Assembly: GCA_942492765.1 (NCBI GenBank)
Contig: OW818634.1
Span: forward strand, 665,159-729,158
Direction: 5' to 3'
Length of the DNA: 64,000 nt
DNA from: an uncultured bacterium
GTDB taxonomy: Bacteria; Patescibacteriota; Patescibacteriia; Patescibacteriales; UBA12465
Shown here: one piece after another, positions 1 through 64,000 of the stretch
Numbering within the stretch: the first letter of the stretch is position 1
Layout: each line of letters opens with the position of its first letter
Made by a program: the position numbers and the translations under genes
The notes under the pieces: generated by a model
Database searches by the model: none
Seen by the model: only the letters and a program-made list of their open reading frames with translations
What the model was told of the DNA's origin: nothing

Positions 1-1
1 G

Positions 2-790
2 AAGACCTTGTCCAGCGTCGTCGTTGCCCAGAACAAGCTCTTGAAGAACGGCATCGAGATAATCTTGGCTGGAGACGGCGATAACATCATCATTGGCGAA
101 ACCCTGGCGGTCCAGCCTTTTAAGGATTTATCTTTGCGGGATTTCGGCCGGCCGGCGCGCGATGATATGAGCGGCATGTTGCCGCCGAAATTAGCGCAGA
201 TAATGATCAATCTGGCTCAGATTAATGATTTAGAGGCTGTCTTGATAGACCCTTTCTGCGGTTCCGGTACGGTTTTAAGCGAAGCTATTATGATGGGGTA
301 CAAGCATTTATTCGCTTCCGATATATCCGCGAAAGCTGTCGAGGATACGCGCCGGAATGTCAATTGGACTAAGGAATTATATAAGATTGAAGACGTTAAG
401 TTGAAGTTATTTGTTAAGAATGTTTTGGATCTGTCCAAGTTCATCAAGGGGGATTCGGTCGCGGCCATCATCACCGAACCATATCTCGGCCCGCAAAGAG
501 GCCCAATCGCCTTCAAGACGGTTATTGGCAACCTCGAAGAGCTTTATTCCGGGTCGTTAAAGGAGTTTCATAAGGTTTTGCAGCCAGGCGGCCGCGTCGT
601 CATGATCTGGCCGATGTTCTATGGACAGCGCCCCATGACTCCAGATTATTCCGGCTTTAAGTTGTTAAATATGATCCCGGAAGATCTAAGAGGGAACGAA
701 TTCATCAAGAAACATAATCGCGACACTATCATCTATGGCCGCCCGGGACAAAAAGTCTATCGCGAGATAGCGGTGCTCGAGAAGATTTAG
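2..790 (+). CDS. SAM-dependent methyltransferase, UPF0020/Trm11-RlmL-like (5' end cut by window edge)
   Basis: Frame stays open back to position 2. Motif I 'LIDPFCGSGTVLSEA', motif IV-like 'ITEPYLGP', and 'LPPKLAQIMINLA' typical of THUMP-associated RNA methylases. Confidence 0.7.
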   Translation, partial: KTLSSVVVAQNKLLKNGIEIILAGDGDNIIIGETLAVQPFKDLSLRDFGRPARDDMSGMLPPKLAQIMINLAQINDLEAVLIDPFCGSGTVLSEAIMMGYKHLFASDISAKAVEDTRRNVNWTKELYKIEDVKLKLFVKNVLDLSKFIKGDSVAAIITEPYLGPQRGPIAFKTVIGNLEELYSGSLKEFHKVLQPGGRVVMIWPMFYGQRPMTPDYSGFKLLNMIPEDLRGNEFIKKHNRDTIIYGRPGQKVYREIAVLEKI

Positions 791-830
791 ATAGCAAAAG
801 AGTGTTTCGTATTTAAAATGTTTGCAAATA

Positions 831-860
831 AAAAAGAGCTTCTTTTGTAGGAGCTCTTTA
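831..860. terminator. Bidirectional hairpin terminator between convergent genes
   Basis: AAAGAGCT (833-840) / AGCTCTTT (852-859) stem flanked by an A-run and a T-run. Confidence 0.5.
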
Positions 861-1430
861 ATAATATACAGTTTCTTCCCAGATTATGCCCCGTTCGGTG
901 CAGCGGCATTTTTCCTGGAACCAGAATTTCCCGAAGATGACTAGGGTGCTGTCTAAGACGGGGACTAGCGCATCGTAAAATTCTTCCAGTTCCCGAGCTG
1001 TAGCGATGACTTTTTTTGCCTTGTATTTACCGCGCCTCATAGTTTGGGCACAGAACTTTTCCCAGGGAGACATTTTAAAGTTAGAAAAAACTTTATTATA
1101 TCGGCCTAGCCAATAATAGTAATTATTAACTAGAATTGCCTCTTTGGTGACTAGTACCTTATATTTTTCATATAACGGCCGGTAATCATCTTTGAAATAA
1201 TGCGAATCAAAAGTTTCAGCTTTTTCAAAAATGTCTAGGAGTCTCTTATCGCTAGCAAGGTATTCTTTGGGGGTTTTTCTTCCTGAATTTTTTGAAAAAC
1301 CGCCATATCTTTTTAATAGCATTTGAGTCTCCTTCGAGTACCCTTCATCACTCTGAGAAATTTGGGAGAATGCGGATAAAGATAAGAAAAAAGATAATCC
1401 GACAGCTAAAAATACAGTCAGGTTTTTCAT
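858..1430 (-). CDS. Hypothetical secreted protein
   Basis: ATG-started ORF with N-terminal signal-like 'MKNLTVFLAVGLSFFLSLSAFSQ'. No recognisable catalytic motif. Visibly AT-richer than its neighbours. Confidence 0.6.
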   Translation of the reverse strand: MKNLTVFLAVGLSFFLSLSAFSQISQSDEGYSKETQMLLKRYGGFSKNSGRKTPKEYLASDKRLLDIFEKAETFDSHYFKDDYRPLYEKYKVLVTKEAILVNNYYYWLGRYNKVFSNFKMSPWEKFCAQTMRRGKYKAKKVIATARELEEFYDALVPVLDSTLVIFGKFWFQEKCRCTERGIIWEETVYY

Positions 1431-1497
1431 GATTCTTTTTGTTTTTAATGGACGTATAGCTTACTTTATCATATTATTAGGATATTGTCAATCGTTT

Positions 1498-1525
1498 AAA
1501 AAAAGAGCCATGTTGGCTCTTTTTA
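1498..1525 (-). terminator. Intrinsic terminator downstream of ychF
   Basis: AGAGCCA (1504-1510) / TGGCTCT (1514-1520) with a 3-nt loop, an A-run on the plus strand (U-run on minus) and a T-run on the other side. Confidence 0.6.
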
Positions 1526-1544
1526 TAGATATATTAGTTTATTT

Positions 1545-2609
1545 TTATCTGTTTACTAAGAAATTAGCGACATCTCCATCTTGGAAGACATAGTCTTTCC
1601 CTTCAGTGCGGATAAGCCCGAGCTCTTTAGCCTTGGCCTCGCTGCCACATTCGACGAATTTTTCCCAATTGATGACTTCGGCCCTAATAAATCCTTTGAT
1701 GAAATCAGTATGGATGACGCCGGCTGCTTGCGGCGCTTTGGTACCTTTCTTGATGGTCCAGGCTCTAGTTTCGTCCGCTCCAGTCGTAAAGAAGGTTTCG
1801 AGACCTAAAGTATCATAGGCGCTCCTGATAAGCTTATCCAGGCCGCTTTGCTCTAACCCAAGCTCTTTGATGTATTCCGCCTGATCTTCTTCGGGGAGAT
1901 TAGCGATTTCTTCTTCGAGCTTCACATTGACTTTAATGACCGCTTCCTTAGTGCCCGGAAGAACATCTCCGGAATGGCCCTCGTCAATATTCAGGAGATA
2001 TATCATCGGTTTGATAGTCAAAAGATTCAGGGTCTTAACGAAAACCATCTCTTCGTCATCAAAGATTAATTCTCTGGCGGCTTTTCCAGCGGCCAGATGC
2101 TCAAATATCTTCTCTAGAATCTTGTTATTGGCGATAATCTCCTTATCTCCGCTTTTGGCCTCGCGCCGGCTCTTGTCCAGGCGTTTTTCAATTGTAGATA
2201 GATCGGCTAATATCAGCTCAGTATTGATAGTTTCTTTGTCTTCGGCTGGATTGACGCGCCCTTCCACATGAATGACGTTTTCGTCCTTGAAGTCGCGGAC
2301 AACCTCGCAGATAGCATCACATTCTCTAATATGAGCCAAGAATTGATTTCCGAGACCCTCACCCTTAGAGGCGCCAGCAACAAGTCCGGCAATATCGACG
2401 AATTCAATCGTCGTCGGAATGACTTTAGCTGGCTTGGAAACGGCCGCCAGCTTATCTAAGCGAAAATCAGGGACTTTGACGACTCCGACGTTGGGATCAA
2501 TGGTGCAGAAAGGGTAATTAGCCGCTTCTACACCCTTTTTAGTTAAGATATTGAATAAAGTGGACTTGCCGACATTCGGCAGGCCGACGATTCCGATTGA
2601 TAAAGCCAT
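1545..2609 (-). CDS. ychF: Ribosome-binding ATPase YchF (Obg-family)
   Basis: 'GIVGLPNVGKSTLFN' P-loop, 'DIAGLVAGASKGEGLGN' G3, and C-terminal 'GVIHTDFIKGFIRAEV' TGS-like region. Length is typical. Confidence 0.93.
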   Translation of the reverse strand: MALSIGIVGLPNVGKSTLFNILTKKGVEAANYPFCTIDPNVGVVKVPDFRLDKLAAVSKPAKVIPTTIEFVDIAGLVAGASKGEGLGNQFLAHIRECDAICEVVRDFKDENVIHVEGRVNPAEDKETINTELILADLSTIEKRLDKSRREAKSGDKEIIANNKILEKIFEHLAAGKAARELIFDDEEMVFVKTLNLLTIKPMIYLLNIDEGHSGDVLPGTKEAVIKVNVKLEEEIANLPEEDQAEYIKELGLEQSGLDKLIRSAYDTLGLETFFTTGADETRAWTIKKGTKAPQAAGVIHTDFIKGFIRAEVINWEKFVECGSEAKAKELGLIRTEGKDYVFQDGDVANFLVNR

Positions 2610-3156
2610 AATAGTTATATATGTTTTCGAGTATAGCGATAATTTTGTCTTTTGCCAAATAGAGCCTATATTTTTGAAAAAAAAGAGACCCAGATGGGCC
2701 CCTCTTTATATAAAAAAATGAATATAAATACTAGGCCGTATCTGAGTCTCATCCCCAATTTGATAATCCATTTTTGGATTGTTTTTGATCGAGGATTTTG
2801 GCTCTTTGCTAACTTAAAGTGCATGTTATTACCATCTTCTAGCAAATTTGTTTTTATTTTAATTATTTTTGCTAATTTTTAATAAGATTTAGTAAAAATT
2901 TCTTTTTTGATTTTTATTAGATCTCATAGCTTTTTATTAGCACTATGATTTGCTCAGAATTTTTATCGATCATGTTAGCTCTGATCGTGATAAATGAAGA
3001 TAGTTAATGAACTTATATTTATTATAGCACTTTTAAATATAGGGGTCAAATATCTTGGACTTAAAGTCAATGTTTTTGATGTTTTGTCTAATATTAAATA
3101 AAATATGTCTATTTTATCTTTTTAAGTCCAAGCTATTTTAGACTTAAAATTATAGT

Positions 3157-3210
3157 TTATACACATAAAACACAAGTTATCCACAGTTTTTAGAGTTATT
3201 TTGTGAATAA
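3157..3210. promoter_or_regulatory. Cluster of three DnaA-box-like 9-mers (TTATNCACA)
   Basis: TTATACACA 3157-3165, TTATCCACA 3177-3185 (perfect consensus), and TGTGAATAA 3202-3210 (reverse complement TTATTCACA). They lie at the edge of an AT-rich, ORF-poor spacer (about 2690-3200). Confidence 0.35.
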
Positions 3211-3238
3211 AAAATAATATCCTGGGTAGGATATTATT
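3209..3238 (-). terminator. Intrinsic terminator of tRNA-Cys
   Basis: AATAATATCC (3213-3222) / GGATATTATT (3229-3238) perfect 10-bp stem with a 6-nt loop. A U-run follows on the minus strand (A-run 3209-3212). Confidence 0.6.
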
Positions 3239-3243
3239 TAGTG

Positions 3244-3317
3244 AGGCTTGGGTGGGAGTCGAACCCACGAATGACAGTTTTGCAAACTGTAGCGTTAGAC
3301 CACTTCGCCACCAAGCC
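3244..3317 (-). tRNA. tRNA-Cys (GCA)
   Basis: Hand-folded 74-nt cloverleaf: acceptor GGCTTGG/CCAAGCC, anticodon stem ACAGT/ACTGT with loop TTGCAAA, T-arm GTGGG-TTCGACT-CCCAC, and discriminator U73 (Cys identity element). No encoded CCA. It lies 30 nt downstream of the capA-like gene. Confidence 0.9.
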
Positions 3318-3347
3318 GCGATCATTAACCGACTTTTGAATTTTAGC

Positions 3348-4481
3348 TTATCTCTTTTCAGTTGTAAACAGTTTTAGCTCTCCGTCTGCCGGAATATTAA
3401 GTTTTTTGAGCAAGGCCTCTTTTTCCGGGCCGTCCTCCATTACTTCGGCTTGGCCGTAATCCCGAATCTTTATGGGGATAAGCTCTATCTTTTCCCAGCT
3501 GTTATTCTTCCAACTTAGTTTGGCGATCAATCCTTGGCTAGTCTCCAGCGACCACATTTGATCAAAGATCAGGTTGCCCAGAGAATAGATAATCGGCTTG
3601 CCTAGATAGGTTTCCCATACTTGCGGCCAATGCGGATGATGGCCGATAACCAGATCGGCGCCGTTCTCTATGGCTGTATGAGCGAAAGCGACCTGCTGCT
3701 TATTCGGCTCGGTCGTATATTCTTCGCCGGCATGCATCATGACTATAATAACGTCAGCCTCGCTTTTTAGGTTCTTGATATCATCTGCCATCTTACCTAT
3801 ATTCATGCTAGCGATGCCAGGACGCTTATTAGTAGCGATCGAGTCATCTTCTGGATAAGCATAGTCTAGAAAACCGAATCTTTCGTTATTAACGATAAAC
3901 ACTTTGGCTTTATGGGCTATTTCTTCGTTATTTCCGGCGCCAATCGCCTCTATTTTGGCTTCGGATAAGACTGCTTGCGTCTTTGCTAAGCCCTTAGCGC
4001 CTTGATTCATGATATGGTTATTAGCTAAAGCGGCGAGATCCACGCCGGATTCTATAAGCCCAGCAGTAGCTTCCGGATTGGCCTTGAACATAAACGACCC
4101 GGTCGGCACGAAATAATTTTTAGATTCCAAGAAAGGAGACTCCAGATTAACAATTGTCAGATCGGCGGCGCTTAAGAAATCAGCAATCTTAAGGAACGGC
4201 CAGGAATAATCCTTATTCTTTTCTATCTTGTCATTAACATGGCGAGAGAGCATGACGTCGCCGCCGAAAATAAGAGTAGTGGGCCGTATTTCCGTTAAGG
4301 GTAATTGTTGTCCATCAGTGGCACCGGGCTTCGAGGGGGAAGAAAATATATTAGAGATGATATTGCCTGAGGTATCTGGAGCGGCCGGAGAAACGGCTAT
4401 GCGAAATAAGAAAAATATCGCTAATACTGAAATAATAGCGACAGAGACGATGATTATGATCTTTTCAGTTCTCTTATCCAT
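3348..4481 (-). CDS. CapA/PGA_cap-family metallophosphatase-like protein, membrane anchored
   Basis: 'GGDVMLSR', 'NLESP', 'ANNH', 'MHAGEEY', 'GHHPH' signature series. N-terminal TM 'IIIIVSVAIISVLAIFFLF'. Confidence 0.8.
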   Translation of the reverse strand: MDKRTEKIIIIVSVAIISVLAIFFLFRIAVSPAAPDTSGNIISNIFSSPSKPGATDGQQLPLTEIRPTTLIFGGDVMLSRHVNDKIEKNKDYSWPFLKIADFLSAADLTIVNLESPFLESKNYFVPTGSFMFKANPEATAGLIESGVDLAALANNHIMNQGAKGLAKTQAVLSEAKIEAIGAGNNEEIAHKAKVFIVNNERFGFLDYAYPEDDSIATNKRPGIASMNIGKMADDIKNLKSEADVIIVMMHAGEEYTTEPNKQQVAFAHTAIENGADLVIGHHPHWPQVWETYLGKPIIYSLGNLIFDQMWSLETSQGLIAKLSWKNNSWEKIELIPIKIRDYGQAEVMEDGPEKEALLKKLNIPADGELKLFTTEKR

Positions 4482-4541
4482 GATTATATTATAGCATTAA
4501 ATCAGAGCTTTTGCGGGTAAAATAGGGAATATGGGATCAGA

Positions 4542-4570
4542 TTGACAAGATTTAAAAAAATATATAAAAT
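4542..4570 (+). promoter_or_regulatory. Sigma-70-type promoter for tRNA-Glu
   Basis: TTGACA (4542-4547), 17-nt spacer, TAAAAT (4565-4570), about 45 nt upstream of the tRNA 5' end. Confidence 0.5.
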
Positions 4571-4614
4571 AATCTTGCGATTAAGGAATATCCTTAATCT
4601 TATTTAATATTCGA

Positions 4615-4686
4615 GGTCCCTTCGTCTAGTGGTTAGGACGTCAGGTTTTCATCCTGTTAACAGGGGTTCGATTCCCCTAGGGACTA
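4615..4686 (+). tRNA. tRNA-Glu (UUC)
   Basis: Hand-folded 72-nt cloverleaf: acceptor GGTCCCT/AGGGACT, D-arm GTCT..GGAC, anticodon loop TTTTCAT (anticodon TTC), and T-arm AGGGG-TTCGATT-CCCCT. No encoded CCA. Confidence 0.9.
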
Positions 4687-6172
4687 CTATTGGAGAATTA
4701 GCACTTGCTAGTTCTCTTTTGTTTTGTAAAATTAGCGAAAGATTAGGTGTTCGATTTCCTGAAAAATCAAAAATGGGTTTTTCCGTAAAAATCAAACTCT
4801 GATATTTTAGTTTATCTTCATAACTAGCTTTTTTATAAGCCGGAGCAAGAGAAGATAAGACTTTAAAAACTTTGTCTACTTCTTTGAAGATATTCCGGTT
4901 ATAAGACGGCTGATCGCAAGCGGTAGCCTGAGTTTCTGAAATATTTTGTTTTACTTTTTCCATTTCGTTTTTAAAATCCTCATCATCCAATAAATCTTTT
5001 TTCTTCATTTCAATCAGTTTAGCTTTTTCCGTTTGGAGAACGGCTAATTTTTCTTTAGTTAAATTTGAGTTATTGTTTTCCTCGCCCGTTTTTTCATTAA
5101 AGACGTCTATCAATATTTTCTTATAGTTTTTTAAAACCACTTCACTCGGCGTAATTCTTTTTAAAAAGTCATGAAATTCTCCCTCTAGTTTATCTTTGGA
5201 AATGCATTTTAAGCCGTGGCAGTCTTTGTTATAACATTTATAAAACGGATAGAGTTTTCCGCTTTTGCCTTTGGAAAAATGAGCGGTCAATGGCCGGCCA
5301 CAATGAGGACATAAAATAAAATGTCGGAGCGGAAAAGATTCGTTAACTCTGGCAATAGAAATATTATCGCCTTTATTTCCAGTTTTGATTTGTTTTTGGC
5401 ATTTATAGAAGATTGATTCGTTAATTATTTGCTCGTGAGTGCCTTGATATTCTTGGCCTTTGACGGTCATTATTCCTAGATAGAATTTCTCGGTTAATAT
5501 CTTAAATAAAGTTTGGCTAGTTAATTCTTTATTTTTCCACGATTTGAATCCGGCTTTGATCATTAACTTCCGTATTTCTTCCATTTGATAGGCTCCGGTT
5601 GAGAATTTATCAAAGGCCATTTTAATAATCTCCGCTCTTGGTCTGTCTATCGTTATAATGGCTCTATTTTGCTCATCACGCTTGTTTAGATAACCGAGAG
5701 GAGCTTTATAGCACCAAATGCCTTGCTTAATTTTTTCAAGCATACAAGACGATACTCTTTCACTTCTAACATCATTATCGAATTGAGCGAACGAGGCCAT
5801 TATTGTGCCGATTAGTTTTCCGCTCGGTGTTTTATCGACTGTTTCCGTGGCGGAGATAAACTTAATTTTTAATTCTTCTAAGGCCATTAAAATAGTAGCG
5901 TAATCTTTTACGTTTCTTGATAGTCTATCAATTTTATAGACGATAACGGAATCAAGATTTTTATAATTCTTGGAGCAATAACTTAATAATTCCTGTAGGC
6001 CTTTACGGTTTACAGTTTTAGCGGACAGGCCATCATCGTGGAACATCTCAACAATTTCAATATCATGATTAAGGGCATATTCTTGGCAGGCCTTTTTCTG
6101 TTGCTCAAGACTAACCCCGTTTTGGGCTTGGTCTTCGGTTGAAACTCGGTAATAAATAATTCCTTTTTGCAT
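4649..6172 (-). CDS. Large serine recombinase (integrase type)
   Basis: 'GIIYYRVSTEDQ' catalytic-Ser motif, 'GLSAKTVNRKGLQELL', 'VYKIDRLSRN', recombinase domain 'APLGY', and Zn-ribbon 'CPHCG...FYKCYNKDC'. A coiled-coil tail follows. Start moved to the ATG at 6172 (MQKG), 16 codons inside the track's start at 6220. The last ~13 codons are antisense to tRNA-Glu. Confidence 0.85.
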   Translation of the reverse strand: MQKGIIYYRVSTEDQAQNGVSLEQQKKACQEYALNHDIEIVEMFHDDGLSAKTVNRKGLQELLSYCSKNYKNLDSVIVYKIDRLSRNVKDYATILMALEELKIKFISATETVDKTPSGKLIGTIMASFAQFDNDVRSERVSSCMLEKIKQGIWCYKAPLGYLNKRDEQNRAIITIDRPRAEIIKMAFDKFSTGAYQMEEIRKLMIKAGFKSWKNKELTSQTLFKILTEKFYLGIMTVKGQEYQGTHEQIINESIFYKCQKQIKTGNKGDNISIARVNESFPLRHFILCPHCGRPLTAHFSKGKSGKLYPFYKCYNKDCHGLKCISKDKLEGEFHDFLKRITPSEVVLKNYKKILIDVFNEKTGEENNNSNLTKEKLAVLQTEKAKLIEMKKKDLLDDEDFKNEMEKVKQNISETQATACDQPSYNRNIFKEVDKVFKVLSSLAPAYKKASYEDKLKYQSLIFTEKPIFDFSGNRTPNLSLILQNKRELASANSPIVVPRGIEPLLTG

Positions 6173-6212
6173 AGAATTAAAGGTTAATAAATAAAAAGAG
6201 AGCGGTAAACTG

Positions 6213-6332
6213 TTGGACACAACTTAGCAAAAGCCTTGTTGTACAGCCACCGCTCTCTTTATATCAAAACGACTTATCTCGTCGCTTGGACGTAAAAATA
6301 AAATGGCTCTCTGCTATATAAGTTGTGTCCAA
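6213..6332. repeat. Nested inverted repeats upstream of the recombinase gene
   Basis: TTGGACACAACTTA (6213-6226) / TAAGTTGTGTCCAA (6319-6332), perfect 14 bp. Nearby pair AGAGAGCGGT (6197-6206) / ACCGCTCTCT (6248-6257), perfect 10 bp. Confidence 0.6.
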
Positions 6333-6357
6333 GTGTAATTCTATCATATTTTTGTAT

Positions 6358-6519
6358 TTATTCAATATTATTAGTTTTCTTATAAATGTTATTTTTATAG
6401 AAGTTATAGGCGAGATAGGCCAGTTGATAGAGATCACGCCTCATGAGAGTGAGCTCTTCTTCGGAATAATCCGAGGCATGCGAGCCGAGATTCTTCCGGA
6501 AACTGTCCATACTTATCAT
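6358..6519 (-). CDS. Small hypothetical protein (53 aa), not in supplied ORF track
   Basis: The ATG at 6519 translates to MISMDSFRKNLGSHASDYSEEELTLMRRDLYQLAYLAYNFYKNNIYKKTNNIE and ends with TAA. It is co-oriented between Rep and the recombinase and is more protein-like than the hydrophobic plus-strand ORF 6325-6549. Confidence 0.35.
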   Translation of the reverse strand: MISMDSFRKNLGSHASDYSEEELTLMRRDLYQLAYLAYNFYKNNIYKKTNNIE

Positions 6520-6569
6520 GTTTTTGGTTGCACATATGTTTTACTTTAAAAGGGTTTAATCAAAGACTG

Positions 6570-7370
6570 CTAACCGTTTTTAAAGAGGCGGTAGCGAACC
6601 TCTCCGACATATTCGGAATGATACTGCTTATCGAGCAATAATTCAGGAGGCGATTTTAAGCTGTTAAAATACTCTCTGGCCTTAACCCCGATGAAGACTT
6701 CGGGCTTTATTAACTGGCGAGAATAAAAGATTTTTTTCTTGCCGGCTAGTCGGCCGTCAAACAATTCTTTACCGATATACTTAGCGACATATAAACCAAC
6801 ACGAGAAACGTGGCGGACGTTATTAATCTTAACGAAACCGAATTTCCAGATATCAGCTAATAGGCTATTAGCCGTATGGGGTAAGTTAGACAAAACGTGA
6901 TAATGAATATTTCCGCCGAACTCCTTTTTAATCTTAGAGTGGAAATAATAATCTCCTTGAAATTCGGGAACGGCTAAATATCGTAAATCCGGATAATGTC
7001 GTTTTAATCTTTTAATAAAGTTAGAAAAGATTAAATTACACTTGGTAATATCCGTAAACGAGCCGTCGTCTGATTTCTTGTCGTCAAAGGTTAGAGTAAT
7101 GAAGACTTTTAATTCGGGATTTGAATTAACGAGTCGGACAATATTAGCTCTTGTCCGGCGAAACGAAAATTCATTTCTTTTAAACCGATTATGTTCTTTA
7201 TTTTCTTTTTCCTCTTCGCTTTCTTTTGCCTCTGCCACTTTGAGCTTTTTCTTGCTTTGTCTTCTTTTCCGTTTGTGGTTGATTCTAATCGCTTGTTCGT
7301 AGTTATACACTTCTATCAAATCGCCTGATCTGATAAGTTTTTGCCGATAAGCTAATGGTTTGATATCCAT
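6570..7370 (-). CDS. HUH-superfamily rolling-circle replication initiator (Rep)
   Basis: Motif 1 'VFITLTFDD', motif 2 'NIHYHVLSN' (HUH), and motif 3 'GLYVAKYIGKE' (catalytic Tyr + Lys). This is the same three-motif order as the phiX174/gokushovirus VP4 and pC194-type Reps. The N-terminal tract is basic. Confidence 0.75.
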   Translation of the reverse strand: MDIKPLAYRQKLIRSGDLIEVYNYEQAIRINHKRKRRQSKKKLKVAEAKESEEEKENKEHNRFKRNEFSFRRTRANIVRLVNSNPELKVFITLTFDDKKSDDGSFTDITKCNLIFSNFIKRLKRHYPDLRYLAVPEFQGDYYFHSKIKKEFGGNIHYHVLSNLPHTANSLLADIWKFGFVKINNVRHVSRVGLYVAKYIGKELFDGRLAGKKKIFYSRQLIKPEVFIGVKAREYFNSLKSPPELLLDKQYHSEYVGEVRYRLFKNG

Positions 7371-7385
7371 AGGCTAACGGCGTTA

Positions 7386-7417
7386 AGTGTGCCTATAGTC
7401 AAGTTAATAGGCACACT
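7386..7417. repeat. Perfect hairpin, candidate Rep nick site / double-strand origin
   Basis: AGTGTGCCTAT (7386-7396) / ATAGGCACACT (7407-7417) with a 10-nt loop. On the Rep-coding strand the loop reads TAACTTGACT. It lies 16 nt upstream of the Rep start codon. Confidence 0.55.
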
Positions 7418-7441
7418 AGTTTTTGTTCTTGATTAACACTA

Positions 7442-7522
7442 CCGGTCGCCCCCTGTTTTTCTTCTTCGGCTCCCCCACGGGGGATCCGCCGAAGAAGAAA
7501 AAAACAGCGGGGGTCGAGCCGG
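7442..7522. repeat. ~80-nt imperfect palindrome (long hairpin/cruciform)
   Basis: CTTCTTCGGC (7461-7470) pairs with GCCGAAGAAG (7488-7497). T5/A7 runs, CCCCC/GGGGG and CCGGTCG/CGAGCCGG extend the arms. The apical part is CCCCCACGGGGG (7472-7483). Confidence 0.7.
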
Positions 7523-7797
7523 ACTATGTTTACATCAAAGGGACACTAAAAGAAGTTAGAGACGTCTTACTGGGGCTTAGCAGTAGCCCCGATAAGACGG
7601 CCACTCGGCCAAACAAAAAACACAAGCCATATATCCGGATATATTGCTCGTGTTTTAAGTTGAATTGGCAAAGATTTAGACTTTGCTCGTTATTATATTG
7701 AAGACTGCGTGTTTAAATTCATGGACGTAATCTGACTAGCCGTAGCTAGGTTTTATCTTCCTGCCTTATTATTGTTTATTAATAAGTCTATGAGGGC

Positions 7798-7826
7798 ATT
7801 ATAGCATAAAATAGGGGGTGAATCAA
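7798..7826 (-). promoter_or_regulatory. Near-consensus sigma-70 promoter reading toward Rep
   Basis: Minus strand: TTGATT (7826-7821), 17-nt spacer ending in TG, TATAAT (7803-7798). It sits immediately after the stop of the upstream gene, about 420 nt before the Rep ATG. Confidence 0.45.
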
Positions 7827-7843
7827 GAGGTAAAATTATTTAA

Positions 7844-9046
7844 TTATTCGCCAATTTCAATTTTGTTTAAATCAGAATTTTTTACACCAAGACCTAATTT
7901 TCTCATAGCATTATAAGCCTCAGCTCCATCCTTTAAATAATGAGCTACGCCATTAAAATCAATATAATAAGCTTGCCCCTTATCTTCAACCTTTAGTAAA
8001 ATTTTACCACTTTGTTTTTTGGCTAAATTTTTGTTCTTCTGTATTTTTTCTAAATTGCTATTTGTAATACCAATTCCAAATTTTCTCATAATATTATACG
8101 CCTCCTCGCCATTAGCCATATAATATCTTTTTCCGTCTTTAGGATTAATATACCACGCTTCACCGTGAGATTCTGTTTGTAATAATATTTTACCCTTCAA
8201 CCTTGAAGATAGTTTTGTATCAATTTTAATATCACTACTAGTTGCCTTATAAGACACAGTACTAATACTAATTTCTTTTACACATTTTCCATTATCTAAT
8301 TTAAAACCATTAGAACAATGACAACCATATTTATTGCCATATGAATTTTCCCCTTGCTGAAACTGACAATATTCATTGTAGCTAGTGCATTTATTATTAA
8401 AAATAATATACCCATCGTTACAAGAGCAAGAATCCTGTCCCTCGTTATAATATGAATTACTTCCGTAATTAGCTATACAGGAATTATTATTTAAAATAAT
8501 GCTTTGTTTATTTAAAGAATCTAACTTCGCTTGATAAACGAGGTCATTAATCTTTTGTAAATTATCGGCAGATTGCTGTTTTTGCAACTTCTCGTCACTC
8601 ACACATTCATCATATTTGTCTTTTAATTCAGAATATAAATTTATAGCATTTCTACACGCCTGCAGTCTTAAATTGTAGTCGTTAGTAATACCAGCAACAT
8701 AAGAAGTACTGGCACTACTAAGCACGCCTCCAGCTCTTTGTCCAATAAGCCCTTTAGCATTACTAATAGCTCTCTGAGCCTCTACTTGCAGTGCTGAATA
8801 CTGATATTCCGTACAAGAAGCTACGGGATAATTACATTGACTACCGGTATCGAAACACTCATCTGTAGTATAATAACCGACGCTGCTGTCTTTCCATCCG
8901 TCATTACACACAACGCTTCCATCCAAATCAGCCCCATAAGAGCAATTAACACCTAAATGGGAAGAGCACGACCCACTTGTAGCATTGCTTACATTAGGTA
9001 AAAAAATAAAAAAACCAACTAACGCCAACAAAAAATATTTTTTCAT
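7844..9046 (-). CDS. Secreted Cys-rich protein with two C-terminal ~50-aa tandem repeats
   Basis: Signal-like 'MKKYFLLALVGFFIFLPNVSNA' (ATG at 9046; the track start at 9064 is TTG). Many Cys in the N-terminal and central parts, with a coiled-coil middle. Repeats are 'GKILLQTESHGEAWYINPKDGKRYYMANGEEAYNIMRKFGIGITNSNLEKI' and 'GKILLKVEDKGQAYYIDFNGVAHYLKDGAEAYNAMRKLGLGVKNSDLNKI'. Confidence 0.7.
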   Translation of the reverse strand: MKKYFLLALVGFFIFLPNVSNATSGSCSSHLGVNCSYGADLDGSVVCNDGWKDSSVGYYTTDECFDTGSQCNYPVASCTEYQYSALQVEAQRAISNAKGLIGQRAGGVLSSASTSYVAGITNDYNLRLQACRNAINLYSELKDKYDECVSDEKLQKQQSADNLQKINDLVYQAKLDSLNKQSIILNNNSCIANYGSNSYYNEGQDSCSCNDGYIIFNNKCTSYNEYCQFQQGENSYGNKYGCHCSNGFKLDNGKCVKEISISTVSYKATSSDIKIDTKLSSRLKGKILLQTESHGEAWYINPKDGKRYYMANGEEAYNIMRKFGIGITNSNLEKIQKNKNLAKKQSGKILLKVEDKGQAYYIDFNGVAHYLKDGAEAYNAMRKLGLGVKNSDLNKIEIGE

Positions 9047-9268
9047 AAAATACAAAATTATCAAAAAAGGTCTCCCGAGACGGTTAACACACCCTTTCGG
9101 ATATGCGCCTAGATAGCGAAAACCGGTCAGAAGACCATCTCTGCTATCTAGGGCTTAAACCATGCCTCAATAAATTAAGGTTTAGGTCTATCAATTGTAC
9201 TTAAAATTTACCAAAAAATGGTTAAAAAGTCAATTTATATTTTGCACTGATTATGATATACTATATAA

Positions 9269-10264
9269 ATGCAAGTTTTTCTTGATTCCAATATATATCT
9301 AAACTATCTTAGTGGGACGGCCGATTCAGAGGCTTTCCCTAAACTTTTGAAATTAGTAGAAGAAAAAAATGTCTCATCCATAATAACCCAACAAGTCATA
9401 GATGAGTATTTTAGAAATTACACATTTATTAAAAATGAAAAAATAAAGCAAATTACGTCTAAAAAAGACTTAGATCTAAGTTCTATAAAATACACTACTT
9501 TAAAATCTTTTACTGCTGAATTTAAAAAGATAAAAAGTCAATTTGAAAGGAATATTGCTAACCAAAAAAAGAATATTAAAAAAGAAAGGCTGATATTTAA
9601 AGAAAGAGAAAATAATATAGAAAAATTATTTAAAAAATCCCATTTAATTGAAGAAACTGAGGAAATATTAAAAAAAGCCGAAAGGAGATTTTTAAAAGGT
9701 AATCCACCCAGGAAAAAGAAAGAAAGAAATGACTCTTTCGGGGATGCTATTAATTGGGAATCTTTAATTTTATTAAATATAAATAAAAGGCCTAAAGATA
9801 ATATTGTAATAATTTCTTGTGACGCTGACTATACCGAAGAATTGTATGGAGAAATAAAATTAAACTCACTTTTATTAAAAGAGTGGAAAGCAATATCGAG
9901 AAAAAAAATTAAGATTCTTTTAACAATAGGTGAATTTATTAATGTTTTTTCTAAAAAAGAAGTTATAAAAAAGAAAGTAATCAAAACAGAAAAGGCAAAT
10001 ATTATGGAGGAGGCTCTTATTAGAAGAAGCCAACATTTGGGGCAAATAAAAGATTATACTAGAGCTGTTATATCAAAATTGTCACCAAGAGAACAAAAAA
10101 TTTTAGAAATGAGATTCGGTTTAATTGACGGTGTGCCCCATACCTTAAATGAGGTTGGACAAGAATTTGAGGTTAGTGGACAAAGAATACGTCAAATAGA
10201 ATCTAGGGCTTTGGAAAAAATAAGAAAATTTAGAGAATTTGATGATATTATAACTGATTTTTAA
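9269..10264 (+). CDS. PIN-like (DUF4935-type) nuclease domain fused to a sigma-70 region 4 helix-turn-helix
   Basis: N-terminal '[12 protein letters not shown]', 'VIDEY', '[24 protein letters not shown]' and 'ISCDADY' give the PIN-like acidic residues. C-terminal '[50 protein letters not shown]' closely parallels RpoD region 4.1-4.2. Confidence 0.7.
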
Positions 10265-10346
10265 TTTTTCAAAATTTCTGCCCACTTCTCAATTTCTCCA
10301 ATAATCTGATTAAAATTTTGAGAAATATCAGACTTTAAGACTACGT

Positions 10347-10380
10347 AAAAAAGAGTTTGTTAATTAACAAACTCTTTTTA
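10347..10380 (+). terminator. Intrinsic terminator (palindromic, could act in both directions)
   Basis: AAGAGTTTGTTA (10351-10362) / TAACAAACTCTT (10365-10376), perfect 12-bp stem flanked by A4 and T5. Confidence 0.65.
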
Positions 10381-10384
10381 TTAA

Positions 10385-10665
10385 GAAAAAAGCCCTTCCG
10401 GAGAATAGGGCTTTAGTTTGTGAACCTCTGTCCAAGTTAGTTTGTGCTGAAGTTCTTGTAGGAAGGTTTAGGCGTTGGGCTCAATGCTGAGGCCCATAAA
10501 GTATGAATCTTGCAGGTGTTGTCAGTCTCTCCAGAAACTATCTTTTTAGACAATCCTATAACCTCGGCTAGTTATAAAGTACGAAACTTTTTATCTAGTG
10601 GATTTGGCCTGTTTCCTTGGGGGCGAAGCCACTTGGCGGAAATCACTATTGTATTCTTCCTTCCT
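10385..10665 (-). ncRNA. Orphan ~280-nt transcription unit (candidate ncRNA or small-peptide mRNA), family unknown
   Basis: Bounded by the promoter at 10672-10700 (minus) and a terminator hairpin AAGCCCT/AGGGCTT (10390-10396/10407-10413) followed by U6 on the minus strand. No minus-strand ORF of 60 aa or more. No tmRNA, RNase P, SRP or tRNA motifs were recognised. Confidence 0.4.
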
Positions 10666-10671
10666 AATAAA

Positions 10672-10700
10672 ATTATAAATCTAGCCTCAAAAAAAGTCAA
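10672..10700 (-). promoter_or_regulatory. Near-consensus sigma-70 promoter of the orphan unit
   Basis: Minus strand: TTGACT (10700-10695), exactly 17 nt, TATAAT (10677-10672). Confidence 0.55.
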
Positions 10701-10857
10701 TAAAATTAAAATCATCTAAAAACTCTCGTCAATTTCTTCTAAAACACGCGGATTATGGTAGGTTTTTTAGCCTATTGATACAATAATTAAGCGTATTGGG
10801 CTATAATATTTAATATAACAACCTTTAGAGCGACTAGATAAATAACTAACTAACTAT

Positions 10858-11343
10858 ATGATTCGCAGAATACAAAGAGCGGACTATACTGAAATGGTTA
10901 AGCTGATTAAGGAGTTTATGGTAGACTATAATGCCAAGTGGGTGTTTAAAGGCGTGCAATCAGATTACATGAAGTATAAAGATGTCAGCACCTTGATTTC
11001 TAAAGGAGCAAAAAAAGATTGTTACAATAAATCCACGAAAAGAGTAATTTTTGTCTTTGAAGAAAACCATAAACTATTAGCCTATATCTCTGGCGAGATA
11101 AGAACCGATAAAGAAAAAACGATATCTCCAGTCGGCCACATAGACGATTGGTTCGTCAGTAAAAAATATCGTGGCAAAAAAATTGGAACACAGCTTTACA
11201 ATCAAATGATGAGATTTTTTAAAGAACACGGGGCAAAAATAGTTACACTAGGAGTATTTAATCAAAACAAAGCCGTCTATAAACTCTACGAAAAAATGGG
11301 GTTTCAGCCCCTGGAGACGACCATGTTAAAACGCCTAAGATAA
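10858..11343 (+). CDS. GNAT-family N-acetyltransferase
   Basis: 'IDDWFVSKKYRGKKIGTQLYNQMMRFFKEHGAKIVTLGV...LYEKMGFQP' gives the acetyl-CoA motif A (R/Q-x-x-G-x-G/A) and the C-terminal 'YxxxGF'. Confidence 0.8.
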   Translation: MIRRIQRADYTEMVKLIKEFMVDYNAKWVFKGVQSDYMKYKDVSTLISKGAKKDCYNKSTKRVIFVFEENHKLLAYISGEIRTDKEKTISPVGHIDDWFVSKKYRGKKIGTQLYNQMMRFFKEHGAKIVTLGVFNQNKAVYKLYEKMGFQPLETTMLKRLR

Positions 11344-11347
11344 AAAA

Positions 11348-11385
11348 GACCCGCAACATTATGGTGTTGCGGGTCGCATTTTTGT
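11348..11385. terminator. Bidirectional intrinsic terminator
   Basis: GACCCGCAACA (11348-11358) / TGTTGCGGGTC (11365-11375), perfect 11-bp stem with an A-run upstream and a T-run downstream. It lies between convergent genes. Confidence 0.7.
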
Positions 11386-11416
11386 AAGAACTAAGATTAC
11401 CAAGTAAAGGTTTTCT

Positions 11417-12271
11417 CTACCAATCTAATTGTACGGCATTTTTCAGATCCTGTTCGCTTATGTCCAAATGACTGTCGCTTGACGTCACATGTTTAGGTAT
11501 GAAGACGGTCTGATGGAACATGCCCTTAGGGTCAGTATATGAGGCTTTTAGATAGAATTGGCCGATAGGCGTTTCTATCTTTCCCTTTGATATCCCGCCA
11601 CGGCTGCCCTTGGGGCAGGATAAGGAAATAGATTCTGGTTGAGAGCTCACGTATATTTTGTATTCCTGAGCTGTCAACATGATTTTTAGCGCATTCTTTC
11701 CTTTCAATGGCTTGTTGGATAATCTCTTTATATCCGCGTCTGATATGCGGCATACAGTTTCATGGGCGGAGAATCTTTTGCGGATTTCCGCATATGGCCA
11801 TATCGACTGATCTTCGCCATTTCCTTCCTTTATCCCGATACCTAACACCAACTCTCCTTTAGGATCGTTAATGTAGTTCACTGAGTCAGAGGCGGAGAAT
11901 TCCAAACCTCGACCCAGGACGGAAAAGATTTTGAAAGAGATAGAACCCTTGTAGATCAGTTTTATCTGTCCGGACGGATTTCTGAGAGTTTGTGAAGTTT
12001 GTCCGTCAGCTGGGCTGATAATAATCAGATTGCTCGCAGGTACTGCCTTGGCGACAGAAAATTTGATAGTTCCATCAGCGGTTTCACATTTGATTAGCAC
12101 GGCTGATCCGGTAGCCGAGAAAGCTTGTACCCCGTTATTCGGGATAGTAGCTGTCTGCTCGTTGATAGTTACTTTAAGTGTTTGGCCGAAGCCGTTCGAC
12201 ACTTTAACTTGACTGAAAGCAGCGGCGCTGCACATAGTCAATATTACCAAAGAAAAAATAAATTTTCTCAT
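11417..12271 (-). CDS. Hypothetical secreted protein
   Basis: Signal-like 'MRKFIFSLVILTMCSAAAFSQ'. The body looks beta-rich. No known motifs recognised. Confidence 0.6.
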   Translation of the reverse strand: MRKFIFSLVILTMCSAAAFSQVKVSNGFGQTLKVTINEQTATIPNNGVQAFSATGSAVLIKCETADGTIKFSVAKAVPASNLIIISPADGQTSQTLRNPSGQIKLIYKGSISFKIFSVLGRGLEFSASDSVNYINDPKGELVLGIGIKEGNGEDQSIWPYAEIRKRFSAHETVCRISDADIKRLSNKPLKGKNALKIMLTAQEYKIYVSSQPESISLSCPKGSRGGISKGKIETPIGQFYLKASYTDPKGMFHQTVFIPKHVTSSDSHLDISEQDLKNAVQLDW

Positions 12272-12431
12272 TTTCAGATTATTTGGTTTATGTTTTAGTT
12301 TTTAAAGGATGAGATTATCATTGAAGATAATCAAAGTATTGTATCAATAAATCTAGTTTTTGTCAATAACTAGAGCAGGTATTTGCCTACTAGAATAATT
12401 TAGCTAACATTAAATATAATTAATATACAAA

Positions 12432-12453
12432 AGACCCGGCCTGCGCCGGGTCT
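12432..12453 (-). terminator. Intrinsic terminator of the permease gene
   Basis: AGACCCGGC (12432-12440) / GCCGGGTCT (12445-12453) with a 4-nt loop. A U-rich tract follows on the minus strand. Confidence 0.6.
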
Positions 12454-12485
12454 TTGAGATTATGATGAGAACACAATGATATTGT

Positions 12486-13451
12486 CTATTTCAAGACCAG
12501 ATTGAATAAATAGCCGGTAAAGATGATTCCAACCCCGACTATCGAAGCGAAGATGATGATCAGTTTAGTCTTCATGATTCTTTTTAGGATAAAGAATTCT
12601 GGCAAGGACAAAGCGGTGACTGCCATCATGAAAGCTAGGGTTGTGCCGATAGCGACGCCTTTTTCAGTCAGGGCGCTGATAAGAGGGATGATTCCGGCCG
12701 CGTTAGAATAAAGAGGGATGCCGATCAGCACTGCCAGCGGCACGGCATACCATTTATCAGCTCCGGCATATTGCGCCAAGAAATCAGCCGGTACATAGCC
12801 GTGTATCCAAGCGCCGAGTCCGACGCCGATAATGATATAGGGCCAAACCCGGCCGATGATATTTAAAGCATAGTCTTTGGCATAAGCGAGGCGATCTTTC
12901 CCATTTAGTTTTGGCTGGCTATAAACATCATTCTTAGATTTATTTTTCCAGACAAAATCGGCGACTAGACTTTCTACTTTTAGGCGGCCGATTATGAGTC
13001 CGGAAATTATGGAGATAGCTAGGCCGCTGATGACATAGAGGGCGGCGATTTTCCATCCGAATAAGCTAAATAGCAAGGCTAAAGCGACTTCATTGATCAT
13101 GGGCGAGGAAATCAGAAAAGAGAAGGTGATGCCTAGAGGGATACCAGCTTCGACAAATCCTAAGAAGAGCGGAATGGCCGAGCAAGAACAGAAGGGGGTG
13201 ATTATGCCGATCATGGCCGCCAAGATATGGCCAGTCAGCAAACGCTTCTTCGCTAAGAATGACCGGACTTTTTCCGCTGGCAGGTAAGTCCGGATGAAAG
13301 AGATAGCGAAGATGATTATAAATAGGAGGAGGAATATCTTTAAAATATCGAGAATGAAAAAATTGAGCGCATCTGCTAAGTGCGTGCCTGGTTGTATCTG
13401 GAAGAGGCGATAAACGAGCCAGTCGGCTGATATTTGAAGAAGATGAAACAT
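12486..13451 (-). CDS. ArsP/DUF318-type permease (predicted metal(loid) transporter)
   Basis: Multi-TM protein with 'ITPFCSCSAIPLFLGFVEAGIPLG...SSPMINEVAL' (Cys-x-Cys motif of the YraQ/ArsP family). Start moved to the ATG at 13451; the track start is TTG. Confidence 0.65.
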   Translation of the reverse strand: MFHLLQISADWLVYRLFQIQPGTHLADALNFFILDILKIFLLLFIIIFAISFIRTYLPAEKVRSFLAKKRLLTGHILAAMIGIITPFCSCSAIPLFLGFVEAGIPLGITFSFLISSPMINEVALALLFSLFGWKIAALYVISGLAISIISGLIIGRLKVESLVADFVWKNKSKNDVYSQPKLNGKDRLAYAKDYALNIIGRVWPYIIIGVGLGAWIHGYVPADFLAQYAGADKWYAVPLAVLIGIPLYSNAAGIIPLISALTEKGVAIGTTLAFMMAVTALSLPEFFILKRIMKTKLIIIFASIVGVGIIFTGYLFNLVLK

Positions 13452-13564
13452 AATTTTGCTGTTTAGTACTAATATGATAGCTCTATCGGCGCGGGGAAGC
13501 AAGGCGCAATCCGTTTCTTAATTCCGGATTTTAATGCTATAATTGCTTAATAAATACACTTCCT

Positions 13565-14380
13565 ATGAAAAATAAGATAAAAAATCGCAAGACAGTCGGC
13601 TTAGCTCTAGGCTCCGGCGCTTTTCGCGGCTTTGCCCATATCGGCGTGCTCAGATCCTTGATCAAGCATGGCATTCCGATTGATTATTTGAGCGGAGCCA
13701 GCATCGGCGCTTGGGTAGCGGCTTATTATGCCGTCTCTCAAGATGTTAAGAAAATGGAGGCTGAATTGGCTGCGAATCCGGTCGATAACTTGCCGATGTT
13801 CTTTGATTTCAGCCTGACGGGCGGCTTTATCGGCGGCGACAAAGTCAACGGCGTTTTAGAAAAAAGCTTGAGGCATCATAATTTTTCAGAATTGAAGATA
13901 CCGCTCAGCGTGGTCGCGACCGATCTCGTCAGCGGACAGCCTTATATTTTTAGGACTGGCGATGTCGCTCGGGCGGTTCGCGCCAGTATTTCCGTGCCGC
14001 TCGTCTTCAAACCATTGCCGCATAAGGGGACATTGTGCGTTGATGGCGGGCTTAGCAATCCGGTGCCCTGCAATCTAGTTCGTGACATGGGCGCGGATAT
14101 CGTTATCGGCGTTAACCTGTATCATAAGAATGAGTTTGTGGATAGGAAATTCACGATGCCAACAGTCATATTGAGAAGTACGCGTATCGTTCTTCATAAT
14201 CTAGCTAAAGCTGATATCAAATTAGCCGACATAGTCATCGAGCCGGATGCTTCAGCTATCGTCAAGGAACAGGGGTTCCAAAAATATTTTACTAAAGCCA
14301 ATGTCGACAGCCTTATTCGGATCGGCGAACAGGCGACGAATAGGGCTATCCCCAAGATTAGGAAATTATTAGCCGCCTAG
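13565..14380 (+). CDS. Patatin-like phospholipase (RssA-like)
   Basis: 'GLALGSGAFRGFAHIGVL' (GxGxxG oxyanion), 'LSGASIGAWVAAYYA' (GxSxG Ser), and 'VDGGLSNPVP' (catalytic Asp). Confidence 0.85.
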   Translation: MKNKIKNRKTVGLALGSGAFRGFAHIGVLRSLIKHGIPIDYLSGASIGAWVAAYYAVSQDVKKMEAELAANPVDNLPMFFDFSLTGGFIGGDKVNGVLEKSLRHHNFSELKIPLSVVATDLVSGQPYIFRTGDVARAVRASISVPLVFKPLPHKGTLCVDGGLSNPVPCNLVRDMGADIVIGVNLYHKNEFVDRKFTMPTVILRSTRIVLHNLAKADIKLADIVIEPDASAIVKEQGFQKYFTKANVDSLIRIGEQATNRAIPKIRKLLAA

Positions 14381-14386
14381 GACTTT

Positions 14387-15424
14387 ATGAGATACAGATT
14401 ATATACAACTTCGCATAAAGCCTGGGACGCTATGTTCAGGGCAATGGCGTCCGCGCAGAAGTCCATCTATATAGAGATGTATATCTTTCTGGGTGATACG
14501 CAATCAACTCATAATTTTCTTAAACTCTTGAAAGAGAAGGCGCTAGCCGGCGTCGAGGTCGTAATTATTGCCGACGCTTATGGCAGTAATTCCCTGAAAC
14601 CGGAGGCGATTGCGGAGATGCGTGCGGTTGGCGTAGAATTCATTTATTTTTCCCATTGGTTCCGACACACGCACCGTAAGATAGTTATCATCGATAATAA
14701 GATTGCTCTCATCGGCGGCGTCAATATCGAGGAGAAGACGCGAAATTGGCGCGACCTGCAGATCAAGCTCCAGGGCAAGATCATCAAGCCGCTTCTAAAA
14801 TCATTCGCTTATGCCTATGAAATGACTGGCGGTAAGAAAGAATCTATCCTGAAATATAGCCGCTTGCCGCTCGTCCAGAAGATAAAATCCTGGATAACCG
14901 ATAATTTTGATATTACTCTCGGCGGTTATCATCTCAATGAATATTATAAGAAGAAGATCGTCGGTGCGAAAGAATCTATCCAGATGGTCACCCCCTATCT
15001 CCTGCCGCCGCGCTGGATGCTCGCTCTCTTAGATGACGCCTGTCGCCGCGGCGTCAGAGTAGAGATACTTATACCGGATGATACTGACGTCAAGCCCCTG
15101 AATAAGGTGAATTATCTGAATTCTTGCCGGATGGCGGCCTATGGCGTCAAGTTCTATCTTTTGCCAGTCATGAATCACGCCAAGATAATGCTGATCGACG
15201 GCGTCGAGGGCGTAATCGGTTCTCAGAATATGGATGTCTTGTCCTTTAATTGGAATATCGAGGCCGGCGTCTTCTTCCAGCAGAAGCAGCTGGTCGCCGA
15301 TATGGAGAAGATCATCGAGCACTGGAAGAAGGAATCGGTTCCTTTCGAGGCTGCCGGCAAAAAGATCAAGCGGCGCGACCGCATCCTGATAGCGATACTT
15401 AAGATCTTCTATCCGATATTCTAA
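14387..15424 (+). CDS. Phospholipase D / cardiolipin-synthase-like protein (two HKD motifs, no N-terminal TM)
   Basis: 'HRKIVIIDNKIALIGGVNI' and 'HAKIMLIDGVEGVIGSQNMD' HKD motifs. It starts 6 nt after the patatin gene. Confidence 0.8.
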   Translation: MRYRLYTTSHKAWDAMFRAMASAQKSIYIEMYIFLGDTQSTHNFLKLLKEKALAGVEVVIIADAYGSNSLKPEAIAEMRAVGVEFIYFSHWFRHTHRKIVIIDNKIALIGGVNIEEKTRNWRDLQIKLQGKIIKPLLKSFAYAYEMTGGKKESILKYSRLPLVQKIKSWITDNFDITLGGYHLNEYYKKKIVGAKESIQMVTPYLLPPRWMLALLDDACRRGVRVEILIPDDTDVKPLNKVNYLNSCRMAAYGVKFYLLPVMNHAKIMLIDGVEGVIGSQNMDVLSFNWNIEAGVFFQQKQLVADMEKIIEHWKKESVPFEAAGKKIKRRDRILIAILKIFYPIF

Positions 15425-15434
15425 TATTTTCCCT

Positions 15435-15470
15435 CAAGCCTGAGCGTTCCGCGACAGGCTTGTTTTTTTT
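15435..15470 (+). terminator. Intrinsic terminator after the patatin-PLD pair
   Basis: CAAGCCTG (15435-15442) / CAGGCTTG (15455-15462), followed by T8 (15463-15470). Confidence 0.7.
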
Positions 15471-15521
15471 GGTCCTTTCGGCTATAATGAACCTATTAAT
15501 TTTTTAATATCCTTGAATCAC

Positions 15522-18011
15522 ATGGCCGAGAATCTAATCAAGATAAGAGGGGCGCGAACCAATAATCTCAAGAATATCAATCTGGATATTCCGCGCGATC
15601 AGCTCGTAGTCATCACCGGCTTATCCGGTTCGGGAAAATCCTCGCTAGCTTTCGATACTATCTATGCGGAAGGGCAGCGCCGCTATGTCGAATCCTTATC
15701 TTCTTACGCGCGCCAATTCGTCGGCCTAATGGATAAGCCGGACGTAGATTTGATTGAGGGCTTGTCCCCGGCTATCTCTATTGATCAGCGCACCGTCGGG
15801 CATAACCCGCGCTCGACTGTCGGGACGATTACCGAGATCTATGATTATCTGCGCTTGCTTTATGCCCGCGCCGGCCAGCCTTATTGCCCTCATTGCCAAG
15901 TGAAATTAAAGAAAGCGGCTGAAGAGAAGAAGACCGCTAAGACCGTCCGCGGCCGGGAGATAAAATCAGCGCGGATGGAAAGATATTTTTCTTGCCCAGA
16001 GTGCGATTATCGCCGCCAAGAATTAGAGCCGCGTGATTTTTCTTTTAATTCCGGCCATGGCGCCTGCTTGGTCTGCGGCGGCTTGGGAACGAAATCAGAA
16101 ATCGATCCGGAACTCGTCTTCAATAATAATCTGAGCATCCTCGAAGGAGCGATCAAGCCCTTGTCGCACGCTAATCTCAGCGTCAGCGGCTTGCTCGGCG
16201 ATCTAGAAGCCTTGGCAGAGCGCCACGACTTCAGCTTGCGTCCGGCGATAAAAGACCTTGATCCGGCCCATAAGAATTTGATACTTAAAGGTGATAATAA
16301 TTTCAATGGCCTGTTGGCCGCTTTAGAAGAGAAATACCAAGAGACTAAATCCAGCTTCGTCAAGCAGGAAATCGAGAAGGTCATGCGCACGGCCTTATGT
16401 CCGGCCTGCCAAGGCGCGCGCTTGAAGCCGGAATCCTTGCTCGTCAAGATAAATAATCTTTCGATAATCGAGGTGACCGATAAGAGTATCAAATCTCTAG
16501 TCGAGCTTCTGGGTAATTGGCTGAAGAGCCCCGCGACTTTAAACGGCGGCGCGAAGATTGCCGAGCCGATCATTAAAGAGATGATTAAGAATCTGGAATT
16601 CTTGGCGAATGTCGGGCTTGATTATCTGACTTTGAGCCGCGCCGCTTCGACTCTTTCTGGCGGCGAAGCGCAGCGCATCCGCTTGGCTTCTCAGGTCGGC
16701 TCGACGCTGAGCGGAGTCTTATATGTTTTGGATGAACCCTCTATCGGATTGCACCAGCGCGATAACGATAAGCTTATCAATACGCTTAAAGAGCTGCGCG
16801 ATAACGGCAATACTGTTATTGTCGTCGAGCATGACGCTTCGACCATGGTGGCAGCTGATTGGCTCATAGATATCGGCCCCGGAGCTGGAGATTTCGGCGG
16901 CAACGTCCTGTTCGCCGGCAAGCCGGAAGACATCAAGGCTTGCGCGCCGTCTCTGACCGGAGCTTATTTATCCGGGCGCAAAGAGATTAAAATGCCGAAG
17001 ATGTTCAGGAAGGGAAATGGGAAATCTATCAAGATCATCGGCGCGACCGAGCATAACCTGAAGAACGTCGATATTGAGATTCCTCTCGGCAAGCTCGTGG
17101 CGATTACCGGCGTTTCCGGCAGCGGCAAGTCTACCTTGATGAATGATATCTTGGCCAATGCTTTGACCAAGAAATTTTATCGCGCTAAGACCGAGCCAGG
17201 AGCGCATAAAGCTTTAAGCGGGCTAGAATCCATAGACAAGGTCATCGACATCGACCAGTCGCCTATCGGCCGGACGCCTCGGTCTAATCCGGCGACCTAT
17301 ACCGGCTTGTTCACCTATATTCGCGATCTTTTTGCTGATTTGCCCGAAGCGCGCGTCAAAGGCCTTAGCGCCGGCCATTTCTCTTTCAATGTTCCGGGCG
17401 GCCGCTGCGAGAACTGTTCCGGTGACGGCGTGATCAAGGTAGAGATGCAATTCCTTTCCGATGTCTATCTGACTTGCGACGTCTGCGGCGGCAAAAAATT
17501 CCAGCCGAAAGTTCTCGAGGTCTTATATAAGGGCAAGAATATCTATGAGATTTTGGAAATGACTATTGAGGAAGCGAAAGAATTCTTCCGAGATCATTCC
17601 GCTATCAGTCAGAAATTGAAGACTTTAGATGAAGTCGGTTTAGGCTATATCAAGCTCGGGCAGAGCGCTACGACTTTTTCCGGCGGCGAAGCGCAACGCA
17701 TCAAGCTAGCGACGGAATTATCACGTCGCGCGACCGGCAAGACTTTATATATATTGGATGAACCGACGACCGGATTGCATTTCGCCGATATCGATCGCTT
17801 ATTGAAAGTTCTTAATCTGTTGGTTGATCAGGGCAATACCGTCCTCATCATCGAACATAATCTCGACGTGATCAAATCAGTCGATTGGATCATCGACATG
17901 GGCCCGGATGGCGGCGATGCTGGCGGTTATCTTGTCGGAGCGGGCACTCCGCCGGAAATCGCCAAGATCGCTAAGAGCTATACGGGGAAATATCTGAAAA
18001 GCGTGATTTAG
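15522..18011 (+). CDS. uvrA: Excinuclease ABC subunit A, short form lacking the UvrB-binding domain
   Basis: Two ABC modules: '[13 protein letters not shown]'/'[12 protein letters not shown]'/'[10 protein letters not shown]' and '[13 protein letters not shown]'/'[12 protein letters not shown]'/'[10 protein letters not shown]'. Only ~33 aa lie between 'CPHC' and 'CPEC'. ATG at 15522. Confidence 0.9.
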
Positions 18012-18038
18012 ATTAAAGTTTAAGATAATATTAATAAA

Positions 18039-18066
18039 AATAGGCCAATTTTAGCCTATTTTTGTT
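18039..18066 (+). terminator. Intrinsic terminator of uvrA
   Basis: AATAGGC (18039-18045) / GCCTATT (18054-18060), followed by a T-run. Confidence 0.55.
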
Positions 18067-18235
18067 TATATTATTGACATTTCATAATAAAAATGATTTT
18101 ATTTGATAAATAAAGGTCTTTAAAATAAAGAATAAAAGATTTGCTGCAGCAGAAAGAGGTTTATTAATTAGACTCCTTCCTGCTGTGGCAAAATCAACAA
18201 TGATTTGAGAACAGTATATTAAAAATATTATTGTC

Positions 18236-18853
18236 ATGAATACAACGGAAAATTCTGTTAGCGACAACAAAAAACTTACCGATGAACAAATCGGTAAATT
18301 GTATCGTAAAACCAATGAAATTATTCGTCGGGTAAACGAGGGAACTATCTCTTACGAATCATCGTTAGAGGGGATGCAAAAAATAATTATTGAGGGGAAG
18401 GCCGTTGATTATTTGCGAGTTACTAATGGCCAAGCAGAAATTAGGATACTAGAGCACCTTATCGATAGCGATGCCGCTCCTTTTATTCCTGGCGGCTGGT
18501 CAGTCGACGAACACAAAACAAGCGGACTTTTCGAATTTGATTCCGCAAAAATTTCTTTGTATCTGTCTGAAAAGCAGAAAGAAGGAATTATCAGTGGACA
18601 TGATTTACGCAAAGATCTGGCGGGTAAACCGGTAATGAACGCCAATGTTCTTGATTACTTATTAGCGCGTCCAGAACTTATTCCAGAAGAATGGAAAGGA
18701 AAACATATTTTCTTCTGGGGTACGATTTATTGCGACTCCTTTGGCAACCTTTATGTTCGTTGCCTCCACTGGGATGGTTCCAGATGGTGCTGGGGCTATG
18801 GCTGCTTTAGTGATGGCTGCGCCTCCGATGCTCCTGCCGTCCTCGCAAGTTGA
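18236..18853 (+). CDS. Hypothetical protein with Trp/Cys-rich C-terminus
   Basis: ATG ORF. The C-terminal 'IFFWGTIYCDSFGNLYVRCLHWDGSRWCWGYGCFSDGCASD' is distinctive. No family recognised. Confidence 0.55.
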   Translation: MNTTENSVSDNKKLTDEQIGKLYRKTNEIIRRVNEGTISYESSLEGMQKIIIEGKAVDYLRVTNGQAEIRILEHLIDSDAAPFIPGGWSVDEHKTSGLFEFDSAKISLYLSEKQKEGIISGHDLRKDLAGKPVMNANVLDYLLARPELIPEEWKGKHIFFWGTIYCDSFGNLYVRCLHWDGSRWCWGYGCFSDGCASDAPAVLAS

Positions 18854-19009
18854 TTTTGGGTTTTAGCTCTTTGTTTTTTGATTGTTGAATTTTATTCTTG
18901 GACCTTGGTTTATAAACATAACGTTTATGGAGCCAGGGTCTTTTTTTAAATCAATTGAATATAAAAAAGCCATTCGCGAGGATGGCTTTTTATCAATCAT
19001 ACGTCGAGG

Positions 19010-19510
19010 TTATTTTAAATCAGCGATAATCTTCAAATCTAATTTTTTCGTGGCCGTATCCAGGATAGCGAAAGTCGCTTGATGGAAGACTCCGGCAACA
19101 TTCCCGGGATTGGCTATGATAGTGTCGCCGTCATGTTCGAGCCAGGGCTTGTGAGTATGTCCGTAAAAAATGAAGTCAGGCGCCGCGGCCGCCAGCTTGA
19201 AGACCCGCTTCGTCTTTTCTGGTTCGTGGCAGAAGCCGATAGAGAGTCCGCCTAACTCTCTTAAGCCGATGGCGCCGCTATACCGGATATTCTTATACCG
19301 GCTCAATTCTTTTTCTTCATAGAGCTCCATGTTTCCGGCGACTAAAAAAATCTCGCCGGAAAAATTAGCGGCGAGATAATTTATAGTTTCTATATTGGTC
19401 ATATCGCCGCAAGCGATGATTTTCTCGACTCCGTGCCCGGAGCACCATCTCAGGCATTTCTCCAGGTTAGCGATATTGTCATGGATGTCGGAAATGACGG
19501 CAATCAGCAT
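19010..19510 (-). CDS. YfcE/MJ0936-type metallophosphoesterase
   Basis: 'MLIAVISDIHDN', 'ACGDM', 'GNME', 'FCHEP', 'GHTHKP' metallophosphatase signature series. Confidence 0.8.
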   Translation of the reverse strand: MLIAVISDIHDNIANLEKCLRWCSGHGVEKIIACGDMTNIETINYLAANFSGEIFLVAGNMELYEEKELSRYKNIRYSGAIGLRELGGLSIGFCHEPEKTKRVFKLAAAAPDFIFYGHTHKPWLEHDGDTIIANPGNVAGVFHQATFAILDTATKKLDLKIIADLK

Positions 19511-19523
19511 AGGCAGGTCTTAA

Positions 19524-20099
19524 TTATTTTTTTCCGCGCAACTTGATCTCGTAAGCCATCTGCTCTAATTTTCGGAGATGGCCGCGCGCTTGATCGTATT
19601 TGGTTCGCAGGTATCCGGTCATATCGAAATCGATGAGCTGGGCCATGATATCTTCGGCGCCTTTCTTGATTTTCGCGACTTCGGCAAATTTGCCAGCGGC
19701 TGCCTGGTTAGTGGCATAACGGACTAATTCTCCAATCAAGTCGCAGATGCCGCCGAGATAGCCCTCATAATCCAGCTGCAATCCTGGCGTAGCTTCGATC
19801 TTCTTATTCTTTATTACAGTATAGAAAGTCTTTCCTTCTAGATATTCTTCGGCCGCGGCCTTATAAGCGCCTTCCTTGTTCAACCTGTCTTGGCCGAAGC
19901 GCGTCGCCAGATTCTTAAGATTTTTTTCGTTCTCCTCCAGCTTAGCTGCTGCCGTCTTGAAATCTTGGCGCTGCAGGGCGAAGATAGTCTTCTTGGCTTC
20001 GAAGAGGATATTATTGGAAGCGCTGATGATCTGGCGCCTCTCTGATTCGTTAGCTTGGTAATCTTTTCTGAGCTGCTCTAAGAATTCTTTATTAATCAT
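19524..20099 (-). CDS. Translin-family protein
   Basis: 'YLGGICDLIGELVRYA' (translin GxxDxxGELxR motif). The C-terminal 'LRTKYDQARGHLRKLEQMAYEIKLRG' parallels the translin C-terminus 'LRKRYD...KKVEEVVYDLSIRG'. Confidence 0.7.
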   Translation of the reverse strand: MINKEFLEQLRKDYQANESERRQIISASNNILFEAKKTIFALQRQDFKTAAAKLEENEKNLKNLATRFGQDRLNKEGAYKAAAEEYLEGKTFYTVIKNKKIEATPGLQLDYEGYLGGICDLIGELVRYATNQAAAGKFAEVAKIKKGAEDIMAQLIDFDMTGYLRTKYDQARGHLRKLEQMAYEIKLRGKK

Positions 20100-20133
20100 A
20101 TGTTTGGAGTTAAATTATGAAGATGAATTTTGG

Positions 20134-23100
20134 CTATACTACTCGGAACACTTCATCAAGGCTAGTGTCGCCGTTTAGTGCTTTGAGGACGCCATCTTGG
20201 AGCATGGTCACCATGCCGTTATCAATCGCGGCCTTCTCAATGTCGGTATCAGTGACGTTCTCGCTTTGGATCATCTTCTGAATGGTCGGAATCATGGCGA
20301 TAGTCTCGTATAAGCCGAGACGCCCCTTATAGCCTATCTGGCCGCATTTAGGACAGCCGACTCCGGTATAGAAGACCAGGCTGGAAGGGATGACGACTTT
20401 GGGGTTCTTGATAGAAGCTAATATGCCTTGGACGCGCTGCATCTCTTCAGGTTTCAGATCGACGGTCTTCTTGCAGTAAGGGCAGAGTTTTCGGACTAGG
20501 CGTTGGCCGATAGTGAATTCGATTGAATTAGCCAGAGTCTGACGGTCGACGCCAAGCCCGACGAAGCGGGATATAGCGCCAGCCGCTGAATTAGCGTGGA
20601 TGGTTGATAAGACCAAGTGGCCGGTCATAGAAGCCTCAATGGCGATCTTGGCGGTCTCATTATCGCGGATTTCTCCGATCATCATGATGTTCGGATTCTG
20701 GCGCAAGAGAGAGCGCATCGCGGAGACGAAAGTATAGCCGCGCTCCTCATCGATCTGGGTCTGCATGACGCCGGCAAGCTGGTATTCGATTGGATCCTCG
20801 ACTGTGATTATCTTGACGTCCGGCTTATTTAGTTTATTCAAGATGCTATATAGGGTTGTAGTCTTGCCGCTGCCGGTCGGACCGGTGGTGATGATGATGC
20901 CGCGAGTCTTTTTCATCGCTTCCTGTAGGGAATCATAAGCGACGGAAGTTATGCCGAGCTTATTCATGTCGAGATTGGACGCTGAAGTCGAGAGCAGGCG
21001 GATAACGATAGTTTCGCCATAGCCTCCGGAAATTATGGATAAGCGGCAGTCGATCTTATTGTCGGGCAGATAAATAGCAAAGCGGCCGTCGAAAGTAGCG
21101 CGACGGATATTCGTCGGAGCGCCAGCCAGGATCTTTACTTCCGATAAGAGCGGGAGGTAGCTGGTCTTTGGGAGATTGAGAATATCATGCATGACGCCGT
21201 CGATGCGGAATCTGACCTTGACGTCATGCTCTGTCGGTTCGATATGGATATCGCCGGCATCGCTGATAGAACCGAGCGCCATGATCAGGTTAATCAGTTC
21301 TCCGGTCGGGATTTCTTTGACTGCCTGGGAAATGCCGCTGATATTATGGCTCAATTCTTCCGCTCTCTGGAATTCTTCCGGCTTGACCTTTACGCCGCGG
21401 CCGATAGTCTGCGAGATGACGACATCATAGAGTTCGTCGATATAGCCGAAATCGCCGATGACGCGATAAACTTCCTCGACAGAAGTTATGCCATCCAAGG
21501 TTTTTAGGATGCCATCTTGGAGCATGGTAATCATGCCGTCTTCGATCGCTTGCTGCAAGATCTTAAAGGATGGTGCCTGATCAATAGTCAATTGCTTGAT
21601 GCGGTCGTTCATCGTGAAGATCTCGTAAATGCCGGATCGGCCCTTATAGCCGATGAAGTTGCATTCGCTACAACCCGGTCCGGCCTTGTATATCTTGGGC
21701 AGGGTCGCTGGGACGCTGACGCCGGCTTTAGGAGATAGCACTGCCAATATCTTATTGACCTGCTCGGTTTCAGCGCTTTCCATGATGTGTTCGACGCGGC
21801 AATGTGGACAGAGTTTACGGACTAGGCGCTGGCCGATGATGACATTGATGGCTGGAGCCAGGAAATAGGGTTTGACGCCGATATCAATGAAGCGGGGGAT
21901 GGAACTAGCAGCGTCGTTGGTATGCATGGTGGTCAGGACGAGATGTCCGGTAAGAGACGCTTGGACGGCGATTTCCGCCGTTTCGAGATCGCGGATTTCT
22001 CCGACCATGACGATATTAGGATCTTGGCGCAAGATGGAGCGCAGGCCGTCAGAAAAAGTATAACCGCGCTTTTCATCGACCTGGCTCTGGTTTATTCCTT
22101 CTAGCTGATATTCGACCGGATCTTCGAGCGTGATTATCTTAGTGCCCGGCTGGTTCAATTTGTTGAGGGCGGCATACAGGGTTGTGGTTTTGCCGCTGCC
22201 AGTCGGACCGACAGTCGCTATCAATCCGTTCGGCTTAGCGATCTCTCTCAGGAGCAAGGGCATAATTTCCGGACGGATGCCTAGGCTCTCGAATTCGAGA
22301 GCCGTCGCGGTCGAATCGAGAAGACGCATCACGACGCTTTCGCCATGCGCGGTCGGCAAGAAAGAACAGCGGACGTCTATCTTCTTGTTAGATAGATAGA
22401 TAGTATAGCGTCCGTCTTGAGGCTTGTTCTCGATATTGATCTTGACGCGGGAAAGTATCTTCAAGCGAGCGATGATCTTATCCCATTTTTCCCGGCTGAT
22501 TATCGCCGCTTCTTGAAGGACGCCGTCGATTCTGATTCTGATAGCGACGCCATGCTCCTCGGCTTCGATATGGACGTCGCTGCCGCCGACTTTCAAGGCG
22601 GTCGCCAATATGAGCGTGATGATATCGGTGATATTCACTTCGTTTATCTTTTCGTTCAAGCTCTTGTAGCTGCTGATAGCTTCTTTGAATTTTTCTAGAT
22701 TCTCTTCGGTTATCTCGACGCCGCTCTCATATTTTTTAGTTTTCGGCAGGGATTTATAAGCGTCGAGCCCGATAGCTAGGCTGGTTGCGGAAATGAGATA
22801 CAGTTTAGTGGTCGCAAAATACTGGTCGCCGAGATGAGCCAGCTCTTCTTTCACTTCGGTCGTCGGGCTGACGCAGCCGAGACGGATATTCTTGCCGTCA
22901 TAGTAAAAGCAGATAGCGCCAATCTCCTTGGCTCTTTCTTCTTGGATCAGGGCGAGGGCTTCGGGGCTGATCGGGAAGCCGGTCAGATTGACATAATCGA
23001 GCCCGAGCTGGGCTGCCGCCTGCTTGGTCTCCTTTTCAATCTCTTTCTCTTTTATTTCTCCCTGCTTTTTAGCAAAACGACCGGCGACGCTTTCTTCGTC

Positions 23101-23145
23101 ATCGGTCGGATTGATCAGATTTTCAATAGAAGCGAGATCACTCAT
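20134..23145 (-). CDS. Tandem-duplicated PilB/GspE-type secretion ATPase (two complete units in one 1003-aa chain)
   Basis: N-terminal T2SSE_N-like domain. Unit 1: 'GPTGSGKTTTLYAAL', 'LEDPVEYQ', 'IVMVGEIRD', 'GHLVLTTMHTND', 'CPHC...CSEC'. Unit 2: 'GPTGSGKTTTLYSIL', 'VEDPIEYQ', 'IMMIGEIRD', 'GHLVLSTIHANS', 'CPYC...CPKC'. Confidence 0.88.
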   Translation of the reverse strand: MSDLASIENLINPTDDEESVAGRFAKKQGEIKEKEIEKETKQAAAQLGLDYVNLTGFPISPEALALIQEERAKEIGAICFYYDGKNIRLGCVSPTTEVKEELAHLGDQYFATTKLYLISATSLAIGLDAYKSLPKTKKYESGVEITEENLEKFKEAISSYKSLNEKINEVNITDIITLILATALKVGGSDVHIEAEEHGVAIRIRIDGVLQEAAIISREKWDKIIARLKILSRVKINIENKPQDGRYTIYLSNKKIDVRCSFLPTAHGESVVMRLLDSTATALEFESLGIRPEIMPLLLREIAKPNGLIATVGPTGSGKTTTLYAALNKLNQPGTKIITLEDPVEYQLEGINQSQVDEKRGYTFSDGLRSILRQDPNIVMVGEIRDLETAEIAVQASLTGHLVLTTMHTNDAASSIPRFIDIGVKPYFLAPAINVIIGQRLVRKLCPHCRVEHIMESAETEQVNKILAVLSPKAGVSVPATLPKIYKAGPGCSECNFIGYKGRSGIYEIFTMNDRIKQLTIDQAPSFKILQQAIEDGMITMLQDGILKTLDGITSVEEVYRVIGDFGYIDELYDVVISQTIGRGVKVKPEEFQRAEELSHNISGISQAVKEIPTGELINLIMALGSISDAGDIHIEPTEHDVKVRFRIDGVMHDILNLPKTSYLPLLSEVKILAGAPTNIRRATFDGRFAIYLPDNKIDCRLSIISGGYGETIVIRLLSTSASNLDMNKLGITSVAYDSLQEAMKKTRGIIITTGPTGSGKTTTLYSILNKLNKPDVKIITVEDPIEYQLAGVMQTQIDEERGYTFVSAMRSLLRQNPNIMMIGEIRDNETAKIAIEASMTGHLVLSTIHANSAAGAISRFVGLGVDRQTLANSIEFTIGQRLVRKLCPYCKKTVDLKPEEMQRVQGILASIKNPKVVIPSSLVFYTGVGCPKCGQIGYKGRLGLYETIAMIPTIQKMIQSENVTDTDIEKAAIDNGMVTMLQDGVLKALNGDTSLDEVFRVV

Positions 23146-23188
23146 AGATTTTGATGGATGCGATTATTTCCGGAAAACGCTTTCTAGC

Positions 23189-24163
23189 TTAGCGCTTGAA
23201 GAGGCGTTCTAGCTTGGCGACGCCGCCCTTTTCTTTCAGATGCAAGAATAAGTTAGTCCAGGAAGCGGTCTGAAAAGTCGTCAGGACGGATCCCAAGATG
23301 ACAACTAGAGCTATTGCGATGAAGAGTATCAGGATCATCAGCCAGTAGAGGTTGAACATCAGGCTGAGTAAGAATAACGGCAAGAGGAATAGAGCGAAGA
23401 CTACGAGGGCTAAGCCGCTGAAGAGGAAATTTATCAAGAACAGGATTATGGCCATCTCTAGACTGATGAGCCAGTTATTCTTGAATAATCTCGTGCCATG
23501 CTCTAAAGAAGCGACAAAAGATTTATTCTCGATAACCTTGTAAGCGATGGCGTATTTGATGAGGAGCGATAAGCTCATAGCCAGCGGGATGAAGATGACG
23601 AAGATAATGATATAGACAGCGAATAAAGCGGAGGAGTCGCTGATAGTCATCAAGAGAAGCGGCAGGCCGACTAGGAAGAAAGCGAAATAGATCAGGATCT
23701 TCACTAAGATATTCAAGCCGAGGACCGGCCAGAAATAACGATGGCCCTCGCTCAGGCTGGCGCGTATACTCAGTCCTTCTGGCTTTTTCTTGGCAGTCAG
23801 CAGCTTTTTCAGGCTGCCGACTAGGGCTGCCTGGGAACTGACGGCCATCCAGATGAAGAATATCAAGAGGACAGCGGTGATGAGCAAGATGGAAAAAATA
23901 TTCAAAATAGTCCAGAAATCATTGCGGAAGACGCTGGCTAATCCGAGGAAGAAATTTTTTAAGACATCGCCGATGGCTAGGATGCTGCCCATTCTCATAT
24001 AAGAGCCCTCAATCGGGTTCTGGCCGAGATTCTGGGTGACGACCTGATACTCCCAAGAGCCGCTGCCAGCTACCAGCGAGGCGAATAGCCCTAGAAACCA
24101 CAGGTATTTGTGTTCCCAAGTGGTCGCCCAGGCTTGTTTTAAAAGGGTTCTGTACGAAAACAT
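23189..24163 (-). CDS. Hypothetical polytopic membrane protein
   Basis: ATG ORF with about 6-7 long hydrophobic segments. It lies upstream of, and is co-oriented with, the double ATPase. Confidence 0.6.
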   Translation of the reverse strand: MFSYRTLLKQAWATTWEHKYLWFLGLFASLVAGSGSWEYQVVTQNLGQNPIEGSYMRMGSILAIGDVLKNFFLGLASVFRNDFWTILNIFSILLITAVLLIFFIWMAVSSQAALVGSLKKLLTAKKKPEGLSIRASLSEGHRYFWPVLGLNILVKILIYFAFFLVGLPLLLMTISDSSALFAVYIIIFVIFIPLAMSLSLLIKYAIAYKVIENKSFVASLEHGTRLFKNNWLISLEMAIILFLINFLFSGLALVVFALFLLPLFLLSLMFNLYWLMILILFIAIALVVILGSVLTTFQTASWTNLFLHLKEKGGVAKLERLFKR

Positions 24164-24251
24164 AAGTTTATAAATTAATTGAAAAATTTAAAAAAGTCTG
24201 ATACCATTATAACATAATTCCTTAATTAATACCAAGAATTAACATCTATAT

Positions 24252-25508
24252 ATGTCGCATGTTATCACCGACAAGAAGCTCGTAAAAGAATTATTGACTA
24301 GGGGGGTAGAGAAGATCTATCCGAGTTATGAGAATTTGGAGAAGAAGCTGTTAAGCGGCGATAGGATACGCCTTTATTGCGGTTATGATCCGACCGCTTC
24401 TTCTTTGCATATCGGCAATGCCATCTCTATCAATAAATTAGGACAATTTCAGGCTTTAGGCCACGAGGTTATTTTTTTGATCGGCGATTTTACCGGAATT
24501 ATCGGCGATCCGACTGATAAGAAGGCGGCGCGCAAGAAATTAACGCGCGAAGAAGTGCTCGCTAACGCCACTCATTATAAGGAACAGGCCGCTCCTTACT
24601 TGAAATTCGATGGAGAAAATCCGGCTAAGATAATGTATAACAGCGAATGGAATGATAAGCTGGGCTTCCGCGACCTGATAGAATTAGCTTCTAATTTTAC
24701 TGTCCAGCAGATGATCCAGCGCGACATGTTCCAAGAAAGACTGAAGGAGGAGAAGCCGATCTACCTCCACGAGTTCATGTATCCGCTGACTCAGGCCTAT
24801 GACAGCGTCGCCATGGATGTCGATTTGGAAATCGGCGGGAACGACCAGATGTTCAATATGATGTGCGGCCGCGACTTGTTGCGGACGCTGAAAAATAAAG
24901 AAAAATCAGTCTTGACCATGAAGCTCTTGGCTGATGAAAGCGGCAAGAAGATGGGCAAGACCGAGGGTAATGTGGTTTTTTTGGATGAAGCCGCCAATGA
25001 TATATATGGCAAGGTCATGTCTTGGCCGGACGGCACCATTGTTTCCGCTTTTGAATTATGTACCAATATTCCTTTGGATGACATCAAGAAGATTGATTCT
25101 GATCTGAAAGCCGGTAAAAAGAATCCGCGTGATTTCAAGATGCAGCTCGCTCTAGAGATCACTAGGATTAATCGCGGCCAGGAGGCGGCGGAAAAAGCGC
25201 AAGAGAATTTCATAAATACTATCCAAAAAAAGGAGATACCGACCGAGATCCCGACTCATAAGGCCGCTAAGAAGCAGAGTACTCTCGTCGACCTGCTGGT
25301 AGAAACTAAGCTGGTTAAGAGCAAGACCGAGGCGCGCCAGAAGATCGAGGAGGGGGCGATCAAGATCAAGCCGGAGAAGAGCGGCCAGGATAATGGCGGC
25401 GACATGATGGTCATCAAGGATGTGAAACAGGCGATAAATCTTGAAAGCGAAGCAGATTCAGTCATTATCCAAAAAGGGAAATTCACCTTTATCAGGATAA
25501 TTCTATAA
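24252..25508 (+). CDS. tyrS: Tyrosine--tRNA ligase
   Basis: 'YCGYDPTASSLHIGN' (HIGH), 'KMGKT' (KMSKS), and a C-terminal S4-like region. Confidence 0.92.
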   Translation: MSHVITDKKLVKELLTRGVEKIYPSYENLEKKLLSGDRIRLYCGYDPTASSLHIGNAISINKLGQFQALGHEVIFLIGDFTGIIGDPTDKKAARKKLTREEVLANATHYKEQAAPYLKFDGENPAKIMYNSEWNDKLGFRDLIELASNFTVQQMIQRDMFQERLKEEKPIYLHEFMYPLTQAYDSVAMDVDLEIGGNDQMFNMMCGRDLLRTLKNKEKSVLTMKLLADESGKKMGKTEGNVVFLDEAANDIYGKVMSWPDGTIVSAFELCTNIPLDDIKKIDSDLKAGKKNPRDFKMQLALEITRINRGQEAAEKAQENFINTIQKKEIPTEIPTHKAAKKQSTLVDLLVETKLVKSKTEARQKIEEGAIKIKPEKSGQDNGGDMMVIKDVKQAINLESEADSVIIQKGKFTFIRIIL

Positions 25509-25526
25509 AGCCGTGAGCGGACGCTT

Positions 25527-27224
25527 ATGAATATATATATATTGGAAGGCCTAAAATCGAAAATAGCCGCCGCCCTTGATCTAGAAAGAGCGAATTTTTC
25601 TTATCCGCCGAAATCCGAGCTGGGAGATTTGAGTCTGGCTTGTTTTGAATCGGCCAAAAAGACCCAACAGAATCCGGCTGAATTTGCAGCCGCTTGGGCA
25701 GCCAAACTGAAAGAGAATAAGGAGCTCCAGGAATATTTCACAGATATCAAGGCCGCTGGGCCCTATCTTAATTTTTCCATTTCTCCGGAATATCTAGCCG
25801 CTGCAGTCATCGGAGCGGCGAGGAAGGCGAAGTCCGCTTACGGATCGAACAAGAGCGGCCAAAGCCAGAAGGTCATGATAGAATATTCTAATGGCAATAC
25901 CCATAAGGAGTATCATGTCGGACATCTGCGCAACATCTCTTATGGCGACGCTGTTAATCATCTGCTCGCCGTCAACGGCTACGCGTCCATCCCGGTATCC
26001 TATATTAATGATTTTGGCATCCATGTCGCTAAGACAATCTGGAATTGGCGGAGAAATCCGCAATATCGGGAGAGCCGAGAGGATAAAGGCTATCTGTTAG
26101 GAAAATGCTATGCCGAAGCGAGCCAGCTTTTAGCCGACGACGCTAAAGGCAAGGCCGAAGTCGGCCAGATCATGAAAGAGATCGAAAGCCGTTCGGGCGC
26201 TGATTATGAATTGTGGCAGGAAACGCGCCAGTGGAGCTTAGATTATTTCTCTTCCATATATAAGGAGCTGGGAGTCAGGTTCGAGGAGACGTTCTATGAG
26301 AGCGCCGTCATCGCTAACGGCTTGAAACTGGTTGAGGATCTGAAAGGTAAAGGAATCTTACGCGTAAGCGAAGGCGCCCTGATCGCTGATCTGGAAAAAT
26401 ATGATCTCGGCGTCCTGCCGATAATCCGTTCGGATGGAACAGCGCTTTATCCGGTGGCTGATTTGAGCCTAGCTTCAGAAAAATTCAAGAGATATGAACT
26501 GTCGCGCTCTATCTATGTCGTTGATGTTCGCCAGAGCCTTTATTTTAAGCAGCTTTTCAAGATCATCGAGCTCATGGGCTACGAGCAGCCCTTAGTCCAC
26601 CTGACCTATGACTTCGTGACTCTGCCCGAAGGCATGATGTCTTCGCGCACCGGCAACGTTATCACCTATAAGGAATTGCGCGATAAGCTTCTGGCTAAAT
26701 TATCAGAAGAAACCGCTTCTCGTCACCAGGATTGGACAGCTGGACGAATCAAGGAAGTCGCCCTAGCTCTGACTATCGCGACTATCAAGTTCGAAATGCT
26801 TAAAGTCAGCGCTGATAAGATCATTACCTTCAATATAGAAGAGGCGGCGCGCTTTGACGGTTATACGGCTTGTTATTTGCAATACGGTTATGCTAGATTG
26901 AAGAGTATCATTCGCAAGGAAGGTTTCCATTTCGGCGCGGCCGACCTAAGCTGCCTGAAAGAGGCGAAAGAGAAAGAATTATTAATGAAGATGGCTAAAT
27001 ATCCCGAAATAGTCGCCGCGGCCGGAGCTAAGTATAATCCGAGCGAAGTCGCTAAATATCTGTTTGAACTGGTCCAGCTTTTCAGTGATTATTATCATGA
27101 GATCAATATCCTGAAAGCGGAGTCAAAGACTAGGAAAGCGCGTTTAGCCCTGATTAAAGCTTTGGCGCAGATACTGCATAACGGTTTTGATATTCTAGGG
27201 CTTAAAGCCTTAGAGGAGATGTAG
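25527..27224 (+). CDS. argS: Arginine--tRNA ligase
   Basis: 'YSNGNTHKEYHVGHLRN' HIGH-type motif, 'SSRTGNVI', DALR-type anticodon-binding C-terminus ending in Met. Confidence 0.9.
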   Translation: MNIYILEGLKSKIAAALDLERANFSYPPKSELGDLSLACFESAKKTQQNPAEFAAAWAAKLKENKELQEYFTDIKAAGPYLNFSISPEYLAAAVIGAARKAKSAYGSNKSGQSQKVMIEYSNGNTHKEYHVGHLRNISYGDAVNHLLAVNGYASIPVSYINDFGIHVAKTIWNWRRNPQYRESREDKGYLLGKCYAEASQLLADDAKGKAEVGQIMKEIESRSGADYELWQETRQWSLDYFSSIYKELGVRFEETFYESAVIANGLKLVEDLKGKGILRVSEGALIADLEKYDLGVLPIIRSDGTALYPVADLSLASEKFKRYELSRSIYVVDVRQSLYFKQLFKIIELMGYEQPLVHLTYDFVTLPEGMMSSRTGNVITYKELRDKLLAKLSEETASRHQDWTAGRIKEVALALTIATIKFEMLKVSADKIITFNIEEAARFDGYTACYLQYGYARLKSIIRKEGFHFGAADLSCLKEAKEKELLMKMAKYPEIVAAAGAKYNPSEVAKYLFELVQLFSDYYHEINILKAESKTRKARLALIKALAQILHNGFDILGLKALEEM

Positions 27225-27261
27225 AAGGCGGGTATAGCATAAAAATAAAGATTGAAAATAT

Positions 27262-28650
27262 ATGAAGAAAAATGCGGCTGATAATTCAATGGATAAGATA
27301 ATCTCTCTCTGCAAGCGGCGCGGATTCGTCTTCCCGTCTTCGGAGATTTATGACGGCTTCGCGGCAGTTTATGATTTCGGCCCTTATGGCGTCGAGCTGG
27401 CGAATAACATCAAGAAGGAATGGTGGAAGGCGATGACGCAATTGCGCGATGATATCGTCGGATTGGATTCGGCCATCTTCATGAGTCCGAAAATCTGGGA
27501 GGCATCAGGACACGTCAAAGGTTTTTCCGATCCGCTGACCGAATGCCGCAAATGTCACGCTCGTCTGCGACTCGATACTTTATTAGAAGAAGCCGGCATC
27601 TTCGCTGACGAGAAGATGACTGAGGATGAGATCAATATCATCTTTGAAAATAATAGAGGCAAGATAAAATGTCCGAATTGCGGCGCTAATGATTTTACTC
27701 CCGGCCGCAAGTTCAACCTGCTAGTCCAATCTAACTTAGGAAACTTTACCGGCGATTGGACTAAGGAGCCGACTTATTTGCGCGGCGAGACCTGCCAAGG
27801 CATCTATGTTAATTATAAGAACGTCCTTGATTCAGCTCGCGTGAAGATGCCTTTCGGCATCGCGCAGATCGGCAAGGCCTTCCGCAACGAGATTACGGCG
27901 CGCCAGTTCATCTTTCGGACGCGCGAATTCGAACAGATGGAGATGCAGTATTTCGTGAAGCCCGGCGATGATATGAAATATTTCGAGGAATGGAGAGAGG
28001 CCCGCTGGAAATTTTATCTGGACTTAGGGATAGATCCGAAGAATCTGAAATGGCATAAGCATGAGAACCTGGTCTTTTATGCGAAAGAAGCCTATGACAT
28101 CGAATATAATTATCCCTTCGGCTTCAAGGAGCTCGAGGGCGTCCATGCTCGCGGCGATTATGACCTGACTCAGCACTCTAAGCATTCCGGCCAAGATCTG
28201 AATTACTTGGATCCAGCGACGAACGAAAAGTTCACGCCGCATGTCGTCGAGACCTCTGCCGGAGTCGGCCGCACTTTTTTGGCGGTGCTGACTGAGGCCT
28301 ACAAGGAAGAAGAATTAGAAGGCGAGACCAGGATAGTGCTCAAGCTCATGCCGAAGCTCGCGCCGATAAAGATCGCTGTTTTTCCGCTCCTGAAGAATAA
28401 GCCGGAATTAGTCGGCAAAGCGCGCGAGATATTTGATCAGCTTAAGCTGGCTTGGCGCTGCGAGTTCGATGATAACGGCAATATCGGCAAGCGTTATCGC
28501 CGCCAAGATGAGATTGGCACGCCTTATTGCCTCACGGTCGACTTCGATACTCTGGAAAATTCGGAAGTGACGGTGCGCGATCGCGATACTATGCAACAAG
28601 AGAGAATTAAGATATCGGATTTGGAAAATTTTTTCCGCTCTCGGATATAA
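27262..28650 (+). CDS. glyQS: Glycine--tRNA ligase (dimeric alpha2 type)
   Basis: 'LCKRRGFVFPSSEIYDG', motif 2 'FRNEITARQFIFRTREFEQMEMQYF', motif 3 region 'SAGVGRTFLAVL', anticodon domain 'IKIAVFPL'. Confidence 0.9.
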   Translation: MKKNAADNSMDKIISLCKRRGFVFPSSEIYDGFAAVYDFGPYGVELANNIKKEWWKAMTQLRDDIVGLDSAIFMSPKIWEASGHVKGFSDPLTECRKCHARLRLDTLLEEAGIFADEKMTEDEINIIFENNRGKIKCPNCGANDFTPGRKFNLLVQSNLGNFTGDWTKEPTYLRGETCQGIYVNYKNVLDSARVKMPFGIAQIGKAFRNEITARQFIFRTREFEQMEMQYFVKPGDDMKYFEEWREARWKFYLDLGIDPKNLKWHKHENLVFYAKEAYDIEYNYPFGFKELEGVHARGDYDLTQHSKHSGQDLNYLDPATNEKFTPHVVETSAGVGRTFLAVLTEAYKEEELEGETRIVLKLMPKLAPIKIAVFPLLKNKPELVGKAREIFDQLKLAWRCEFDDNGNIGKRYRRQDEIGTPYCLTVDFDTLENSEVTVRDRDTMQQERIKISDLENFFRSRI

Positions 28651-28689
28651 AACGCTAGCGGAGAAGCTCTTGTGAAGAGAAAAAAATAA

Positions 28690-28729
28690 AAAATCCGTCG
28701 CTCTCGGAATCGAGCGGCGGATTTTTTTG
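28690..28729 (+). terminator. Intrinsic terminator of glyQS
   Basis: AATCCGTCGCTC / GAGCGGCGGATT stem (one G-T pair), followed by T7 (about 28722-28728). Confidence 0.65.
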
Positions 28730-28748
28730 TCAGATGACGGAAAAACTA

Positions 28749-28777
28749 TTGCTACTTATTATAATAAGTTATATAAT
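28749..28777 (+). promoter_or_regulatory. Sigma-70 promoter for the small basic protein gene
   Basis: TTGCTA (28749-28754), 17 nt, TATAAT (28772-28777). Confidence 0.5.
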
Positions 28778-28847
28778 TAAGATAAGAGGAAGATTTTAAA
28801 AAATTAAAATAAATAAATCTAATTTATTTAAGAGAGGGGGTGATATT

Positions 28848-28985
28848 ATGAAAAAGAAAGCTGCTAAAAAAGCTGTTAAGAAAGTAGTCAAGAAGGCTAA
28901 GAAGGCGGTCAAGAAGACTGTCAAGAAAGTCGTCAAGAAGGCTGCTAAGAAAGCCGTCAAAAAGACTGCTAAAAAGAAAAGATAA
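28848..28985 (+). CDS. 45-aa Lys/Ala/Val-rich basic protein (histone H1-like low-complexity), not in supplied ORF track
   Basis: ATG at 28848 preceded by the strong SD 'AGAGAGGGGGTGA'. It translates to MKKKAAKKAVKKVVKKAKKAVKKTVKKVVKKAAKKAVKKTAKKKR and ends with TAA. It has its own promoter upstream and a hairpin terminator downstream. Confidence 0.7.
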   Translation: MKKKAAKKAVKKVVKKAKKAVKKTVKKVVKKAAKKAVKKTAKKKR

Positions 28986-29123
28986 TTTCTAAAGTTTATT
29001 TTAATCGATAAATTTTATTGATTTGAAAATTATACAGAAGCCGGCCTGCGGAATCAGGGCGGTTTTTGTATAAAGAAAAAGCCGTCTGATTTTTCAGGCG
29101 GCCTTTGTTCTAAAGAGATCGAC

Positions 29124-29696
29124 TTAGTCGACAAGTCTCATAATTCTTTCTATCTTTATGAACCTGTCGGTGCCGAAGATTTGCAATTGGCCGTCATCGG
29201 TGCCGATAGTGATTTCATATTCAGGCTTGGCTCCAGGTTCGGCCAGATAATAATCAAAGACGAAGCTTTGCTCATTCCGACTGAAATCATGTTTTACTCT
29301 CAGCCAGACATGAGCTAACACTTTTTTTCCGAGACTGTTCGCATCCATGTAGAAATTGCGGTAGACTTTTGCTTCGTTCATGAAGGTGAGGCTTCTACGA
29401 TAATGGGCCTCAACATCTATGATCGAGATTTCTTTGCATGTCGGATTGCTGGGCACTAAGCATTGGTGCGCTGGGCAGAATTTAATGCACTTGTCTTCTG
29501 CAGGCGGGACCTTGACTAGTACGTTCTTTAGCAACCCCTCAGTCTCCAGGATGGGCTGGTTAGTAAAGATAGAGTCGCAGAAGATAAGTCCTAATTCAGT
29601 CGCCTTAGTCTTGGCTAGTTGCACGAATTTTTCGCGCCCTTTAGCTACTGGAGTAATATTCAATTCTTTTCCGGTCTTCTTATTAATTACTACCAT
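29124..29696 (-). CDS. Hypothetical protein
   Basis: ATG ORF of 190 aa with a terminator-like hairpin just downstream (29076-29108). No motif recognised. Confidence 0.55.
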   Translation of the reverse strand: MVVINKKTGKELNITPVAKGREKFVQLAKTKATELGLIFCDSIFTNQPILETEGLLKNVLVKVPPAEDKCIKFCPAHQCLVPSNPTCKEISIIDVEAHYRRSLTFMNEAKVYRNFYMDANSLGKKVLAHVWLRVKHDFSRNEQSFVFDYYLAEPGAKPEYEITIGTDDGQLQIFGTDRFIKIERIMRLVD

Positions 29697-29838
29697 TGGT
29701 TTGGCCCTCCTACGGCCGTTTTGCTTTTATTTTTGGTTTATTATTCTATTTTTAATGAATATATTATTATATAACATTTATTAGTTTTTGTCAATACTTT
29801 AACTTTTCTTCATTTGGCCTTTGCTATATTTAGAAGAT

Positions 29839-30699
29839 ATGGAGCATAATAACAAAAAAGTGTTTAATATTGGCAAGAAAATATCATTAATTGTCTTATC
29901 GGCGTCCGGACTCATTTTGATGATTTTTTTCATTTTTTCTTACAAATCCGGAAGCGCGGAACTAGCCTTTTTAGATGTCGGTCAGGGAGATTCCGCGTTG
30001 ATCAAGACCCCTGACGGTCAGATCGTCTTGATAGATGGCGGACCAGATAATAAAGTTTTGCGAGGATTAGGAAAAAATATGCCTTTCTATCGCCGTCGGA
30101 TAGATTTTATGATTATCAGCCATTATCATGATGATCATATTGCCGGGCTAATAGAGATAATCAGGCGCTATCAGGTAAAAACTTTAGTTTACTCAGGGAA
30201 AGAGCCTGATAATCTCCTGATAGCTGAGCTATTAAGGATCGCCTCTGAGAATAAGATATTGCTGAAGAGCTTGGATAATCAGATGAATATATCGTTCAGT
30301 CCAGATTGCCGCCTGGATATATTGAACCCCGCCGCGCTTTATATAAAGGAAGACCCGAATAATTCTTTAGTTTCTCGATTAGATTGTAGCGGACAGAGAT
30401 TCTTGTTTGCCGGTGATAACGGATCGGCTGCGGAAAAGGCTCTTTTAGCTTCTGGCTGGACGCTAAAAGCCGATGTCTTTAAGGCGTCGCACCATGGCTC
30501 CAATACTTCCAATAGCGAGGATTTCTTGGAGGGCATTTCCCCGCGCATCATAATCGTTTCAGTCGGGCGGGATAATCGCTTCGGCCATCCCGGTACCGTT
30601 TTTCTAGATAGAGCTAGTAACTTAGACATTCCGTACAAAAGAACCGATATCGAAGGAAATATCAAGTTTTTGCTAAATAAAATGCTTAATAATAACTAA
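29839..30699 (+). CDS. ComEC/Rec2-type metallo-beta-lactamase domain protein (MBL module only, TM anchored)
   Basis: 'FLDVGQGDSALIKTPDGQIVLIDGG', 'ISHYHDDHIAGL', 'FKASHHGSNTS', 'RFGHP' as in the ComEC C-terminal domain. One N-terminal TM. ATG at 29839. Confidence 0.75.
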   Translation: MEHNNKKVFNIGKKISLIVLSASGLILMIFFIFSYKSGSAELAFLDVGQGDSALIKTPDGQIVLIDGGPDNKVLRGLGKNMPFYRRRIDFMIISHYHDDHIAGLIEIIRRYQVKTLVYSGKEPDNLLIAELLRIASENKILLKSLDNQMNISFSPDCRLDILNPAALYIKEDPNNSLVSRLDCSGQRFLFAGDNGSAAEKALLASGWTLKADVFKASHHGSNTSNSEDFLEGISPRIIIVSVGRDNRFGHPGTVFLDRASNLDIPYKRTDIEGNIKFLLNKMLNNN

Positions 30700-30786
30700 A
30701 AAACTAGCGATATTTGGTTGACCAGACGAAGCCTGTCTGTTATAATGAAGATAAGGTTTTAGAGCCTATTTTTATTGATTACCTAT

Positions 30787-31443
30787 ATGATTATTACCTG
30801 GCAAGGGCATTCCTGCTTCAAGCTCCAAGATAAAGTCGGCACTGACGGCGTGACTGTTGTGACTGATCCGTTCAGCAAAGAGATCGGATTGAAAGCGGAA
30901 TTGAAAGTTCCTAATTTTGAAGCAGACATCGTGACGGTTTCGCACCAACACGCTGACCATAATAACGTGGAAGCTTTGCGCGGCAACCCTTTCGTAGTCG
31001 ACTGTGCTGGCGAATATGACTTCAAGGGCGTGCTAATCGAAGGCATTGATTCCTATCACGATGAGAAAGAAGGCGCGGAGCGCGGCGGCAATATTATCTA
31101 TCGCATTGAGATTGATGATATTTCTGTAACGCATCTCGGCGATTTGGGTCATGTGCTCAATGACGCGCAGATTGAGAAGCTCGCTGGCACTGATATCTTA
31201 TTGATTCCGGTCGGCGGCCCTAAAGCGCTGGACGCTAAGAAGGCCGTCGAAGTGATCTCTCAGATCGAGCCGCGCATCGTTATTCCGATGCATTATAAGA
31301 CGAAAGACAGTAAGCTCGAACTTGATTCGGTAGAAAAATTCGTCAAAGAGATCGGCCTGACTCCGACTTATGAAGAAAAATTAAAAATTTCTAAGAAAGA
31401 TCTTCCCAGTGAAGATATGGAACTAGTAATATTAAGCATCTAA
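30787..31443 (+). CDS. UPF0173-type MBL-fold metal-dependent hydrolase
   Basis: 'MIITWQGHSCFKLQ', 'VTDPF', 'VTVSHQHADH', 'IPMHY'. ATG at 30787. Confidence 0.75.
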   Translation: MIITWQGHSCFKLQDKVGTDGVTVVTDPFSKEIGLKAELKVPNFEADIVTVSHQHADHNNVEALRGNPFVVDCAGEYDFKGVLIEGIDSYHDEKEGAERGGNIIYRIEIDDISVTHLGDLGHVLNDAQIEKLAGTDILLIPVGGPKALDAKKAVEVISQIEPRIVIPMHYKTKDSKLELDSVEKFVKEIGLTPTYEEKLKISKKDLPSEDMELVILSI

Positions 31444-31447
31444 AATT

Positions 31448-32050
31448 ATGATCAACCCGAAAAAAGAAAAAACTTTCGTAATCCTTAAGCCTGATGCCGT
31501 CCAGCGCGGCCTGATCGGCGAAACCATCAAGAGGATAGAAAACACCGGCTTGAAGCTGGTGGCCTTGAAGTTAGTCATGGCAACCGAAGATCAGTTATGG
31601 AAACATTATAATAAGGATGACGCCTGGTTCATGAAGAAGGGCGAGCGCACTATTGAAGAAAGGAAGGCGGCCGGCATGCCGATTGAAAAAGAACCGATTG
31701 AATATGGCAAGGATATTATTCGCGCTTTGGTGAAATTCATGAGCTGCGGCCCGATTGTTCCGATGATCTGGGAGGGAAATCAGGCGGTCGGCATCGTCAA
31801 GAAGATCGTCGGCGCGACTGAACCCTTATCTTCTGACGGCGGCACTATCCGCGGCGACTATACTTTAGACTCTTATGAACTAGCGAGCCTTGATGAGCGC
31901 GCCGTTCGTAACTTGATCCATTGTTCCGATCCGGTCGCGGATGCAGAGCGCGAGATTCCGATCTGGTTTACGCCTGAAGAGATCTTAAAATACCGCTTGA
32001 TCGCTGAACAGATCCTGTACGACATAAATCTCGACGGAATAATGGAATAA
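31448..32050 (+). CDS. ndk: Nucleoside-diphosphate kinase (long form with internal insertion)
   Basis: 'TFVILKPDAVQRGLIGE', 'GATEP', 'GTIRGDY', and active-site 'NLIHCSD'. About 200 aa versus the usual ~140-150. Confidence 0.8.
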   Translation: MINPKKEKTFVILKPDAVQRGLIGETIKRIENTGLKLVALKLVMATEDQLWKHYNKDDAWFMKKGERTIEERKAAGMPIEKEPIEYGKDIIRALVKFMSCGPIVPMIWEGNQAVGIVKKIVGATEPLSSDGGTIRGDYTLDSYELASLDERAVRNLIHCSDPVADAEREIPIWFTPEEILKYRLIAEQILYDINLDGIME

Positions 32051-32076
32051 TCCAGAGTCGAGCCAATAAGATATAT

Positions 32077-32577
32077 ATGAACGAAACAGAGAAGAAAAAG
32101 ATTTTCATGATGCGCGTCATCATCGGCAGCGTCGCTTTTATTATTTTGATTCTCTGGGCTTTCAATCTGAAGAATGTCTGGCAAGACGGTCGGAAAGACA
32201 ATAAATACTCTAATGAATGGACGGGTCTCAAGAGCGAATTAGAAAAGACTCTAGCCGAGGCCCAGGCTAAGCTCGATAAGATCGAAGAGGAGAAAGTAGC
32301 CGCGGAAAAGAAGACTAGCGCTGAATTCATGGCTGGTTTGCTGGCAGGAGCGGTCAAGAATGCTTCTTCTTCGGCGCTGACCGCGACGTCTTCGGCCGCG
32401 ACGGCGACCTCATCCCCGACAGGATCTAGCTCGTCTGCTAATCCCGGAACTAAAGCTTCTACGACTAAGCCGTCCGCCGGTTGTCCGGAATATATAGATT
32501 GTATGCCTACTGTCGGCGCTGCCAAAGCTTGCGTCGTGCCGCTCGGATGCGAAGGAATAACTATTATCGCTTACTAA
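32077..32577 (+). CDS. Membrane-anchored hypothetical protein with Ser/Thr/Ala-rich linker
   Basis: N-terminal TM '[16 protein letters not shown]', a coiled segment, an S/T/A low-complexity stretch, and a Cys-containing C-terminus. It fits the plus-strand operon spacing (ndk, this gene, gyrA). Confidence 0.55.
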
Positions 32578-32587
32578 ATTTTTCTTT

Positions 32588-35113
32588 ATGCCTAAAACTG
32601 AAAAAGAAAAACCTAAGAATACTAACGAAGAACCGACAGGAGCTGTCGCTAATCTGCGCAAGAAGACCGAATACGGTATTGTTGAAGAACAGCCGATAGT
32701 CGATGAGATGGGCCGGTCATATCTGGAATACGCGATGAGCGTCATCGTTTCCCGCGCCTTGCCGGACGTTCGCGATGGCTTGAAACCGGTACATCGCCGC
32801 ATCCTTTACGCGATGTGGAATATCGGTCTGAAAGCGAATGCGAAGTTCCGCAAGTCCGCGACCGTCGTCGGCGAAGTGCTCGGTAAATACCATCCGCACG
32901 GCGACAGCGCGGTCTATGAATCAATGGTCCGCATGGCTCAGGATTTTTCGATGCGCTATCCGCTTGTCCGCGGCCAAGGAAACTTCGGTTCCATGGACGG
33001 CGATAACGCGGCGGCCATGCGTTATACTGAAGCGAAATTGGCAGCCGTGGCTGAGGAGATGCTTTTTGATATTGATAAAGATACTGTCGACTTCATTCCT
33101 AACTATGACGGCAGCCATAAGGAACCGCGCCTCCTGCCTTCTAAATTGCCGAATTTATTATTGAACGGCACGATGGGTATCGCAGTCGGCATGTCAACTA
33201 ATATCCCCCCGCATAACCTGCGCGAACTCGCTGATGCGATTGATCATCTGATTGAGAACCCAGAAGCGAGCGTCGAGGATCTGATGCAATTCGTCAAAGG
33301 CCCTGATTTCCCGACTGGCGGCATTATTTATGATAAGAAAGAGATCCTAGCCGCTTATGCGACCGGCAAGGGCGGCATCGTCGTCCGCGGCAAGGCTGAT
33401 ATCGAAGAAGAGAAGAACGGCGGCTTCCGCATCATCGTTTCCGAGATTCCTTATCAGGTCAATAAGGCCGATTTAGTTGAAAAGATCGCCGATCTCGTCA
33501 GAGAGAAGAAGATCGAGGGCATCAAGGCTCTGCGCGACGAATCCGATAAGGATGGCGTCCGCATCGTCATGGAACTCAAGAAAGATTCTTATCCTAAAAA
33601 GATACTTAACAGCCTATATAAGCACACTTCCTTGCAGACAACCTTCCATCTCAACATGTTGGCGCTCGTCGACGGTATCCAGCCGAAGGTTTTGACCCTG
33701 AAGATGATTTTGGAAGAATATATCAAGCATCGCCAGGAAGTCGTCCGCCGCCGCACTTTATTCGATCTGAATAAGGCGAAGGACCGCGCCCATATTTTAG
33801 AAGGCTTGATGATCGCGCTTAAGAATATCGACGAAGTCATCAAGACGATTAAGGCTTCTAAGGATAAGGAGATCGCTAAGGCTAACTTGATGAAGAAATT
33901 CAAGTTATCTGAAAGGCAAGCTGTCGCCATCCTGGAGATGCGTTTGCAGAATTTAGCCAATTTAGAGCAACTGAAGATAGAGGAAGAATTGAAAGAGAAG
34001 ATGAAGCTCATCAAGGAACTCGAGGCGATTTTGAAGTCAGTTGCCAGGATGAGAGCTATTGTCAGAGATGAGCTCAAGGTCTTAGCTGATAAGTTCGGCG
34101 ACGAGCGTCGCACGACCGTGGTCGTCCACGGCATTAAGGAATTCAGCATGGAGGACTTAGTTCCGAATGAAGAAACGGTCGTCATGATGACTCGTGACGG
34201 CTATATCAAGCGCTTAGAGCCGGACACTTTTAAAGTTCAAGCAAGAGGCGGCAAAGGCGTCATGGGGCTGACTACCAAGGAGGAAGATACTGTCGAATTC
34301 ATGTTTACTTCCCAGACGCATAACGATGTCTTATTCTTCACGACTAAGGGCCGTGTCTTCCAGCTCAAGGTTTATGAGATTCCGCAAGCTTCCCGCGTCG
34401 CCAAGGGTACGCCGGTCGTCAATTTCTTGCAGCTCATCGGCGGCGAGCAGGTTTCTTCGATCCTGCCTTTGGATAAAGCGGTCTTCAGCAAATATTTATT
34501 CTTCGCGACTGCCCAAGGCTTAGTCAAAAAGACTGAGCTGAGCGCTTTTGCCAATGTCCGTCGCAGCGGCCTGATCGCTATCAAGATCGGCGAAGGCGAT
34601 AAGCTGATCTGGGTCAAGCCGACTTCAGGCAGCGACCACATCCAGCTGATTACGGCCAAGGGACAAGCGATCCGCTTTAAGGAGACCGATGTCCGCGAGA
34701 TGGGCCGCGGCGCCGCTGGCGTCCACGGCATCAGATTGCACAAGGACGATACCCTCATCGGTGTCGGCATCGCTAAGACTGATAAAGAGAAGAAGCGTAA
34801 TTATCAAATACTTACTATAATGGCTTGCGGTTTTGGCAAGCGCACGGATTTTTCTGCCTATAAGGTTCAGGGGCGAGGCGGCAGCGGCATCAAGACAGCT
34901 AAAGTCACCGATAAGACCGGCGATATCACTAATGCTTTCTTGGTTAATGCTGATAATATGGATGATCGCGATCTGATCGTCATCTCCGAGCAAGGCCAGG
35001 TCATCCGTACCCCGTTCAAATCAGTCAGCGTTCTCGGCCGCGATACTCAAGGAGTCAGAATCATGAGATTCAAGGAAGAAGGCGATAAGGTTGCCGGAGT
35101 CACTTGGGTATAA
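32588..35113 (+). CDS. gyrA: DNA gyrase subunit A
   Basis: '[13 protein letters not shown]', QRDR '[20 protein letters not shown]', catalytic Tyr in '[10 protein letters not shown]', and C-terminal beta-pinwheel repeats. Confidence 0.95.
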
Positions 35114-35153
35114 TCGCCTAAAAACAAAAATATATTTTTGGTTTCAATAATCT

Positions 35154-35591
35154 ATGTCAAAATTTCTCAAGGAATTTAAAGAATTTGCCGTTAAGGGCAA
35201 TGTCGTGGACTTGGCCGTCGCCGTTATCATTGGCGGTGCCTTTGGCAAGATTGTCTCATCCCTAGTCGCCGATATCGTCATGCCGCCGCTCGGAATCCTG
35301 ATGGGCGGAGTGAATTTTTCTGATATCAAGATCGTCCTCAAAGAAGCCTTGATGGCTGGGGATACTGTTATCAGGCCAGCGATCACCCTTAATATCGGAA
35401 TATTCTTGCAGAATGTCCTTGATTTTCTCATCATCGCCCTGACCGTCTTCGTAGCGATAAAGATTCTAGGCAGAGTTAAGAAAAAATTGGATGCCACGCT
35501 TCGGAATGAAAAGGCGATTGAAGAAAAGGCCGCCCCGCTTACTAAAGATCAGGAAATATTGTTAGAGATTAGGGACCTATTGAAGAAGTAG
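35154..35591 (+). CDS. mscL: Large-conductance mechanosensitive channel
   Basis: '[41 protein letters not shown]', the canonical MscL TM1 region. Confidence 0.92.
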
Positions 35592-35618
35592 AAGATATTT
35601 TTATACAAGACAGTTTAT

Positions 35619-35648
35619 AAAAATCAGCTGGAGCCAGCTGATTTTTGG
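35619..35648 (+). terminator. Intrinsic terminator of mscL
   Basis: AAATCAGCTGG / CCAGCTGATTT stem followed by a T-run. Confidence 0.65.
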
Positions 35649-35779
35649 TTTAATTGGCAGAGCTCTTCTCAGTCAGCAAGCATATTTACAATTTAGTTGA
35701 TAAGTGGTAATGTATCTTGAACACAAAAAGCTCTTTTAAAACAATAATATTATTCCGATATTAACTAAATCAGTAAGCC

Positions 35780-36325
35780 ATGAAAAAGATCGTAGTTTTT
35801 TTATTTGCAGTTATGTTGGCTGGAATAGGATTCAGCCAAGAGAAGGAACGGCTTTTAGAGCTCGTTTCCGGCCCGGAAGGATTAGTAATAGATTCCTTGA
35901 GCAGTCAAGAGAATATCCCGCAATCTAAAGACCTTTATTCGTTCATTAATCAGAAATTCCAGGAATGGGGCCTAGATCAGCCCAGTCCTCCTACGGGCAG
36001 GACCGTGGTGGACGTGTATAAGCTCAAGAGCGACGCCACCTTCGCCGAGGTTTTCGCTTCTATTTCTGGCGCTAAGGGAGGAAGAGCCCTTTCTCAGGCT
36101 CAGATAAACGCCTTTTCTAAGAATCATCAAGAATTTTCGGATAGGCCGGAAGATCATATGTTCTTTTTCTTCCAGGCTAATGCCGAGTATTGGGTCGCTA
36201 GCTTATGCGCTCGCGGTACTAACCGTCCGGTCATCAGTCCGTTAAGATTATCTTATGATCGCGACTGGCACCCGAGTTCTGAGCCAGAAGTTAACTTCTA
36301 CTTCGTGATTCCGCGCCTTAAATAG
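35780..36325 (+). CDS. Hypothetical secreted protein
   Basis: Signal-like 'MKKIVVFLFAVMLAGIGFSQ'. An AAATCCCTTG/CAAGGGATTT + T-run terminator lies at 36351-36378. Confidence 0.6.
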   Translation: MKKIVVFLFAVMLAGIGFSQEKERLLELVSGPEGLVIDSLSSQENIPQSKDLYSFINQKFQEWGLDQPSPPTGRTVVDVYKLKSDATFAEVFASISGAKGGRALSQAQINAFSKNHQEFSDRPEDHMFFFFQANAEYWVASLCARGTNRPVISPLRLSYDRDWHPSSEPEVNFYFVIPRLK

Positions 36326-36428
36326 CCGTATAGATGAGAATGTTCCTTTAAAATCCCTTGAAAAACAAGGGATTTTTTGTATTCTGTCAACTTTAAAAAA
36401 GTTCCCGATTAGGTTATAATTATATTAT

Positions 36429-37556
36429 ATGAATACCTATCTGATTTATTTTTTATTGATCGCCCTCATTGCCGGATTAGCGGTCGTCATCGCCCTACTG
36501 CTTAAGAAAAAAGACGGGACCGACAGCGGCAAGCTAGACGCTTTAGCCGAGCGCTTGATTCAGCAATCGGAAAAACTATCGCACCTGTCCCAGCAGAACG
36601 GCGAATTGCGCGGTGAGCTGGATCGGAAATTATCAGAAACCCATCGCAGCAACCAGGAGCAATTCGGTCAGACCGCCAAGATTGTTCAGAGTATCACTTC
36701 GCAATCGGCTAAGCTCATCGCTGACGTGACTGAAAAGCTTACTAAGCTCGATGAGACTAATAAGCAAGTCGTCAATTTTTCTTCCCAGCTCCAGAATCTC
36801 CAGGATATCCTGAAGAATCCGAAACAGCGCGGCGTCCTCGGGGAATATTTTCTGGAAGAGACTTTGAAGAATGTCTTGCCCCCGGGATCTTATGAGATGC
36901 AATACAAGATGGGGCGCGACGAGAAGACGGGCAAAGACCTGATTGTCGATGCGGTCGTCTTCGTCAAGGATAAGGTCATCCCGATCGATGCGAAATTCTC
37001 GCTAGAAAATTATGAACGCATCCTGAACGCGACTGATTCGGAAACGCGGGAGAAAATGGAACAGGAATTCAAGAAAGATCTCAAGAATCGGATCGACGAG
37101 ACCGCTAAGTATGTCTTGCCCGAGAGGAAGACTATGGAATTCGCTTTCATGTTCATTCCCTCGGAAGCGATTTATTATGATCTGCTCGTCAATAAGGTCG
37201 GCGCCGTCAAGGTCAATACGCGCGACCTGATCGAATATGCTTTCCGCGATAAAAAGGTCATCATCGTTTCGCCGACCTCTTTCTTAGCTTATCTGCAGAC
37301 CGTACTGCAAGGCTTGAAGGCAATGCAGATTGAAGAGAAGGCTATAGAGATCCGGGCGAATATCGAGAAGCTGGGCAAGCACATGGCTGGTTATGATGAA
37401 TTCATTAAGAAGCTGGGAACGAGCTTATCGACGACAGTCAATCATTATAATAACGCTTCCGCCGAATTCAAGAAGATAGATAAGGACGTGATGAAGATAA
37501 CCGGAGGCAAGAGCGAGCTGGAAGTCCTGACCATAGAGCGTCCGAAACAAGGATAA
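36429..37556 (+). CDS. rmuC: DNA recombination protein RmuC
   Basis: N-terminal TM plus coiled coil. 'RGVLGEYFLEETLKNVLP...YEMQY' and 'DAKFSLENY', 'FMFIPSEAIY' are typical of the RmuC nuclease-like domain. Confidence 0.85.
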   Translation: MNTYLIYFLLIALIAGLAVVIALLLKKKDGTDSGKLDALAERLIQQSEKLSHLSQQNGELRGELDRKLSETHRSNQEQFGQTAKIVQSITSQSAKLIADVTEKLTKLDETNKQVVNFSSQLQNLQDILKNPKQRGVLGEYFLEETLKNVLPPGSYEMQYKMGRDEKTGKDLIVDAVVFVKDKVIPIDAKFSLENYERILNATDSETREKMEQEFKKDLKNRIDETAKYVLPERKTMEFAFMFIPSEAIYYDLLVNKVGAVKVNTRDLIEYAFRDKKVIIVSPTSFLAYLQTVLQGLKAMQIEEKAIEIRANIEKLGKHMAGYDEFIKKLGTSLSTTVNHYNNASAEFKKIDKDVMKITGGKSELEVLTIERPKQG

Positions 37557-37560
37557 TCAC

Positions 37561-38463
37561 ATGTCAGAATACGAAATAAAACCAGGAGATAATCTTAAAG
37601 AAGCAGTCATCCGCGTGATTGCTTTCTTTGATTTATTCGATCATCCGCTGACAGCTTATGAGATCAGGGCCCAGCTTGGCCGAAGATGGAAATTAGCTGA
37701 TATCCTCGATCTCTTAGACAGAGAAATATCAAGGCCGGCCGCGAAAATCGCTAGTCAGAATAGTTTTTATTTCTTAATCGGCCGTGATAGCCTAGTGGCC
37801 GAGAGGCAGAAGCGCCATAATTACGGCGCCAGAAAGCTGAAGATCGCTCGCCGTTTCGCGCGCGTCTTTTCTTTTTTTCCGGCCGTTAGGATGGTCGCTC
37901 TGGCTAATGCTTTAGGGCAGAATAATTTGCGCGACGGCAGCGATATTGATTTTTTCATCATCAGTGCGCCGCATCGCATCTGGCTCGCTCGCCTTTATTG
38001 CACCGGCCTGGCGAAGCTCTTGAATCAGCGGCCGCGCGTGGAAAATAAGAAGGATAAGATCTGCCTGAGCTTTTATGCCGCCTCTGATCACCTCTGCTTG
38101 GATGATTTGCGGCTCAATGGCGACGATCCCTATTTTGATTATTGGCGTCGGTCCTTGGTTTTATTGTATAATAAGGATAAGACTTACGAACGTTTCTTAG
38201 AGGCGAACGGTTTGGCTGCTAGAACGCCGTTTACGAGGGTGGGAATATTCGCTCAGCCCAGTTTTTTCCTGAATAAGATAGAGGCGCTAGCCAAAATGAT
38301 CCAGTTAGCCATCATGCCAGCGGAATTGAGATCGGCTATGAATAATTCCGATGGCGTCGTCATCAATGATTCAATCTTAAAATTATACCGGCGCGATCGG
38401 CGCCGCGAATACGCGGAAAAATATGGAAACAAAGTTAACGAGATCCTTAAAGAAGATAGTTGA
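37561..38463 (+). CDS. Hypothetical protein with nucleotidyltransferase-fold-like motif
   Basis: 'ALGQNNLRDGSDIDFFIIS' resembles the GS...DxD NTase signature. The rest is unassigned. Confidence 0.4.
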   Translation: MSEYEIKPGDNLKEAVIRVIAFFDLFDHPLTAYEIRAQLGRRWKLADILDLLDREISRPAAKIASQNSFYFLIGRDSLVAERQKRHNYGARKLKIARRFARVFSFFPAVRMVALANALGQNNLRDGSDIDFFIISAPHRIWLARLYCTGLAKLLNQRPRVENKKDKICLSFYAASDHLCLDDLRLNGDDPYFDYWRRSLVLLYNKDKTYERFLEANGLAARTPFTRVGIFAQPSFFLNKIEALAKMIQLAIMPAELRSAMNNSDGVVINDSILKLYRRDRRREYAEKYGNKVNEILKEDS

Positions 38464-39724
38464 GTATTCTTTCTATCTTTTTGTCTTTCTTTTCCCTTGG
38501 CAGACCAAGCTGATTTTGCGTTCGGCCGATACTAATTTTAATGAGATCAGCCTTTACGTCAGCCACCTCCTGCTTTTGGCGATACTAGTGGTCTTCTTCA
38601 TCTACAAAATCAAACGGCCGCAGAGTTCCGGGGCTATCTCTTGGCTCTGGTGGGCTCTAGCCGGCTTAGAGATAGCCGTCCTCGTATCTTTTTTCGTCGC
38701 CCCTGATCAGGTTCTAGCTTTTTATCATTATCTCCTTTTCTTGATGGGGGTCGGAGTATTCTATCTTTTGAGAGAGGGAACAGAGGATTATGGCTATGAG
38801 AGCCAGTGCTTCGACAGAGTTAAGATAATCTACGCTTTTCTAGCTAGCATTTTCCTTCAATCGATGCTCGGCATCTATCAATTCTTGAGCCAAACCACCA
38901 TCGTTTCTAAATATCTAGGTCTCGCTGACCATAATCCGGGCACGGCGGGCACAGCCGTGATTGAAACTGCTTCCGGCCGCTGGCTGAGAGTCTATGGCGG
39001 TATGGATCACCCGAATATCTTCGGCGGAGTTCTGGCTATAACTCTGATACTGGCCGCCTATCTCTTGGCGAAGAAGAAGATAATCAGGACTAAGCAGGAA
39101 ATCGGAGAATCTATCTTTTTGTTCATCTTTTATTTCGTGGCTCTCTTTGCCCTTTTCTTTACTTTTTCCCGGACAGCTTGGATAGCCTGCGCTGTCGGTT
39201 TAGCCGTCCTGCTCGTGAGCTTATTGTTACAGAAAGATCGCTGGGTTCTCGGTCGCTATCTGGCCCTAGTCTTCTTTTCCGGCATCATGCTCTTTATTGT
39301 CGCGTATCCTTATCAGTCCTTGCTTCAAGTCCGTATCCAGGGAGAGACGCGGTTAGAACAGAAATCTCTGAATGAACGCCGCGACTACCTCTGGCAATCG
39401 AAAGATATGATTGCCGGTCATTATCTCGCTGGCGTCGGCGTCGGCAATTATCCTACCTTTTTAAGACAGGCGGATGATTTTAGAAAAGAGGCTTGGGACT
39501 ATCAGCCGGTCCATAATTGTTTCTTGCTCCTTTGGGCGGAATGCGGGGTCTTTTCTTTGATATTTTTTATCACTTTCCTGGGAGCTATGGCCAAAAAAAA
39601 TCGCCACGCGGTTTTTTCCGGAGCGATCTTAGCTTCTTTGCTGGTCATCATGTTCTTAGATCATTGGCTCATCAGCCTGCCCTTCGGCTTGCTCTTCTTA
39701 TTCTTCATTCTCGGACTTATCTGA
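38423..39724 (+). CDS. O-antigen ligase (Wzy_C)-like membrane protein
   Basis: About 10 or more TM segments, 'FTFSRTAWIA' (Wzy_C SR..W motif), and a periplasmic loop 'GVGVGNYPTF'. Confidence 0.7.
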   Translation: METKLTRSLKKIVEYSFYLFVFLFPWQTKLILRSADTNFNEISLYVSHLLLLAILVVFFIYKIKRPQSSGAISWLWWALAGLEIAVLVSFFVAPDQVLAFYHYLLFLMGVGVFYLLREGTEDYGYESQCFDRVKIIYAFLASIFLQSMLGIYQFLSQTTIVSKYLGLADHNPGTAGTAVIETASGRWLRVYGGMDHPNIFGGVLAITLILAAYLLAKKKIIRTKQEIGESIFLFIFYFVALFALFFTFSRTAWIACAVGLAVLLVSLLLQKDRWVLGRYLALVFFSGIMLFIVAYPYQSLLQVRIQGETRLEQKSLNERRDYLWQSKDMIAGHYLAGVGVGNYPTFLRQADDFRKEAWDYQPVHNCFLLLWAECGVFSLIFFITFLGAMAKKNRHAVFSGAILASLLVIMFLDHWLISLPFGLLFLFFILGLI

Positions 39725-39960
39725 GGCTTGAGCCTGATTTTATAGTTCTTTTGCAGGAACATCAAATCATCCTTTAGATTCTTCAAACTCTTATTCAAGA
39801 CGGCGGCGTTATCGCAGCCGTCTTTTTTAATCTGCTGCTTGATGAGGTCCAGCACGGTCGCGATGGTTCCGAAATAATCATCACTCTGGACGTGGAACTT
39901 GACGCTCGCCTCGTCTTTCAAGAGGTGCAAGATTGGGGTCAGCTTGTATTTCTTGTTCAT
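39661..39960 (-). CDS. Hypothetical small protein
   Basis: ATG ORF of 99 aa. Its last ~21 codons overlap the convergent O-antigen-ligase gene, so the true C-terminus is uncertain. Confidence 0.4.
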   Translation of the reverse strand: MNKKYKLTPILHLLKDEASVKFHVQSDDYFGTIATVLDLIKQQIKKDGCDNAAVLNKSLKNLKDDLMFLQKNYKIRLKPQISPRMKNKKSKPKGRLMSQ

Positions 39961-39969
39961 ATTAATTTT

Positions 39970-41199
39970 TTAATTGCCATTCCAATTAACCTTTTTCCAG
40001 ATGGTAGCGAAAAGTACAACTTGGAGAGAAGCTAATAATAATGGGGATATTTTTAAAGCAAATTTATCAGAAAGCCCCATCGCTAGCGCTAAGAATAATA
40101 ATAACCCGATTATTCTTCCGGTATTCAAGAACACTTCATTGTCGACAATCAGGGCGTATTTTTCGCTGGGATGAGCGCTCAGTTCTTTATCCATGACATC
40201 CAACTGCCACGTATCAAGGGTTAGCTCGTAAAAAGCGATTGGCAGATTAGCTAAGAGTACATATGTTAGTATTGGCACATTCCCTCCCAGAAATAGGATG
40301 ATTCCTAAAACTAAGGATAGTAATAAGGAAACTAAGAATACCGGACCGCGGTGATGCTGCTTAGCTAGGCGTCCGTATAGATAATAAAGAATGATCGAAA
40401 ACAGACTGACGGCCGCCCCGATAGTTCCCAATACCCCTTCTTTTCCTAAGAAATATAGAACTAGTAGGGTACAAATCAGGGAATTCGTGCCTTCGAGTAT
40501 GCCAATCGATATGTTGGCTATTCTGACTGAGGTCCATTTTCGCGATATGGATAGCTGCCATATAGTCTTGATTACCGGAGAATCGAATTTCATGCCTAAG
40601 AGGATATACCCAGCAAAAAAGACAGAAATCAAGGCAAAGATAGTGACTGAGACATAAGCGGAAGTCGGAGAATATAGTCCGCTGATATCGGCAAAAGCGA
40701 TTATCCACCCAATCAAGAAAGAGACAAAAATTTTGATGACTGAATTGGCAATTGACGCTATGCTAAAAAAATAATTGCGTGCCGTGGAATTAGTTTCTTG
40801 AAAAGTTAAGTAATTTCGACTGGCCCAATAGATGCCGCCGCCCATCCCGGAGATCAGCCCGTAGGCGAATAATTGTAGCCAGCCGAAACTATGGAAGAAA
40901 ATGACAGAAACGACCCCCAACATCGCTAAGAATAAGCCAATGAGGTGAGTGTGAGTGATCGGCAGCTTCTTAAGCAGTTTACCGTTAATGAAAAAGCCTA
41001 TGGGCAGGGCGAAAAACATCCCTAAATTATAGATAATAGCCGTTTCGACAGATGAAGTCATTCTCCAAATATAGGCGTTAAGGAATAGGGCCAATATCGG
41101 CGAAGTAACGGCGCGCAGATTGTAAGACAAAATTAACAGGCGCGCTTTATGCGGTAATGACCTATAATGCTCGAATTCGTTTTTAAGAAAATTTTTCAT
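39970..41199 (-). CDS. MFS-type transporter
   Basis: About 12 hydrophobic segments arranged 6+6 with a central loop. No substrate-specific motif recognised. Confidence 0.6.
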   Translation of the reverse strand: MKNFLKNEFEHYRSLPHKARLLILSYNLRAVTSPILALFLNAYIWRMTSSVETAIIYNLGMFFALPIGFFINGKLLKKLPITHTHLIGLFLAMLGVVSVIFFHSFGWLQLFAYGLISGMGGGIYWASRNYLTFQETNSTARNYFFSIASIANSVIKIFVSFLIGWIIAFADISGLYSPTSAYVSVTIFALISVFFAGYILLGMKFDSPVIKTIWQLSISRKWTSVRIANISIGILEGTNSLICTLLVLYFLGKEGVLGTIGAAVSLFSIILYYLYGRLAKQHHRGPVFLVSLLLSLVLGIILFLGGNVPILTYVLLANLPIAFYELTLDTWQLDVMDKELSAHPSEKYALIVDNEVFLNTGRIIGLLLFLALAMGLSDKFALKISPLLLASLQVVLFATIWKKVNWNGN

Positions 41200-41269
41200 G
41201 CGATTGCCTTAATCTTTGTCTGGAAAATAAAAACCCGAAAAAATTTTTCGGGAATTTTTATTTTTTAAT

Positions 41270-41986
41270 TCAAATGATGCTAGCAAACTTGCCCTTGCCA
41301 ATGATCAGATGATCCAATACTTCTATATCCAGGATATTCCCGGCTTCAATCAACTTATTCGTGATCTCTACATCAGCCTTGGTCGCTTTGATAACGCCAG
41401 AGGGATGATTATGGGCGATGATGACAGCGGCGGCGGAATATTCCAAGGCCGGACGGAAGACCTCGCGCGCGTTGACGAGCGAAGCATCGAGCGTGCCGAT
41501 AGAGATGACTTCATCATGAATCAGCTGGTAATGCGTATTAAGATAGAGGCCGCGGAATTGCTCCTTATTGAGGCTGCCCATGTCTTTAAGATATTCGAAG
41601 GCCTGTTTCGCAGTCCTGATAGTTATCGATCCACCTGGTTTTTTCTGATAGAAGCGGCGGCCGAGCTCAAAGCAGGCGACAATCTGGCAAGCTTTCACTA
41701 AAGGAATCTTCAGGTCGCGCTCGATGACGCTCGGGTCTTTCTGGTAAGCGATGCCTTTTTCGCCGTATTCGCGGAGGAGGCGACTAGACATAGAAAAGAC
41801 TTCTTCTTTCTTGGTGCCGACGCTCAGGATAATCGCTAGAAGCTCGGCCGAACTGAGCGCTCCAGCGCCTTCTTTCACTAGCTTTTCGCGCGGTTTTTCA
41901 TCTTCGGCCATATCCTTGACGCGCAGGATCTTATACTGCTTGCCGTGGTTCAGGACGAAATTGCGGTCGCTTATCTTGTAAGGCAT
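41270..41986 (-). CDS. radC: RadC/JAB-domain protein
   Basis: 'PREKL', 'SSAELLAIIL' (HhH), and JAB/MPN motif 'AHNHPSG'. The start may be the internal Met ('MAEDEKPREKL'). Confidence 0.85.
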   Translation of the reverse strand: MPYKISDRNFVLNHGKQYKILRVKDMAEDEKPREKLVKEGAGALSSAELLAIILSVGTKKEEVFSMSSRLLREYGEKGIAYQKDPSVIERDLKIPLVKACQIVACFELGRRFYQKKPGGSITIRTAKQAFEYLKDMGSLNKEQFRGLYLNTHYQLIHDEVISIGTLDASLVNAREVFRPALEYSAAAVIIAHNHPSGVIKATKADVEITNKLIEAGNILDIEVLDHLIIGKGKFASII

Positions 41987-42099
41987 AATATTCCTAATTT
42001 AATAATGATTGATAGGTTTCCCTTGCTTTAAATTATATCAAAGATGTGGTAAATTTAAAACACGAGAATGCCCTAATTTCTAAAATCCCTAGTAATTAT

Positions 42100-43365
42100 A
42101 TGAATAAATATAAAGTTAATATTCTGTCAAATAAGATTCCTTTGATAACCGTGCCGATAAAAGGAGCGCCGACCGCGACTGCCTTAGTTATCATCAAGAC
42201 CGGCTCTAAATATGAGACCAAAGACAATAATGGCATATCCCATTTTTTAGAGCACATGTTTTTTAAAGGGACGGTCAAACGTCCGAGTACCTTAGCGCTA
42301 TCCAGCGAACTAGATTCGCTCGGCGGAGAATACAACGCTTTTACGGCTAAAGAGTTTACTGGCTATTGGGTCAAAGTGGCCGCGCCGCGACTGCCGGAAG
42401 CGCTCGATATCTTAAATGATATGCTTCTTAATTCTAAGATTTTGCCGGAAGAAGTCGAAAGAGAGAAGGGCGTCATTATCGAGGAATTGAATATGTATGA
42501 GGATAATCCGATGATGCACGTCGAGGACGTCTTCGAATCGGTCCTTTACGGCGATACTCCGGCCGGCTGGGAGACTATCGGCACCAAGAAGAATATTGCT
42601 GGCTTCAAGCACGCCGATTTCATGAAATATTTGGAAACGCAGTATGGCGCTAGGTCGATGCATGTCGTGTTGGTCGGAGGCATCAAAGCTGGGGCAAAGA
42701 AAGAGGCGATGAAGACGTTTTCTAAGTTCAAAGCTAATAAATGGCAAGACAAGCCGGCGGTCAGAGAGAATCAAAAATTACCGCAGTCGAGGATTATCTA
42801 TAAGAAGACTGACCAAGTGAATCTGTCTCTCGGCGTCCGCGCTTTTCCGATCGGCCATCCGGACGAATTTAAGGTTAAGCTCTTATCTATAATCTTAGGA
42901 GGCTCGATGAGTTCGCGTCTATTCATAAATCTGCGCGAGCGCAACGGCTTGGCTTATTATGTCCGGACCATGAACGAGACGTATACCGACTCCGGTTATC
43001 TGACGACCCAGGCTGGCGTGCCGATCGCTAAAACAGAGGCGGCCATAAAAATAATTCTAGCGGAATATAAGAAGCTGACGACCGAACTCGTCGGCGCTAA
43101 GGAATTGAAACGCGCCAAGGATTTATTACAGGGCAAGTCGCTCTTGCAGATGGAAGCGACGGATAATCTCGCGACTTGGTATGCCCGCCAGGCGATCTTG
43201 CGCCGAAAGATGCTGACCCCGGGAGAATTTTTGAAGCAGATTAATAAGGTAACGGCGAATGACTTGCGCCTTGTCGCCAGAAAGATATTCATAAATAGCA
43301 GCTTGAATATGGCTGTCATCGGAAAAATTAAAGCGGATAAGTTCAAGAACATCTTGAAATTCTAA
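42100..43365 (+). CDS. M16 (pitrilysin)-family zinc peptidase
   Basis: 'GISHFLEHMFFKGT' HxxEH zinc motif, with the downstream Glu in 'LGGEYNAFT'. ATG at 42100; the track start is GTG. Confidence 0.85.
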   Translation: MNKYKVNILSNKIPLITVPIKGAPTATALVIIKTGSKYETKDNNGISHFLEHMFFKGTVKRPSTLALSSELDSLGGEYNAFTAKEFTGYWVKVAAPRLPEALDILNDMLLNSKILPEEVEREKGVIIEELNMYEDNPMMHVEDVFESVLYGDTPAGWETIGTKKNIAGFKHADFMKYLETQYGARSMHVVLVGGIKAGAKKEAMKTFSKFKANKWQDKPAVRENQKLPQSRIIYKKTDQVNLSLGVRAFPIGHPDEFKVKLLSIILGGSMSSRLFINLRERNGLAYYVRTMNETYTDSGYLTTQAGVPIAKTEAAIKIILAEYKKLTTELVGAKELKRAKDLLQGKSLLQMEATDNLATWYARQAILRRKMLTPGEFLKQINKVTANDLRLVARKIFINSSLNMAVIGKIKADKFKNILKF

Positions 43366-43386
43366 AATAAGTTAAATGATCAGGCA

Positions 43387-46380
43387 ATGTCTAAGGAATC
43401 AATAAAACAATTGAATAAGGCGCAGCAGGCGGCCGTCATCCATGACCAAGGCCCGCTTTTAATAGTGGCTGGAGCCGGTACGGGCAAGACCACGGTTCTG
43501 ATAAATCGTCTGGCCCATCTGGCTATAGATAAGAAAATCAAAACCGATGAGATGCTGCTCCTGACTTTTACGGAGAAAGCGGCCGGAGAACTGGAAGAGA
43601 GGGCGGATAAGATCATGCCTTATGGCTACGTCGATCTCTGGATCAATACTTTTCATGGCTTCTGCGAAAGGATACTCCGGGAATTCGGCCTGGATATCGG
43701 ATTGAACCCCGGCTTTAAGCTGCTCAGCTCGACTGATCAGTGGGTGCTCGTCAAGAAGAATCTAGATCGCTTCAACTTAGATTATTATCGTCCGCTCGGC
43801 AATCCGACCAAGTTCATTTCCGAATTATTGCGTCATTTTTCCCGTCTCAAGGACGAGAATATTTCTCCGGCTGAGTACCTGAAATATTCAGAAGAGCTGG
43901 AAGCGGGCCTGCCCGGAGATGAAGACGAGGAAGTTCAGGAGAAGGATAGGGTCAAAGAGCTCGCTGGCGCTTATCATGCCTATAATCAGCTATTATTGGA
44001 GAATAATTTTTTAGATTTTGGCGATCTGATCGTCTATGCTTTGAAATTATTCAGAGAGCGGAAGAATATCTTGAAGTTTTATCGCGACAAGTTCAAGTAC
44101 ATCATGGTCGACGAATTCCAGGACACGAATTGGGCGCAATATGAATTAGTGAAGATGCTGGCCGCGCCGAAGAATAATCTCGTGGTCGTCGGCGACGATG
44201 ATCAAGCAATCTATAAGTTTCGCGGCGCGTCCTTATCAAATATCATGCAGTTCAAGGATGATTATCCTAAGGCCGAAGAGATCGTCTTGACCGAGAATTA
44301 CCGTTCGCGCCAACCCATCCTCGATCGGGCTTACGAATTTATCCAGCATAATAATCCGAACCGCTTAGAGACCAGGCTGAAATTAGACAAGCAGCTGGTC
44401 GCTAAAGGAGATATCAATAAGAAGAAGCTCTCTGGCAGCCCGGTTAAGTTTTTGAACTTCGAATCAGCCTCGGAAGAAGTGTCTTTTGTCTCTCGCCGCC
44501 TGCAAGAGCTCCATGATGCCGATCAGGGAGGGGTCACCTGGTCTGATTGCGCTATTCTCGTGCGCGCGAACGATACAGCCGAGGCCTATGTCAAGGAATT
44601 GACCCGCCAGAATATCCCGAACCAGTTCATGTCCTGGCGCGGACTCTACTATAAGCCGATTATTCTCGACATCCTAGCTTTTTTCCGGCTCTTGGATAAT
44701 TATCATGAATCATCTGCCCTGTTCCGGGTCTTGAATATGGAGATATTCAAAGTCTCGCACCTTGATATCGTAAATATCAATAAGATGGCGGCGCGCAAGG
44801 TCTGGTCTCTCTATGAAGCCCTGAAGAATATCAACGCTATCTCCGGCGTCAGTCCGGAGAGCGTTAAGAATATTGAAAAGCTCTTGGCGCTCATTGAAGA
44901 ATTTTCAAAGATGGCCGCGACCGCCCAGCCGACTAAGATATTCTTGCGTTTCGCTTACGACTCCGGGCTATTGGCGGATCTAGATCATGATCGTGACTTG
45001 GAATTATTCTCATTTTTGAATCAGCTCTACCAAAAGATCAAGAAGATGGAAGAAACCGAACCGGATCTGCGTTTGGGAGATTTCTTGGCGGCGATAAATT
45101 TGGAGCTAGAGGCGGGCGAGACCGGATCATTGAAGCTTGATTTCGCCGATAGCGATACGGTTAAGATTATGACCGTTCATGGCGCTAAAGGCTTAGAATT
45201 CCGATACGTGTTCATGGTCAATCTGGTCGACAAGAAATTCCCGACCATCGCGCGCAGCGAGAAGATCGCCATCCCCGATGCCCTGGTCCGAGAGAAATTA
45301 ACCGAGACGGCCGATGCGCATCTGGAAGAAGAGCGCCGCCTGTTCTATGTGGCGGCCACGAGAGCTAAAGATGAATTATATCTGACCGGCGCTAAGGATT
45401 ACGGCGGCGCTCGGGAGAAGAAGCCGTCGCGCTTTATCTCAGAGATGGGTCTCGCGAGCGAAATCGTGCCAGAATTGACTTTGAGCGAGAAGAATGAGTT
45501 CTTGCGCGACCTGCATTATCTTAATGCCCGCGAATTAGCAAGCGCCGAGAAGAGCGCGGCGGAAAAATATCCCCTGCCTGATAAATTCTCTTTCTCGCAA
45601 TTAGCGGCCTACTCGACCTGTCCGCTGCAATATAAATATGCTTTCATCCTGAAGGTGCCAGCTTCGACCGACAAGGCTTCGCTTATTTTCGGCCGCGTCC
45701 TTCATAATACTTTATATAATTTCTTATTGCCGCTCTTGAGCGAGCGCCAGGCATTGCAAGGCGACCTTTTCGCCGGCCTGGAAAAGGCGGCTGGCAAAGC
45801 CGCGAAAAAGAAAGCTGAGGAAAATCTTTTGAGCGAAAAGAGGCTGATGGAATTATATGCGGAGTTCTGGCAGGCGGACGGCTATGCGTCTAAAGAGCAG
45901 AGAGAAGAATACAAGACGAAGGGCCGCAATGCCTTGAAGAAATTTCTTGTTGCTTATAAATCGGAAGCGGCTCATGAGATCCTGTTCCTAGAAAAAAAAT
46001 TCTCTTTTAAGATCGGTTCCGACGTCATCAAGGGCACTATCGACCGTGTCGATAAGCTCGCTGACGGAACTTTAGAAATAGTCGACTATAAGACCGGCAA
46101 GAATAAGGAGAAGCTGGAGTTTAAGGATAAGCGCCAGCTGATTCTATATCAATTATTCTTGGAAGAATTCCTGGGCGTCAAAGTCAGCGCGCTCAGCTAT
46201 TATTATCTGGAGAGCGGCGAGAAGAGATCGTTTGTCGCTGCCGAAAAAGACATTACTAAATTGCGCGCGGAAATATTGGCGGAGATTGCGGCTATCAAGA
46301 AGCGTGATTTTACGCCGACGCCATCGATGATGTGCCAGTTCTGCGATTTTAATTCTATCTGTGAATTCAGGGAAGTTTAA
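43387..46380 (+). CDS. UvrD/PcrA-type helicase fused to a C-terminal PD-(D/E)xK (Cas4/AddB-like) nuclease domain
   Basis: '[11 protein letters not shown]' (motif I), 'VDEFQDTN' (II), '[13 protein letters not shown]' (III), '[10 protein letters not shown]'. The nuclease is 'GTIDRVD...[10 protein letters not shown]'. Cys in 'YSTCPLQY' plus '[10 protein letters not shown]' give a 4-Cys pattern. Confidence 0.85.
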
Positions 46381-46390
46381 ATCTAAACAT

Positions 46391-47416
46391 ATGCCTAACA
46401 AAGCCGCCGACCGCTTGATCAGTCCGATAGAACGCCAAGGAGACGAGGCGCTCGACCTTTCGCTGCGTCCGAAATCCTTGAAAGATTATATCGGACAGGA
46501 AAGGATTAAGGAAAATCTGGACATAACCATCGCGGCCGCGAAGAAACGCGGCGAGCCGATCGAGCATATCTTATTATATGGCGCTCCGGGATTAGGGAAG
46601 ACGACCTTGGCGCATGTTATCGCTAACGAGATCGGCGCGAATATCCGGGTTACCTCCGGCCCGGCGATCGAGAAGAGCGGCGACTTGGCTGCGATCCTTT
46701 CGAACCTAGAAGCGGGAGATATATTATTCATCGACGAGATTCATCGCCTGCCAAAGACGGTCGAAGAAATATTATATCCGGCCATGGAAGATTATGCGCT
46801 CGACATCATCATGGGCAAGGGGCCGAGCGCGCGAACATTGCGTTTAGATCTGCCAAAATTCACGATCATCGGCGCGACGACTCTAGCGAGTCTATTGTCG
46901 GCGCCGCTGCGCGATCGTTTCGGCGTGACACATCACCTTAATTTTTATGAGACTGGCGATATCGAGAAGATCATCGGCCGCAGCGCTGGCATCCTGAGCG
47001 TCGACATGGCCGTTGACGCGAGAAAAGAAATCGCTCAGCGCAGCCGGCGGACGCCGCGCATCGCTAATCGCCTGCTGAAACGAGTGCGTGATTATTGCGA
47101 AGTCAAAGGCGACGGTAAAGTCTCTTTGAAAGATAGCCTTGATGCTTTTAAGATGCTGGAAGTCGATGAACTCGGCCTTGACTTGGTCGATCGCCGGATA
47201 CTTGAGACTATCATTAATAAATTCAAGGGCGGTCCGGTCGGGCTTAATACGCTCGCGGCTGCCAGCGGGGAAGAGATGGACACTATCGAGAATATCTATG
47301 AACCTTATCTGATGCAACTAGGATTCTTAGATCGATCTCCTCGCGGCCGGGTCGTCACGGCTTTAGGTTATCAGCACTTAGGCTTGCAAGATCCGGGAAC
47401 AGGAAAGCTTATTTGA
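46391..47416 (+). CDS. ruvB: Holliday junction helicase RuvB
   Basis: '[12 protein letters not shown]', '[13 protein letters not shown]', '[10 protein letters not shown]', 'IGATT', 'TPRIANRLL'. ATG at 46391. Ends with TGA. Confidence 0.93.
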
Positions 47417-47418
47417 TT

Positions 47419-48480
47419 ATGTTAAAGACTTCTGACTTTGATTATCATCTTCCGAGCGAGCTTATTGCTCAGAAGCCGGCCAGACCGCGGGATCACTCGC
47501 GGCTTTTGCTGTTAGATAAGGAAAGCGGCGCGATTAACCACCATCATTTTTTCGAGATTGTCGACTATCTAAAGAAAGGCGATGTCTTAGTTCTGAATAA
47601 TTCTAAAGTCTTTCCGGCGCGCTTGCTTGGCCATAAGGCAGAAACTGGCGGCGCCGTGGAGATATTCTTGCATAAGAAGACCGGAGCGACCGAATGGGAA
47701 TGCTTAGTCGGCGGGAGAGTCAAAGAAGGACTGGCGGTAGTTTTTCCTAGAAGTCCACTAGGGGCGGAAATTATCAAGAATAATGAAGATGGCACTTGGC
47801 AGGTGAGATTCAATTCAGCTGGCAGCAACTTTTGGAAAGCTATAGAGAAAATCGGCCTGGTTCCTCTGCCTCCTTATATTAAACGCGATCAGAAGGTCAG
47901 GAGCGATAAGAATAATTATCAGACCGTCTTCGCTGACCCGCATAAGGTCGGTTCGGCCGCCGCTCCGACAGCCGGCCTTCATCTCACGGAAAGACTATTG
48001 AAGAAGATAAGAGCCAAAGGCGTAAAGATAGTGATGGTCACTCTGCATGTCGGCCTCGGAACTTTCGCTCCAGTCAAGACAGACCTGATTACGGAACATA
48101 AGATGCACAGCGAATATGCCGAGATTAGCGTTCGGACAGCTAAGGACATCTTAAATGCGAAAAAGGCTGGCGGGCGTATCATTGCCGTCGGGACAACTAG
48201 CTGCCGGACATTGGAATCGGCAGATTGGCAGAAATTCGCGGCCGAGCTTCAGGCCGGGCAGGCCAAGCCCCAGTCTTTCTGGACGGAGATATTCATTTAT
48301 CCCGGGTATAGATTCAAGATTGTCGACGGCCTCATAACTAATTTTCATCTGCCTAAATCGACGCTCCTGATGCTCGTGAGCGCCCTAGCTGGCAAGAGCT
48401 ATATTGACGAAGCTTATCGCCAGGCGGTTTTAAGGCATTATCGCTTCTTCAGTTATGGCGATGCCATGTTTATTTCTTGA
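47419..48480 (+). CDS. queA: S-adenosylmethionine:tRNA ribosyltransferase-isomerase
   Basis: 'FDYHLPSELIAQKPARPRDHSRLL', 'PLPPYIKR', 'TNFHLPKSTLLMLVSA'. Confidence 0.92.
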   Translation: MLKTSDFDYHLPSELIAQKPARPRDHSRLLLLDKESGAINHHHFFEIVDYLKKGDVLVLNNSKVFPARLLGHKAETGGAVEIFLHKKTGATEWECLVGGRVKEGLAVVFPRSPLGAEIIKNNEDGTWQVRFNSAGSNFWKAIEKIGLVPLPPYIKRDQKVRSDKNNYQTVFADPHKVGSAAAPTAGLHLTERLLKKIRAKGVKIVMVTLHVGLGTFAPVKTDLITEHKMHSEYAEISVRTAKDILNAKKAGGRIIAVGTTSCRTLESADWQKFAAELQAGQAKPQSFWTEIFIYPGYRFKIVDGLITNFHLPKSTLLMLVSALAGKSYIDEAYRQAVLRHYRFFSYGDAMFIS

Positions 48481-48568
48481 AAATTAGACAAAATCATCGA
48501 TTTGATTTATTCGCGATTTTCTGATATAGTGAAGCTTGACTTGTCTCATCTCATTTATATTTTTAGAT

Positions 48569-49138
48569 ATGAAAAAGTTTTTTTTGTTCGTCTGGGAGAT
48601 CACTAAGGTAGTGGCCATCTCATTAGCTATAATCCTGCCGGTCAGGTATTTTTTGATTCAGCCTTTTTACGTCAAAGGCGCTTCCATGGAACCTAATTTT
48701 CACGACCACGAATATTTGATCATCGACGAACTCAGTTATCGTTTTAATAATCCGGAACGAGGACAGGTCGTCGTTTTCCGCTACCCGCGCAATCCGCAGG
48801 AGTATTTTATCAAGCGCGTCATCGGCTTGCCCGGTGAACAGATCCAGATCAAGGACGGTCAGGTCATAATTTTCAATGAGGATCATCCAGAAGGTTTCGC
48901 TATTAATGAAGAATACCTTTCCGGCGATCTGATCACCTTCGATTCCAGCGACATCAAGGTCACTGTCGGGCCTGACGAATACTTCGTGCTCGGCGATAAT
49001 CGCAGCGCTTCTAAAGATTCCCGCAGCTTCGGTCCGGTTAATCGCAGTTTCATCACTGGCAAAGTCCTGTTCCGCGGCTGGCCCCTGAACGAAGTGACAG
49101 TTTTCGATAATAAATATTGGCCTCAATATAATAATTAA
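48569..49138 (+). CDS. lepB: Signal peptidase I
   Basis: 'VKGASMEPNF' (Ser), 'IKRVIGLPGE' (Lys), 'GDNRSASKDSR'. N-terminal TM. ATG at 48569. Confidence 0.9.
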   Translation: MKKFFLFVWEITKVVAISLAIILPVRYFLIQPFYVKGASMEPNFHDHEYLIIDELSYRFNNPERGQVVVFRYPRNPQEYFIKRVIGLPGEQIQIKDGQVIIFNEDHPEGFAINEEYLSGDLITFDSSDIKVTVGPDEYFVLGDNRSASKDSRSFGPVNRSFITGKVLFRGWPLNEVTVFDNKYWPQYNN

Positions 49139-49143
49139 ACTTT

Positions 49144-50526
49144 ATGCCGAGAAGAAAGAAAGGCGCGCCTGAGGCGGCCAAAAAGATCGAGCGTCGGAGC
49201 GAGAAAACCCCGAATCGCCTTCTGGGAATGAAGGATTGGGTCGGATCAGAATGCCGTTATTTTGATTTTGTCGTTGCTAAGGCTAACGAGTTCGCGAAGA
49301 TCTATAGTTTCACGCCGATAAAGACTCCGATCATGGAGAGCCTTGATCTGTATAAGAAATCTACGCGCCATAGCGCCGAGAGAGAGTTTTATTCTGTCGA
49401 GGGAGAGAAAAGTGAAAAGATGGTTCTGCGTCCTGAAATGACTCAGGGCGTCATCCGCGCTTACTTAGAGAATAATCTTGGAGAATCTGGGTTGCCAGCG
49501 AGATTGTTTTCACTCGGCCCTATCTTCCGTCATGAAAAATTACAGACCGGCCATTATCGCGAATCAACTCAGATGAATTTAGAGATAATCGGCGAAGATA
49601 AACCCCTGGCCGAAGCCTTGTTGATTACGGTCGCTCATAATTTTTTCACAGAATTGGGCATTAAGACCCAAGTTCAGATAAATAGCCTCGGCAGCGCTGA
49701 ATGCCGCCGGGAATATTGCAATAAGCTTCTAGCTTTCTACAAGGAAAGAGGTCGCCGCTCTAAGCTCTGCAATTCCTGTAAGAACAGCCTAGGCAAGAAT
49801 TGCTTGAGCCTATTGGATTGCACCGAAGACGCTTGCGTCAAGGCGCGCGAAGAAGCGCCGCAGATTGCGGACTACTTATCAGCCGAAAGCCGCGAGCATT
49901 TTACCAAGACTTTAGAATTTTTGGATGAATTGAATATCAACTATAATTTCAATCCTTATCTTGTCCGCGGCCTGAATTACTATAATGATACTGTCTTTGA
50001 ATTCTGGCCGATCAATGAAGACGGCTCTATTCTAGGAAAAATCGCGCTCGGCGGCGGGGGCCGCTATGATTCCTTAGTGGAAAATCTCGGCGGCGCCTCA
50101 GCTCCGGCTATCGGCCTGGCAATCGGAATCGAAAGAACCTTAGCCAAGATCAAGGATAAGCAGCTCTTGATAAATAAACAGGAAGAGGATATAGTGTTTA
50201 TTGCCCAATTAGGCGACCAGGCTAAGCTTAAATCTTTGCAATTATTCGAGGATTTGCGCAATGCCGGCTTCAATGTCCGCCAGTCCTTCGCCTCTGATAG
50301 CCTGAAAATTCAGCTGGAAGAAGCGGCGGCCATGCAGGCAAAAACTAGCTTAATATTAGGTAAGAAAGAAATAATGGACGGCACCATCCTGATGCGGGAT
50401 ATGGATTCTGGAGCGCAAGAGACTGTCGTTTATAAGAAAATCAAGGAAAGATTGTCTAAAAAAGATAAATTAATCGAAAAAAGATTAAATAATAGAAAGG
50501 AAGGTGGACTTTATGGCGGACTTTAA
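49144..50526 (+). CDS. hisS: Histidine--tRNA ligase
   Basis: 'MVLRPEMT', motif 2 'LFSLGPIFRHEKLQTGHYRESTQ', 'GGGRYDSLVE', motif 3 'AIGLAIGIERT'. It has basic N- and C-terminal extensions. Confidence 0.9.
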   Translation: MPRRKKGAPEAAKKIERRSEKTPNRLLGMKDWVGSECRYFDFVVAKANEFAKIYSFTPIKTPIMESLDLYKKSTRHSAEREFYSVEGEKSEKMVLRPEMTQGVIRAYLENNLGESGLPARLFSLGPIFRHEKLQTGHYRESTQMNLEIIGEDKPLAEALLITVAHNFFTELGIKTQVQINSLGSAECRREYCNKLLAFYKERGRRSKLCNSCKNSLGKNCLSLLDCTEDACVKAREEAPQIADYLSAESREHFTKTLEFLDELNINYNFNPYLVRGLNYYNDTVFEFWPINEDGSILGKIALGGGGRYDSLVENLGGASAPAIGLAIGIERTLAKIKDKQLLINKQEEDIVFIAQLGDQAKLKSLQLFEDLRNAGFNVRQSFASDSLKIQLEEAAAMQAKTSLILGKKEIMDGTILMRDMDSGAQETVVYKKIKERLSKKDKLIEKRLNNRKEGGLYGGL

Positions 50527-50746
50527 GAGAAAGCCAGGTGAAAGTTTTGAAAGTTTCTTGAGAAAATTCAAGAAAGGCTTGAAAAATAGCAAGCGTTTGG
50601 AAAAAGCGCGTTCAAAACAGCACATGGAACCGAAAAAAACCAAGCAGAAGCAGAAAAAGCACGCATTAATCGGGCTGGATTTGCGTAAGAAAAACGAGTA
50701 TTTGCGCAAGATCGGCAAATTACCGGAAAGCAATATGCGCCCGTAA
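50513..50746 (+). CDS. rpsU: 30S ribosomal protein S21
   Basis: 'ESFESFLRKFKKGLKNSKRLEKARSKQHMEPKKTKQKQKK' has the S21-like basic pattern. SD AAGGAAGGTGG lies 5 nt upstream of the ATG at 50513. It overlaps the hisS end. Confidence 0.8.
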   Translation: MADFKRKPGESFESFLRKFKKGLKNSKRLEKARSKQHMEPKKTKQKQKKHALIGLDLRKKNEYLRKIGKLPESNMRP

Positions 50747-50766
50747 TATCTAGATATTCAAGATTT

Positions 50767-50798
50767 AAAAAGACCATCTCGCGAGAGTTGGTCTTTTT
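50767..50798. terminator. Bidirectional terminator between rpsU and rel
   Basis: AAGACCATCTC / GAGTTGGTCTT stem (one mismatch), flanked by A5 and T5. Confidence 0.55.
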
Positions 50799-50811
50799 GT
50801 TTTAACTGAAG

Positions 50812-52281
50812 TTATTTATTTATTCCAGGAATAAATCTCTTAATATTTTCTAGCGTTGATTTTTTGCCGTATTGTCTGATATGGTCGCGAGCGCGCTTGG
50901 TCTTAGCGAATTTGAGCCAGTCGCGATTGGGATGCGGGCGATTCTTTTCTGTCAGTATCTCGACGAAGTCGCCGTTCTTCAGTTCCTGGTCCAGCTTGCT
51001 CAGCTTATCGTTGACGATCGCGCCGCTCGCCTTATTGCCGATATTAGTGTGGACAGCATAGGCGAAATCTATCGGCGTTGATCCTTCCGGCAATTCGAAG
51101 ACATCGCCCTTAGGAGAGAAGACGAAGATGCGGTCGCGGAAGATATCGAGTTTTATTTTTTTGACGAATTCATTGGTATTCGTAATCTCTTTCTGAATCT
51201 CAATGATTTCTTCGACCCAAGAAGGGGCGTGATAGCCGGCTTGGCCGCGTCGATGTTTATAATACCAATGGGCAGATAAGCCATAGATGCTTTCTTCATG
51301 CATCTCTTGCGTCCTGATCTGGAATTCAGTCGCTTTTCCTTCCGGCCCGAAGATAGTAGTGTGTAGCGAGCGGTAGCCGTTAGGCTTAGGAACAGCGATA
51401 TAGTCCTTGAAACGATTCGGTTTTGGTTTCCAAAGAGTATGGATGATGCCTAAAGTCTTATAGCAATCATCTACTGTCGGTACGACGATGCGTAGAGCGA
51501 ACACATCATAGATCTCGTCGAATTTTCGGTCCTTTTCTTGCATTTTTCGGTAGATGCTATAGAGATGCTTGAAACGGACCTCGATATCATATTTTTTCAG
51601 TCCGGCCTCCTCGAGCTTCGGCGTCAGGATGCTCTTGATATTATGGAAGAAACGATTTCTTTCGATTTTTTTCTCGACTTCGTATTTATATTCCAGCTCA
51701 TGATATTTTTCTGGGTATAAGACCTTGAAACAGATATCTTCCATCTGCCACTTTAGGCGGCCGATTCCTAAGAGGCCAGCGATAGGAGCATAGATCTCTA
51801 GAGTTTCGCGGGCGATTCTTTTTTGTTTTTCCGCCGGAAGATTTTCTAAGGTGCGCAAGTTATTCAAGCGATCGCAGAATTTTATGAAGATGACTCTCAA
51901 ATCGCTAGCCATCGCCAGAAACATTTTCTTTAGGTTTTCCCGATAGCGCTCAATGCCGCGGTATTTTATCTTTCCGAGTTTGGTGACGCCTTCGACTAAA
52001 GTCGCTATTTCCGGGCCGAAAAGTATCTTCACGTCTTCTAGGGTTTTTTCCGTATCCTCAGGAACATCATGGAGAAGCCCGGCGGCGACAGTCGCCAAAT
52101 CGGCTTTTATCTCCGCTAGGATATAGGCGGTATGAAGCGGATGCTGGATATAGGGCTCGCCGTTCTTGCGGAGCTGTCCCTCGTGGGCCTCATTAGCAAA
52201 ATCGAACGCTAAAGACAGGACGGAGGTGTCGTCATCAGGATGGTTTTCATGAAATTTTTTTATTATCCGTTCAATCGTCAT
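50812..52281 (-). CDS. rel: RelA/SpoT-homologue (HD hydrolase + synthetase + TGS; C-terminal ACT/RRM region absent)
   Basis: 'HPLHTAYIL...LLHDVPEDT' (HD), 'YRSLHTTIFGP...EFQIRTQEMH' (synthetase), and 'IFVFSPKGDVFELPEGSTPIDFAYAVHTNIG' (TGS). Only 489 aa. Confidence 0.88.
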   Translation of the reverse strand: MTIERIIKKFHENHPDDDTSVLSLAFDFANEAHEGQLRKNGEPYIQHPLHTAYILAEIKADLATVAAGLLHDVPEDTEKTLEDVKILFGPEIATLVEGVTKLGKIKYRGIERYRENLKKMFLAMASDLRVIFIKFCDRLNNLRTLENLPAEKQKRIARETLEIYAPIAGLLGIGRLKWQMEDICFKVLYPEKYHELEYKYEVEKKIERNRFFHNIKSILTPKLEEAGLKKYDIEVRFKHLYSIYRKMQEKDRKFDEIYDVFALRIVVPTVDDCYKTLGIIHTLWKPKPNRFKDYIAVPKPNGYRSLHTTIFGPEGKATEFQIRTQEMHEESIYGLSAHWYYKHRRGQAGYHAPSWVEEIIEIQKEITNTNEFVKKIKLDIFRDRIFVFSPKGDVFELPEGSTPIDFAYAVHTNIGNKASGAIVNDKLSKLDQELKNGDFVEILTEKNRPHPNRDWLKFAKTKRARDHIRQYGKKSTLENIKRFIPGINK

Positions 52282-52329
52282 ATTAGCTCAGTTATTAACC
52301 TGGACGCCCTTTTTCATTTCAGCTATTTA

Positions 52330-52338
52330 TGTTATAAT
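52330..52338 (+). promoter_or_regulatory. Extended -10 element upstream of the giant-protein cluster
   Basis: TGTTATAAT (TGn + perfect TATAAT at 52333-52338), 60 nt upstream of the 52399 ATG. No convincing -35. Confidence 0.3.
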
Positions 52339-52398
52339 GGAAGCATCGCAATTATACCATATCGCATGCCAGTTTAAAAATTTTTATCTCTTTAAACA

Positions 52399-55095
52399 AT
52401 GGCTAAAAAAATTAAAATAATAGGCTTATCCTTAAGCTTTTTGGTAATGCTTTTAGCAGCCGGTTTTTTATTATCGGTTGATTTCGCGTCGGCTCAAGAT
52501 TTCGGAATCAATCAGGTTAATACTGGCCTAGCTGGATCGTTAAGCTCGACTGACCCGAGAGTCATTATCGGGCGCATTATCCAATGGGCCCTGGGTTTCT
52601 TGGGAGTCATTGCCGTTTCTTTGATCATGTATGCCGGTTTCTTATGGATGACTTCTAACGGCGAGGAAGAGAAGATATCTCAGGCTAAGAAGATCTTGAA
52701 GAACGCGGCTATCGGTTTGGCCATCATCTTGTCTTCCTGGGGCATCACGACCTTCATCCTTTCCAGACTCCTGATCGCTACCGGCGCTAATGTCGGCGAG
52801 ACCGGCGGCGGAGCGAGCACGGCCTCCTTGAGTTCCGGTATCGGTTCTATCGGCGCCTGTACTATCGCTAGCACTTATCCTGAGGACGGCCAGTCTGATG
52901 TGCCGCGCAACACTTCTATCATGATTACCTTTAAGGAAGATTTGAAATTAGATTCTGTCTGCGTGAATAGCGCTGGCGCCGCTTGCGCTTGCGATTCCGG
53001 AGATTGCAATAAGATCAATCCATTCGCTATCCGCCTCTATAAGACCGATCTGGGCGATGCTTGCTCTAATTCTTCCTGTCCGAGTTCGAACGCTAATATA
53101 ACTAATGTCATCGTGACCGTCACCGGCGCCAATAGGACTCTGGTCCTGATGCCTTTGAGCCCCTTGGGTTCGACTGATAGCAATACTGCTTATTCGATCA
53201 AGCTGACTAATCAGGTCAAGAAAGCGGACGGCATCTCAATGTTCAAGAATTGTAATGCTGATCTGGCGCAATGGGGATTTACGGTCAATACTAACTTCGA
53301 CTTGACTCCGCCCATCGTCGCCCCGGCCGGGATATTTCCATTGCCGGATAATCAGAAAGATCTTTATAAAGTCGTGACTCCGGCTGCCGCCGCGACTGGC
53401 GCGGTCACTGTTTCTGCTTGTCCGAATACTTATGCCGCCGCTAGTGTAAATAGCGTCACCCCCAATACGGCCAGCGTGACTCTTAATTATCATGGCGGCC
53501 TGGCTAATTTTAAAGTCGTAGTGCCGGCAGATGCTCCTGATAAGGCTCAGCTATTCGATTCTTCCAATAATCTTTTAGGTATCGCTGATTTTAGCGCGAC
53601 TGGCGTTGCCGCCTTCGCGGATTTCTTGACTCTGACAGCCGCTAGTCATCCGGCTGGAAGCTTATGGACTATTTCCATTACCCCAGAAAGATTAGCCGAC
53701 ACTTTGACAGTCAATGATACGGTGTATACCTTCGCGGCTACCGGCGAGAATAATAATATTACCGTGCCCGCGACTTGCAATATCAATACTCAGGCCGCGA
53801 ATATCCAGGCTAAATTGAGCGGTCAAGCCGATATCGATGTCAATCTCAGCGGCGCGACTGTCGATCTGAGCGCCAAGGTCGCCGGTGCGGCGGGAAATAA
53901 TATCGCCGTGACTACGACTAATTCCGGCGCATTAGCAGTGCGCGCCTTATCCGGGGGCAAAGACCGCCAAGAATTGAGCCAATCCAAAGATAAACAGGAT
54001 CGGCCGATGAATTCTGCTATCCAGGTAAATTTTAACGAAGCGATTAATCCGTTAACAGTTTCCGGCTCCGCGAGCGAGGTCGCTAATTATATAAGAGTGG
54101 TCAATGCTAACGCTTCCAGTTCCTTAGCTGGAGCCGCCTGCAGCCGCGATTCTGATTGCCGTTCCTATAAATGCCAGAATAGCGCTTGCGTCGGCGCCTA
54201 TCTAGGAGGGAAGTTCAAAGTCAGCAATGGCTATAAGACGCTGGAGTTCATTTCCGACGTCAAATGCGGCGTTAATGGCTGCGGCGAAGAGATTTATTGC
54301 TTGCCAGCTAATAGCCATCTGGCTATAGAGTTGACATCGGCTAATCTTAAGACCTGTTCTAGCGATACTGATTGCGCCGCCCTAGCTCCTTTCAAGACTT
54401 GCGGCACGACTGCGCTTGGTTATCGCACCTGCCAAGATTCTGAGGGGCATAATTATCCGGCCGCTAATCTCAGCAGTCTTGATGGCGTCGTCGATGCGGC
54501 TATAAATTCTTTCGATGGCGATCGCAACACTTATTCCGACGGTCCTTTGGATTTTTATGATGATAATTATGATACGACCGTCAATGTCAATAAGAAAGAT
54601 AAGTATAAATGGTCTTTCTATATCAATGATCAGATCATGACGACTCCGCCGCAGATAACCTTGATTTCTCCGATCCAAGGGCAGAGCGGGATAAACCTAG
54701 CTGATCCGATCACTATAAATTTCAACACCCTGATGCTCAATAGCACGCTTGATACTGGCAGCGTCATGGTCACGAACGGGTCTTCTACTTTCGAGCACAA
54801 GCTAGTCAATCTCCGTTCCTCTTCGCCGAGCGCTTTGGGCTATTGGATTGTCAGCGAGAATAAGGATGTTTCGCCGCTAGACGGAGAGCCCGATATGACT
54901 ATCGCTAAAATATTCCATTCTCCTTTTGCCGAATCTCTGACTTTCCGCGCCCAGGTCGGTTCCGGCGTCAAAGATATCTATCAGAATTGTTATAAGCCAA
55001 GTATCGGCCCAGGTTGCGCCGCTACGGCCGAACAGCCTTCTTGCTGCTTCGGTTCTTTGACTGGCGCTTTAGGTTCTGATGGCAATTGCCAATAA
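52399..55095 (+). CDS. Large surface protein 1 (898 aa): T4SS-pilin/VirB2-like N-terminal two-TM module + Ig-like (SbsA/Big_5-type) and Cys-containing extracellular domains
   Basis: Signal peptide ending 'ASAQD'. 'ALGFLGVIAVSLIMYAGFLWMTSNGEEEKISQAKKILKNAAIGLAIILSSWGITTFI' is the pilin-like hairpin. Three Big_5-like starts occur ('STYPEDGQSDVPRNTSIMITF', 'MNSAIQVNFNEAINP', 'ISPIQGQSGINLADPITINF'). Confidence 0.8.
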   Translation: MAKKIKIIGLSLSFLVMLLAAGFLLSVDFASAQDFGINQVNTGLAGSLSSTDPRVIIGRIIQWALGFLGVIAVSLIMYAGFLWMTSNGEEEKISQAKKILKNAAIGLAIILSSWGITTFILSRLLIATGANVGETGGGASTASLSSGIGSIGACTIASTYPEDGQSDVPRNTSIMITFKEDLKLDSVCVNSAGAACACDSGDCNKINPFAIRLYKTDLGDACSNSSCPSSNANITNVIVTVTGANRTLVLMPLSPLGSTDSNTAYSIKLTNQVKKADGISMFKNCNADLAQWGFTVNTNFDLTPPIVAPAGIFPLPDNQKDLYKVVTPAAAATGAVTVSACPNTYAAASVNSVTPNTASVTLNYHGGLANFKVVVPADAPDKAQLFDSSNNLLGIADFSATGVAAFADFLTLTAASHPAGSLWTISITPERLADTLTVNDTVYTFAATGENNNITVPATCNINTQAANIQAKLSGQADIDVNLSGATVDLSAKVAGAAGNNIAVTTTNSGALAVRALSGGKDRQELSQSKDKQDRPMNSAIQVNFNEAINPLTVSGSASEVANYIRVVNANASSSLAGAACSRDSDCRSYKCQNSACVGAYLGGKFKVSNGYKTLEFISDVKCGVNGCGEEIYCLPANSHLAIELTSANLKTCSSDTDCAALAPFKTCGTTALGYRTCQDSEGHNYPAANLSSLDGVVDAAINSFDGDRNTYSDGPLDFYDDNYDTTVNVNKKDKYKWSFYINDQIMTTPPQITLISPIQGQSGINLADPITINFNTLMLNSTLDTGSVMVTNGSSTFEHKLVNLRSSSPSALGYWIVSENKDVSPLDGEPDMTIAKIFHSPFAESLTFRAQVGSGVKDIYQNCYKPSIGPGCAATAEQPSCCFGSLTGALGSDGNCQ

Positions 55096-55106
55096 ATTAA
55101 AATTTT

Positions 55107-58100
55107 GTGAATAAAAAAGCAGCAAAAAATTTATTAGCCTTTTTCCTCTTAAGCATCGGCTTAGTGGCGGCTAATTTCGCTTTGGCCCAGAATCTCGGCA
55201 CTAACGAAGTCAGCACCGGCTTAGCCGGTTCTCTAAGCTCAACTGATCCGCGCACTATCATCGGTCGGATAATCAATATTGCTTTGGGTTTCTTGGGCGT
55301 GATCGCTGTCGGCCTGACCATTTACGCCGGTTTCTTATGGATGACTTCGGGCGGAGATGAGGAAAAAGTCACGACCGCCAAGAAAGTCTTGCGTAATAGC
55401 CTCATCGGCTTAGCCATAATCTTGTCATCTTGGGCGATAGCGACTTTCATAATTTCCCGTTTGAGCGGCGCTGTCAACGGAACTAACGGCGGCTGTCTCG
55501 ACGGCGAAAGCATGTCTTGCGGTTGCGGCGGCGCCATGGTCTGCAACGGCGGATCTTACGGATCTTGCGTCGGCTCCGATTGTAGCGGCGGCACAGGCAA
55601 TGCTCCGACTAGCTGCGATTCCAGCACTCTTCCTGGCTGTCAGGCGGCGGCGCAGATCTGCGCCTCGACCGACTATTGCGATGCCGACGATTGCGGCTGT
55701 AAGCCGAAAGGCAACTTAGGCGATCCTTGTGATAGTGATCTGACTAACGGCTCTTGCGATGCCGATAATAATCGTTGCTCTGAATATTTGACTTGCAATG
55801 CCTCTTCCTGTACTTGCTACGGCCCTCCGGTGATCACCGCGGTCAGCCCGGTCGGCGGTTTCTGCGATAGTAATCTGAATCAGACCTGCGCGACCGATGC
55901 CGATTGCGCCACCACTTGCAACCTGACGGCGCCTAACGGTGCGGCGGGGAATTTCATCACTATCATCGGCAAGAATTTCGGGGCTTATTCCGCAACTTCT
56001 AGCCGGGTAATCTTCGATGGCAATGGCAATCCGCGCGACGGCCAGCGCCCGGTAGAACTTAATTCCGCTTGCGTTGATACTTGGCGCGATAACGAGATCG
56101 TCATCGCTGTTCCTGGCGGTGTCTCTACCGGAGCCATCAAGATCATTAATGCCGATAATCTTGAAGACACGACCAATAATTCTTACGGTCCGGCTATTCC
56201 AGATTTTCAAGCGAATAATATAGTGCGCCCCGGACTGTGTTACCTGAATCCTGATAGGGGAGCTTTAAGTTCACAGATTGGTTATCAAGGAATCAACTTA
56301 TATTCCGGTAGCGCTTATTTTGGAAATTATCAGAGTAATGTTCGAGCCCTGAGTTCTGTTTTTAATAATGCCGCCGGTTTGACCGGAACTTCCACGACTC
56401 CGAACATCAGATCGGGAGAGTCTGGCAGCTTTGTCCAGAATAATATCAACGGCCACCAGGAGAAGAGTAATTTTTTGAGCTTCACTAAAGTTTCTGAGCC
56501 GGGCGAAGGTCCTTTCATCTCTTCATTCTCTCCGACTGAGGGTAATGCCGGCCAATATGTAACGATCAGGGGTAATGGCTTCGGCGGCGCGCGCGGCGCT
56601 TCCCAGGTCTTCTTTGGCAACGCTGAAGCGGCCTATGATTTTCCAGATATGTGTCTTAATTCCGTCTGGAAGGATAATCAGATCATCGTCAAGGTTCCGG
56701 CCGGATTAGCTGATGGCTATCAGGTCATCAAAGTGGTCAAAGGCACGACGACGCTTGATACGCAGAAGCTCAACCCCAATACTTTCCATTCCGATAAGAA
56801 TCTAGACCTGTCTACCAGTATCTGCAAGATCGATCCGGAATTCGGACCGATTGCGACTCCGGTCACTCTTTGGGGAGAATATTTCGGCGCGCTTAACAGC
56901 GAAGGCTTGATTCATTTTAATTATCAGAAGGCAGCTACTGGCACTATCGCGAGAGACGGCCGCGCCGATACTATCAAGACCGCCGTTCCTAGCGGCACTA
57001 TCACCGGTCCGGTCCGAGTCATCAAGAAGAGCCAATGGGGTAATGAATGGAATTTCGCTATCGGTGAATGCGCCGCTGATTCCGATTGCGGCACTCAGGT
57101 ATGTTGCCCGCAGAATACTTATAAGAAGGGGCGTTGCGTTAATACGCTTGCGGATTGTTTCATAAATATACCGACCTCAGTCTTCGAGTGGAGTTTCAGT
57201 ACCGGCTTTGGCACCTCGACCCCGAATCCTTACGCCTATAGCTGTTCTGGCTTAGCCTCGTATTTTGGTTCTTGCCAGACAGGCTCGACTTGTCCTAATG
57301 TCCCTGGCACTTGTTCCCCTTATGCCGGCGGCGGCACCAGGACTGTCGGCGCTTGCGATTATACTTGCGCGACGGTAGCCGGTTGCGGCGAATTAGGTTC
57401 TAATAATTGCACTTATGACGCTGCAGCGGACAAATGCCTGAAGAATGGAACCAGCTCGACCTGCGATCTCGGCTCTACTCTAACTCTCGACGGAAAAGAT
57501 TATTCCGCGACTTGTAATAAAGATAAGCACTGGGAGATAACTACGCCGTCATCCTGCCCGATCGGGCAGTCCGGGGACAATTGGACCAGAGCGAGCGGAA
57601 ATCGCTGTGTCAATCTGAGCTCTGCTTGCTCCGTCTGTTCTTCTGATTTCACCTGCGAAGATATTTCTGGAACCGGCCGCTGCGTTTCTAAGAAGATTTG
57701 TCCGAGCGGCGCGACCTGTTCTGATAATCCGAATATCGGCGAAGCTGATAGATGCGTCGTCCCTGACCAGCCGACTTGCGACTGCTGCTGTACTATCGGT
57801 CAGGATGCGCGCGATTGCTGCGCTCCTTTGACCTGCCAGGGAACTTGTGGTTCTGATACTGGCAAGACTAGCGGCGTTACTTTGGGAAGCTGCGGCGGCT
57901 GTGCCGCTGTCGGCACTACGGCTGCCGAACATGATGCGGCCTGTAATTGCAGCGGCCATGAAGGTCAATTCTGCAGCACTGATAATCCGGCTTTCCCCAA
58001 TGGCGTCTGCACGGATTGCTCGAATCTGAGCGCTTCTGATTGTACTGACCATAGCAATGCCTGCTGCTTGGATTCCAAGAAGACGGCGCCGACGACTGAT

Positions 58101-60932
58101 GATATTTGTCGCGGCGGCAGCGGTTTGCTGATTTCCTCGACTCCAGGAAACGCTAATTACGGCTATTGCGCTTACTATGATTGCTCAGCCTCCGATCCTA
58201 ATCAATGCGCTTCTTCTACTCCGGTCAAGATCGGAAACTATCCGAGCCTAGGCGCTTGTGCTAGCGATTGCGCTAATTCCAATCCTTGTACCGGTCTTGA
58301 TTTTTCTGCTTGCCAGGCGAATTCTCGCTGTTGTTTCGATTCTAAGAATACTCCAGCCGCCAGTGATGATGCTTGCGCTTTAGGCACCCCGATTTCCAGC
58401 GGAGCTGATACCGGATATTGCGCTTATTATAATTGCGAGACAGCCCCATCTACTAGCAGCAATGTCTGCGCCAGTACGACGCCGTTGCGGTTAGGCACTT
58501 TCAATAATCTTGCTTCTTGCGATAAGACTTGCGCCAACCCTCCGGTCGGCCCCGGCCTCTATTGCGCCGGCCAGGCGACCTCGACTTGCTCGACCAGCGC
58601 CTGCACCTTCGAAGGCTTCGGCTGTTTCTCGCCGAGCGGGCTCTTGGGTTCTCAGGATGTGGATTGTGGCACCTGCTGCTGCCAGCCGGTCGGAGTAAAC
58701 GGCAATACGACTGATTCCTGCGCGGCTATGAATCCTAAGCTGCAGTGCTTAGCTGATAAAGGCAATTGTTCCGGCGCGAGCCGAGGTTTGTGCTGCGGCT
58801 GTTCTAATGATAATGAATGCGGCTCGCCATCTACAGTCGGCTGCGGCATCGATACTTGTTGCGAGGCGCGCCCGACGATAACTAGCACCGCGCCCGCGCA
58901 TATGCAGGAAGATGTCTGCCGTAACGCCGTCATCCAGATTAATTTTAATCAGCCGATGGATACTAGCAGCTTAGCCAATAACATTATGCTGCTGGAAGAG
59001 CGCGCTTATGGAAACGGCGTCTGCCCGGCTGGAACTTTCATAGCGGAAGCTGATTCTATTTCCAGTCTCCTGGCCCACAAGAACCAGGGTCTCTTAGCTC
59101 GCTTGATCAGCAGTATTGGCAATAGCTGGAAGATGATAACGAAACATTTTTCCAATCAAGCTTTAGCCGATACCCCCAATCAGAATAATCTTTATTGCGC
59201 CATACCAGGAACGGTCGCGGGCGAAATAAATGGAGAAACGAGCGCAATATCTTTTGCTCCTAAGAAATTATTAGCCGCCGCCTCTAATTATTATTTGATA
59301 GTTTTGGGCGATGCTAATCTTAACAGTCAATCCGGCGTGCTTAGCGCCGCTGGCATCGGCTTTAACGGTTCCGGTTATTTCAATCGCGATATCAGCGCTT
59401 TCATAACCGGTGGCAGCATCAGATTCAATAATAAGAGTTACCCTAATTCCCAGATAATCAAGTTTTCTACCTTGTCCGATCAGGGGCCGATGGCTGGAAT
59501 ATGCGCTATCGATTATGTTAAAACTTCGCCTTCTTCCTATCTATTCAATACTACCGACAATGGCTTGAATGAGAAAGACGCGGATGCTAGCGATAAGACT
59601 TTCGACACGGTAGTCGATAAGGATAAAGTATTTACAGCTCAAGCTTATAGCATTGGCAGCCAGCCGATCCAGCCGACGACCGGATATTTCTGGACCTGGA
59701 ATTTTCAAGTCAATAATCCGGCGGTAGCCACTGTCATGCCAGTTGCCGGTTTGGCGAACAACAAGGTTTTCCTTTCTGCGGTGAACGGAGTGACTGACGC
59801 TGAGACGCAGGTTAAGGTGGCCGTCAATATGAGCAACTTCACGGCTAGCTCGTGCAATGGCGGCAACTGTTCTTGTGCTGATGAGACCTGTTCTAATAAT
59901 TGCTGCAATGCTTATTCCGGTGGTGATGGCTACAATAGTTCAGCTGATATATATGTCTTCTCTTGCAGTAATCCGTGGCCGCCGGTCGCCAACAACGGCC
60001 TGTGGTCTCCTTGGGCCGATAATTGTACTAATTCCATCGGCGGCGCTTGCGCTAACTATAATTATAAATTTTACTATTGTCGCGACGCTGGTGTTTCCGG
60101 AACTTTGGATGACTTGCCAGCCATAATCAATCGCGCTGTCATCCGCGGTCAGAGCTCTGGCGCCGGCAATTTCGTCTGTAGTGCCGATCGCAGTGTTTGT
60201 TCATCCGGCCAGACTCTCTGCGGGGCCGATAAGAATGGAGATGGATCTCCTGACGGCTTATGCATCTGGAACGTCTTAAAAGAATCATATTTTTTCCGTG
60301 AGGCTGCTACTTCCGGCGGAACAATCACTAGCGCGACCGATCTTCAGACCGGCGGCGCCGTCACGATCGCCTGGACATCCGCCGTCAGCCAGGTCGGCTC
60401 TTACAAGGTTTACTACCTCAAGTCCAATAAGGGCACGATGCTTGAAAAAGTGATTCCGCTCAGTTCCTGTTCTCTGGTCTCTTATCAATCCGATCATGTC
60501 GGCGATATTTATAGCTGCAATGCGACAATCACTGGCCTGACCAACGACGCCCCTTACGTCTTCAAGGTCAGCGTGATTTCTGACAATAAGGTCGAGAGCC
60601 CGTTATCTTCAGAGAAGAATGTAACGCCGACTGACAAGACGCCTCCAGCGACTCCGGCAAGCTTAAGAGCTGTTATTTCTACTACCACAACCGCTTTCAG
60701 TTGGGCTACTTCTTCTGATGCCGCCCTTTATCGCCTTTATCATGGCATTAAGCCCGGCGCTTACGGAGAATCTTTCGATTCTGCTAGCGGCGCGGCGAAT
60801 CTATCTTTCGATGCCGGCCAATTTCAATTGAATAGCGATTATTTTGCGGTGACCGCGCTCGATCAATATAAGAATGAGAGTCCTAAATCAAGAGAATTGT
60901 TCTGCGCCAACGGCCAGTGCCGGCTGCAATAG
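55107..60932 (+). CDS. Giant surface protein 2 (1941 aa): T4SS-pilin-like N-terminal module, three IPT/TIG-like domains, ~600-aa Cys-rich region, Ig-like and C-terminal FN3-like domains
   Basis: GTG start 11 nt after protein 1. 'ALGFLGVIAVGLTIYAGFLWMTSGGDEEKVTTAKKVLRNSLIGLAIILSSWAIATFI'. IPT-like 'PVITAVSPVGG...ITIIGKNFG', 'PFISSFSPTEGNAGQYVTIRGNGFG', 'IDPEFGPIATPVTLWGEYFG'. Big_5-like 'ITSTAPAHMQEDVCRNAVIQINF'. FN3-like 'TPPATPASLRAV'. Confidence 0.85.
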   Translation: MNKKAAKNLLAFFLLSIGLVAANFALAQNLGTNEVSTGLAGSLSSTDPRTIIGRIINIALGFLGVIAVGLTIYAGFLWMTSGGDEEKVTTAKKVLRNSLIGLAIILSSWAIATFIISRLSGAVNGTNGGCLDGESMSCGCGGAMVCNGGSYGSCVGSDCSGGTGNAPTSCDSSTLPGCQAAAQICASTDYCDADDCGCKPKGNLGDPCDSDLTNGSCDADNNRCSEYLTCNASSCTCYGPPVITAVSPVGGFCDSNLNQTCATDADCATTCNLTAPNGAAGNFITIIGKNFGAYSATSSRVIFDGNGNPRDGQRPVELNSACVDTWRDNEIVIAVPGGVSTGAIKIINADNLEDTTNNSYGPAIPDFQANNIVRPGLCYLNPDRGALSSQIGYQGINLYSGSAYFGNYQSNVRALSSVFNNAAGLTGTSTTPNIRSGESGSFVQNNINGHQEKSNFLSFTKVSEPGEGPFISSFSPTEGNAGQYVTIRGNGFGGARGASQVFFGNAEAAYDFPDMCLNSVWKDNQIIVKVPAGLADGYQVIKVVKGTTTLDTQKLNPNTFHSDKNLDLSTSICKIDPEFGPIATPVTLWGEYFGALNSEGLIHFNYQKAATGTIARDGRADTIKTAVPSGTITGPVRVIKKSQWGNEWNFAIGECAADSDCGTQVCCPQNTYKKGRCVNTLADCFINIPTSVFEWSFSTGFGTSTPNPYAYSCSGLASYFGSCQTGSTCPNVPGTCSPYAGGGTRTVGACDYTCATVAGCGELGSNNCTYDAAADKCLKNGTSSTCDLGSTLTLDGKDYSATCNKDKHWEITTPSSCPIGQSGDNWTRASGNRCVNLSSACSVCSSDFTCEDISGTGRCVSKKICPSGATCSDNPNIGEADRCVVPDQPTCDCCCTIGQDARDCCAPLTCQGTCGSDTGKTSGVTLGSCGGCAAVGTTAAEHDAACNCSGHEGQFCSTDNPAFPNGVCTDCSNLSASDCTDHSNACCLDSKKTAPTTDDICRGGSGLLISSTPGNANYGYCAYYDCSASDPNQCASSTPVKIGNYPSLGACASDCANSNPCTGLDFSACQANSRCCFDSKNTPAASDDACALGTPISSGADTGYCAYYNCETAPSTSSNVCASTTPLRLGTFNNLASCDKTCANPPVGPGLYCAGQATSTCSTSACTFEGFGCFSPSGLLGSQDVDCGTCCCQPVGVNGNTTDSCAAMNPKLQCLADKGNCSGASRGLCCGCSNDNECGSPSTVGCGIDTCCEARPTITSTAPAHMQEDVCRNAVIQINFNQPMDTSSLANNIMLLEERAYGNGVCPAGTFIAEADSISSLLAHKNQGLLARLISSIGNSWKMITKHFSNQALADTPNQNNLYCAIPGTVAGEINGETSAISFAPKKLLAAASNYYLIVLGDANLNSQSGVLSAAGIGFNGSGYFNRDISAFITGGSIRFNNKSYPNSQIIKFSTLSDQGPMAGICAIDYVKTSPSSYLFNTTDNGLNEKDADASDKTFDTVVDKDKVFTAQAYSIGSQPIQPTTGYFWTWNFQVNNPAVATVMPVAGLANNKVFLSAVNGVTDAETQVKVAVNMSNFTASSCNGGNCSCADETCSNNCCNAYSGGDGYNSSADIYVFSCSNPWPPVANNGLWSPWADNCTNSIGGACANYNYKFYYCRDAGVSGTLDDLPAIINRAVIRGQSSGAGNFVCSADRSVCSSGQTLCGADKNGDGSPDGLCIWNVLKESYFFREAATSGGTITSATDLQTGGAVTIAWTSAVSQVGSYKVYYLKSNKGTMLEKVIPLSSCSLVSYQSDHVGDIYSCNATITGLTNDAPYVFKVSVISDNKVESPLSSEKNVTPTDKTPPATPASLRAVISTTTTAFSWATSSDAALYRLYHGIKPGAYGESFDSASGAANLSFDAGQFQLNSDYFAVTALDQYKNESPKSRELFCANGQCRLQ
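58056..58538 (+). repeat. Tandem ~75-80-aa Cys-rich repeat inside giant protein 2
   Basis: 'NACCLDSKKTAPTTDDICRGG...GYCAYYDCSASDPNQCASSTPVKIGNYPSLGACASDCAN' versus 'SRCCFDSKNTPAASDDACALG...GYCAYYNCETAPSTSSNVCASTTPLRLGTFNNLASCDKTCAN'. Confidence 0.75.
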
Positions 60933-60982
60933 CTGATTAGAAGCGGCGGCCCTTCATCTCGAAGCTTATTAGTTTTTAATAT

Positions 60983-63900
60983 ATGAAAAAAAAATATAAA
61001 TTATTGCTTCTGGGAGTAGCGATCGTTATCGTCTTGTCTTCGGCGGCCATTAAACGCTCTCAAGCGCAGACAGCAGTTCCTTCGACTGACGGATCAGATG
61101 CTATCGCAGTGCGCATTATTCCTAATCCTAACCATTACAGCATCGTTCGCTGGTATGAGAGCCAGGGCTTCACTGGCGCGCCGCAAGCGCTGACTGTCGA
61201 TGGCTATGAAGCAATTAGAGACGGTCGGACCGTTTATGTCAATGCCGCTAATATCGATTCTGCTTCGCGGACAATTTATACCAATATTTACCTGATATCC
61301 TATAATCAGGATTCGACCTCGAAGACTGTCGACATCTTGGGCCAGATAGTCTCGCATTGGAAATTCAATAATAATATCATAGAGAGCGCCAATCCGGTTC
61401 CAGATTGTGCTATTTCCGCTATATCCTGTAGTTTAGACACGGATTGCGGCCAGGACCAGTATTGCGCCACTTCTTCGGCCGGAGTCGCTTCCAGTTCCTG
61501 CTTATTAAAGAAAGCTAAGAATTGTTTGGTGGATACTGACTGTCCGAACAGTTTTTTCTGCAATAGCGTCAAATCCAGGATCACTCGCGATATCAAGAGA
61601 GTCGGGCAATTAGAAGAGCTGAAGGAGGCTTTATATAATTTCAAGAAACGTAATAATTATTATCCTCGCCTGTCTTCGGGAACATATTTAGCTAACAACA
61701 GCCTATCAGTCTGGCCGAGCTGGACTCAATCTTTCTTGTCTGAAGTAGCGGTTAGCCAGAGCTTCGTTGATCCGATTAACCGCCTCGGCTCCTGTCTTGG
61801 CTTTGATGTGAAGACTTGCTGGAATGCGGATCTGAAGAAATTCGTTTATAATCCTGCTGGCGGAACGCTAACTCTGCCAGCTGGAAGCTACGCTTTCGCT
61901 TATTCCACGGATGATAATGGTTCTAGTTATAATCTATGCGGCGTGATAGAAAGTCGCGCGGCTAATTTAGGATATCATTTTTCGCCCAATGATCCGGCCA
62001 GCTCGGCTTGCGTGACTGCCACTGGGATAATCGCTGGCGGACATGCCCAGAATACCGGGCCTAGATTGGTTGACCAATTCTTGGTCGGTCAGGCTAATCG
62101 CGAATTCAGCGGCTTCTTGAAGGTTATTGATGCGGAAGACAATCCTTTAGTCTGGTCTATCAGCGGCCCCTCTTGGGTCAGTTTGAAAGATACGAGCGAT
62201 CCGACGCAGAAGAAAGTTTATGCAGCTAGCGCCGCTACGCCGGGAACATATAATCTTACTCTGACCGTTTCTGACGGTTTGGGTGGAACTCTCTCGACTA
62301 CGACTCAGATAACGATCTTGGCTGACGCGCCGCGTATTGAAGCGGCTGACGCTGAATATGTCTTAGATCCGAAAGTGCCGTTCAATTATAATTTTATTTT
62401 TTCTAGCAAGAATCTGAATAATCCGGCGACTGCTTATTCCGTCGCTAGAACTTCCGGATTGCCGGACGTCTTGAACGGTCTCGGCTTAGTCAAGACTTTT
62501 TCTACTCTATTGAATAATAGCTATAAGGTCGTCTATGACGGCATCATTCCGACTATCAATAAATTCTATCAAGACACCAACGTCAATTACCGCATCAACC
62601 TAACGGATAAGAACGGCCTCGTCTTTCCTAAGACTTTCAATATCAAGATCATCGTGCAGCAGCCGCAATTGAATTTTGACTGTTTGGCCCAAGCGCGCAT
62701 CAATAACGACTATTCCTGCCTATTGGGTTCTAAGACTCAAGGGAATCACACCTTGTCATATGGAGCTCGCGATCTGCCGCCGGGATTAGCTTTGACCGGC
62801 ACTGGCGACGCCCTTATCTCTGGACGTCCGACCACGCTTTCTTCCAGTTATCCGATAGAGATCAAGACTACTAATGAATATGGAGCCTCTACCTCCAAGA
62901 CCTTTGTTTTGAAGATCAATAATTATTGCGGCGACGGTGCGAAGCAAGCGCCCAATACCGAAGGCCGCGGCGGCATCCATAATGACGGTTACGAAGACTG
63001 TGACGGCACGGTCGGAGTTACTTCTAGCATATCGACTAGCAGCGCAATACAGTATGGCTGCCGGACCGGAGTCGGTTCGACTATCCCTAATCCTATCCTG
63101 ACTAACACTTATTGCGTCTTCAAGTCCCCGACAGACGGCGGCGGTTATTGTGGCGACGGCTATTGCCAATCCGGCATATTGCCGACTGGTCCGGAATCAG
63201 CTTGCAATTGCACGAGTGATTGCGGCGAACCTGTAGGCGATCAATGCGTCTGTAAATTTACCTATACGGCTTGGAGTAGCTGCCAGAGCGATCATTTCCA
63301 GACTAGGACCTTGCTGACAACTTTGCCGGGAGGCTGCACCGGAACTCCGGTTACGAGCCAGACCTGCGCCTCCTGCGTTTATACTTATTCTGCCTGGGGA
63401 GCCTGTCAGAGCGATCATAATCAGACCAGAACCATCACGAGCACTTCTCCGAGCGTCTGCTACGGCACTCCGGTTACGAGCCAGACTTGCGTCTGTAATA
63501 ATAATGGAATTTGCGATGTCAACGAAAATAATGCTTCTTGCGCGGCTGACTGCCACCCTGTCGTCGTAGGCTTCTGTGGAGACGCCGTCTGCAACGGTTC
63601 TGAGACTTACGGCTCTTGCCCCTCGGATTGCGAAGATCCCTGTGTCGCTAACGCTACGAGATTGGCCTGCCTGCGAGTTGGTTGCTTCTGGGACGGAGTG
63701 TCTTGTGCTGATACTTGCACGCCTAACTGTTCCGGCGTGCCCGCTGGCGGAGACAACGGTTGCGGCGATATGTGCGACCCTATGCCCACTACTTGCGGGG
63801 ACTCTCTCTGCGAAGCCGGTGAAACTTGTACTAATTGCCGCCAAGATTGTTTGCAACAATGTCCGGCCGTATGCGGCGACGGCATCTGCGATACTGGCCT

Positions 63901-64000
63901 TGGCGAGACAGCCACCACTTGTTCAGCGGATTGTCATGTCGTGTCACCTTCTACTTATTGCGGCGACGGCTACTGTAACGGCAGCGAGACTTGTTATAAT
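60983..64000 (+). CDS. Giant secreted Cys-rich protein 3 (at least 1006 aa, 3' end beyond window); absent from supplied ORF track
   Basis: ATG at 60983. I hand-translated the frame from 60983 to 64000 without meeting a stop and re-verified codon phase at about 10 coordinate blocks. Signal/TM 'MKKKYKLLLLGVAIVIVLSSAAI'. Putative-Ig (He_PIG-like) 'DNPLVWSISGP...GTYNLTLTVSDG' and 'LPPGLALTGTGDALISGRPT'. Repeated 'CGDGxC...E(T)C..C..DC' modules. Confidence 0.85.
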   Translation, partial: MKKKYKLLLLGVAIVIVLSSAAIKRSQAQTAVPSTDGSDAIAVRIIPNPNHYSIVRWYESQGFTGAPQALTVDGYEAIRDGRTVYVNAANIDSASRTIYTNIYLISYNQDSTSKTVDILGQIVSHWKFNNNIIESANPVPDCAISAISCSLDTDCGQDQYCATSSAGVASSSCLLKKAKNCLVDTDCPNSFFCNSVKSRITRDIKRVGQLEELKEALYNFKKRNNYYPRLSSGTYLANNSLSVWPSWTQSFLSEVAVSQSFVDPINRLGSCLGFDVKTCWNADLKKFVYNPAGGTLTLPAGSYAFAYSTDDNGSSYNLCGVIESRAANLGYHFSPNDPASSACVTATGIIAGGHAQNTGPRLVDQFLVGQANREFSGFLKVIDAEDNPLVWSISGPSWVSLKDTSDPTQKKVYAASAATPGTYNLTLTVSDGLGGTLSTTTQITILADAPRIEAADAEYVLDPKVPFNYNFIFSSKNLNNPATAYSVARTSGLPDVLNGLGLVKTFSTLLNNSYKVVYDGIIPTINKFYQDTNVNYRINLTDKNGLVFPKTFNIKIIVQQPQLNFDCLAQARINNDYSCLLGSKTQGNHTLSYGARDLPPGLALTGTGDALISGRPTTLSSSYPIEIKTTNEYGASTSKTFVLKINNYCGDGAKQAPNTEGRGGIHNDGYEDCDGTVGVTSSISTSSAIQYGCRTGVGSTIPNPILTNTYCVFKSPTDGGGYCGDGYCQSGILPTGPESACNCTSDCGEPVGDQCVCKFTYTAWSSCQSDHFQTRTLLTTLPGGCTGTPVTSQTCASCVYTYSAWGACQSDHNQTRTITSTSPSVCYGTPVTSQTCVCNNNGICDVNENNASCAADCHPVVVGFCGDAVCNGSETYGSCPSDCEDPCVANATRLACLRVGCFWDGVSCADTCTPNCSGVPAGGDNGCGDMCDPMPTTCGDSLCEAGETCTNCRQDCLQQCPAVCGDGICDTGLGETATTCSADCHVVSPSTYCGDGYCNGSETCYN
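63254..63490 (+). repeat. Two tandem ~38-aa W-x-x-C...Q-T-R...C repeats (thrombospondin-type-1-like pattern) in protein 3
   Basis: 'KFTYTAWSSCQSDHFQTRTLLTTLPGGCTGTPVTSQTC' / 'VYTYSAWGACQSDHNQTRTITSTSPSVCYGTPVTSQTC'. The DNA shares an exact 'ACTCCGGTTACGAGCCAGAC' in both copies. Confidence 0.75.

Follow-up and report, generated by a model that had tools for sequence, protein, structure and literature searches.

Serine integrases of the TP901-1, A118, phiC31 and Bxb1 type, like the ccr recombinases of SCCmec, combine Resolvase, Recombinase and zinc-ribbon domains with a long coiled-coil and act on a short core. In mycobacteriophage integration-dependent immunity and in SSV-type split integrases, attP lies within a gene, so that integration alters the product of that gene; the integrase is of the tyrosine type, and either a repressor loses its C-terminal degradation tag or the integrase itself is cut into two parts. 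S-Ints are described as 'not known for targeting tRNA genes'; only 14 of 297 were mapped to such genes, without confirmation (PMC7192596). Among tycheposon-type elements, known from Prochlorococcus, 910 of 937 carried tyrosine recombinases, replication genes encoded primases, polymerases and helicases, and partial tRNA copies flanked the elements (Hackl et al., bioRxiv 10.1101/2020.12.28.424599).

We analysed an AT-rich locus within a 64,000-nucleotide stretch of DNA (the window) from an uncultured member of the Patescibacteria (Table 1). We consider it likely that the locus holds an element whose own large serine recombinase (LSR) inserts it at the last 6 nt of a tRNA-Glu gene, and which can excise and replicate as a rolling circle by means of an HUH Rep. 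The element family is widespread, and a published description of it was not found.

Table 1. Features of the element and its surroundings, in window coordinates.
Feature	Position	Strand	Evidence or content
sigma70-like promoter before tRNA-Glu	4542-4570		promoter score 11/12
tRNA-Glu(UUC), intact; attB B arm	4615..4687	+	ARAGORN; Rfam 62.1 bits
attL core GACTAC, left copy of the 6-bp identity (last 6 nt of tRNA-Glu)	4682..4687
P' arm: hairpin GGAGAATTAGCA-CTT-GCTAGTTCTC and T-run	4692..4727	+	terminator scan
LSR, integrated form, 507 aa from M17	4649..6172	-	Pfam; PHROG integrase; homologues
~50-aa ORF (53 aa here)	6358..6519	-	conserved, alignment of 8 loci
HUH rolling-circle Rep, two-tyrosine type, 266 aa	6570..7370	-	PF23343 55.9 bits; PHROG RCR initiators
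Candidate double-strand origin: 11-bp stem, loop TAACTTGACT	7387..7417	-	DNA fold z -5.95
Conserved structured non-coding region upstream of rep	7418..7830	-	alignment
Cys-rich cargo protein, 406 aa, signal-peptide-like N-terminus	7844..9064	-
LOOT-like RNA motif directly 5' of the Cys-rich gene	9071..9188	-	Rfam RF03000
PIN_12::Sigma70 region 4 fusion, cargo, 331 aa	9269..10264	+	Pfam
Detached LSR 3' end, 25-aa 'tail'; attP P arm	10261..10338	-
attR core GACTAC, right end of element	10339..10344
attB B' arm: original tRNA-Glu terminator, perfect 16-bp palindrome	10345..10379	+	fold z -5.1
Second AT-rich segment, outside the element	10380..11390		candidate RNA unit and GNAT
~320-nt candidate RNA unit	promoter 10700-10672	-
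GNAT	10858-11343		Pfam

Extent, cargo and relatives of the element

The DNA between 4688 and 11390 has a GC content of 34.0%, against 46.8% in the remaining window, and no other 6.7 kb of the window are as poor in GC (minimum 0.339, against a window mean of 0.455 with sd 0.042). Tetranucleotide distance changes across the same span, as does GC3, and the AT-richness described in the initial annotation thus proved on calculation to be a real compositional break. The whole region to about 11.4 kb had been taken as the mobile element; the AT-rich DNA does reach about 11.39 kb, but the att-bounded element ends at 10339-10344. The tract is a composite of this element and a separate segment (10345-11390), and AT-richness extends so far because the second segment, with a terminator, the candidate RNA unit and the GNAT gene, follows the element.

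The element is a site-specific integrative element of 5.66 kb, bounded by 4682/4688 and 10338/10344, with the same core at each end. Its left core is part of the tRNA, where a junction had been suspected at the outset. The 6 bp are all that attL and attR have in common, which fits an LSR-type short core lacking long flanking repeats and leaves the exact crossover dinucleotide unfixed. No tRNA-derived repeat or partial tRNA was found at the far end. At the 11 far-end junctions examined, from seven loci, conserved tail-coding sequence follows GTAGTC, and upstream of it lies a host-specific terminator hairpin or the 3' end of another LSR. When window position 4682 is joined to 10344, an in-frame tail results that is collinear with three homologues (P0147, P0173 and P0180). 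The predicted attP junction (…CCAATAGTAGTC/TTAAAGTCTGAT…) is contiguous in metagenome contig L064, of which positions 3411-3449 match window 4682-4720 at 97.4% and positions 3340-3416 match window 10268-10344 at 93.5%; the predicted attB junction reads …CCCTAGGGACTAC/GTAAAAAAGAGTTTG….

The accessory genes initially listed were all confirmed, and the 53-aa ORF was found to be conserved; of the listed features, the orphan RNA unit and the GNAT gene fall beyond the att-bounded part. The segment with the GNAT gene is a module next to the element, and in relatives this gene occurs as a recombinase-less cassette (contexts in L068 and L069). The Cys-rich protein had no significant match in Pfam, PHROG or PADLOC. 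The RNA motif in front of its gene scored 46.3 bits (E 8e-7), just under the RF03000 gathering score of 46.4, and the PADLOC match of the PIN-sigma fusion to MzaA covers the HTH part only. Cargo differs among related elements and includes restriction-modification, toxin-antitoxin pairs, Fic and a diversity-generating retroelement. As already noted from the open reading frames, virion and conjugation genes are lacking: neither Pfam nor PHROGs gave a hit for a capsid, terminase, relaxase or coupling protein in the element.

The block is not syntenic in the two relatives that were compared, both of which lack the element at this tRNA. In L009, the flanks share about 80% nucleotide identity, similarity is lost at the tRNA-Glu 3' end (4687), and a terminator adjoins the tRNA with no LSR; in L068, the GNAT gene begins 16 nt past tRNA-Glu. 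Rep and LSR occur together in many contigs. Further support for the initial proposal, an integrative rolling-circle replicon that lacks virion and transfer genes, comes from a circular 10.8-kb relative (L065), with a 30-nt terminal overlap and an ORF continuous across its ends. It has no tRNA and carries its LSR in the attP form, and it represents a different subfamily, with an LSR 51% identical and an unrelated gene at the Rep position. Apart from this relative, an attP pattern search returned only relic or array junctions, and a circular or empty-site sequence of this exact element or strain was not found.

Repeated integration into one tRNA would give tandem arrays, and arrays and orphan tails are common among related loci. 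The recombinase-less modules and 40-bp LSR relics present at many loci are not accounted for by simple integration of attP x attB type. The many decayed modules, the orphan tails and the LSR relics within arrays, together with the failure to find an excised copy of the exact element, would also suit an immobile, decaying genomic island that is now inherited vertically and in which LSR and Rep are relics. We regard this as very improbable, as this copy retains in intact form the LSR and Rep, the small ORF, the tail ORF, the origin hairpin and both att arms, and near-identical modules occur in other contigs (amino acid identity of 96% for Rep and 95% for LSR; Rep/origin DNA 91% identical to L064 beside host flanks of 70%).

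The recombinase gene, attP and the tRNA terminator

The LSR ORF (4649..6220, minus strand) contains Resolvase, Recombinase and Zn_ribbon_recom domains (PF00239 with 127 bits, PF07508 and PF13408). Since its homologues are 507 aa long, translation probably starts at M17 (6172). The motifs YYRVSTEDQ and VYKIDRLSR align with TP901-1 integrase (3bvp), catalytic serine included, and R12, S14, R59, R86, R89 and the zinc-ribbon cysteines are invariant in 38 homologues. The AF2 model of a homologue (P0180) has long helices at 347-394 and 400-424, in the coiled-coil region.

The overlap of this minus-strand gene with tRNA-Glu, seen from the start, holds in detail: the final 13 codons, 39 nt with the stop codon, are antisense to the tRNA, and the codons between 4681 and the stop at 4649 ('PRGIEPLLTG' and stop) are host tRNA read in antisense. 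Such a T-arm-antisense peptide terminates 104 of 120 homologues of the LSR, with identities reaching down to about 30%, compared with 4 of 120 in the control.

The 25-aa tail at the far end adjoins the LSR 3' end contiguously in L064 and L063; in P0147 and the circular L065 it continues the LSR in frame. Its median dN/dS is 0.31 (45 pairs), its helical hydrophobic moment is 0.53 versus 0.20 +/- 0.11 in shuffles, as in an amphipathic helix, and AF2 predicts helices at residues 498-525 of P0180 (pLDDT 64-81). Sequence comparison and modelling thus both indicate that the tail is protein-coding. The LSR gene spans attP, and rejoining 4682 to 10344 would restore the conserved helical tail. In the free circle, the 3' end of the LSR gene would contain attP, and the product would have about 522 aa and end in the amphipathic helix. 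Integration would split the gene at codons V-V (GTAGTC) and leave the tail exon 5.66 kb off at the far end, while the integrated ORF, in place of the tail, would run for 10 more codons along the tRNA T-arm in antisense.

No recognisable directionality factor was found in the element. The ~50-aa ORF, without a family match in Pfam, PHROGs or further family searches, is a candidate for such a factor or for a regulator; its homologues are always located directly upstream of the LSR, including in L065 and L066, where the gene upstream is not an HUH Rep.

Integration would keep the tRNA whole and move its original terminator off, and a hairpin embedded antisense in the LSR gene would substitute for it. 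The original terminator is now 5.66 kb away from its tRNA, and host-specific terminator hairpins occupy the B' arm position in seven of the 11 far-end junctions. The P' arm hairpin, encoded antisense within the LSR codons 'KRELASANSP', has an RNA fold of -14.6 kcal/mol (z -4.0), and 97% of the cells in its alignment are paired, with two compensatory pairs, versus 41-55% in slid controls. These comparisons support its role as an element-borne replacement intrinsic terminator for tRNA-Glu. The LSR gene reaching across attP, the apparent replacement of the tRNA terminator and the arrays with recombinase-less cassettes are observations that go beyond the initial annotation.

Rep and its candidate origin

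The Rep motifs FxTLTF, H-Y-H and YVAKYxxK (F90, L93, T94, H156-Y157-H158, Y194, K197, Y198 and K201) are invariant across 18 homologues with identities down to 38%, so that on alignment the catalytic residues are kept in Rep as well as in the LSR. Some Rep homologues match a second Pfam family, PF20199, and a sequence-based search for a structure-level relative found none.

The origin hairpin lies 17 nt upstream of the rep ATG, forms an invariant block in 6-7 elements and resembles the phiX174 origin (taken from NC_001422). Rep shares with phiX174 gene A the two-tyrosine motif YVAKY; the nick site is likewise on the rep-sense strand, and the halves AACTTGA and CTATAG(A/G)C..CAC are common to both origins. 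Unlike in phiX174, the AT-rich spacer is missing, the site is in a hairpin loop, Rep has only 266 aa and there are no virion genes. By analogy to phiX174 CAACTTG/A, the nick is predicted at TTG/A. From motifs and this likeness we infer that Rep, after excision, would nick the hairpin loop (TAACTTG/ACT) upstream of its own gene, and that the circle would replicate by the rolling-circle mode.

The type of Rep, that of phiX174 A or G2P, and the phiX174-like origin might also point to an integrated ssDNA phage, Microviridae- or Inoviridae-like, that survives as a remnant or satellite and whose capsid genes were lost or are supplied by a helper phage. This is quite unlikely, given that no capsid, scaffold, pilot or morphogenesis gene was seen in the element, in about 10 related elements or in the circular L065, and that the attP pattern search among viral contigs had no match. 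Classification as an ssDNA phage prophage was rejected for lack of capsid, coat and morphogenesis genes in Pfam and PHROG searches of the element, its relatives and L065.

The conserved region upstream of rep contains a promoter (TTGATT-17-TGnTATAAT, 7826-7798) and several hairpins, among them a long one at 7441-7519; it folds with z-scores of -5.6 and -5.7 and shows eight compensatory pairs. It is a candidate single-strand origin and/or leader.

The nick-site hairpin could serve equally as an oriT. The element would then be an integrative mobilizable element (IME), its HUH protein mainly a relaxase and rolling-circle replication secondary, and a helper apparatus or a DNA-uptake/export route would pass the single strand on to a recipient cell. 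In favour of this, transfer genes are absent from the element, and streptococcal IMEs are reported to combine serine or tyrosine integrases with mobilisation proteins resembling RCR initiators (PMC5357655, PMC5704250). We nevertheless find mobilisation improbable as the main role, since Rep matches phage and plasmid initiators (PF23343, PHROG 'rolling circle DNA replication initiation') rather than relaxases, and neither a coupling protein nor a T4SS was seen in any of the fetched loci. No helper system was identifiable.

Comparison with known systems

Like tycheposons, these are small, cargo-carrying integrative elements of a streamlined genome that target tRNAs, have replication genes of their own, lack virion and conjugation genes and pile up in tandem at one site, where degraded remnants and partial sites build islands. 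Unlike tycheposons, the element has an LSR, a 6-bp core, an HUH Rep, no duplicated tRNA half, and attP within the integrase gene. Assignment to the tycheposons was rejected on the absence of a partial tRNA at the far end and the combination of LSR and HUH Rep; the likeness in lifestyle stands.

With AICEs (pSAM2-like) the element shares integration at a tRNA 3' end, the proposed excision to a circle and a rolling-circle Rep (RepSA in AICEs), and attP adjoins the integrase gene in AICEs as well. AICEs differ in their tyrosine integrase and excisionase, the att identity segment inside the tRNA, and their FtsK-like transfer protein, Kor and Nudix functions. As the element has no Phage_integrase, FtsK or Nudix domains and only the RCR Rep and the tRNA target are common to both, the AICE class was rejected.

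The arrays at related loci, with short direct repeats at their bounds, resemble composite SCCmec. The recombinase is aligned with TP901-1 integrase through the catalytic serine in RVST. Unlike in other S-Ints, the tRNA 3' end is the rule in this LSR clade (the 104 of 120 homologues above), and the integrase ORF crosses attP. Unlike in the mycobacteriophage and SSV systems, the exchange here would concern a serine integrase, and no more than its last 25 aa.

Boundaries of the tRNA-Glu element

The tRNA-Glu(UUC) gene is intact, and its positions 35-73 are the antisense of the final 13 codons (39 nt, stop included) of the large serine recombinase (LSR) gene, an overlap reported in the initial annotation and confirmed by ARAGORN, Rfam and Pfam. 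The AT-rich break described there was also found on calculation. GC content is 34.0% in 4688-11390 and 46.8% in the remainder of the window, this tract has the lowest GC of any 6.7-kb stretch in the 64 kb, and shifts in both GC3 and tetranucleotide distance coincide with it. The list of accessory-type genes stands as first described: recombinase, 53-aa ORF, HUH rolling-circle protein (Rep), Cys-rich protein, PIN::sigma4 fusion and GNAT (Table). PHROGs matches of the island genes were 'integrase' and 'rolling circle DNA replication initiation', with no structural (virion) genes among them. For the cargo, PADLOC returned domain-level matches only (MzaA via the HTH part, and a weak PDC-M11A) and no nameable defence system. 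A plus-strand ORF of 92 aa (7423..7701) was rejected as spurious because it sits inside the conserved non-coding origin region.

Table. Features of the element and of the adjoining GNAT segment (window positions)
Feature	Position	Strand	Details
tRNA-Glu(UUC)	4615-4687	plus	ARAGORN and Rfam agree
attL core	4682-4687		GACTAC, final six bases of the tRNA
LSR ORF	4649..6220	minus	Resolvase (127 bits), Recombinase, Zn_ribbon_recom (Pfam)
Terminator hairpin within LSR	4692-4717		terminator scan; -14.6 kcal/mol, z = -4.0
Small ORF			53 aa
Rep			266 aa; PF23343 REP_ORF2-G2P
Invariant hairpin	7417-7387		11-bp stem, loop TAACTTGACT; 17 nt before rep ATG; z -5.95
Long hairpin	7441-7519		compensatory changes at 8 pairs
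Several hairpins upstream of rep			fold z -5.6 to -5.7 vs shuffles
Promoter	7826-7798	minus	TTGATT-17-TATAAT, TG upstream
Cargo: Cys-rich protein			406 aa; signal-peptide-like N-terminus
Cargo: PIN_12::Sigma70_r4 fusion			Pfam
Tail-coding sequence	10338→10264	minus	GTAGTC directly before
attR core	10339-10344
Putative original tRNA terminator	10348-10379		bidirectional
Candidate transcription unit	within 10345-10700	minus	~320 nt; fold z -3.4
Promoter of candidate unit	10700-10672	minus	11/12 sigma70-like
GNAT acetyltransferase	10858-11343		outside att-bounded element

A LOOT motif (RF03000) lies directly 5' of the Cys-rich cargo gene (9071-9188, minus; 46.3 bits, gathering score 46.4), and a second one, above threshold (56.6 bits), was found 5' of a 296-aa gene in a related locus (L001, 15158-15263, plus). 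LOOT may be a leader of genes borne by such islands. Other low-GC patches of the window (858-1430, 2610-3243 and 18000-18850) hold a 190-aa and a 205-aa ORF, both without a family match, and include a 630-bp AT-rich non-coding stretch (25-31% GC) downstream of tRNA-Cys. No LSR relic or LSR tail, the C-terminal segment described below, was detected in these patches.

The LSR C-termini are antisense peptides of the tRNA T-arm in 104 of 120 homologues (for example …PRGIEPLLPG, …PTGIEPVLPH and …RTGVEPVSPP), compared with 4 of 120 in a control set. Three homologues (P0147, P0173 and P0180) end instead in a conserved tail, …I-I-G-E-I-K-R-W…. The same tail is encoded in the window, directly after GTAGTC, the reverse complement of the last six bases of the tRNA, which also provides the V-V codons of the LSR (4687→4682). 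Joining both GTAGTC copies yields an in-frame protein, the end of which is collinear with P0147. At all 11 far-end junctions examined (7 loci), tail-coding sequence follows GTAGTC on the LSR strand. Upstream of GTAGTC, 7 of the 11 carry a host-specific, terminator-like hairpin, and in tandem arrays another LSR 3' end occupies the hairpin position. The predicted attP joint, …GCTAATTCTCCAATAGTAGTC|TTAAAGTCTGATATTTC…, is contiguous in two metagenome contigs retrieved by pattern search, both of them relic junctions and not circles, and had no match in viral contigs. In L064, a stretch matching window 4682-4720 (3411-3449, 97.4%) abuts one matching window 10268-10344 (3340-3416, 93.5%). The LSR gene spans attP.

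The element is 5,657 bp long with 33.7% GC, and the junction that had been expected at the tRNA coincides with the attL core. The initial annotation had drawn a single island to ~11.4 kb; the AT-rich tract was retained but not the single element, as the att-bounded part stops at 10344 and the island is composite. The predicted attB joint is …TTCCCCTAGGGACTAC|GTAAAAAAGAGTTTGTTAATTAAC…, and the original attB can be reconstructed as tRNA-Glu…GGGACTAC|GTAAAAAAGAGTTTGTTAATTAACAAACTCTTTTT, which would be the tRNA followed by its own terminator.

Two other arrangements were considered. A duplication of the tyrosine-integrase type was rejected because direct and inverted repeat searches and BLAST of the tRNA detected neither a displaced half of the tRNA nor a long repeat in the window. 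Crossover in the anticodon stem was suspected from L001, where the LSR 3' end (12690-12734) carries tRNA-Glu positions 29-73 only and is followed by unrelated DNA; it was rejected, as the 11 far-end junctions break at GACTAC. The L001 junction is an unexplained rearrangement. Two Logan contigs of that sequence (L002 and L003) are interrupted inside the tRNA, suggesting that the population is heterogeneous here. In another locus (L058, also L060), three 17-nt copies of the tRNA-Glu 3' end are present (features at 5712-5728, 11446-11462, 11662-11734 and 12010-12035). The LSR there ends in a partial tRNA, a complete tRNA-Glu(ctc) follows 200 bp later, and a tRNA 5' fragment (positions 1-26) lies beside a small GIY-YIG ORF that is absent from L059.

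Terminator exchange and the split integrase gene

The 40 bp of LSR coding sequence adjoining the core (…KRELASANSP…) form a hairpin in the tRNA orientation, GGAGAATTAGCA-CTT-GCTAGTTCTC, followed by TTTTGTTTTG. Over 10 sequences, 97% of the cells were paired, with compensatory changes at two pairs, versus 41-55% in slid controls. Given this hairpin beside the core, integration moves the tRNA's own terminator 5.66 kb away and replaces it with that of the element at an equal distance from the tRNA end. The element illustrates how tRNA function can be preserved through insertion in a minimal genome, since a terminator comes with it.

The tail is a genuine part of the protein. Its dN/dS has a median of 0.31 (n=45 pairs), its helix is strongly amphipathic (µH 0.53 vs 0.20±0.11 in shuffles, p≈0.005), and its motif is retained in LSRs only ~50% identical to that of the window. 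The AlphaFold2 model of P0180 (mean pLDDT 85.7) has helices at 498-504 and 506-525, the block having a pLDDT of 64-81. As the tail is a protein segment, the free element should make an LSR of ~522 aa. The integrated form is predicted to have 507 aa, its last 25 residues being swapped for 10 that the antisense strand of the tRNA encodes. Since homologues have 507 aa, the window LSR probably begins at M17 (6172). An LSR gene crossing attP gives two isoforms tied to the integration state, which offers a directly testable hypothesis on how serine integrases might control their direction.

Evidence for mobility, putative replication module and tandem arrays

In the comparison with relatives proposed in the initial annotation, the element was absent from this tRNA in L009 and L068. 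The closest reference genome (L009, flanks of ~80% nt identity) aligns with window 1-4687 and from ~11.9 kb, and not between. Its tRNA-Glu is directly followed by a terminator hairpin, beyond which lies a 750-bp relic with an orphan tail. The Rep/origin DNA of L064 is 91% identical to that of the window versus 70% for the host flanks, a pattern that, judged by sequence, bears the signature of horizontal transfer. The two ends of the 10,823-bp contig L065 overlap directly by 30 nt, and one ORF reads through the join; the contig lacks a tRNA, its LSR (51% identical) bears the long tail, and an unrelated gene is in the Rep position. We read L065 as a circular, excised relative. The short contigs L003-L007, L062, L063 and L066 were negative for circularity, a terminal overlap being present only in L065. 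For the exact element, neither a circle nor an empty site was found in attP pattern searches of viral and metagenome contigs. We infer excision, replication, direction control and a transfer route for the element.

The catalytic residues, which the initial annotation had wanted aligned, are in place: Rep motif I (F90-x-T-L-T), the HUH motif (H156-Y-H158) and the two-tyrosine motif III (Y194-V-A-K-Y198-x-x-K) are invariant in 18 homologues, down to 38% identity, and the LSR catalytic core aligns with the TP901-1 integrase. A profile search of Rep against solved structures gave no match. The elements share a conserved stretch of ~470 bp upstream of rep. The hairpin with loop TAACTTGACT is the putative double-strand origin, with a predicted nick after TTG. 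In the phiX174 record the origin is CAACTTG|ATATTAATAACACTATAGACCAC, with the nick annotated at 4305/4306; the element sequence TAACTTGACTATAGGCACAC has both halves but not the AT-rich spacer. The structured region upstream of the hairpin may hold the single-strand origin. At a relaxed threshold, Rfam gave only hairpin-type chance matches in the region upstream of rep and in 10345-10857.

One search each at E <= 0.001 returned 140 Rep and 298 LSR homologues (top identity 96% and 95%, respectively), mostly on contigs labelled Patescibacteria, Falkowbacteria, Woesebacteria or Buchananbacteria by source; Shapirobacteria also occur among the labels. In the contigs fetched for several homologues the gene order is constant, Rep being followed by a ~50-aa ORF and a 507-aa LSR, and in L004-L007 the LSR 3' end overlaps tRNA-Glu exactly as in the window. 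The cargo upstream of this module is unrelated between loci: Fic (L001), a Gp49/HTH toxin-antitoxin pair (L004), a type I restriction-modification system with SocA (L006), a diversity-generating retroelement (L055) and a ResIII/methylase system (L065), with radical-SAM neighbours in L058. The module is a mobile unit present in many Patescibacteria. As this widespread family now has exact ends, an origin and a gene-order signature, its members can be found and delimited automatically. In L066 (409-3433), a tyrosine-recombinase (Phage_integrase) gene occupies the slot where Rep is usually found, and directly downstream of it lie a ~57-aa partner ORF and an LSR whose long tail is of the attP form.

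To the right of the element, 10345-11390 (35.6% GC) contains the displaced terminator, the candidate RNA unit and GNAT. The promoter of the ~320-nt unit faces the bidirectional terminator; no Rfam family and no homologue in the fetched loci were found for the unit. It is probably the 'orphan RNA unit' of the initial annotation, which persists as a candidate transcription unit but not as part of the element. No homologue of 10345-11420 was found among the loci compared before L068 and L069, which GNAT matches at 77-79% nt identity. In L068 (9912-10750, 79%) GNAT is 16 nt after tRNA-Glu(ctc), flanked by the core and a degraded tail, with GGCTAC and a terminator beyond the tail, and in L069 (9890-10486) it abuts the tail and GACTAC of a recombinase-less module. 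In view of these contexts, GNAT behaves as a module of tandem arrays.

Tandem arrangements are common across the loci, including LSRs fused in frame to the next element's tail (L055, L006), 40-bp LSR relics joined to tails (L055, L063, L064) and recombinase-less modules with intact tails at their end. The latter (L069 4701-9985, L009 8983-9775 and L001 7142-8280) each end in an intact tail and GACTAC; their cargo includes an 874-aa vault MVP-shoulder-like gene, TrmB, a 179-aa repeat protein and Fic, and the L009 module is flanked by the 17-nt direct repeat TTTTTTATTATGTAGTC. The tandem pair L055 4650-16760 has bAvd, reverse transcriptase and Fib_succ_major-type target genes in its first element, whose LSR is the one fused to the second element's tail. 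The second element has a Rep and ~1.9 kb without called genes where the LSR is expected; the next tRNA is tRNA-Arg(tct), not tRNA-Glu.

Plausibly, a new element enters an already occupied site on its tRNA side. This side of attB is conserved from host to host, and the opposite half is presumably only the terminator hairpin, which is host-specific. Arrays of recombinase-less modules with orphan tails suggest a cassette accretion that builds variable islands (defence, toxin-antitoxin genes) in very small genomes. It seems unlikely, yet conceivable, that the split LSR is a built-in state sensor and tail-GACTAC the portable site of an integron-like, serine-recombinase cassette system of Patescibacteria. 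The free circle would then give the full-length LSR, whose C-terminal amphipathic helix would favour attP x attB integration or stabilise the protein, and the integrated copy a tail-less LSR with a tRNA-antisense ending and altered directionality or stability. Integration and excision would be controlled through the two LSR forms without a classical phage-type RDF, and tRNA 3' ends would be the places where recombinase-less cargo (GNAT, Fic, the 179-aa gene, the vault-like gene) is taken up and reshuffled in trans.

Comparison with known systems

The finding is real, and the analysis supports the proposal of an integrative rolling-circle replicon that lacks virion and transfer genes. New here are the exact ends (4682-4687 and 10339-10344), the composite make-up of the island, an integrase gene that is split and yields two isoforms, the exchange of terminators, the origin resembling that of phiX174, the preference of the LSR clade for tRNA 3' ends and the arrays with recombinase-less modules. 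To our knowledge, mobile elements of Patescibacteria (CPR) have barely been described. In the literature, of which our coverage was incomplete so that earlier descriptions are possible, we found no account of Patescibacteria elements that pair an LSR with a Rep, nor of attP lying within an LSR gene.

Among LSR elements, this one is unusual. As a working rule, serine integrases avoid tRNA genes (PMC7192596); the location of the LSR clade as a whole on tRNA 3' ends contradicts this. The nearest counterparts of the element in lifestyle are tycheposons, with which it shares the tRNA target, own replication genes, cargo, tandem accretion and remnants, and pSAM2-type AICEs, which likewise combine a tRNA 3'-end target with rolling-circle replication after excision. 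However, it falls under neither definition, because it has none of their defining features, namely tyrosine integrases, partial tRNA repeats, and primase/helicase modules or Tra/Kor/Nudix genes.

Follow-up and report, generated by a model that had tools for sequence, protein, structure and literature searches.

The window analyzed here, a 64,000-nt stretch of DNA from an uncultured bacterium of the Patescibacteriota, contains a module of approximately 3.2 kb (about 4672 to 7840) that comprises an origin region, an HUH Rep gene, a 53-aa open reading frame (ORF), and a gene for a large serine recombinase that abuts a tRNA-Glu gene. Rep, the 53-aa ORF, the recombinase, and the origin all lie on the minus strand. 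The tRNA-Glu(TTC) gene, called by ARAGORN on the plus strand (4615-4687), lies at the left end of the element, serves as its integration target, and is overlapped by the 3' end of the recombinase gene (4649-6220, minus strand). The recombinase matches the Pfam families Resolvase, Recombinase, and Zn_ribbon_recom as well as a PHROG integrase family (E 1.7e-90), and its true start is likely the ATG at 6172. Between Rep and the recombinase lies the conserved 53-aa ORF (6358-6519, minus strand), which tblastn placed at the same position in approximately 60 loci with 36-100% identity and which has no match in Pfam, PHROG, or NCBIfam; our guess is that it encodes a directionality factor or a copy-control protein. 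At the right end, a scan identified a promoter-like site on the minus strand (7798-7826; TTGATT-17 nt-TGCTATAAT) that matches at 10 of 12 positions, has a TG extension, is kept in 9 of 10 aligned loci, and points towards the origin region and Rep. The first-pass annotation of this DNA, which described the Rep gene and two hairpins upstream of it, says nothing of an integrated element that carries a serine recombinase and adjoins a tRNA gene.

The Rep gene (6570-7370, minus strand) encodes a 266-aa HUH rolling-circle initiator. Its product matches Pfam PF23343 (REP_ORF2-G2P; E 5.4e-15) with 55.9 bits, above the curated cut-off of 27.8, and also matches phrog_3584 and phrog_3419; PHROGs describes the matching families as replication initiation proteins. 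The three motifs that had been read from the translation are present and occur in order, with FITLTF at residues 90-95, H156-Y-H158, and Y194-VAK-Y198-IGK201. In an alignment of 16 homologs with 38-79% identity, H156, H158, Y194, Y198, and K201 are invariant, as are motifs 1-3. A profile match above threshold together with the ordered motifs FxTLTF, HUH, and Y-x3-Y-x2-K places Rep among the two-tyrosine, phiX174 gpA-like initiators. The closest free-living relatives of Rep are encoded by plasmids of 1.5-2.2 kb, in which rep is the only sizeable gene, and by phages, in which they are replication proteins. A structure search gave no significant match of Rep to solved HUH domains, a PDB sequence search with the Rep profile gave no match, and a scan of viral contigs with Rep found no relatives.

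The same module recurs in approximately 100 Patescibacteria genome and metagenome loci that we fetched, where the order Rep-(orf53)-serine recombinase-tRNA is preserved next to three different targets, namely tRNA-Glu, tRNA-Gln, or tRNA-Ser. The recombinase follows Rep in every locus with enough sequence, and homology between genomes stops at approximately 4672 on the left and 7826-7843 on the right. With an integrase at one end, a tRNA target, and differing genomic contexts, the module has the features of an integrative element. In one locus (L010), the 19-nt 3' end of the tRNA, ATTCCCCTAGGGACTACTA, is repeated at the recombinase end; direct repeats at the ends of the element were not convincing, which is expected because the recombinase is of the serine type. 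Among assemblies, as opposed to reads, no contig had the terminal overlap, permuted gene order, or recombinase-then-origin order of an excised circle. An exact look-up of the two flanking proteins, performed to locate an empty site, found neither on record elsewhere. Many contigs break inside the long palindrome or Rep, and we took these breaks as assembly artefacts of inverted or repeated sequence.

Directly upstream of Rep, an inverted-repeat search confirmed the small hairpin that had been described there (7386-7417, minus strand), which has an 11-bp stem whose arms at 7386-7396 (AGTGTGCCTAT) and 7407-7417 (ATAGGCACACT) are 100% complementary and separated by 10 nt. The stem does adjoin the Rep ATG, from which 15 nt separate it. 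Read on the minus strand, which is that of Rep, the loop is TAACTTGACT, and the Rep ATG follows ACTTGAC at a distance of 29 nt. A comparison of 71 unique sequences revealed a conserved core, TTAACTTGACTATAGGCACAC (7387-7407, minus strand), within the hairpin. In generalized form, T(T/A)(A/G)ACTTGAC(T/C)ATA-N-GCACAC, this core occurs once, on the Rep strand and just upstream of Rep, in 88 of the 88 sources, which are those with upstream sequence and which reach down to 40% Rep identity. The distance from the core to the Rep start codon ranges from 8 to 110 nt. Substitutions in the core appear in only two sources, L032 and L056, with one each, and the Rep of L056 is also frameshifted. The core varies little or not at all among the 71 unique sequences; ACTTGAC and GCACAC show no change, unlike the positions next to them, and CTATAGGCACAC is the part of the core that we propose as the putative Rep recognition sequence. 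A covariance model built from the hairpin (R1) matched the Rep strand of the window once, at 7382-7421 (E 1.6e-12); the one further match there was this palindromic stem on the opposite strand (E 0.16), and in related loci R1 matches just upstream of Rep.

Conservation of the stem is less strict than that of the loop motif. A stem of at least 7 bp surrounds the core in 54 of the 71 unique homologous sequences, compared with 1.8% of controls, and 79% of stem cells are paired, compared with 14-49% when the partner was slid. Formal covariation is limited to one pair (C-G in 29 sequences, U-A in 12, and G-C in 1) because the 3' arm is nearly invariant. Little or no stem, with a longest exact stem of at most 5 bp, was found around the core in 14 of the 71 unique sequences (approximately 20%) and also in Firmicute plasmids, which indicates that the hairpin itself is not essential. 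Since the stem is kept in approximately three-quarters of lineages, it appears to be accessory to a nick site that is defined by sequence.

Perfect hairpins with stems of at least 11 bp and loops of 3-20 nt are not confined to this locus. Under a first-order Markov model, 0.47 such hairpins are expected per 64 kb, and approximately 10 distinct ones occur in the window, so the stem is non-random but not unique. Most of the others look like terminators, and their number is the basis for considering that the structures upstream of Rep might be chance inverted repeats or ordinary transcription terminators. That explanation is contradicted by the preservation of position, strand, and sequence or structure of both hairpins in approximately 100 loci, down to 40% Rep identity, and we regard its probability as negligible. 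No T run follows either structure and a terminator scan called neither, which led us to reject the terminator reading. It is by conservation that the small hairpin is set apart from the other hairpins of the window.

The phage phiX174 gpA protein nicks within CAACTTG^ATA, and initiators of the pC194 family nick CTTG^ATA. Both sequences had been given in the first-pass annotation, and both matched sequence records when we checked them: AACTTGA...CTATAG is present at the annotated phiX174 origin, and CTTGATA is present in the pC194 origin. The likeness to these origins that had been suggested is real for the shared core and fails for the exact consensus, as the window has CTTGACTATAG, which contains neither CTTGATA nor the AT spacer of phiX174. 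In both the 30-bp phiX174 origin (CAACTTG^ATATTAATAACACTATAGACCAC) and the element, the nick heptamer AACTTGA is followed by CTATAG, and in both the site is on the sense strand of rep; however, phiX174 places an 11-nt AT-rich spacer between these parts, whereas in the element CTATAG comes straight after ACTTGA. The proposed resemblance between Rep and gpA also held, in that motif 3 of Rep (VGLYVAKYIGKE) aligns with the nearly identical gpA sequence VGFYVAKYVNKK, including Y343 and Y347, and both proteins have two tyrosines three residues apart. Outside motif 3, gpA has no similarity to Rep that BLASTP can detect; it is a 513-aa protein of another Pfam family. The phiX174 origin also differs in forming no hairpin and in being located within gene A, whereas the core of the element lies upstream of Rep, and the element has no capsid genes.

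Three cryptic mini-plasmids, pGTG5 (Geobacillus, 1540 bp), pHT926 (Brevibacillus, 1786 bp), and pCCIFB3C5_2 (Clostridium cadaveris, 1618 bp), encode Reps that are homologous over approximately 97% of the length with approximately 30% identity. Like the element, they carry a motif, T(T/A)ACTTGATTATAG, which precedes rep by 40-85 nt on the strand of that gene, with TTAACTTGATTATAG at the position that matches the core. Unlike the element, these plasmids are free, have no integrase, and reside in Firmicute hosts; their motif lies outside a hairpin loop, and the sequence past TATAG differs. The VP4 proteins of Gokushovirinae (Microviridae) are also detectable homologs of Rep, and gokushovirus Bog1183_53 has an 11-bp hairpin with the loop TTACTTGAT, which contains ACTTGA, on the coding strand. 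In contrast to the element, gokushoviruses are viruses with capsid genes, the Bog1183_53 hairpin is far from VP4, and its GCACAC-type stem sequence is on the opposite arm. The pC194/pUB110 family (Rep_1) resembles the element in having an HUH initiator, a CTTGA core upstream of rep, and a hairpin of the single-strand-origin type upstream of the double-strand origin. Rep_1 is nevertheless another Rep family, which uses one tyrosine plus glutamates (PMC5703833), whereas the element has Y-x3-Y, and pC194 has CTTGATA where the element has CTTGACT. A fragment of the pC194 origin has been used functionally (PMC7072734). Papers that contain the nick sequences were limited to primer lists, save one on engineering of the pC194 origin.

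The earlier proposal that the small hairpin is a candidate nick site is therefore supported at the level of sequence by the presence of its core in all 88 sources, in the plasmids of Firmicute Reps with approximately 30% identity, and in a gokushovirus hairpin. A CTTG^A-type core that is close to rep, on the Rep strand, and conserved with its cognate Rep is what would be predicted for a double-strand origin. The core appears to behave like origins of the phiX174/pC194 type, yet it is a member of neither exact consensus group. By analogy, cleavage is predicted at ACTTG^AC, between G7400 and A7399 on the minus strand. We consider it highly probable that the small hairpin and its core form the Rep nick site. 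The hairpin might instead mainly regulate rep, as an operator, a TTGACT promoter, or a hairpin that affects translation from the ATG 15 nt away, with the nick site elsewhere. Such a role would fit the -35-like TTGACT in the loop, the position of the hairpin against the start codon, and the ability of pUB110-type Reps to coat the origin and thereby repress their own promoter (PMC5703833). However, phiX174 has the shared core inside gene A at a mapped cleavage site, the gokushovirus hairpin that contains it is intergenic and does not adjoin a rep gene, and the element contains no other conserved candidate nick motif; a mainly regulatory hairpin is accordingly very improbable. The promoter version was rejected, as the TTGACT loop has no -10 at usable spacing and the promoter scan called none there.

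The second structure, a long imperfect hairpin on the minus strand (7429-7538, with a core at 7442-7522), has a T-rich 5' arm, a GC-rich apex, and an A-rich 3' arm. The palindrome had been placed at 7442-7522, which is correct for its core, with a perfect center of 10 bp; the perfect center is in fact 15 bp (TTTTTCTTCTTCGGC/GCCGAAGAAGAAAAA), and folding widens the structure to 110 nt. The region folds strongly as single-stranded DNA: positions 7371-7540 gave -43.9 kcal/mol, compared with -19.7 +/- 2.8 kcal/mol for shuffled sequences (z = -8.5). Folding recovered a hairpin of 57-136 nt in 73 of 73 unique homologous upstream regions. MAFFT with RNAalifold recovered only the middle helix, which is conserved in sequence, because indels misalign the lower stem, and conservation was therefore judged by folds of each sequence and by alignment of arm against arm. 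In the lower stem, sequence differs between groups and complementarity is kept, with 2854 Watson-Crick positions compared with 179 mismatches. Every lineage retains the long hairpin by compensatory change of the whole helix, and the polarity of its T and A arms relative to Rep is fixed in all lineages. Among these phylogenetically non-independent sequences, G.T pairs show a modest bias in favour of the Rep strand (54 versus 13 with boundaries from the Rep-strand fold, and 61 versus 30 with symmetric arms). Within the stem, the middle segment T7CT6.GGCGG / GCCGA6GA4 is conserved in sequence beyond what pairing demands. An Rfam scan of 6100-8000 returned only sub-threshold matches of microRNA precursors to the palindromes, which we took as chance. 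An attP role for the palindrome was rejected, since the palindrome remains whole in the integrated state.

Single-strand origins of rolling-circle plasmids are commonly placed 5' of the nick. Their position relative to rep varies (PMC5703833). The long hairpin conforms to this placement, as it is a long imperfect palindrome in non-coding DNA directly 5' of the predicted nick on that strand, and it ends 11 nt from the small hairpin. Long hairpins also lie directly 5' of the motif in pGTG5, pHT926, and pCCIFB3C5_2, and that of one Firmicute plasmid carries GAGCGTAGCGAAG, which is like GAGCGTAGCGAAA of pC194. Elements of the ssoA type contain RSB and CS-6, TAGCG(T/A). TAGCG is absent from 7429-7538, in which we found no ssoA or ssoU signature, so that the hairpin, if it is a single-strand origin, is of an undescribed type. 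We give roughly even odds to its being specifically a single-strand origin.

The main competitor, which we judge to be rather unlikely, holds that Rep or a host protein binds the long palindrome as a duplex or cruciform, making it the 'bind' part of the double-strand origin, or else that the palindrome forms a structured leader in the Rep mRNA and thereby controls Rep expression or copy number. Known origins have separate 'bind' loci for their initiators (PMC5714925), and conservation of the middle stem in sequence suggests sequence-specific recognition. Furthermore, the promoter-like site at 7798-7826 reads through the region to Rep and we found no such site nearer Rep; it probably transcribes the whole region, and the hairpins would therefore also form in the Rep mRNA leader. 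Fold energies of the long hairpin are approximately equal on both strands, and the excess of G.T pairs on the Rep strand suits RNA as well as displaced single-stranded DNA. However, Rep bind sites are typically smaller than this structure, which spans 57-136 nt and has a compensated lower stem. Where it sits and which way it points relative to the nick agree with a single-strand origin, and unrelated long hairpins occur at the equivalent place in the Firmicute plasmids. On neither strand does a T run come after the GC-rich apex; an A run does, and the structure is therefore not an intrinsic terminator or attenuator.

Based on these findings, we propose, with a probability of roughly 0.7, that the module is a 3.2-kb rolling-circle element integrated at a tRNA gene, and that the small hairpin and the palindrome are its predicted leading- and lagging-strand origins, respectively. 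Excision from the tRNA-Glu 3' end by the recombinase would yield a supercoiled circle, in which Rep would recognize the core. In the source lineage, extrusion of the 11-bp hairpin may expose the loop as single-stranded DNA. By analogy with phiX174 CAACTTG^ATA, Y194 or Y198, together with the HYH metal site, would cleave ACTTG^AC at G7400/A7399 and stay bound to the 5' A. A host polymerase would then extend the 3' OH and displace the Rep-sense strand; after one round, the second tyrosine would cut the regenerated site, and ligation of the displaced strand would yield a single-stranded circle, as in the general rolling-circle mechanism (PMC5714925; PMC5703833). The hairpin at 7429-7538 lies immediately 5' of the nick and would therefore be the last segment displaced; folded on that strand, it could serve as the single-strand origin at which host enzymes prime the complementary strand. 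A broader proposal, to which we assign somewhat less than even odds, is that these elements form an undescribed and widespread class of minimal integrative rolling-circle plasmids of Patescibacteria that shuttle between a tRNA-integrated state and an autonomous circle; that the origin and the Rep active site are an ancient matched pair, ACTTG^A(Y)TATAG / Y-VAK-Y, common to phiX174-like Microviridae, gokushoviruses, and Firmicute mini-plasmids; and that the T/A-armed hairpin is a new type of single-strand origin adapted to a reduced replication machinery.

An origin of this kind is expected upstream of a rolling-circle Rep, and the finding itself is therefore ordinary. Its value is in the context, which is a nick site predicted to the nucleotide and a candidate lagging-strand origin for a family present in hundreds of Patescibacteria contigs. 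To our knowledge, Patescibacteria have few described mobile elements and hardly any genetic tools. Literature searches found no description of the element, and its family is widespread in Patescibacteria and previously undescribed, with an origin of an ordinary kind. Replicating or integrating vectors could naturally be built from the 3.2-kb unit, which combines a defined origin with an initiator and a serine integrase that targets tRNA genes, and the nick core and catalytic motif common to phiX174, gokushoviruses, Firmicute mini-plasmids, and these elements offer a handle on the co-evolution of initiators and origins.

The combination of an integrase, an HUH nicking protein, and a nick site, with integration into tRNA genes, is shared with integrative elements that undergo rolling-circle replication once excised, namely actinomycete pSAM2-type elements, ICEBs1, and streptococcal integrative mobilizable elements. 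A functional single-strand origin is present in ICEBs1 (PMC4595007), and the streptococcal elements pair serine integrases with PHA00330-type Reps (PMC5357655). For the latter, an integrase paired with a Rep-like protein has been proposed to act in transfer, and by the same token the core and hairpin could be an origin of transfer at which Rep, acting mainly as a relaxase, would nick the element after excision for its conjugative transfer or another form of single-strand transfer. Elements with tyrosine or serine integrases do carry Rep-like 'relaxases', one class of which has a PHA00330 domain (Coluzzi et al., 2017; PMC5357655); for these domains, that report cites rolling-circle initiators of viruses and plasmids, including the work of Ebisu (1995) on pHT926, whose Rep is homologous to that of the element. 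Moreover, pC194-type Reps can serve as relaxases with ICEBs1 (PMC5703833), and the nick chemistry and site would be identical. However, the element consists of only three ORFs in 3.2 kb, with no coupling protein, mating-pore component, or other transfer or accessory genes, and the nearest free-living relatives of Rep are the rep-only plasmids and phage replication proteins described above. Conjugation systems are rare in Patescibacteria, and a long hairpin 5' of the nick is expected of a replicon. We therefore consider a transfer origin improbable and favour the replicative element described above, which further differs from these elements in its Patescibacteria hosts and in having a large serine recombinase at the tRNA 3' end. 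Some Rep homologs weakly match Pfam RepSA, the family of pSAM2.

The region upstream of Rep contains two inverted repeats that were described in the first-pass annotation. An inverted-repeat search confirmed the coordinates of the smaller one, which comprises a perfect 11-bp repeat (7386-7396, AGTGTGCCTAT, and 7407-7417, ATAGGCACACT) with 10 nt between its arms, reads TAACTTGACT across the loop on the minus strand, and lies 15 nt from the Rep ATG. The long imperfect palindrome at 7442-7522 was also found where claimed, with a perfect core of 15 bp (TTTTTCTTCTTCGGC/GCCGAAGAAGAAAAA) instead of the 10 bp first given, and adding flanking pairs extends it to 7429-7538. Folding 7371-7540 as single-stranded DNA, a check that had been proposed, resulted in -43.9 kcal/mol versus -19.7 +/- 2.8 for dinucleotide shuffles (z = -8.5). 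Markov-1 random sequence is expected to contain 0.47 perfect, short-loop hairpins of 11 bp or longer per 64 kb, and approximately 10 are present in the window, mostly terminator-like, which suggests that the small stem by itself is non-random yet not special. A further perfect 11-bp inverted repeat, which is AT-rich, lies within the Rep coding sequence (7003-7013/7025-7035).

Rep is encoded on the minus strand (6570..7370) as a 266-aa ORF that contains FITLTF, HYH, and YVAKYIGK, the three motifs previously attributed to it. Matches to Pfam PF23343 (REP_ORF2-G2P, E 5.4e-15) and to PHROGs of replication-initiator type identify Rep as an HUH rolling-circle initiator, and both tyrosines and both histidines are invariant across the family. 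No solved structure matched Rep by sequence and none was significant by fold, with a confident model of Rep (pLDDT 81). The same strand carries, downstream of Rep, a 53-aa ORF and a large serine recombinase, in which Pfam identifies Resolvase, Recombinase, and Zn-ribbon domains and which matches a PHROG integrase (E 1.7e-90). The 3' end of the recombinase overlaps tRNA-Glu (4615-4687), with the ORF running through the 3' half of the tRNA (4649-4687); large serine recombinases do not usually target tRNA 3' ends. In the related locus L010 (8685-8703), the last 19 nt of tRNA-Glu, ATTCCCCTAGGGACTACTA, are present both in the intact tRNA and at the recombinase end, approximately 190 nt away, which points to this duplication as the attachment core. 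DNA homology between the window and other genomes extends from the tRNA to ~7826-7843 and then ends. The order of origin region, Rep, (53-aa ORF), and serine recombinase is found in every locus with enough sequence, with the recombinase end next to tRNA-Glu in the close group and to tRNA-Gln or tRNA-Ser in distant groups. Based on gene content, tRNA overlap, synteny, and homology limits, we conclude that 4672-7840 is a 3.2-kb integrated element, to which both the hairpin and the palindrome are internal. The assemblies revealed neither an excised circle nor an empty site. A 12-bp inverted repeat (AAAGAGAGCGGT...ACCGCTCTCTTT, 6188-6266), located between the 53-aa ORF and the start of the recombinase, precedes a T-rich stretch on the minus strand and may terminate transcription between rep and the integrase gene. 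The neighbouring minus-strand gene (7844-9064) encodes a 406-aa protein with two C-terminal repeats of ~60 aa; homologs of this repeat domain are located immediately beyond the element's origin end in several other genomes (L010, L042, L047-L049, and L075), and the gene is probably a conserved host gene beside the tRNA target.

Searches with Rep yielded 140 homologous protein clusters, 21 loci in species-representative genomes, and 379 metagenomic stretches, 80 of which were fetched; no relatives were found in viral contigs. Judged by record titles, from which all taxonomy was taken, the homologs are mostly from Patescibacteria (Falkowbacteria, Parcubacteria, and Shapirobacteria), with a few third-party assemblies titled otherwise. 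Literature searches found no description of these elements, and the element appears to be an undescribed, minimal tRNA-integrating rolling-circle replicon common in Patescibacteria. The host element is more interesting than its origin, although neither should surprise a specialist in rolling-circle replication; it is a possible vector backbone for a hard-to-manipulate group and allows precise, cheap experiments. In a distant group (L013-L020 and L081-L096; tRNA-Gln target, Rep identity ~42%), the origin region is preceded on its own strand by an intrinsic terminator and a conserved ORF of 357 aa (4550-5623 in L016) that lacks a Pfam match, which suggests that these elements may be larger, at ~4.3 kb. 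Two family elements, L064 and L066, share a contig (Ga0209099_1000003, 131550-145702), on which they have the same orientation and are separated by ~5 kb, and genome JBAXPN01 has three loci (L001, L006, and L021), which indicates that several copies per genome are possible. Many contigs start inside the long palindrome or Rep (L002, L045, L062, L084, L085, and L093) or end inside Rep (L001, L006, L053, L054, and L059). Assembly probably broke at inverted or repeated sequence in these cases, and such ends would also be expected if free and integrated copies co-exist.

Conservation in homologous Rep loci, which had been proposed as a check, was found for the sequence and, in most lineages, for the stem. 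A core, in which ACTTGAC is followed by ATA and GCACAC, occurs once, on the Rep strand upstream of Rep, in 88 of 88 sources with upstream sequence (79 identified by covariance model and 9 more by pattern). ACTTGAC was unchanged in 71 unique sequences, with the exception of one G, an invariance that was partly imposed by the search pattern and with which a model-based search and an alignment of unselected upstream regions agree; positions a few bases away vary freely. Two loci depart from the core by one substitution each: L032 (3949-3989, AATTTGAC), in which Rep is intact, and L056 (416-454, AACTCGAC), which has a frameshifted Rep (467-1259) and appears to be decaying. Of the two stem arms, the 3' one belongs to the invariant block, and the 5' one varies yet stays complementary. 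An exact stem of at least 7 bp was present in 54 of the 71 unique sequences, versus 1.8% of controls in which a random 39-mer of the same locus replaced the upstream flank. Stem cells were paired in 79% of cases, versus 14-49% with the partner slid by 1-3 columns, and one stem position shows compensatory change (C-G 29, U-A 12, G-C 1). Loop length ranges from 10 to ~28 nt. In about one-fifth of the unique sequences, the local stem is slight or absent, and several of these have a short outer stem around the whole core instead. Because the core is near-invariant and the stem is slight or absent in that fifth, the alignments indicate that the conserved object is a sequence, usually though not always in a hairpin loop. 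Conservation also excludes chance or a terminator as the origin of the hairpins.

Using tblastn, we found Reps ~30% identical over ~97% of their length on the cryptic plasmids pGTG5 (1540 bp) and pHT926 (1786 bp) and on a 1618-bp Clostridium cadaveris plasmid, and homologs in Microviridae and small inovirus-like genomes. All three plasmids carry the core motif on the rep strand 40-85 nt upstream of rep (TTTACTTGATTATAGTG, TTAACTTGATTATAGCG, and TTTAACTTGATTATAGGG, respectively). Both phiX174 and pC194 are cleaved after the G of CTTG, and the nick sequences given for them in the first-pass annotation held up: in the phiX174 record, A4306, inside CAACTTGATATTAATAACACTATAGACCAC, is marked as the start of viral-strand synthesis, which agrees with this cleavage position, and the pC194 origin contains CTTGATA. 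The phiX174 origin shares AACTTGA with the window core TAACTTGACTATAGGCACAC and, once its AT-rich spacer is removed, also CTATAG, a post hoc match with a chance of ~0.006. Residues 340-351 of phiX174 gpA (VGFYVAKYVNKK, catalytic Y343 and Y347) align with VGLYVAKYIGKE of Rep (Y194 and Y198). The gokushovirus Bog1183_53, whose VP4 is a detectable homolog of Rep, has an intergenic, perfect 11-bp hairpin on the coding strand (4479-4509; arms AGCACACTTAC and GTAAGTGTGCT, loop TTACTTGAT). This hairpin has the same motif in its loop and is a candidate for the viral origin; its stem shares GCACAC/GTGTGC with the window, but the arms are swapped. The pC194 origin fragment is functional with RepH (PMC7072734), and double-strand origins generally combine nick and bind sites (PMC5714925).

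The presence of the core in all 88 sources, three plasmids, and phiX174 supports the original reading of the small hairpin as the double-strand origin or nick site. The most likely position of Rep cleavage, ACTTG^AC, is between G7400 and A7399 of the minus strand; CTATAGGCACAC would be the recognition sequence of Rep, and the hairpin may help expose the loop in supercoiled DNA. The predicted origin would work like those of the phiX174/pC194 class but matches the exact consensus of neither. That the small hairpin is instead a promoter or operator is a weak alternative, as a -10 element is absent and the same core functions within gene A of phiX174. Rep could also be a relaxase and the core its transfer site, as proposed for streptococcal integrative mobilizable elements that combine integrases with Rep-like proteins (PMC5357655). 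The chemistry and site would be identical. Both the lack of any coupling or transfer gene in the element and its mini-plasmid relatives favour replication.

A single long hairpin of 57-136 nt was present in 73 of 73 unique upstream regions folded, ending 10-40 nt before the core. The sequence of its middle, T6-7 C T5-7 (C/T)GGCG... / ...GCCG A5-6 G A4-5, is conserved, and the lower stem differs wholly in sequence between groups with complementarity kept (CGACCCCCGCTG/CAGGGGGCG, CGGCTCTCTG/CAGAGACGGCCG, CCCCCCAAGCATTG/CAAGCTGGGGG, GCTCCTCCTCC/GGAGGAGTGGGG, and CCGGCTGCTGCAG/TGGCAGCCGG, 5' arm/3' arm). Comparing each arm with the reverse complement of the other resulted in 2854 Watson-Crick positions and 179 mismatches. 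Because both strands have T before the GC-rich apex and A after it, we rejected a terminator. Polarity on the Rep strand is fixed, with the T-rich arm always 5' and the A-rich arm always 3'. G.T pairs number 54 on the Rep strand versus 13 on its complement with boundaries from the Rep-strand fold, which is a biased estimate, and 61 versus 30 with symmetric arms, a modest signal among sequences related to one another. On the strand expected to be displaced, the hairpin lies directly 5' of the predicted nick, a common location of single-strand origins in rolling-circle plasmids. Such origins, which fold into long structures that host enzymes prime, are active in a single orientation (PMC5703833). 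Long hairpins also lie directly 5' of the motif in the three Firmicute plasmids (pGTG5, pHT926, and the C. cadaveris plasmid), one of which carries GAGCGTAGCGAAG, which resembles GAGCGTAGCGAAA just upstream of the pC194 origin. The palindrome had been proposed as a single-strand origin or Rep-binding element; position and polarity fit the former, to which we assign about an even chance. The window hairpin has no TAGCG element, so as a single-strand origin it would be of an undescribed type, and an Rfam scan of 6100-8000 revealed no known RNA family. The 10-mer CGGCGAGGCT, common to the L057-type apex of the long hairpin (TCGGCGAGGCTTGTCC, found in one element group) and the nick-side hairpin of pC194 (~960-985, minus strand), is possibly shared by chance.

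Alternatively, the long hairpin could act in RNA, within the Rep mRNA leader, or serve as a binding site in duplex form. The right end of the element carries a strong promoter-like site (TTGATT-17 nt-TGCTATAAT; 7826..7798, minus strand), which points to the origin and Rep and is kept in 9 of 10 aligned loci. No promoter closer to Rep was found, and therefore the origin region is probably also the Rep mRNA leader. From this location, transcription would yield either a ~420-nt leader or a non-coding transcript of its own. The neighbouring gene at 4481 has a near-identical TGCTATAAT just 6 nt before its ATG, and mRNAs in this genome may therefore be leaderless. The stretch separating the promoter from the long hairpin (7540-7790, minus strand) is conserved and non-coding, with no ORF of at least 40 aa on the Rep strand and further hairpins at 7563-7599, 7612-7661, and 7736-7749. 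On the plus strand, 7736-7749 is followed by GTTTTATCTT and resembles a small terminator, which makes an antisense copy-control RNA conceivable.
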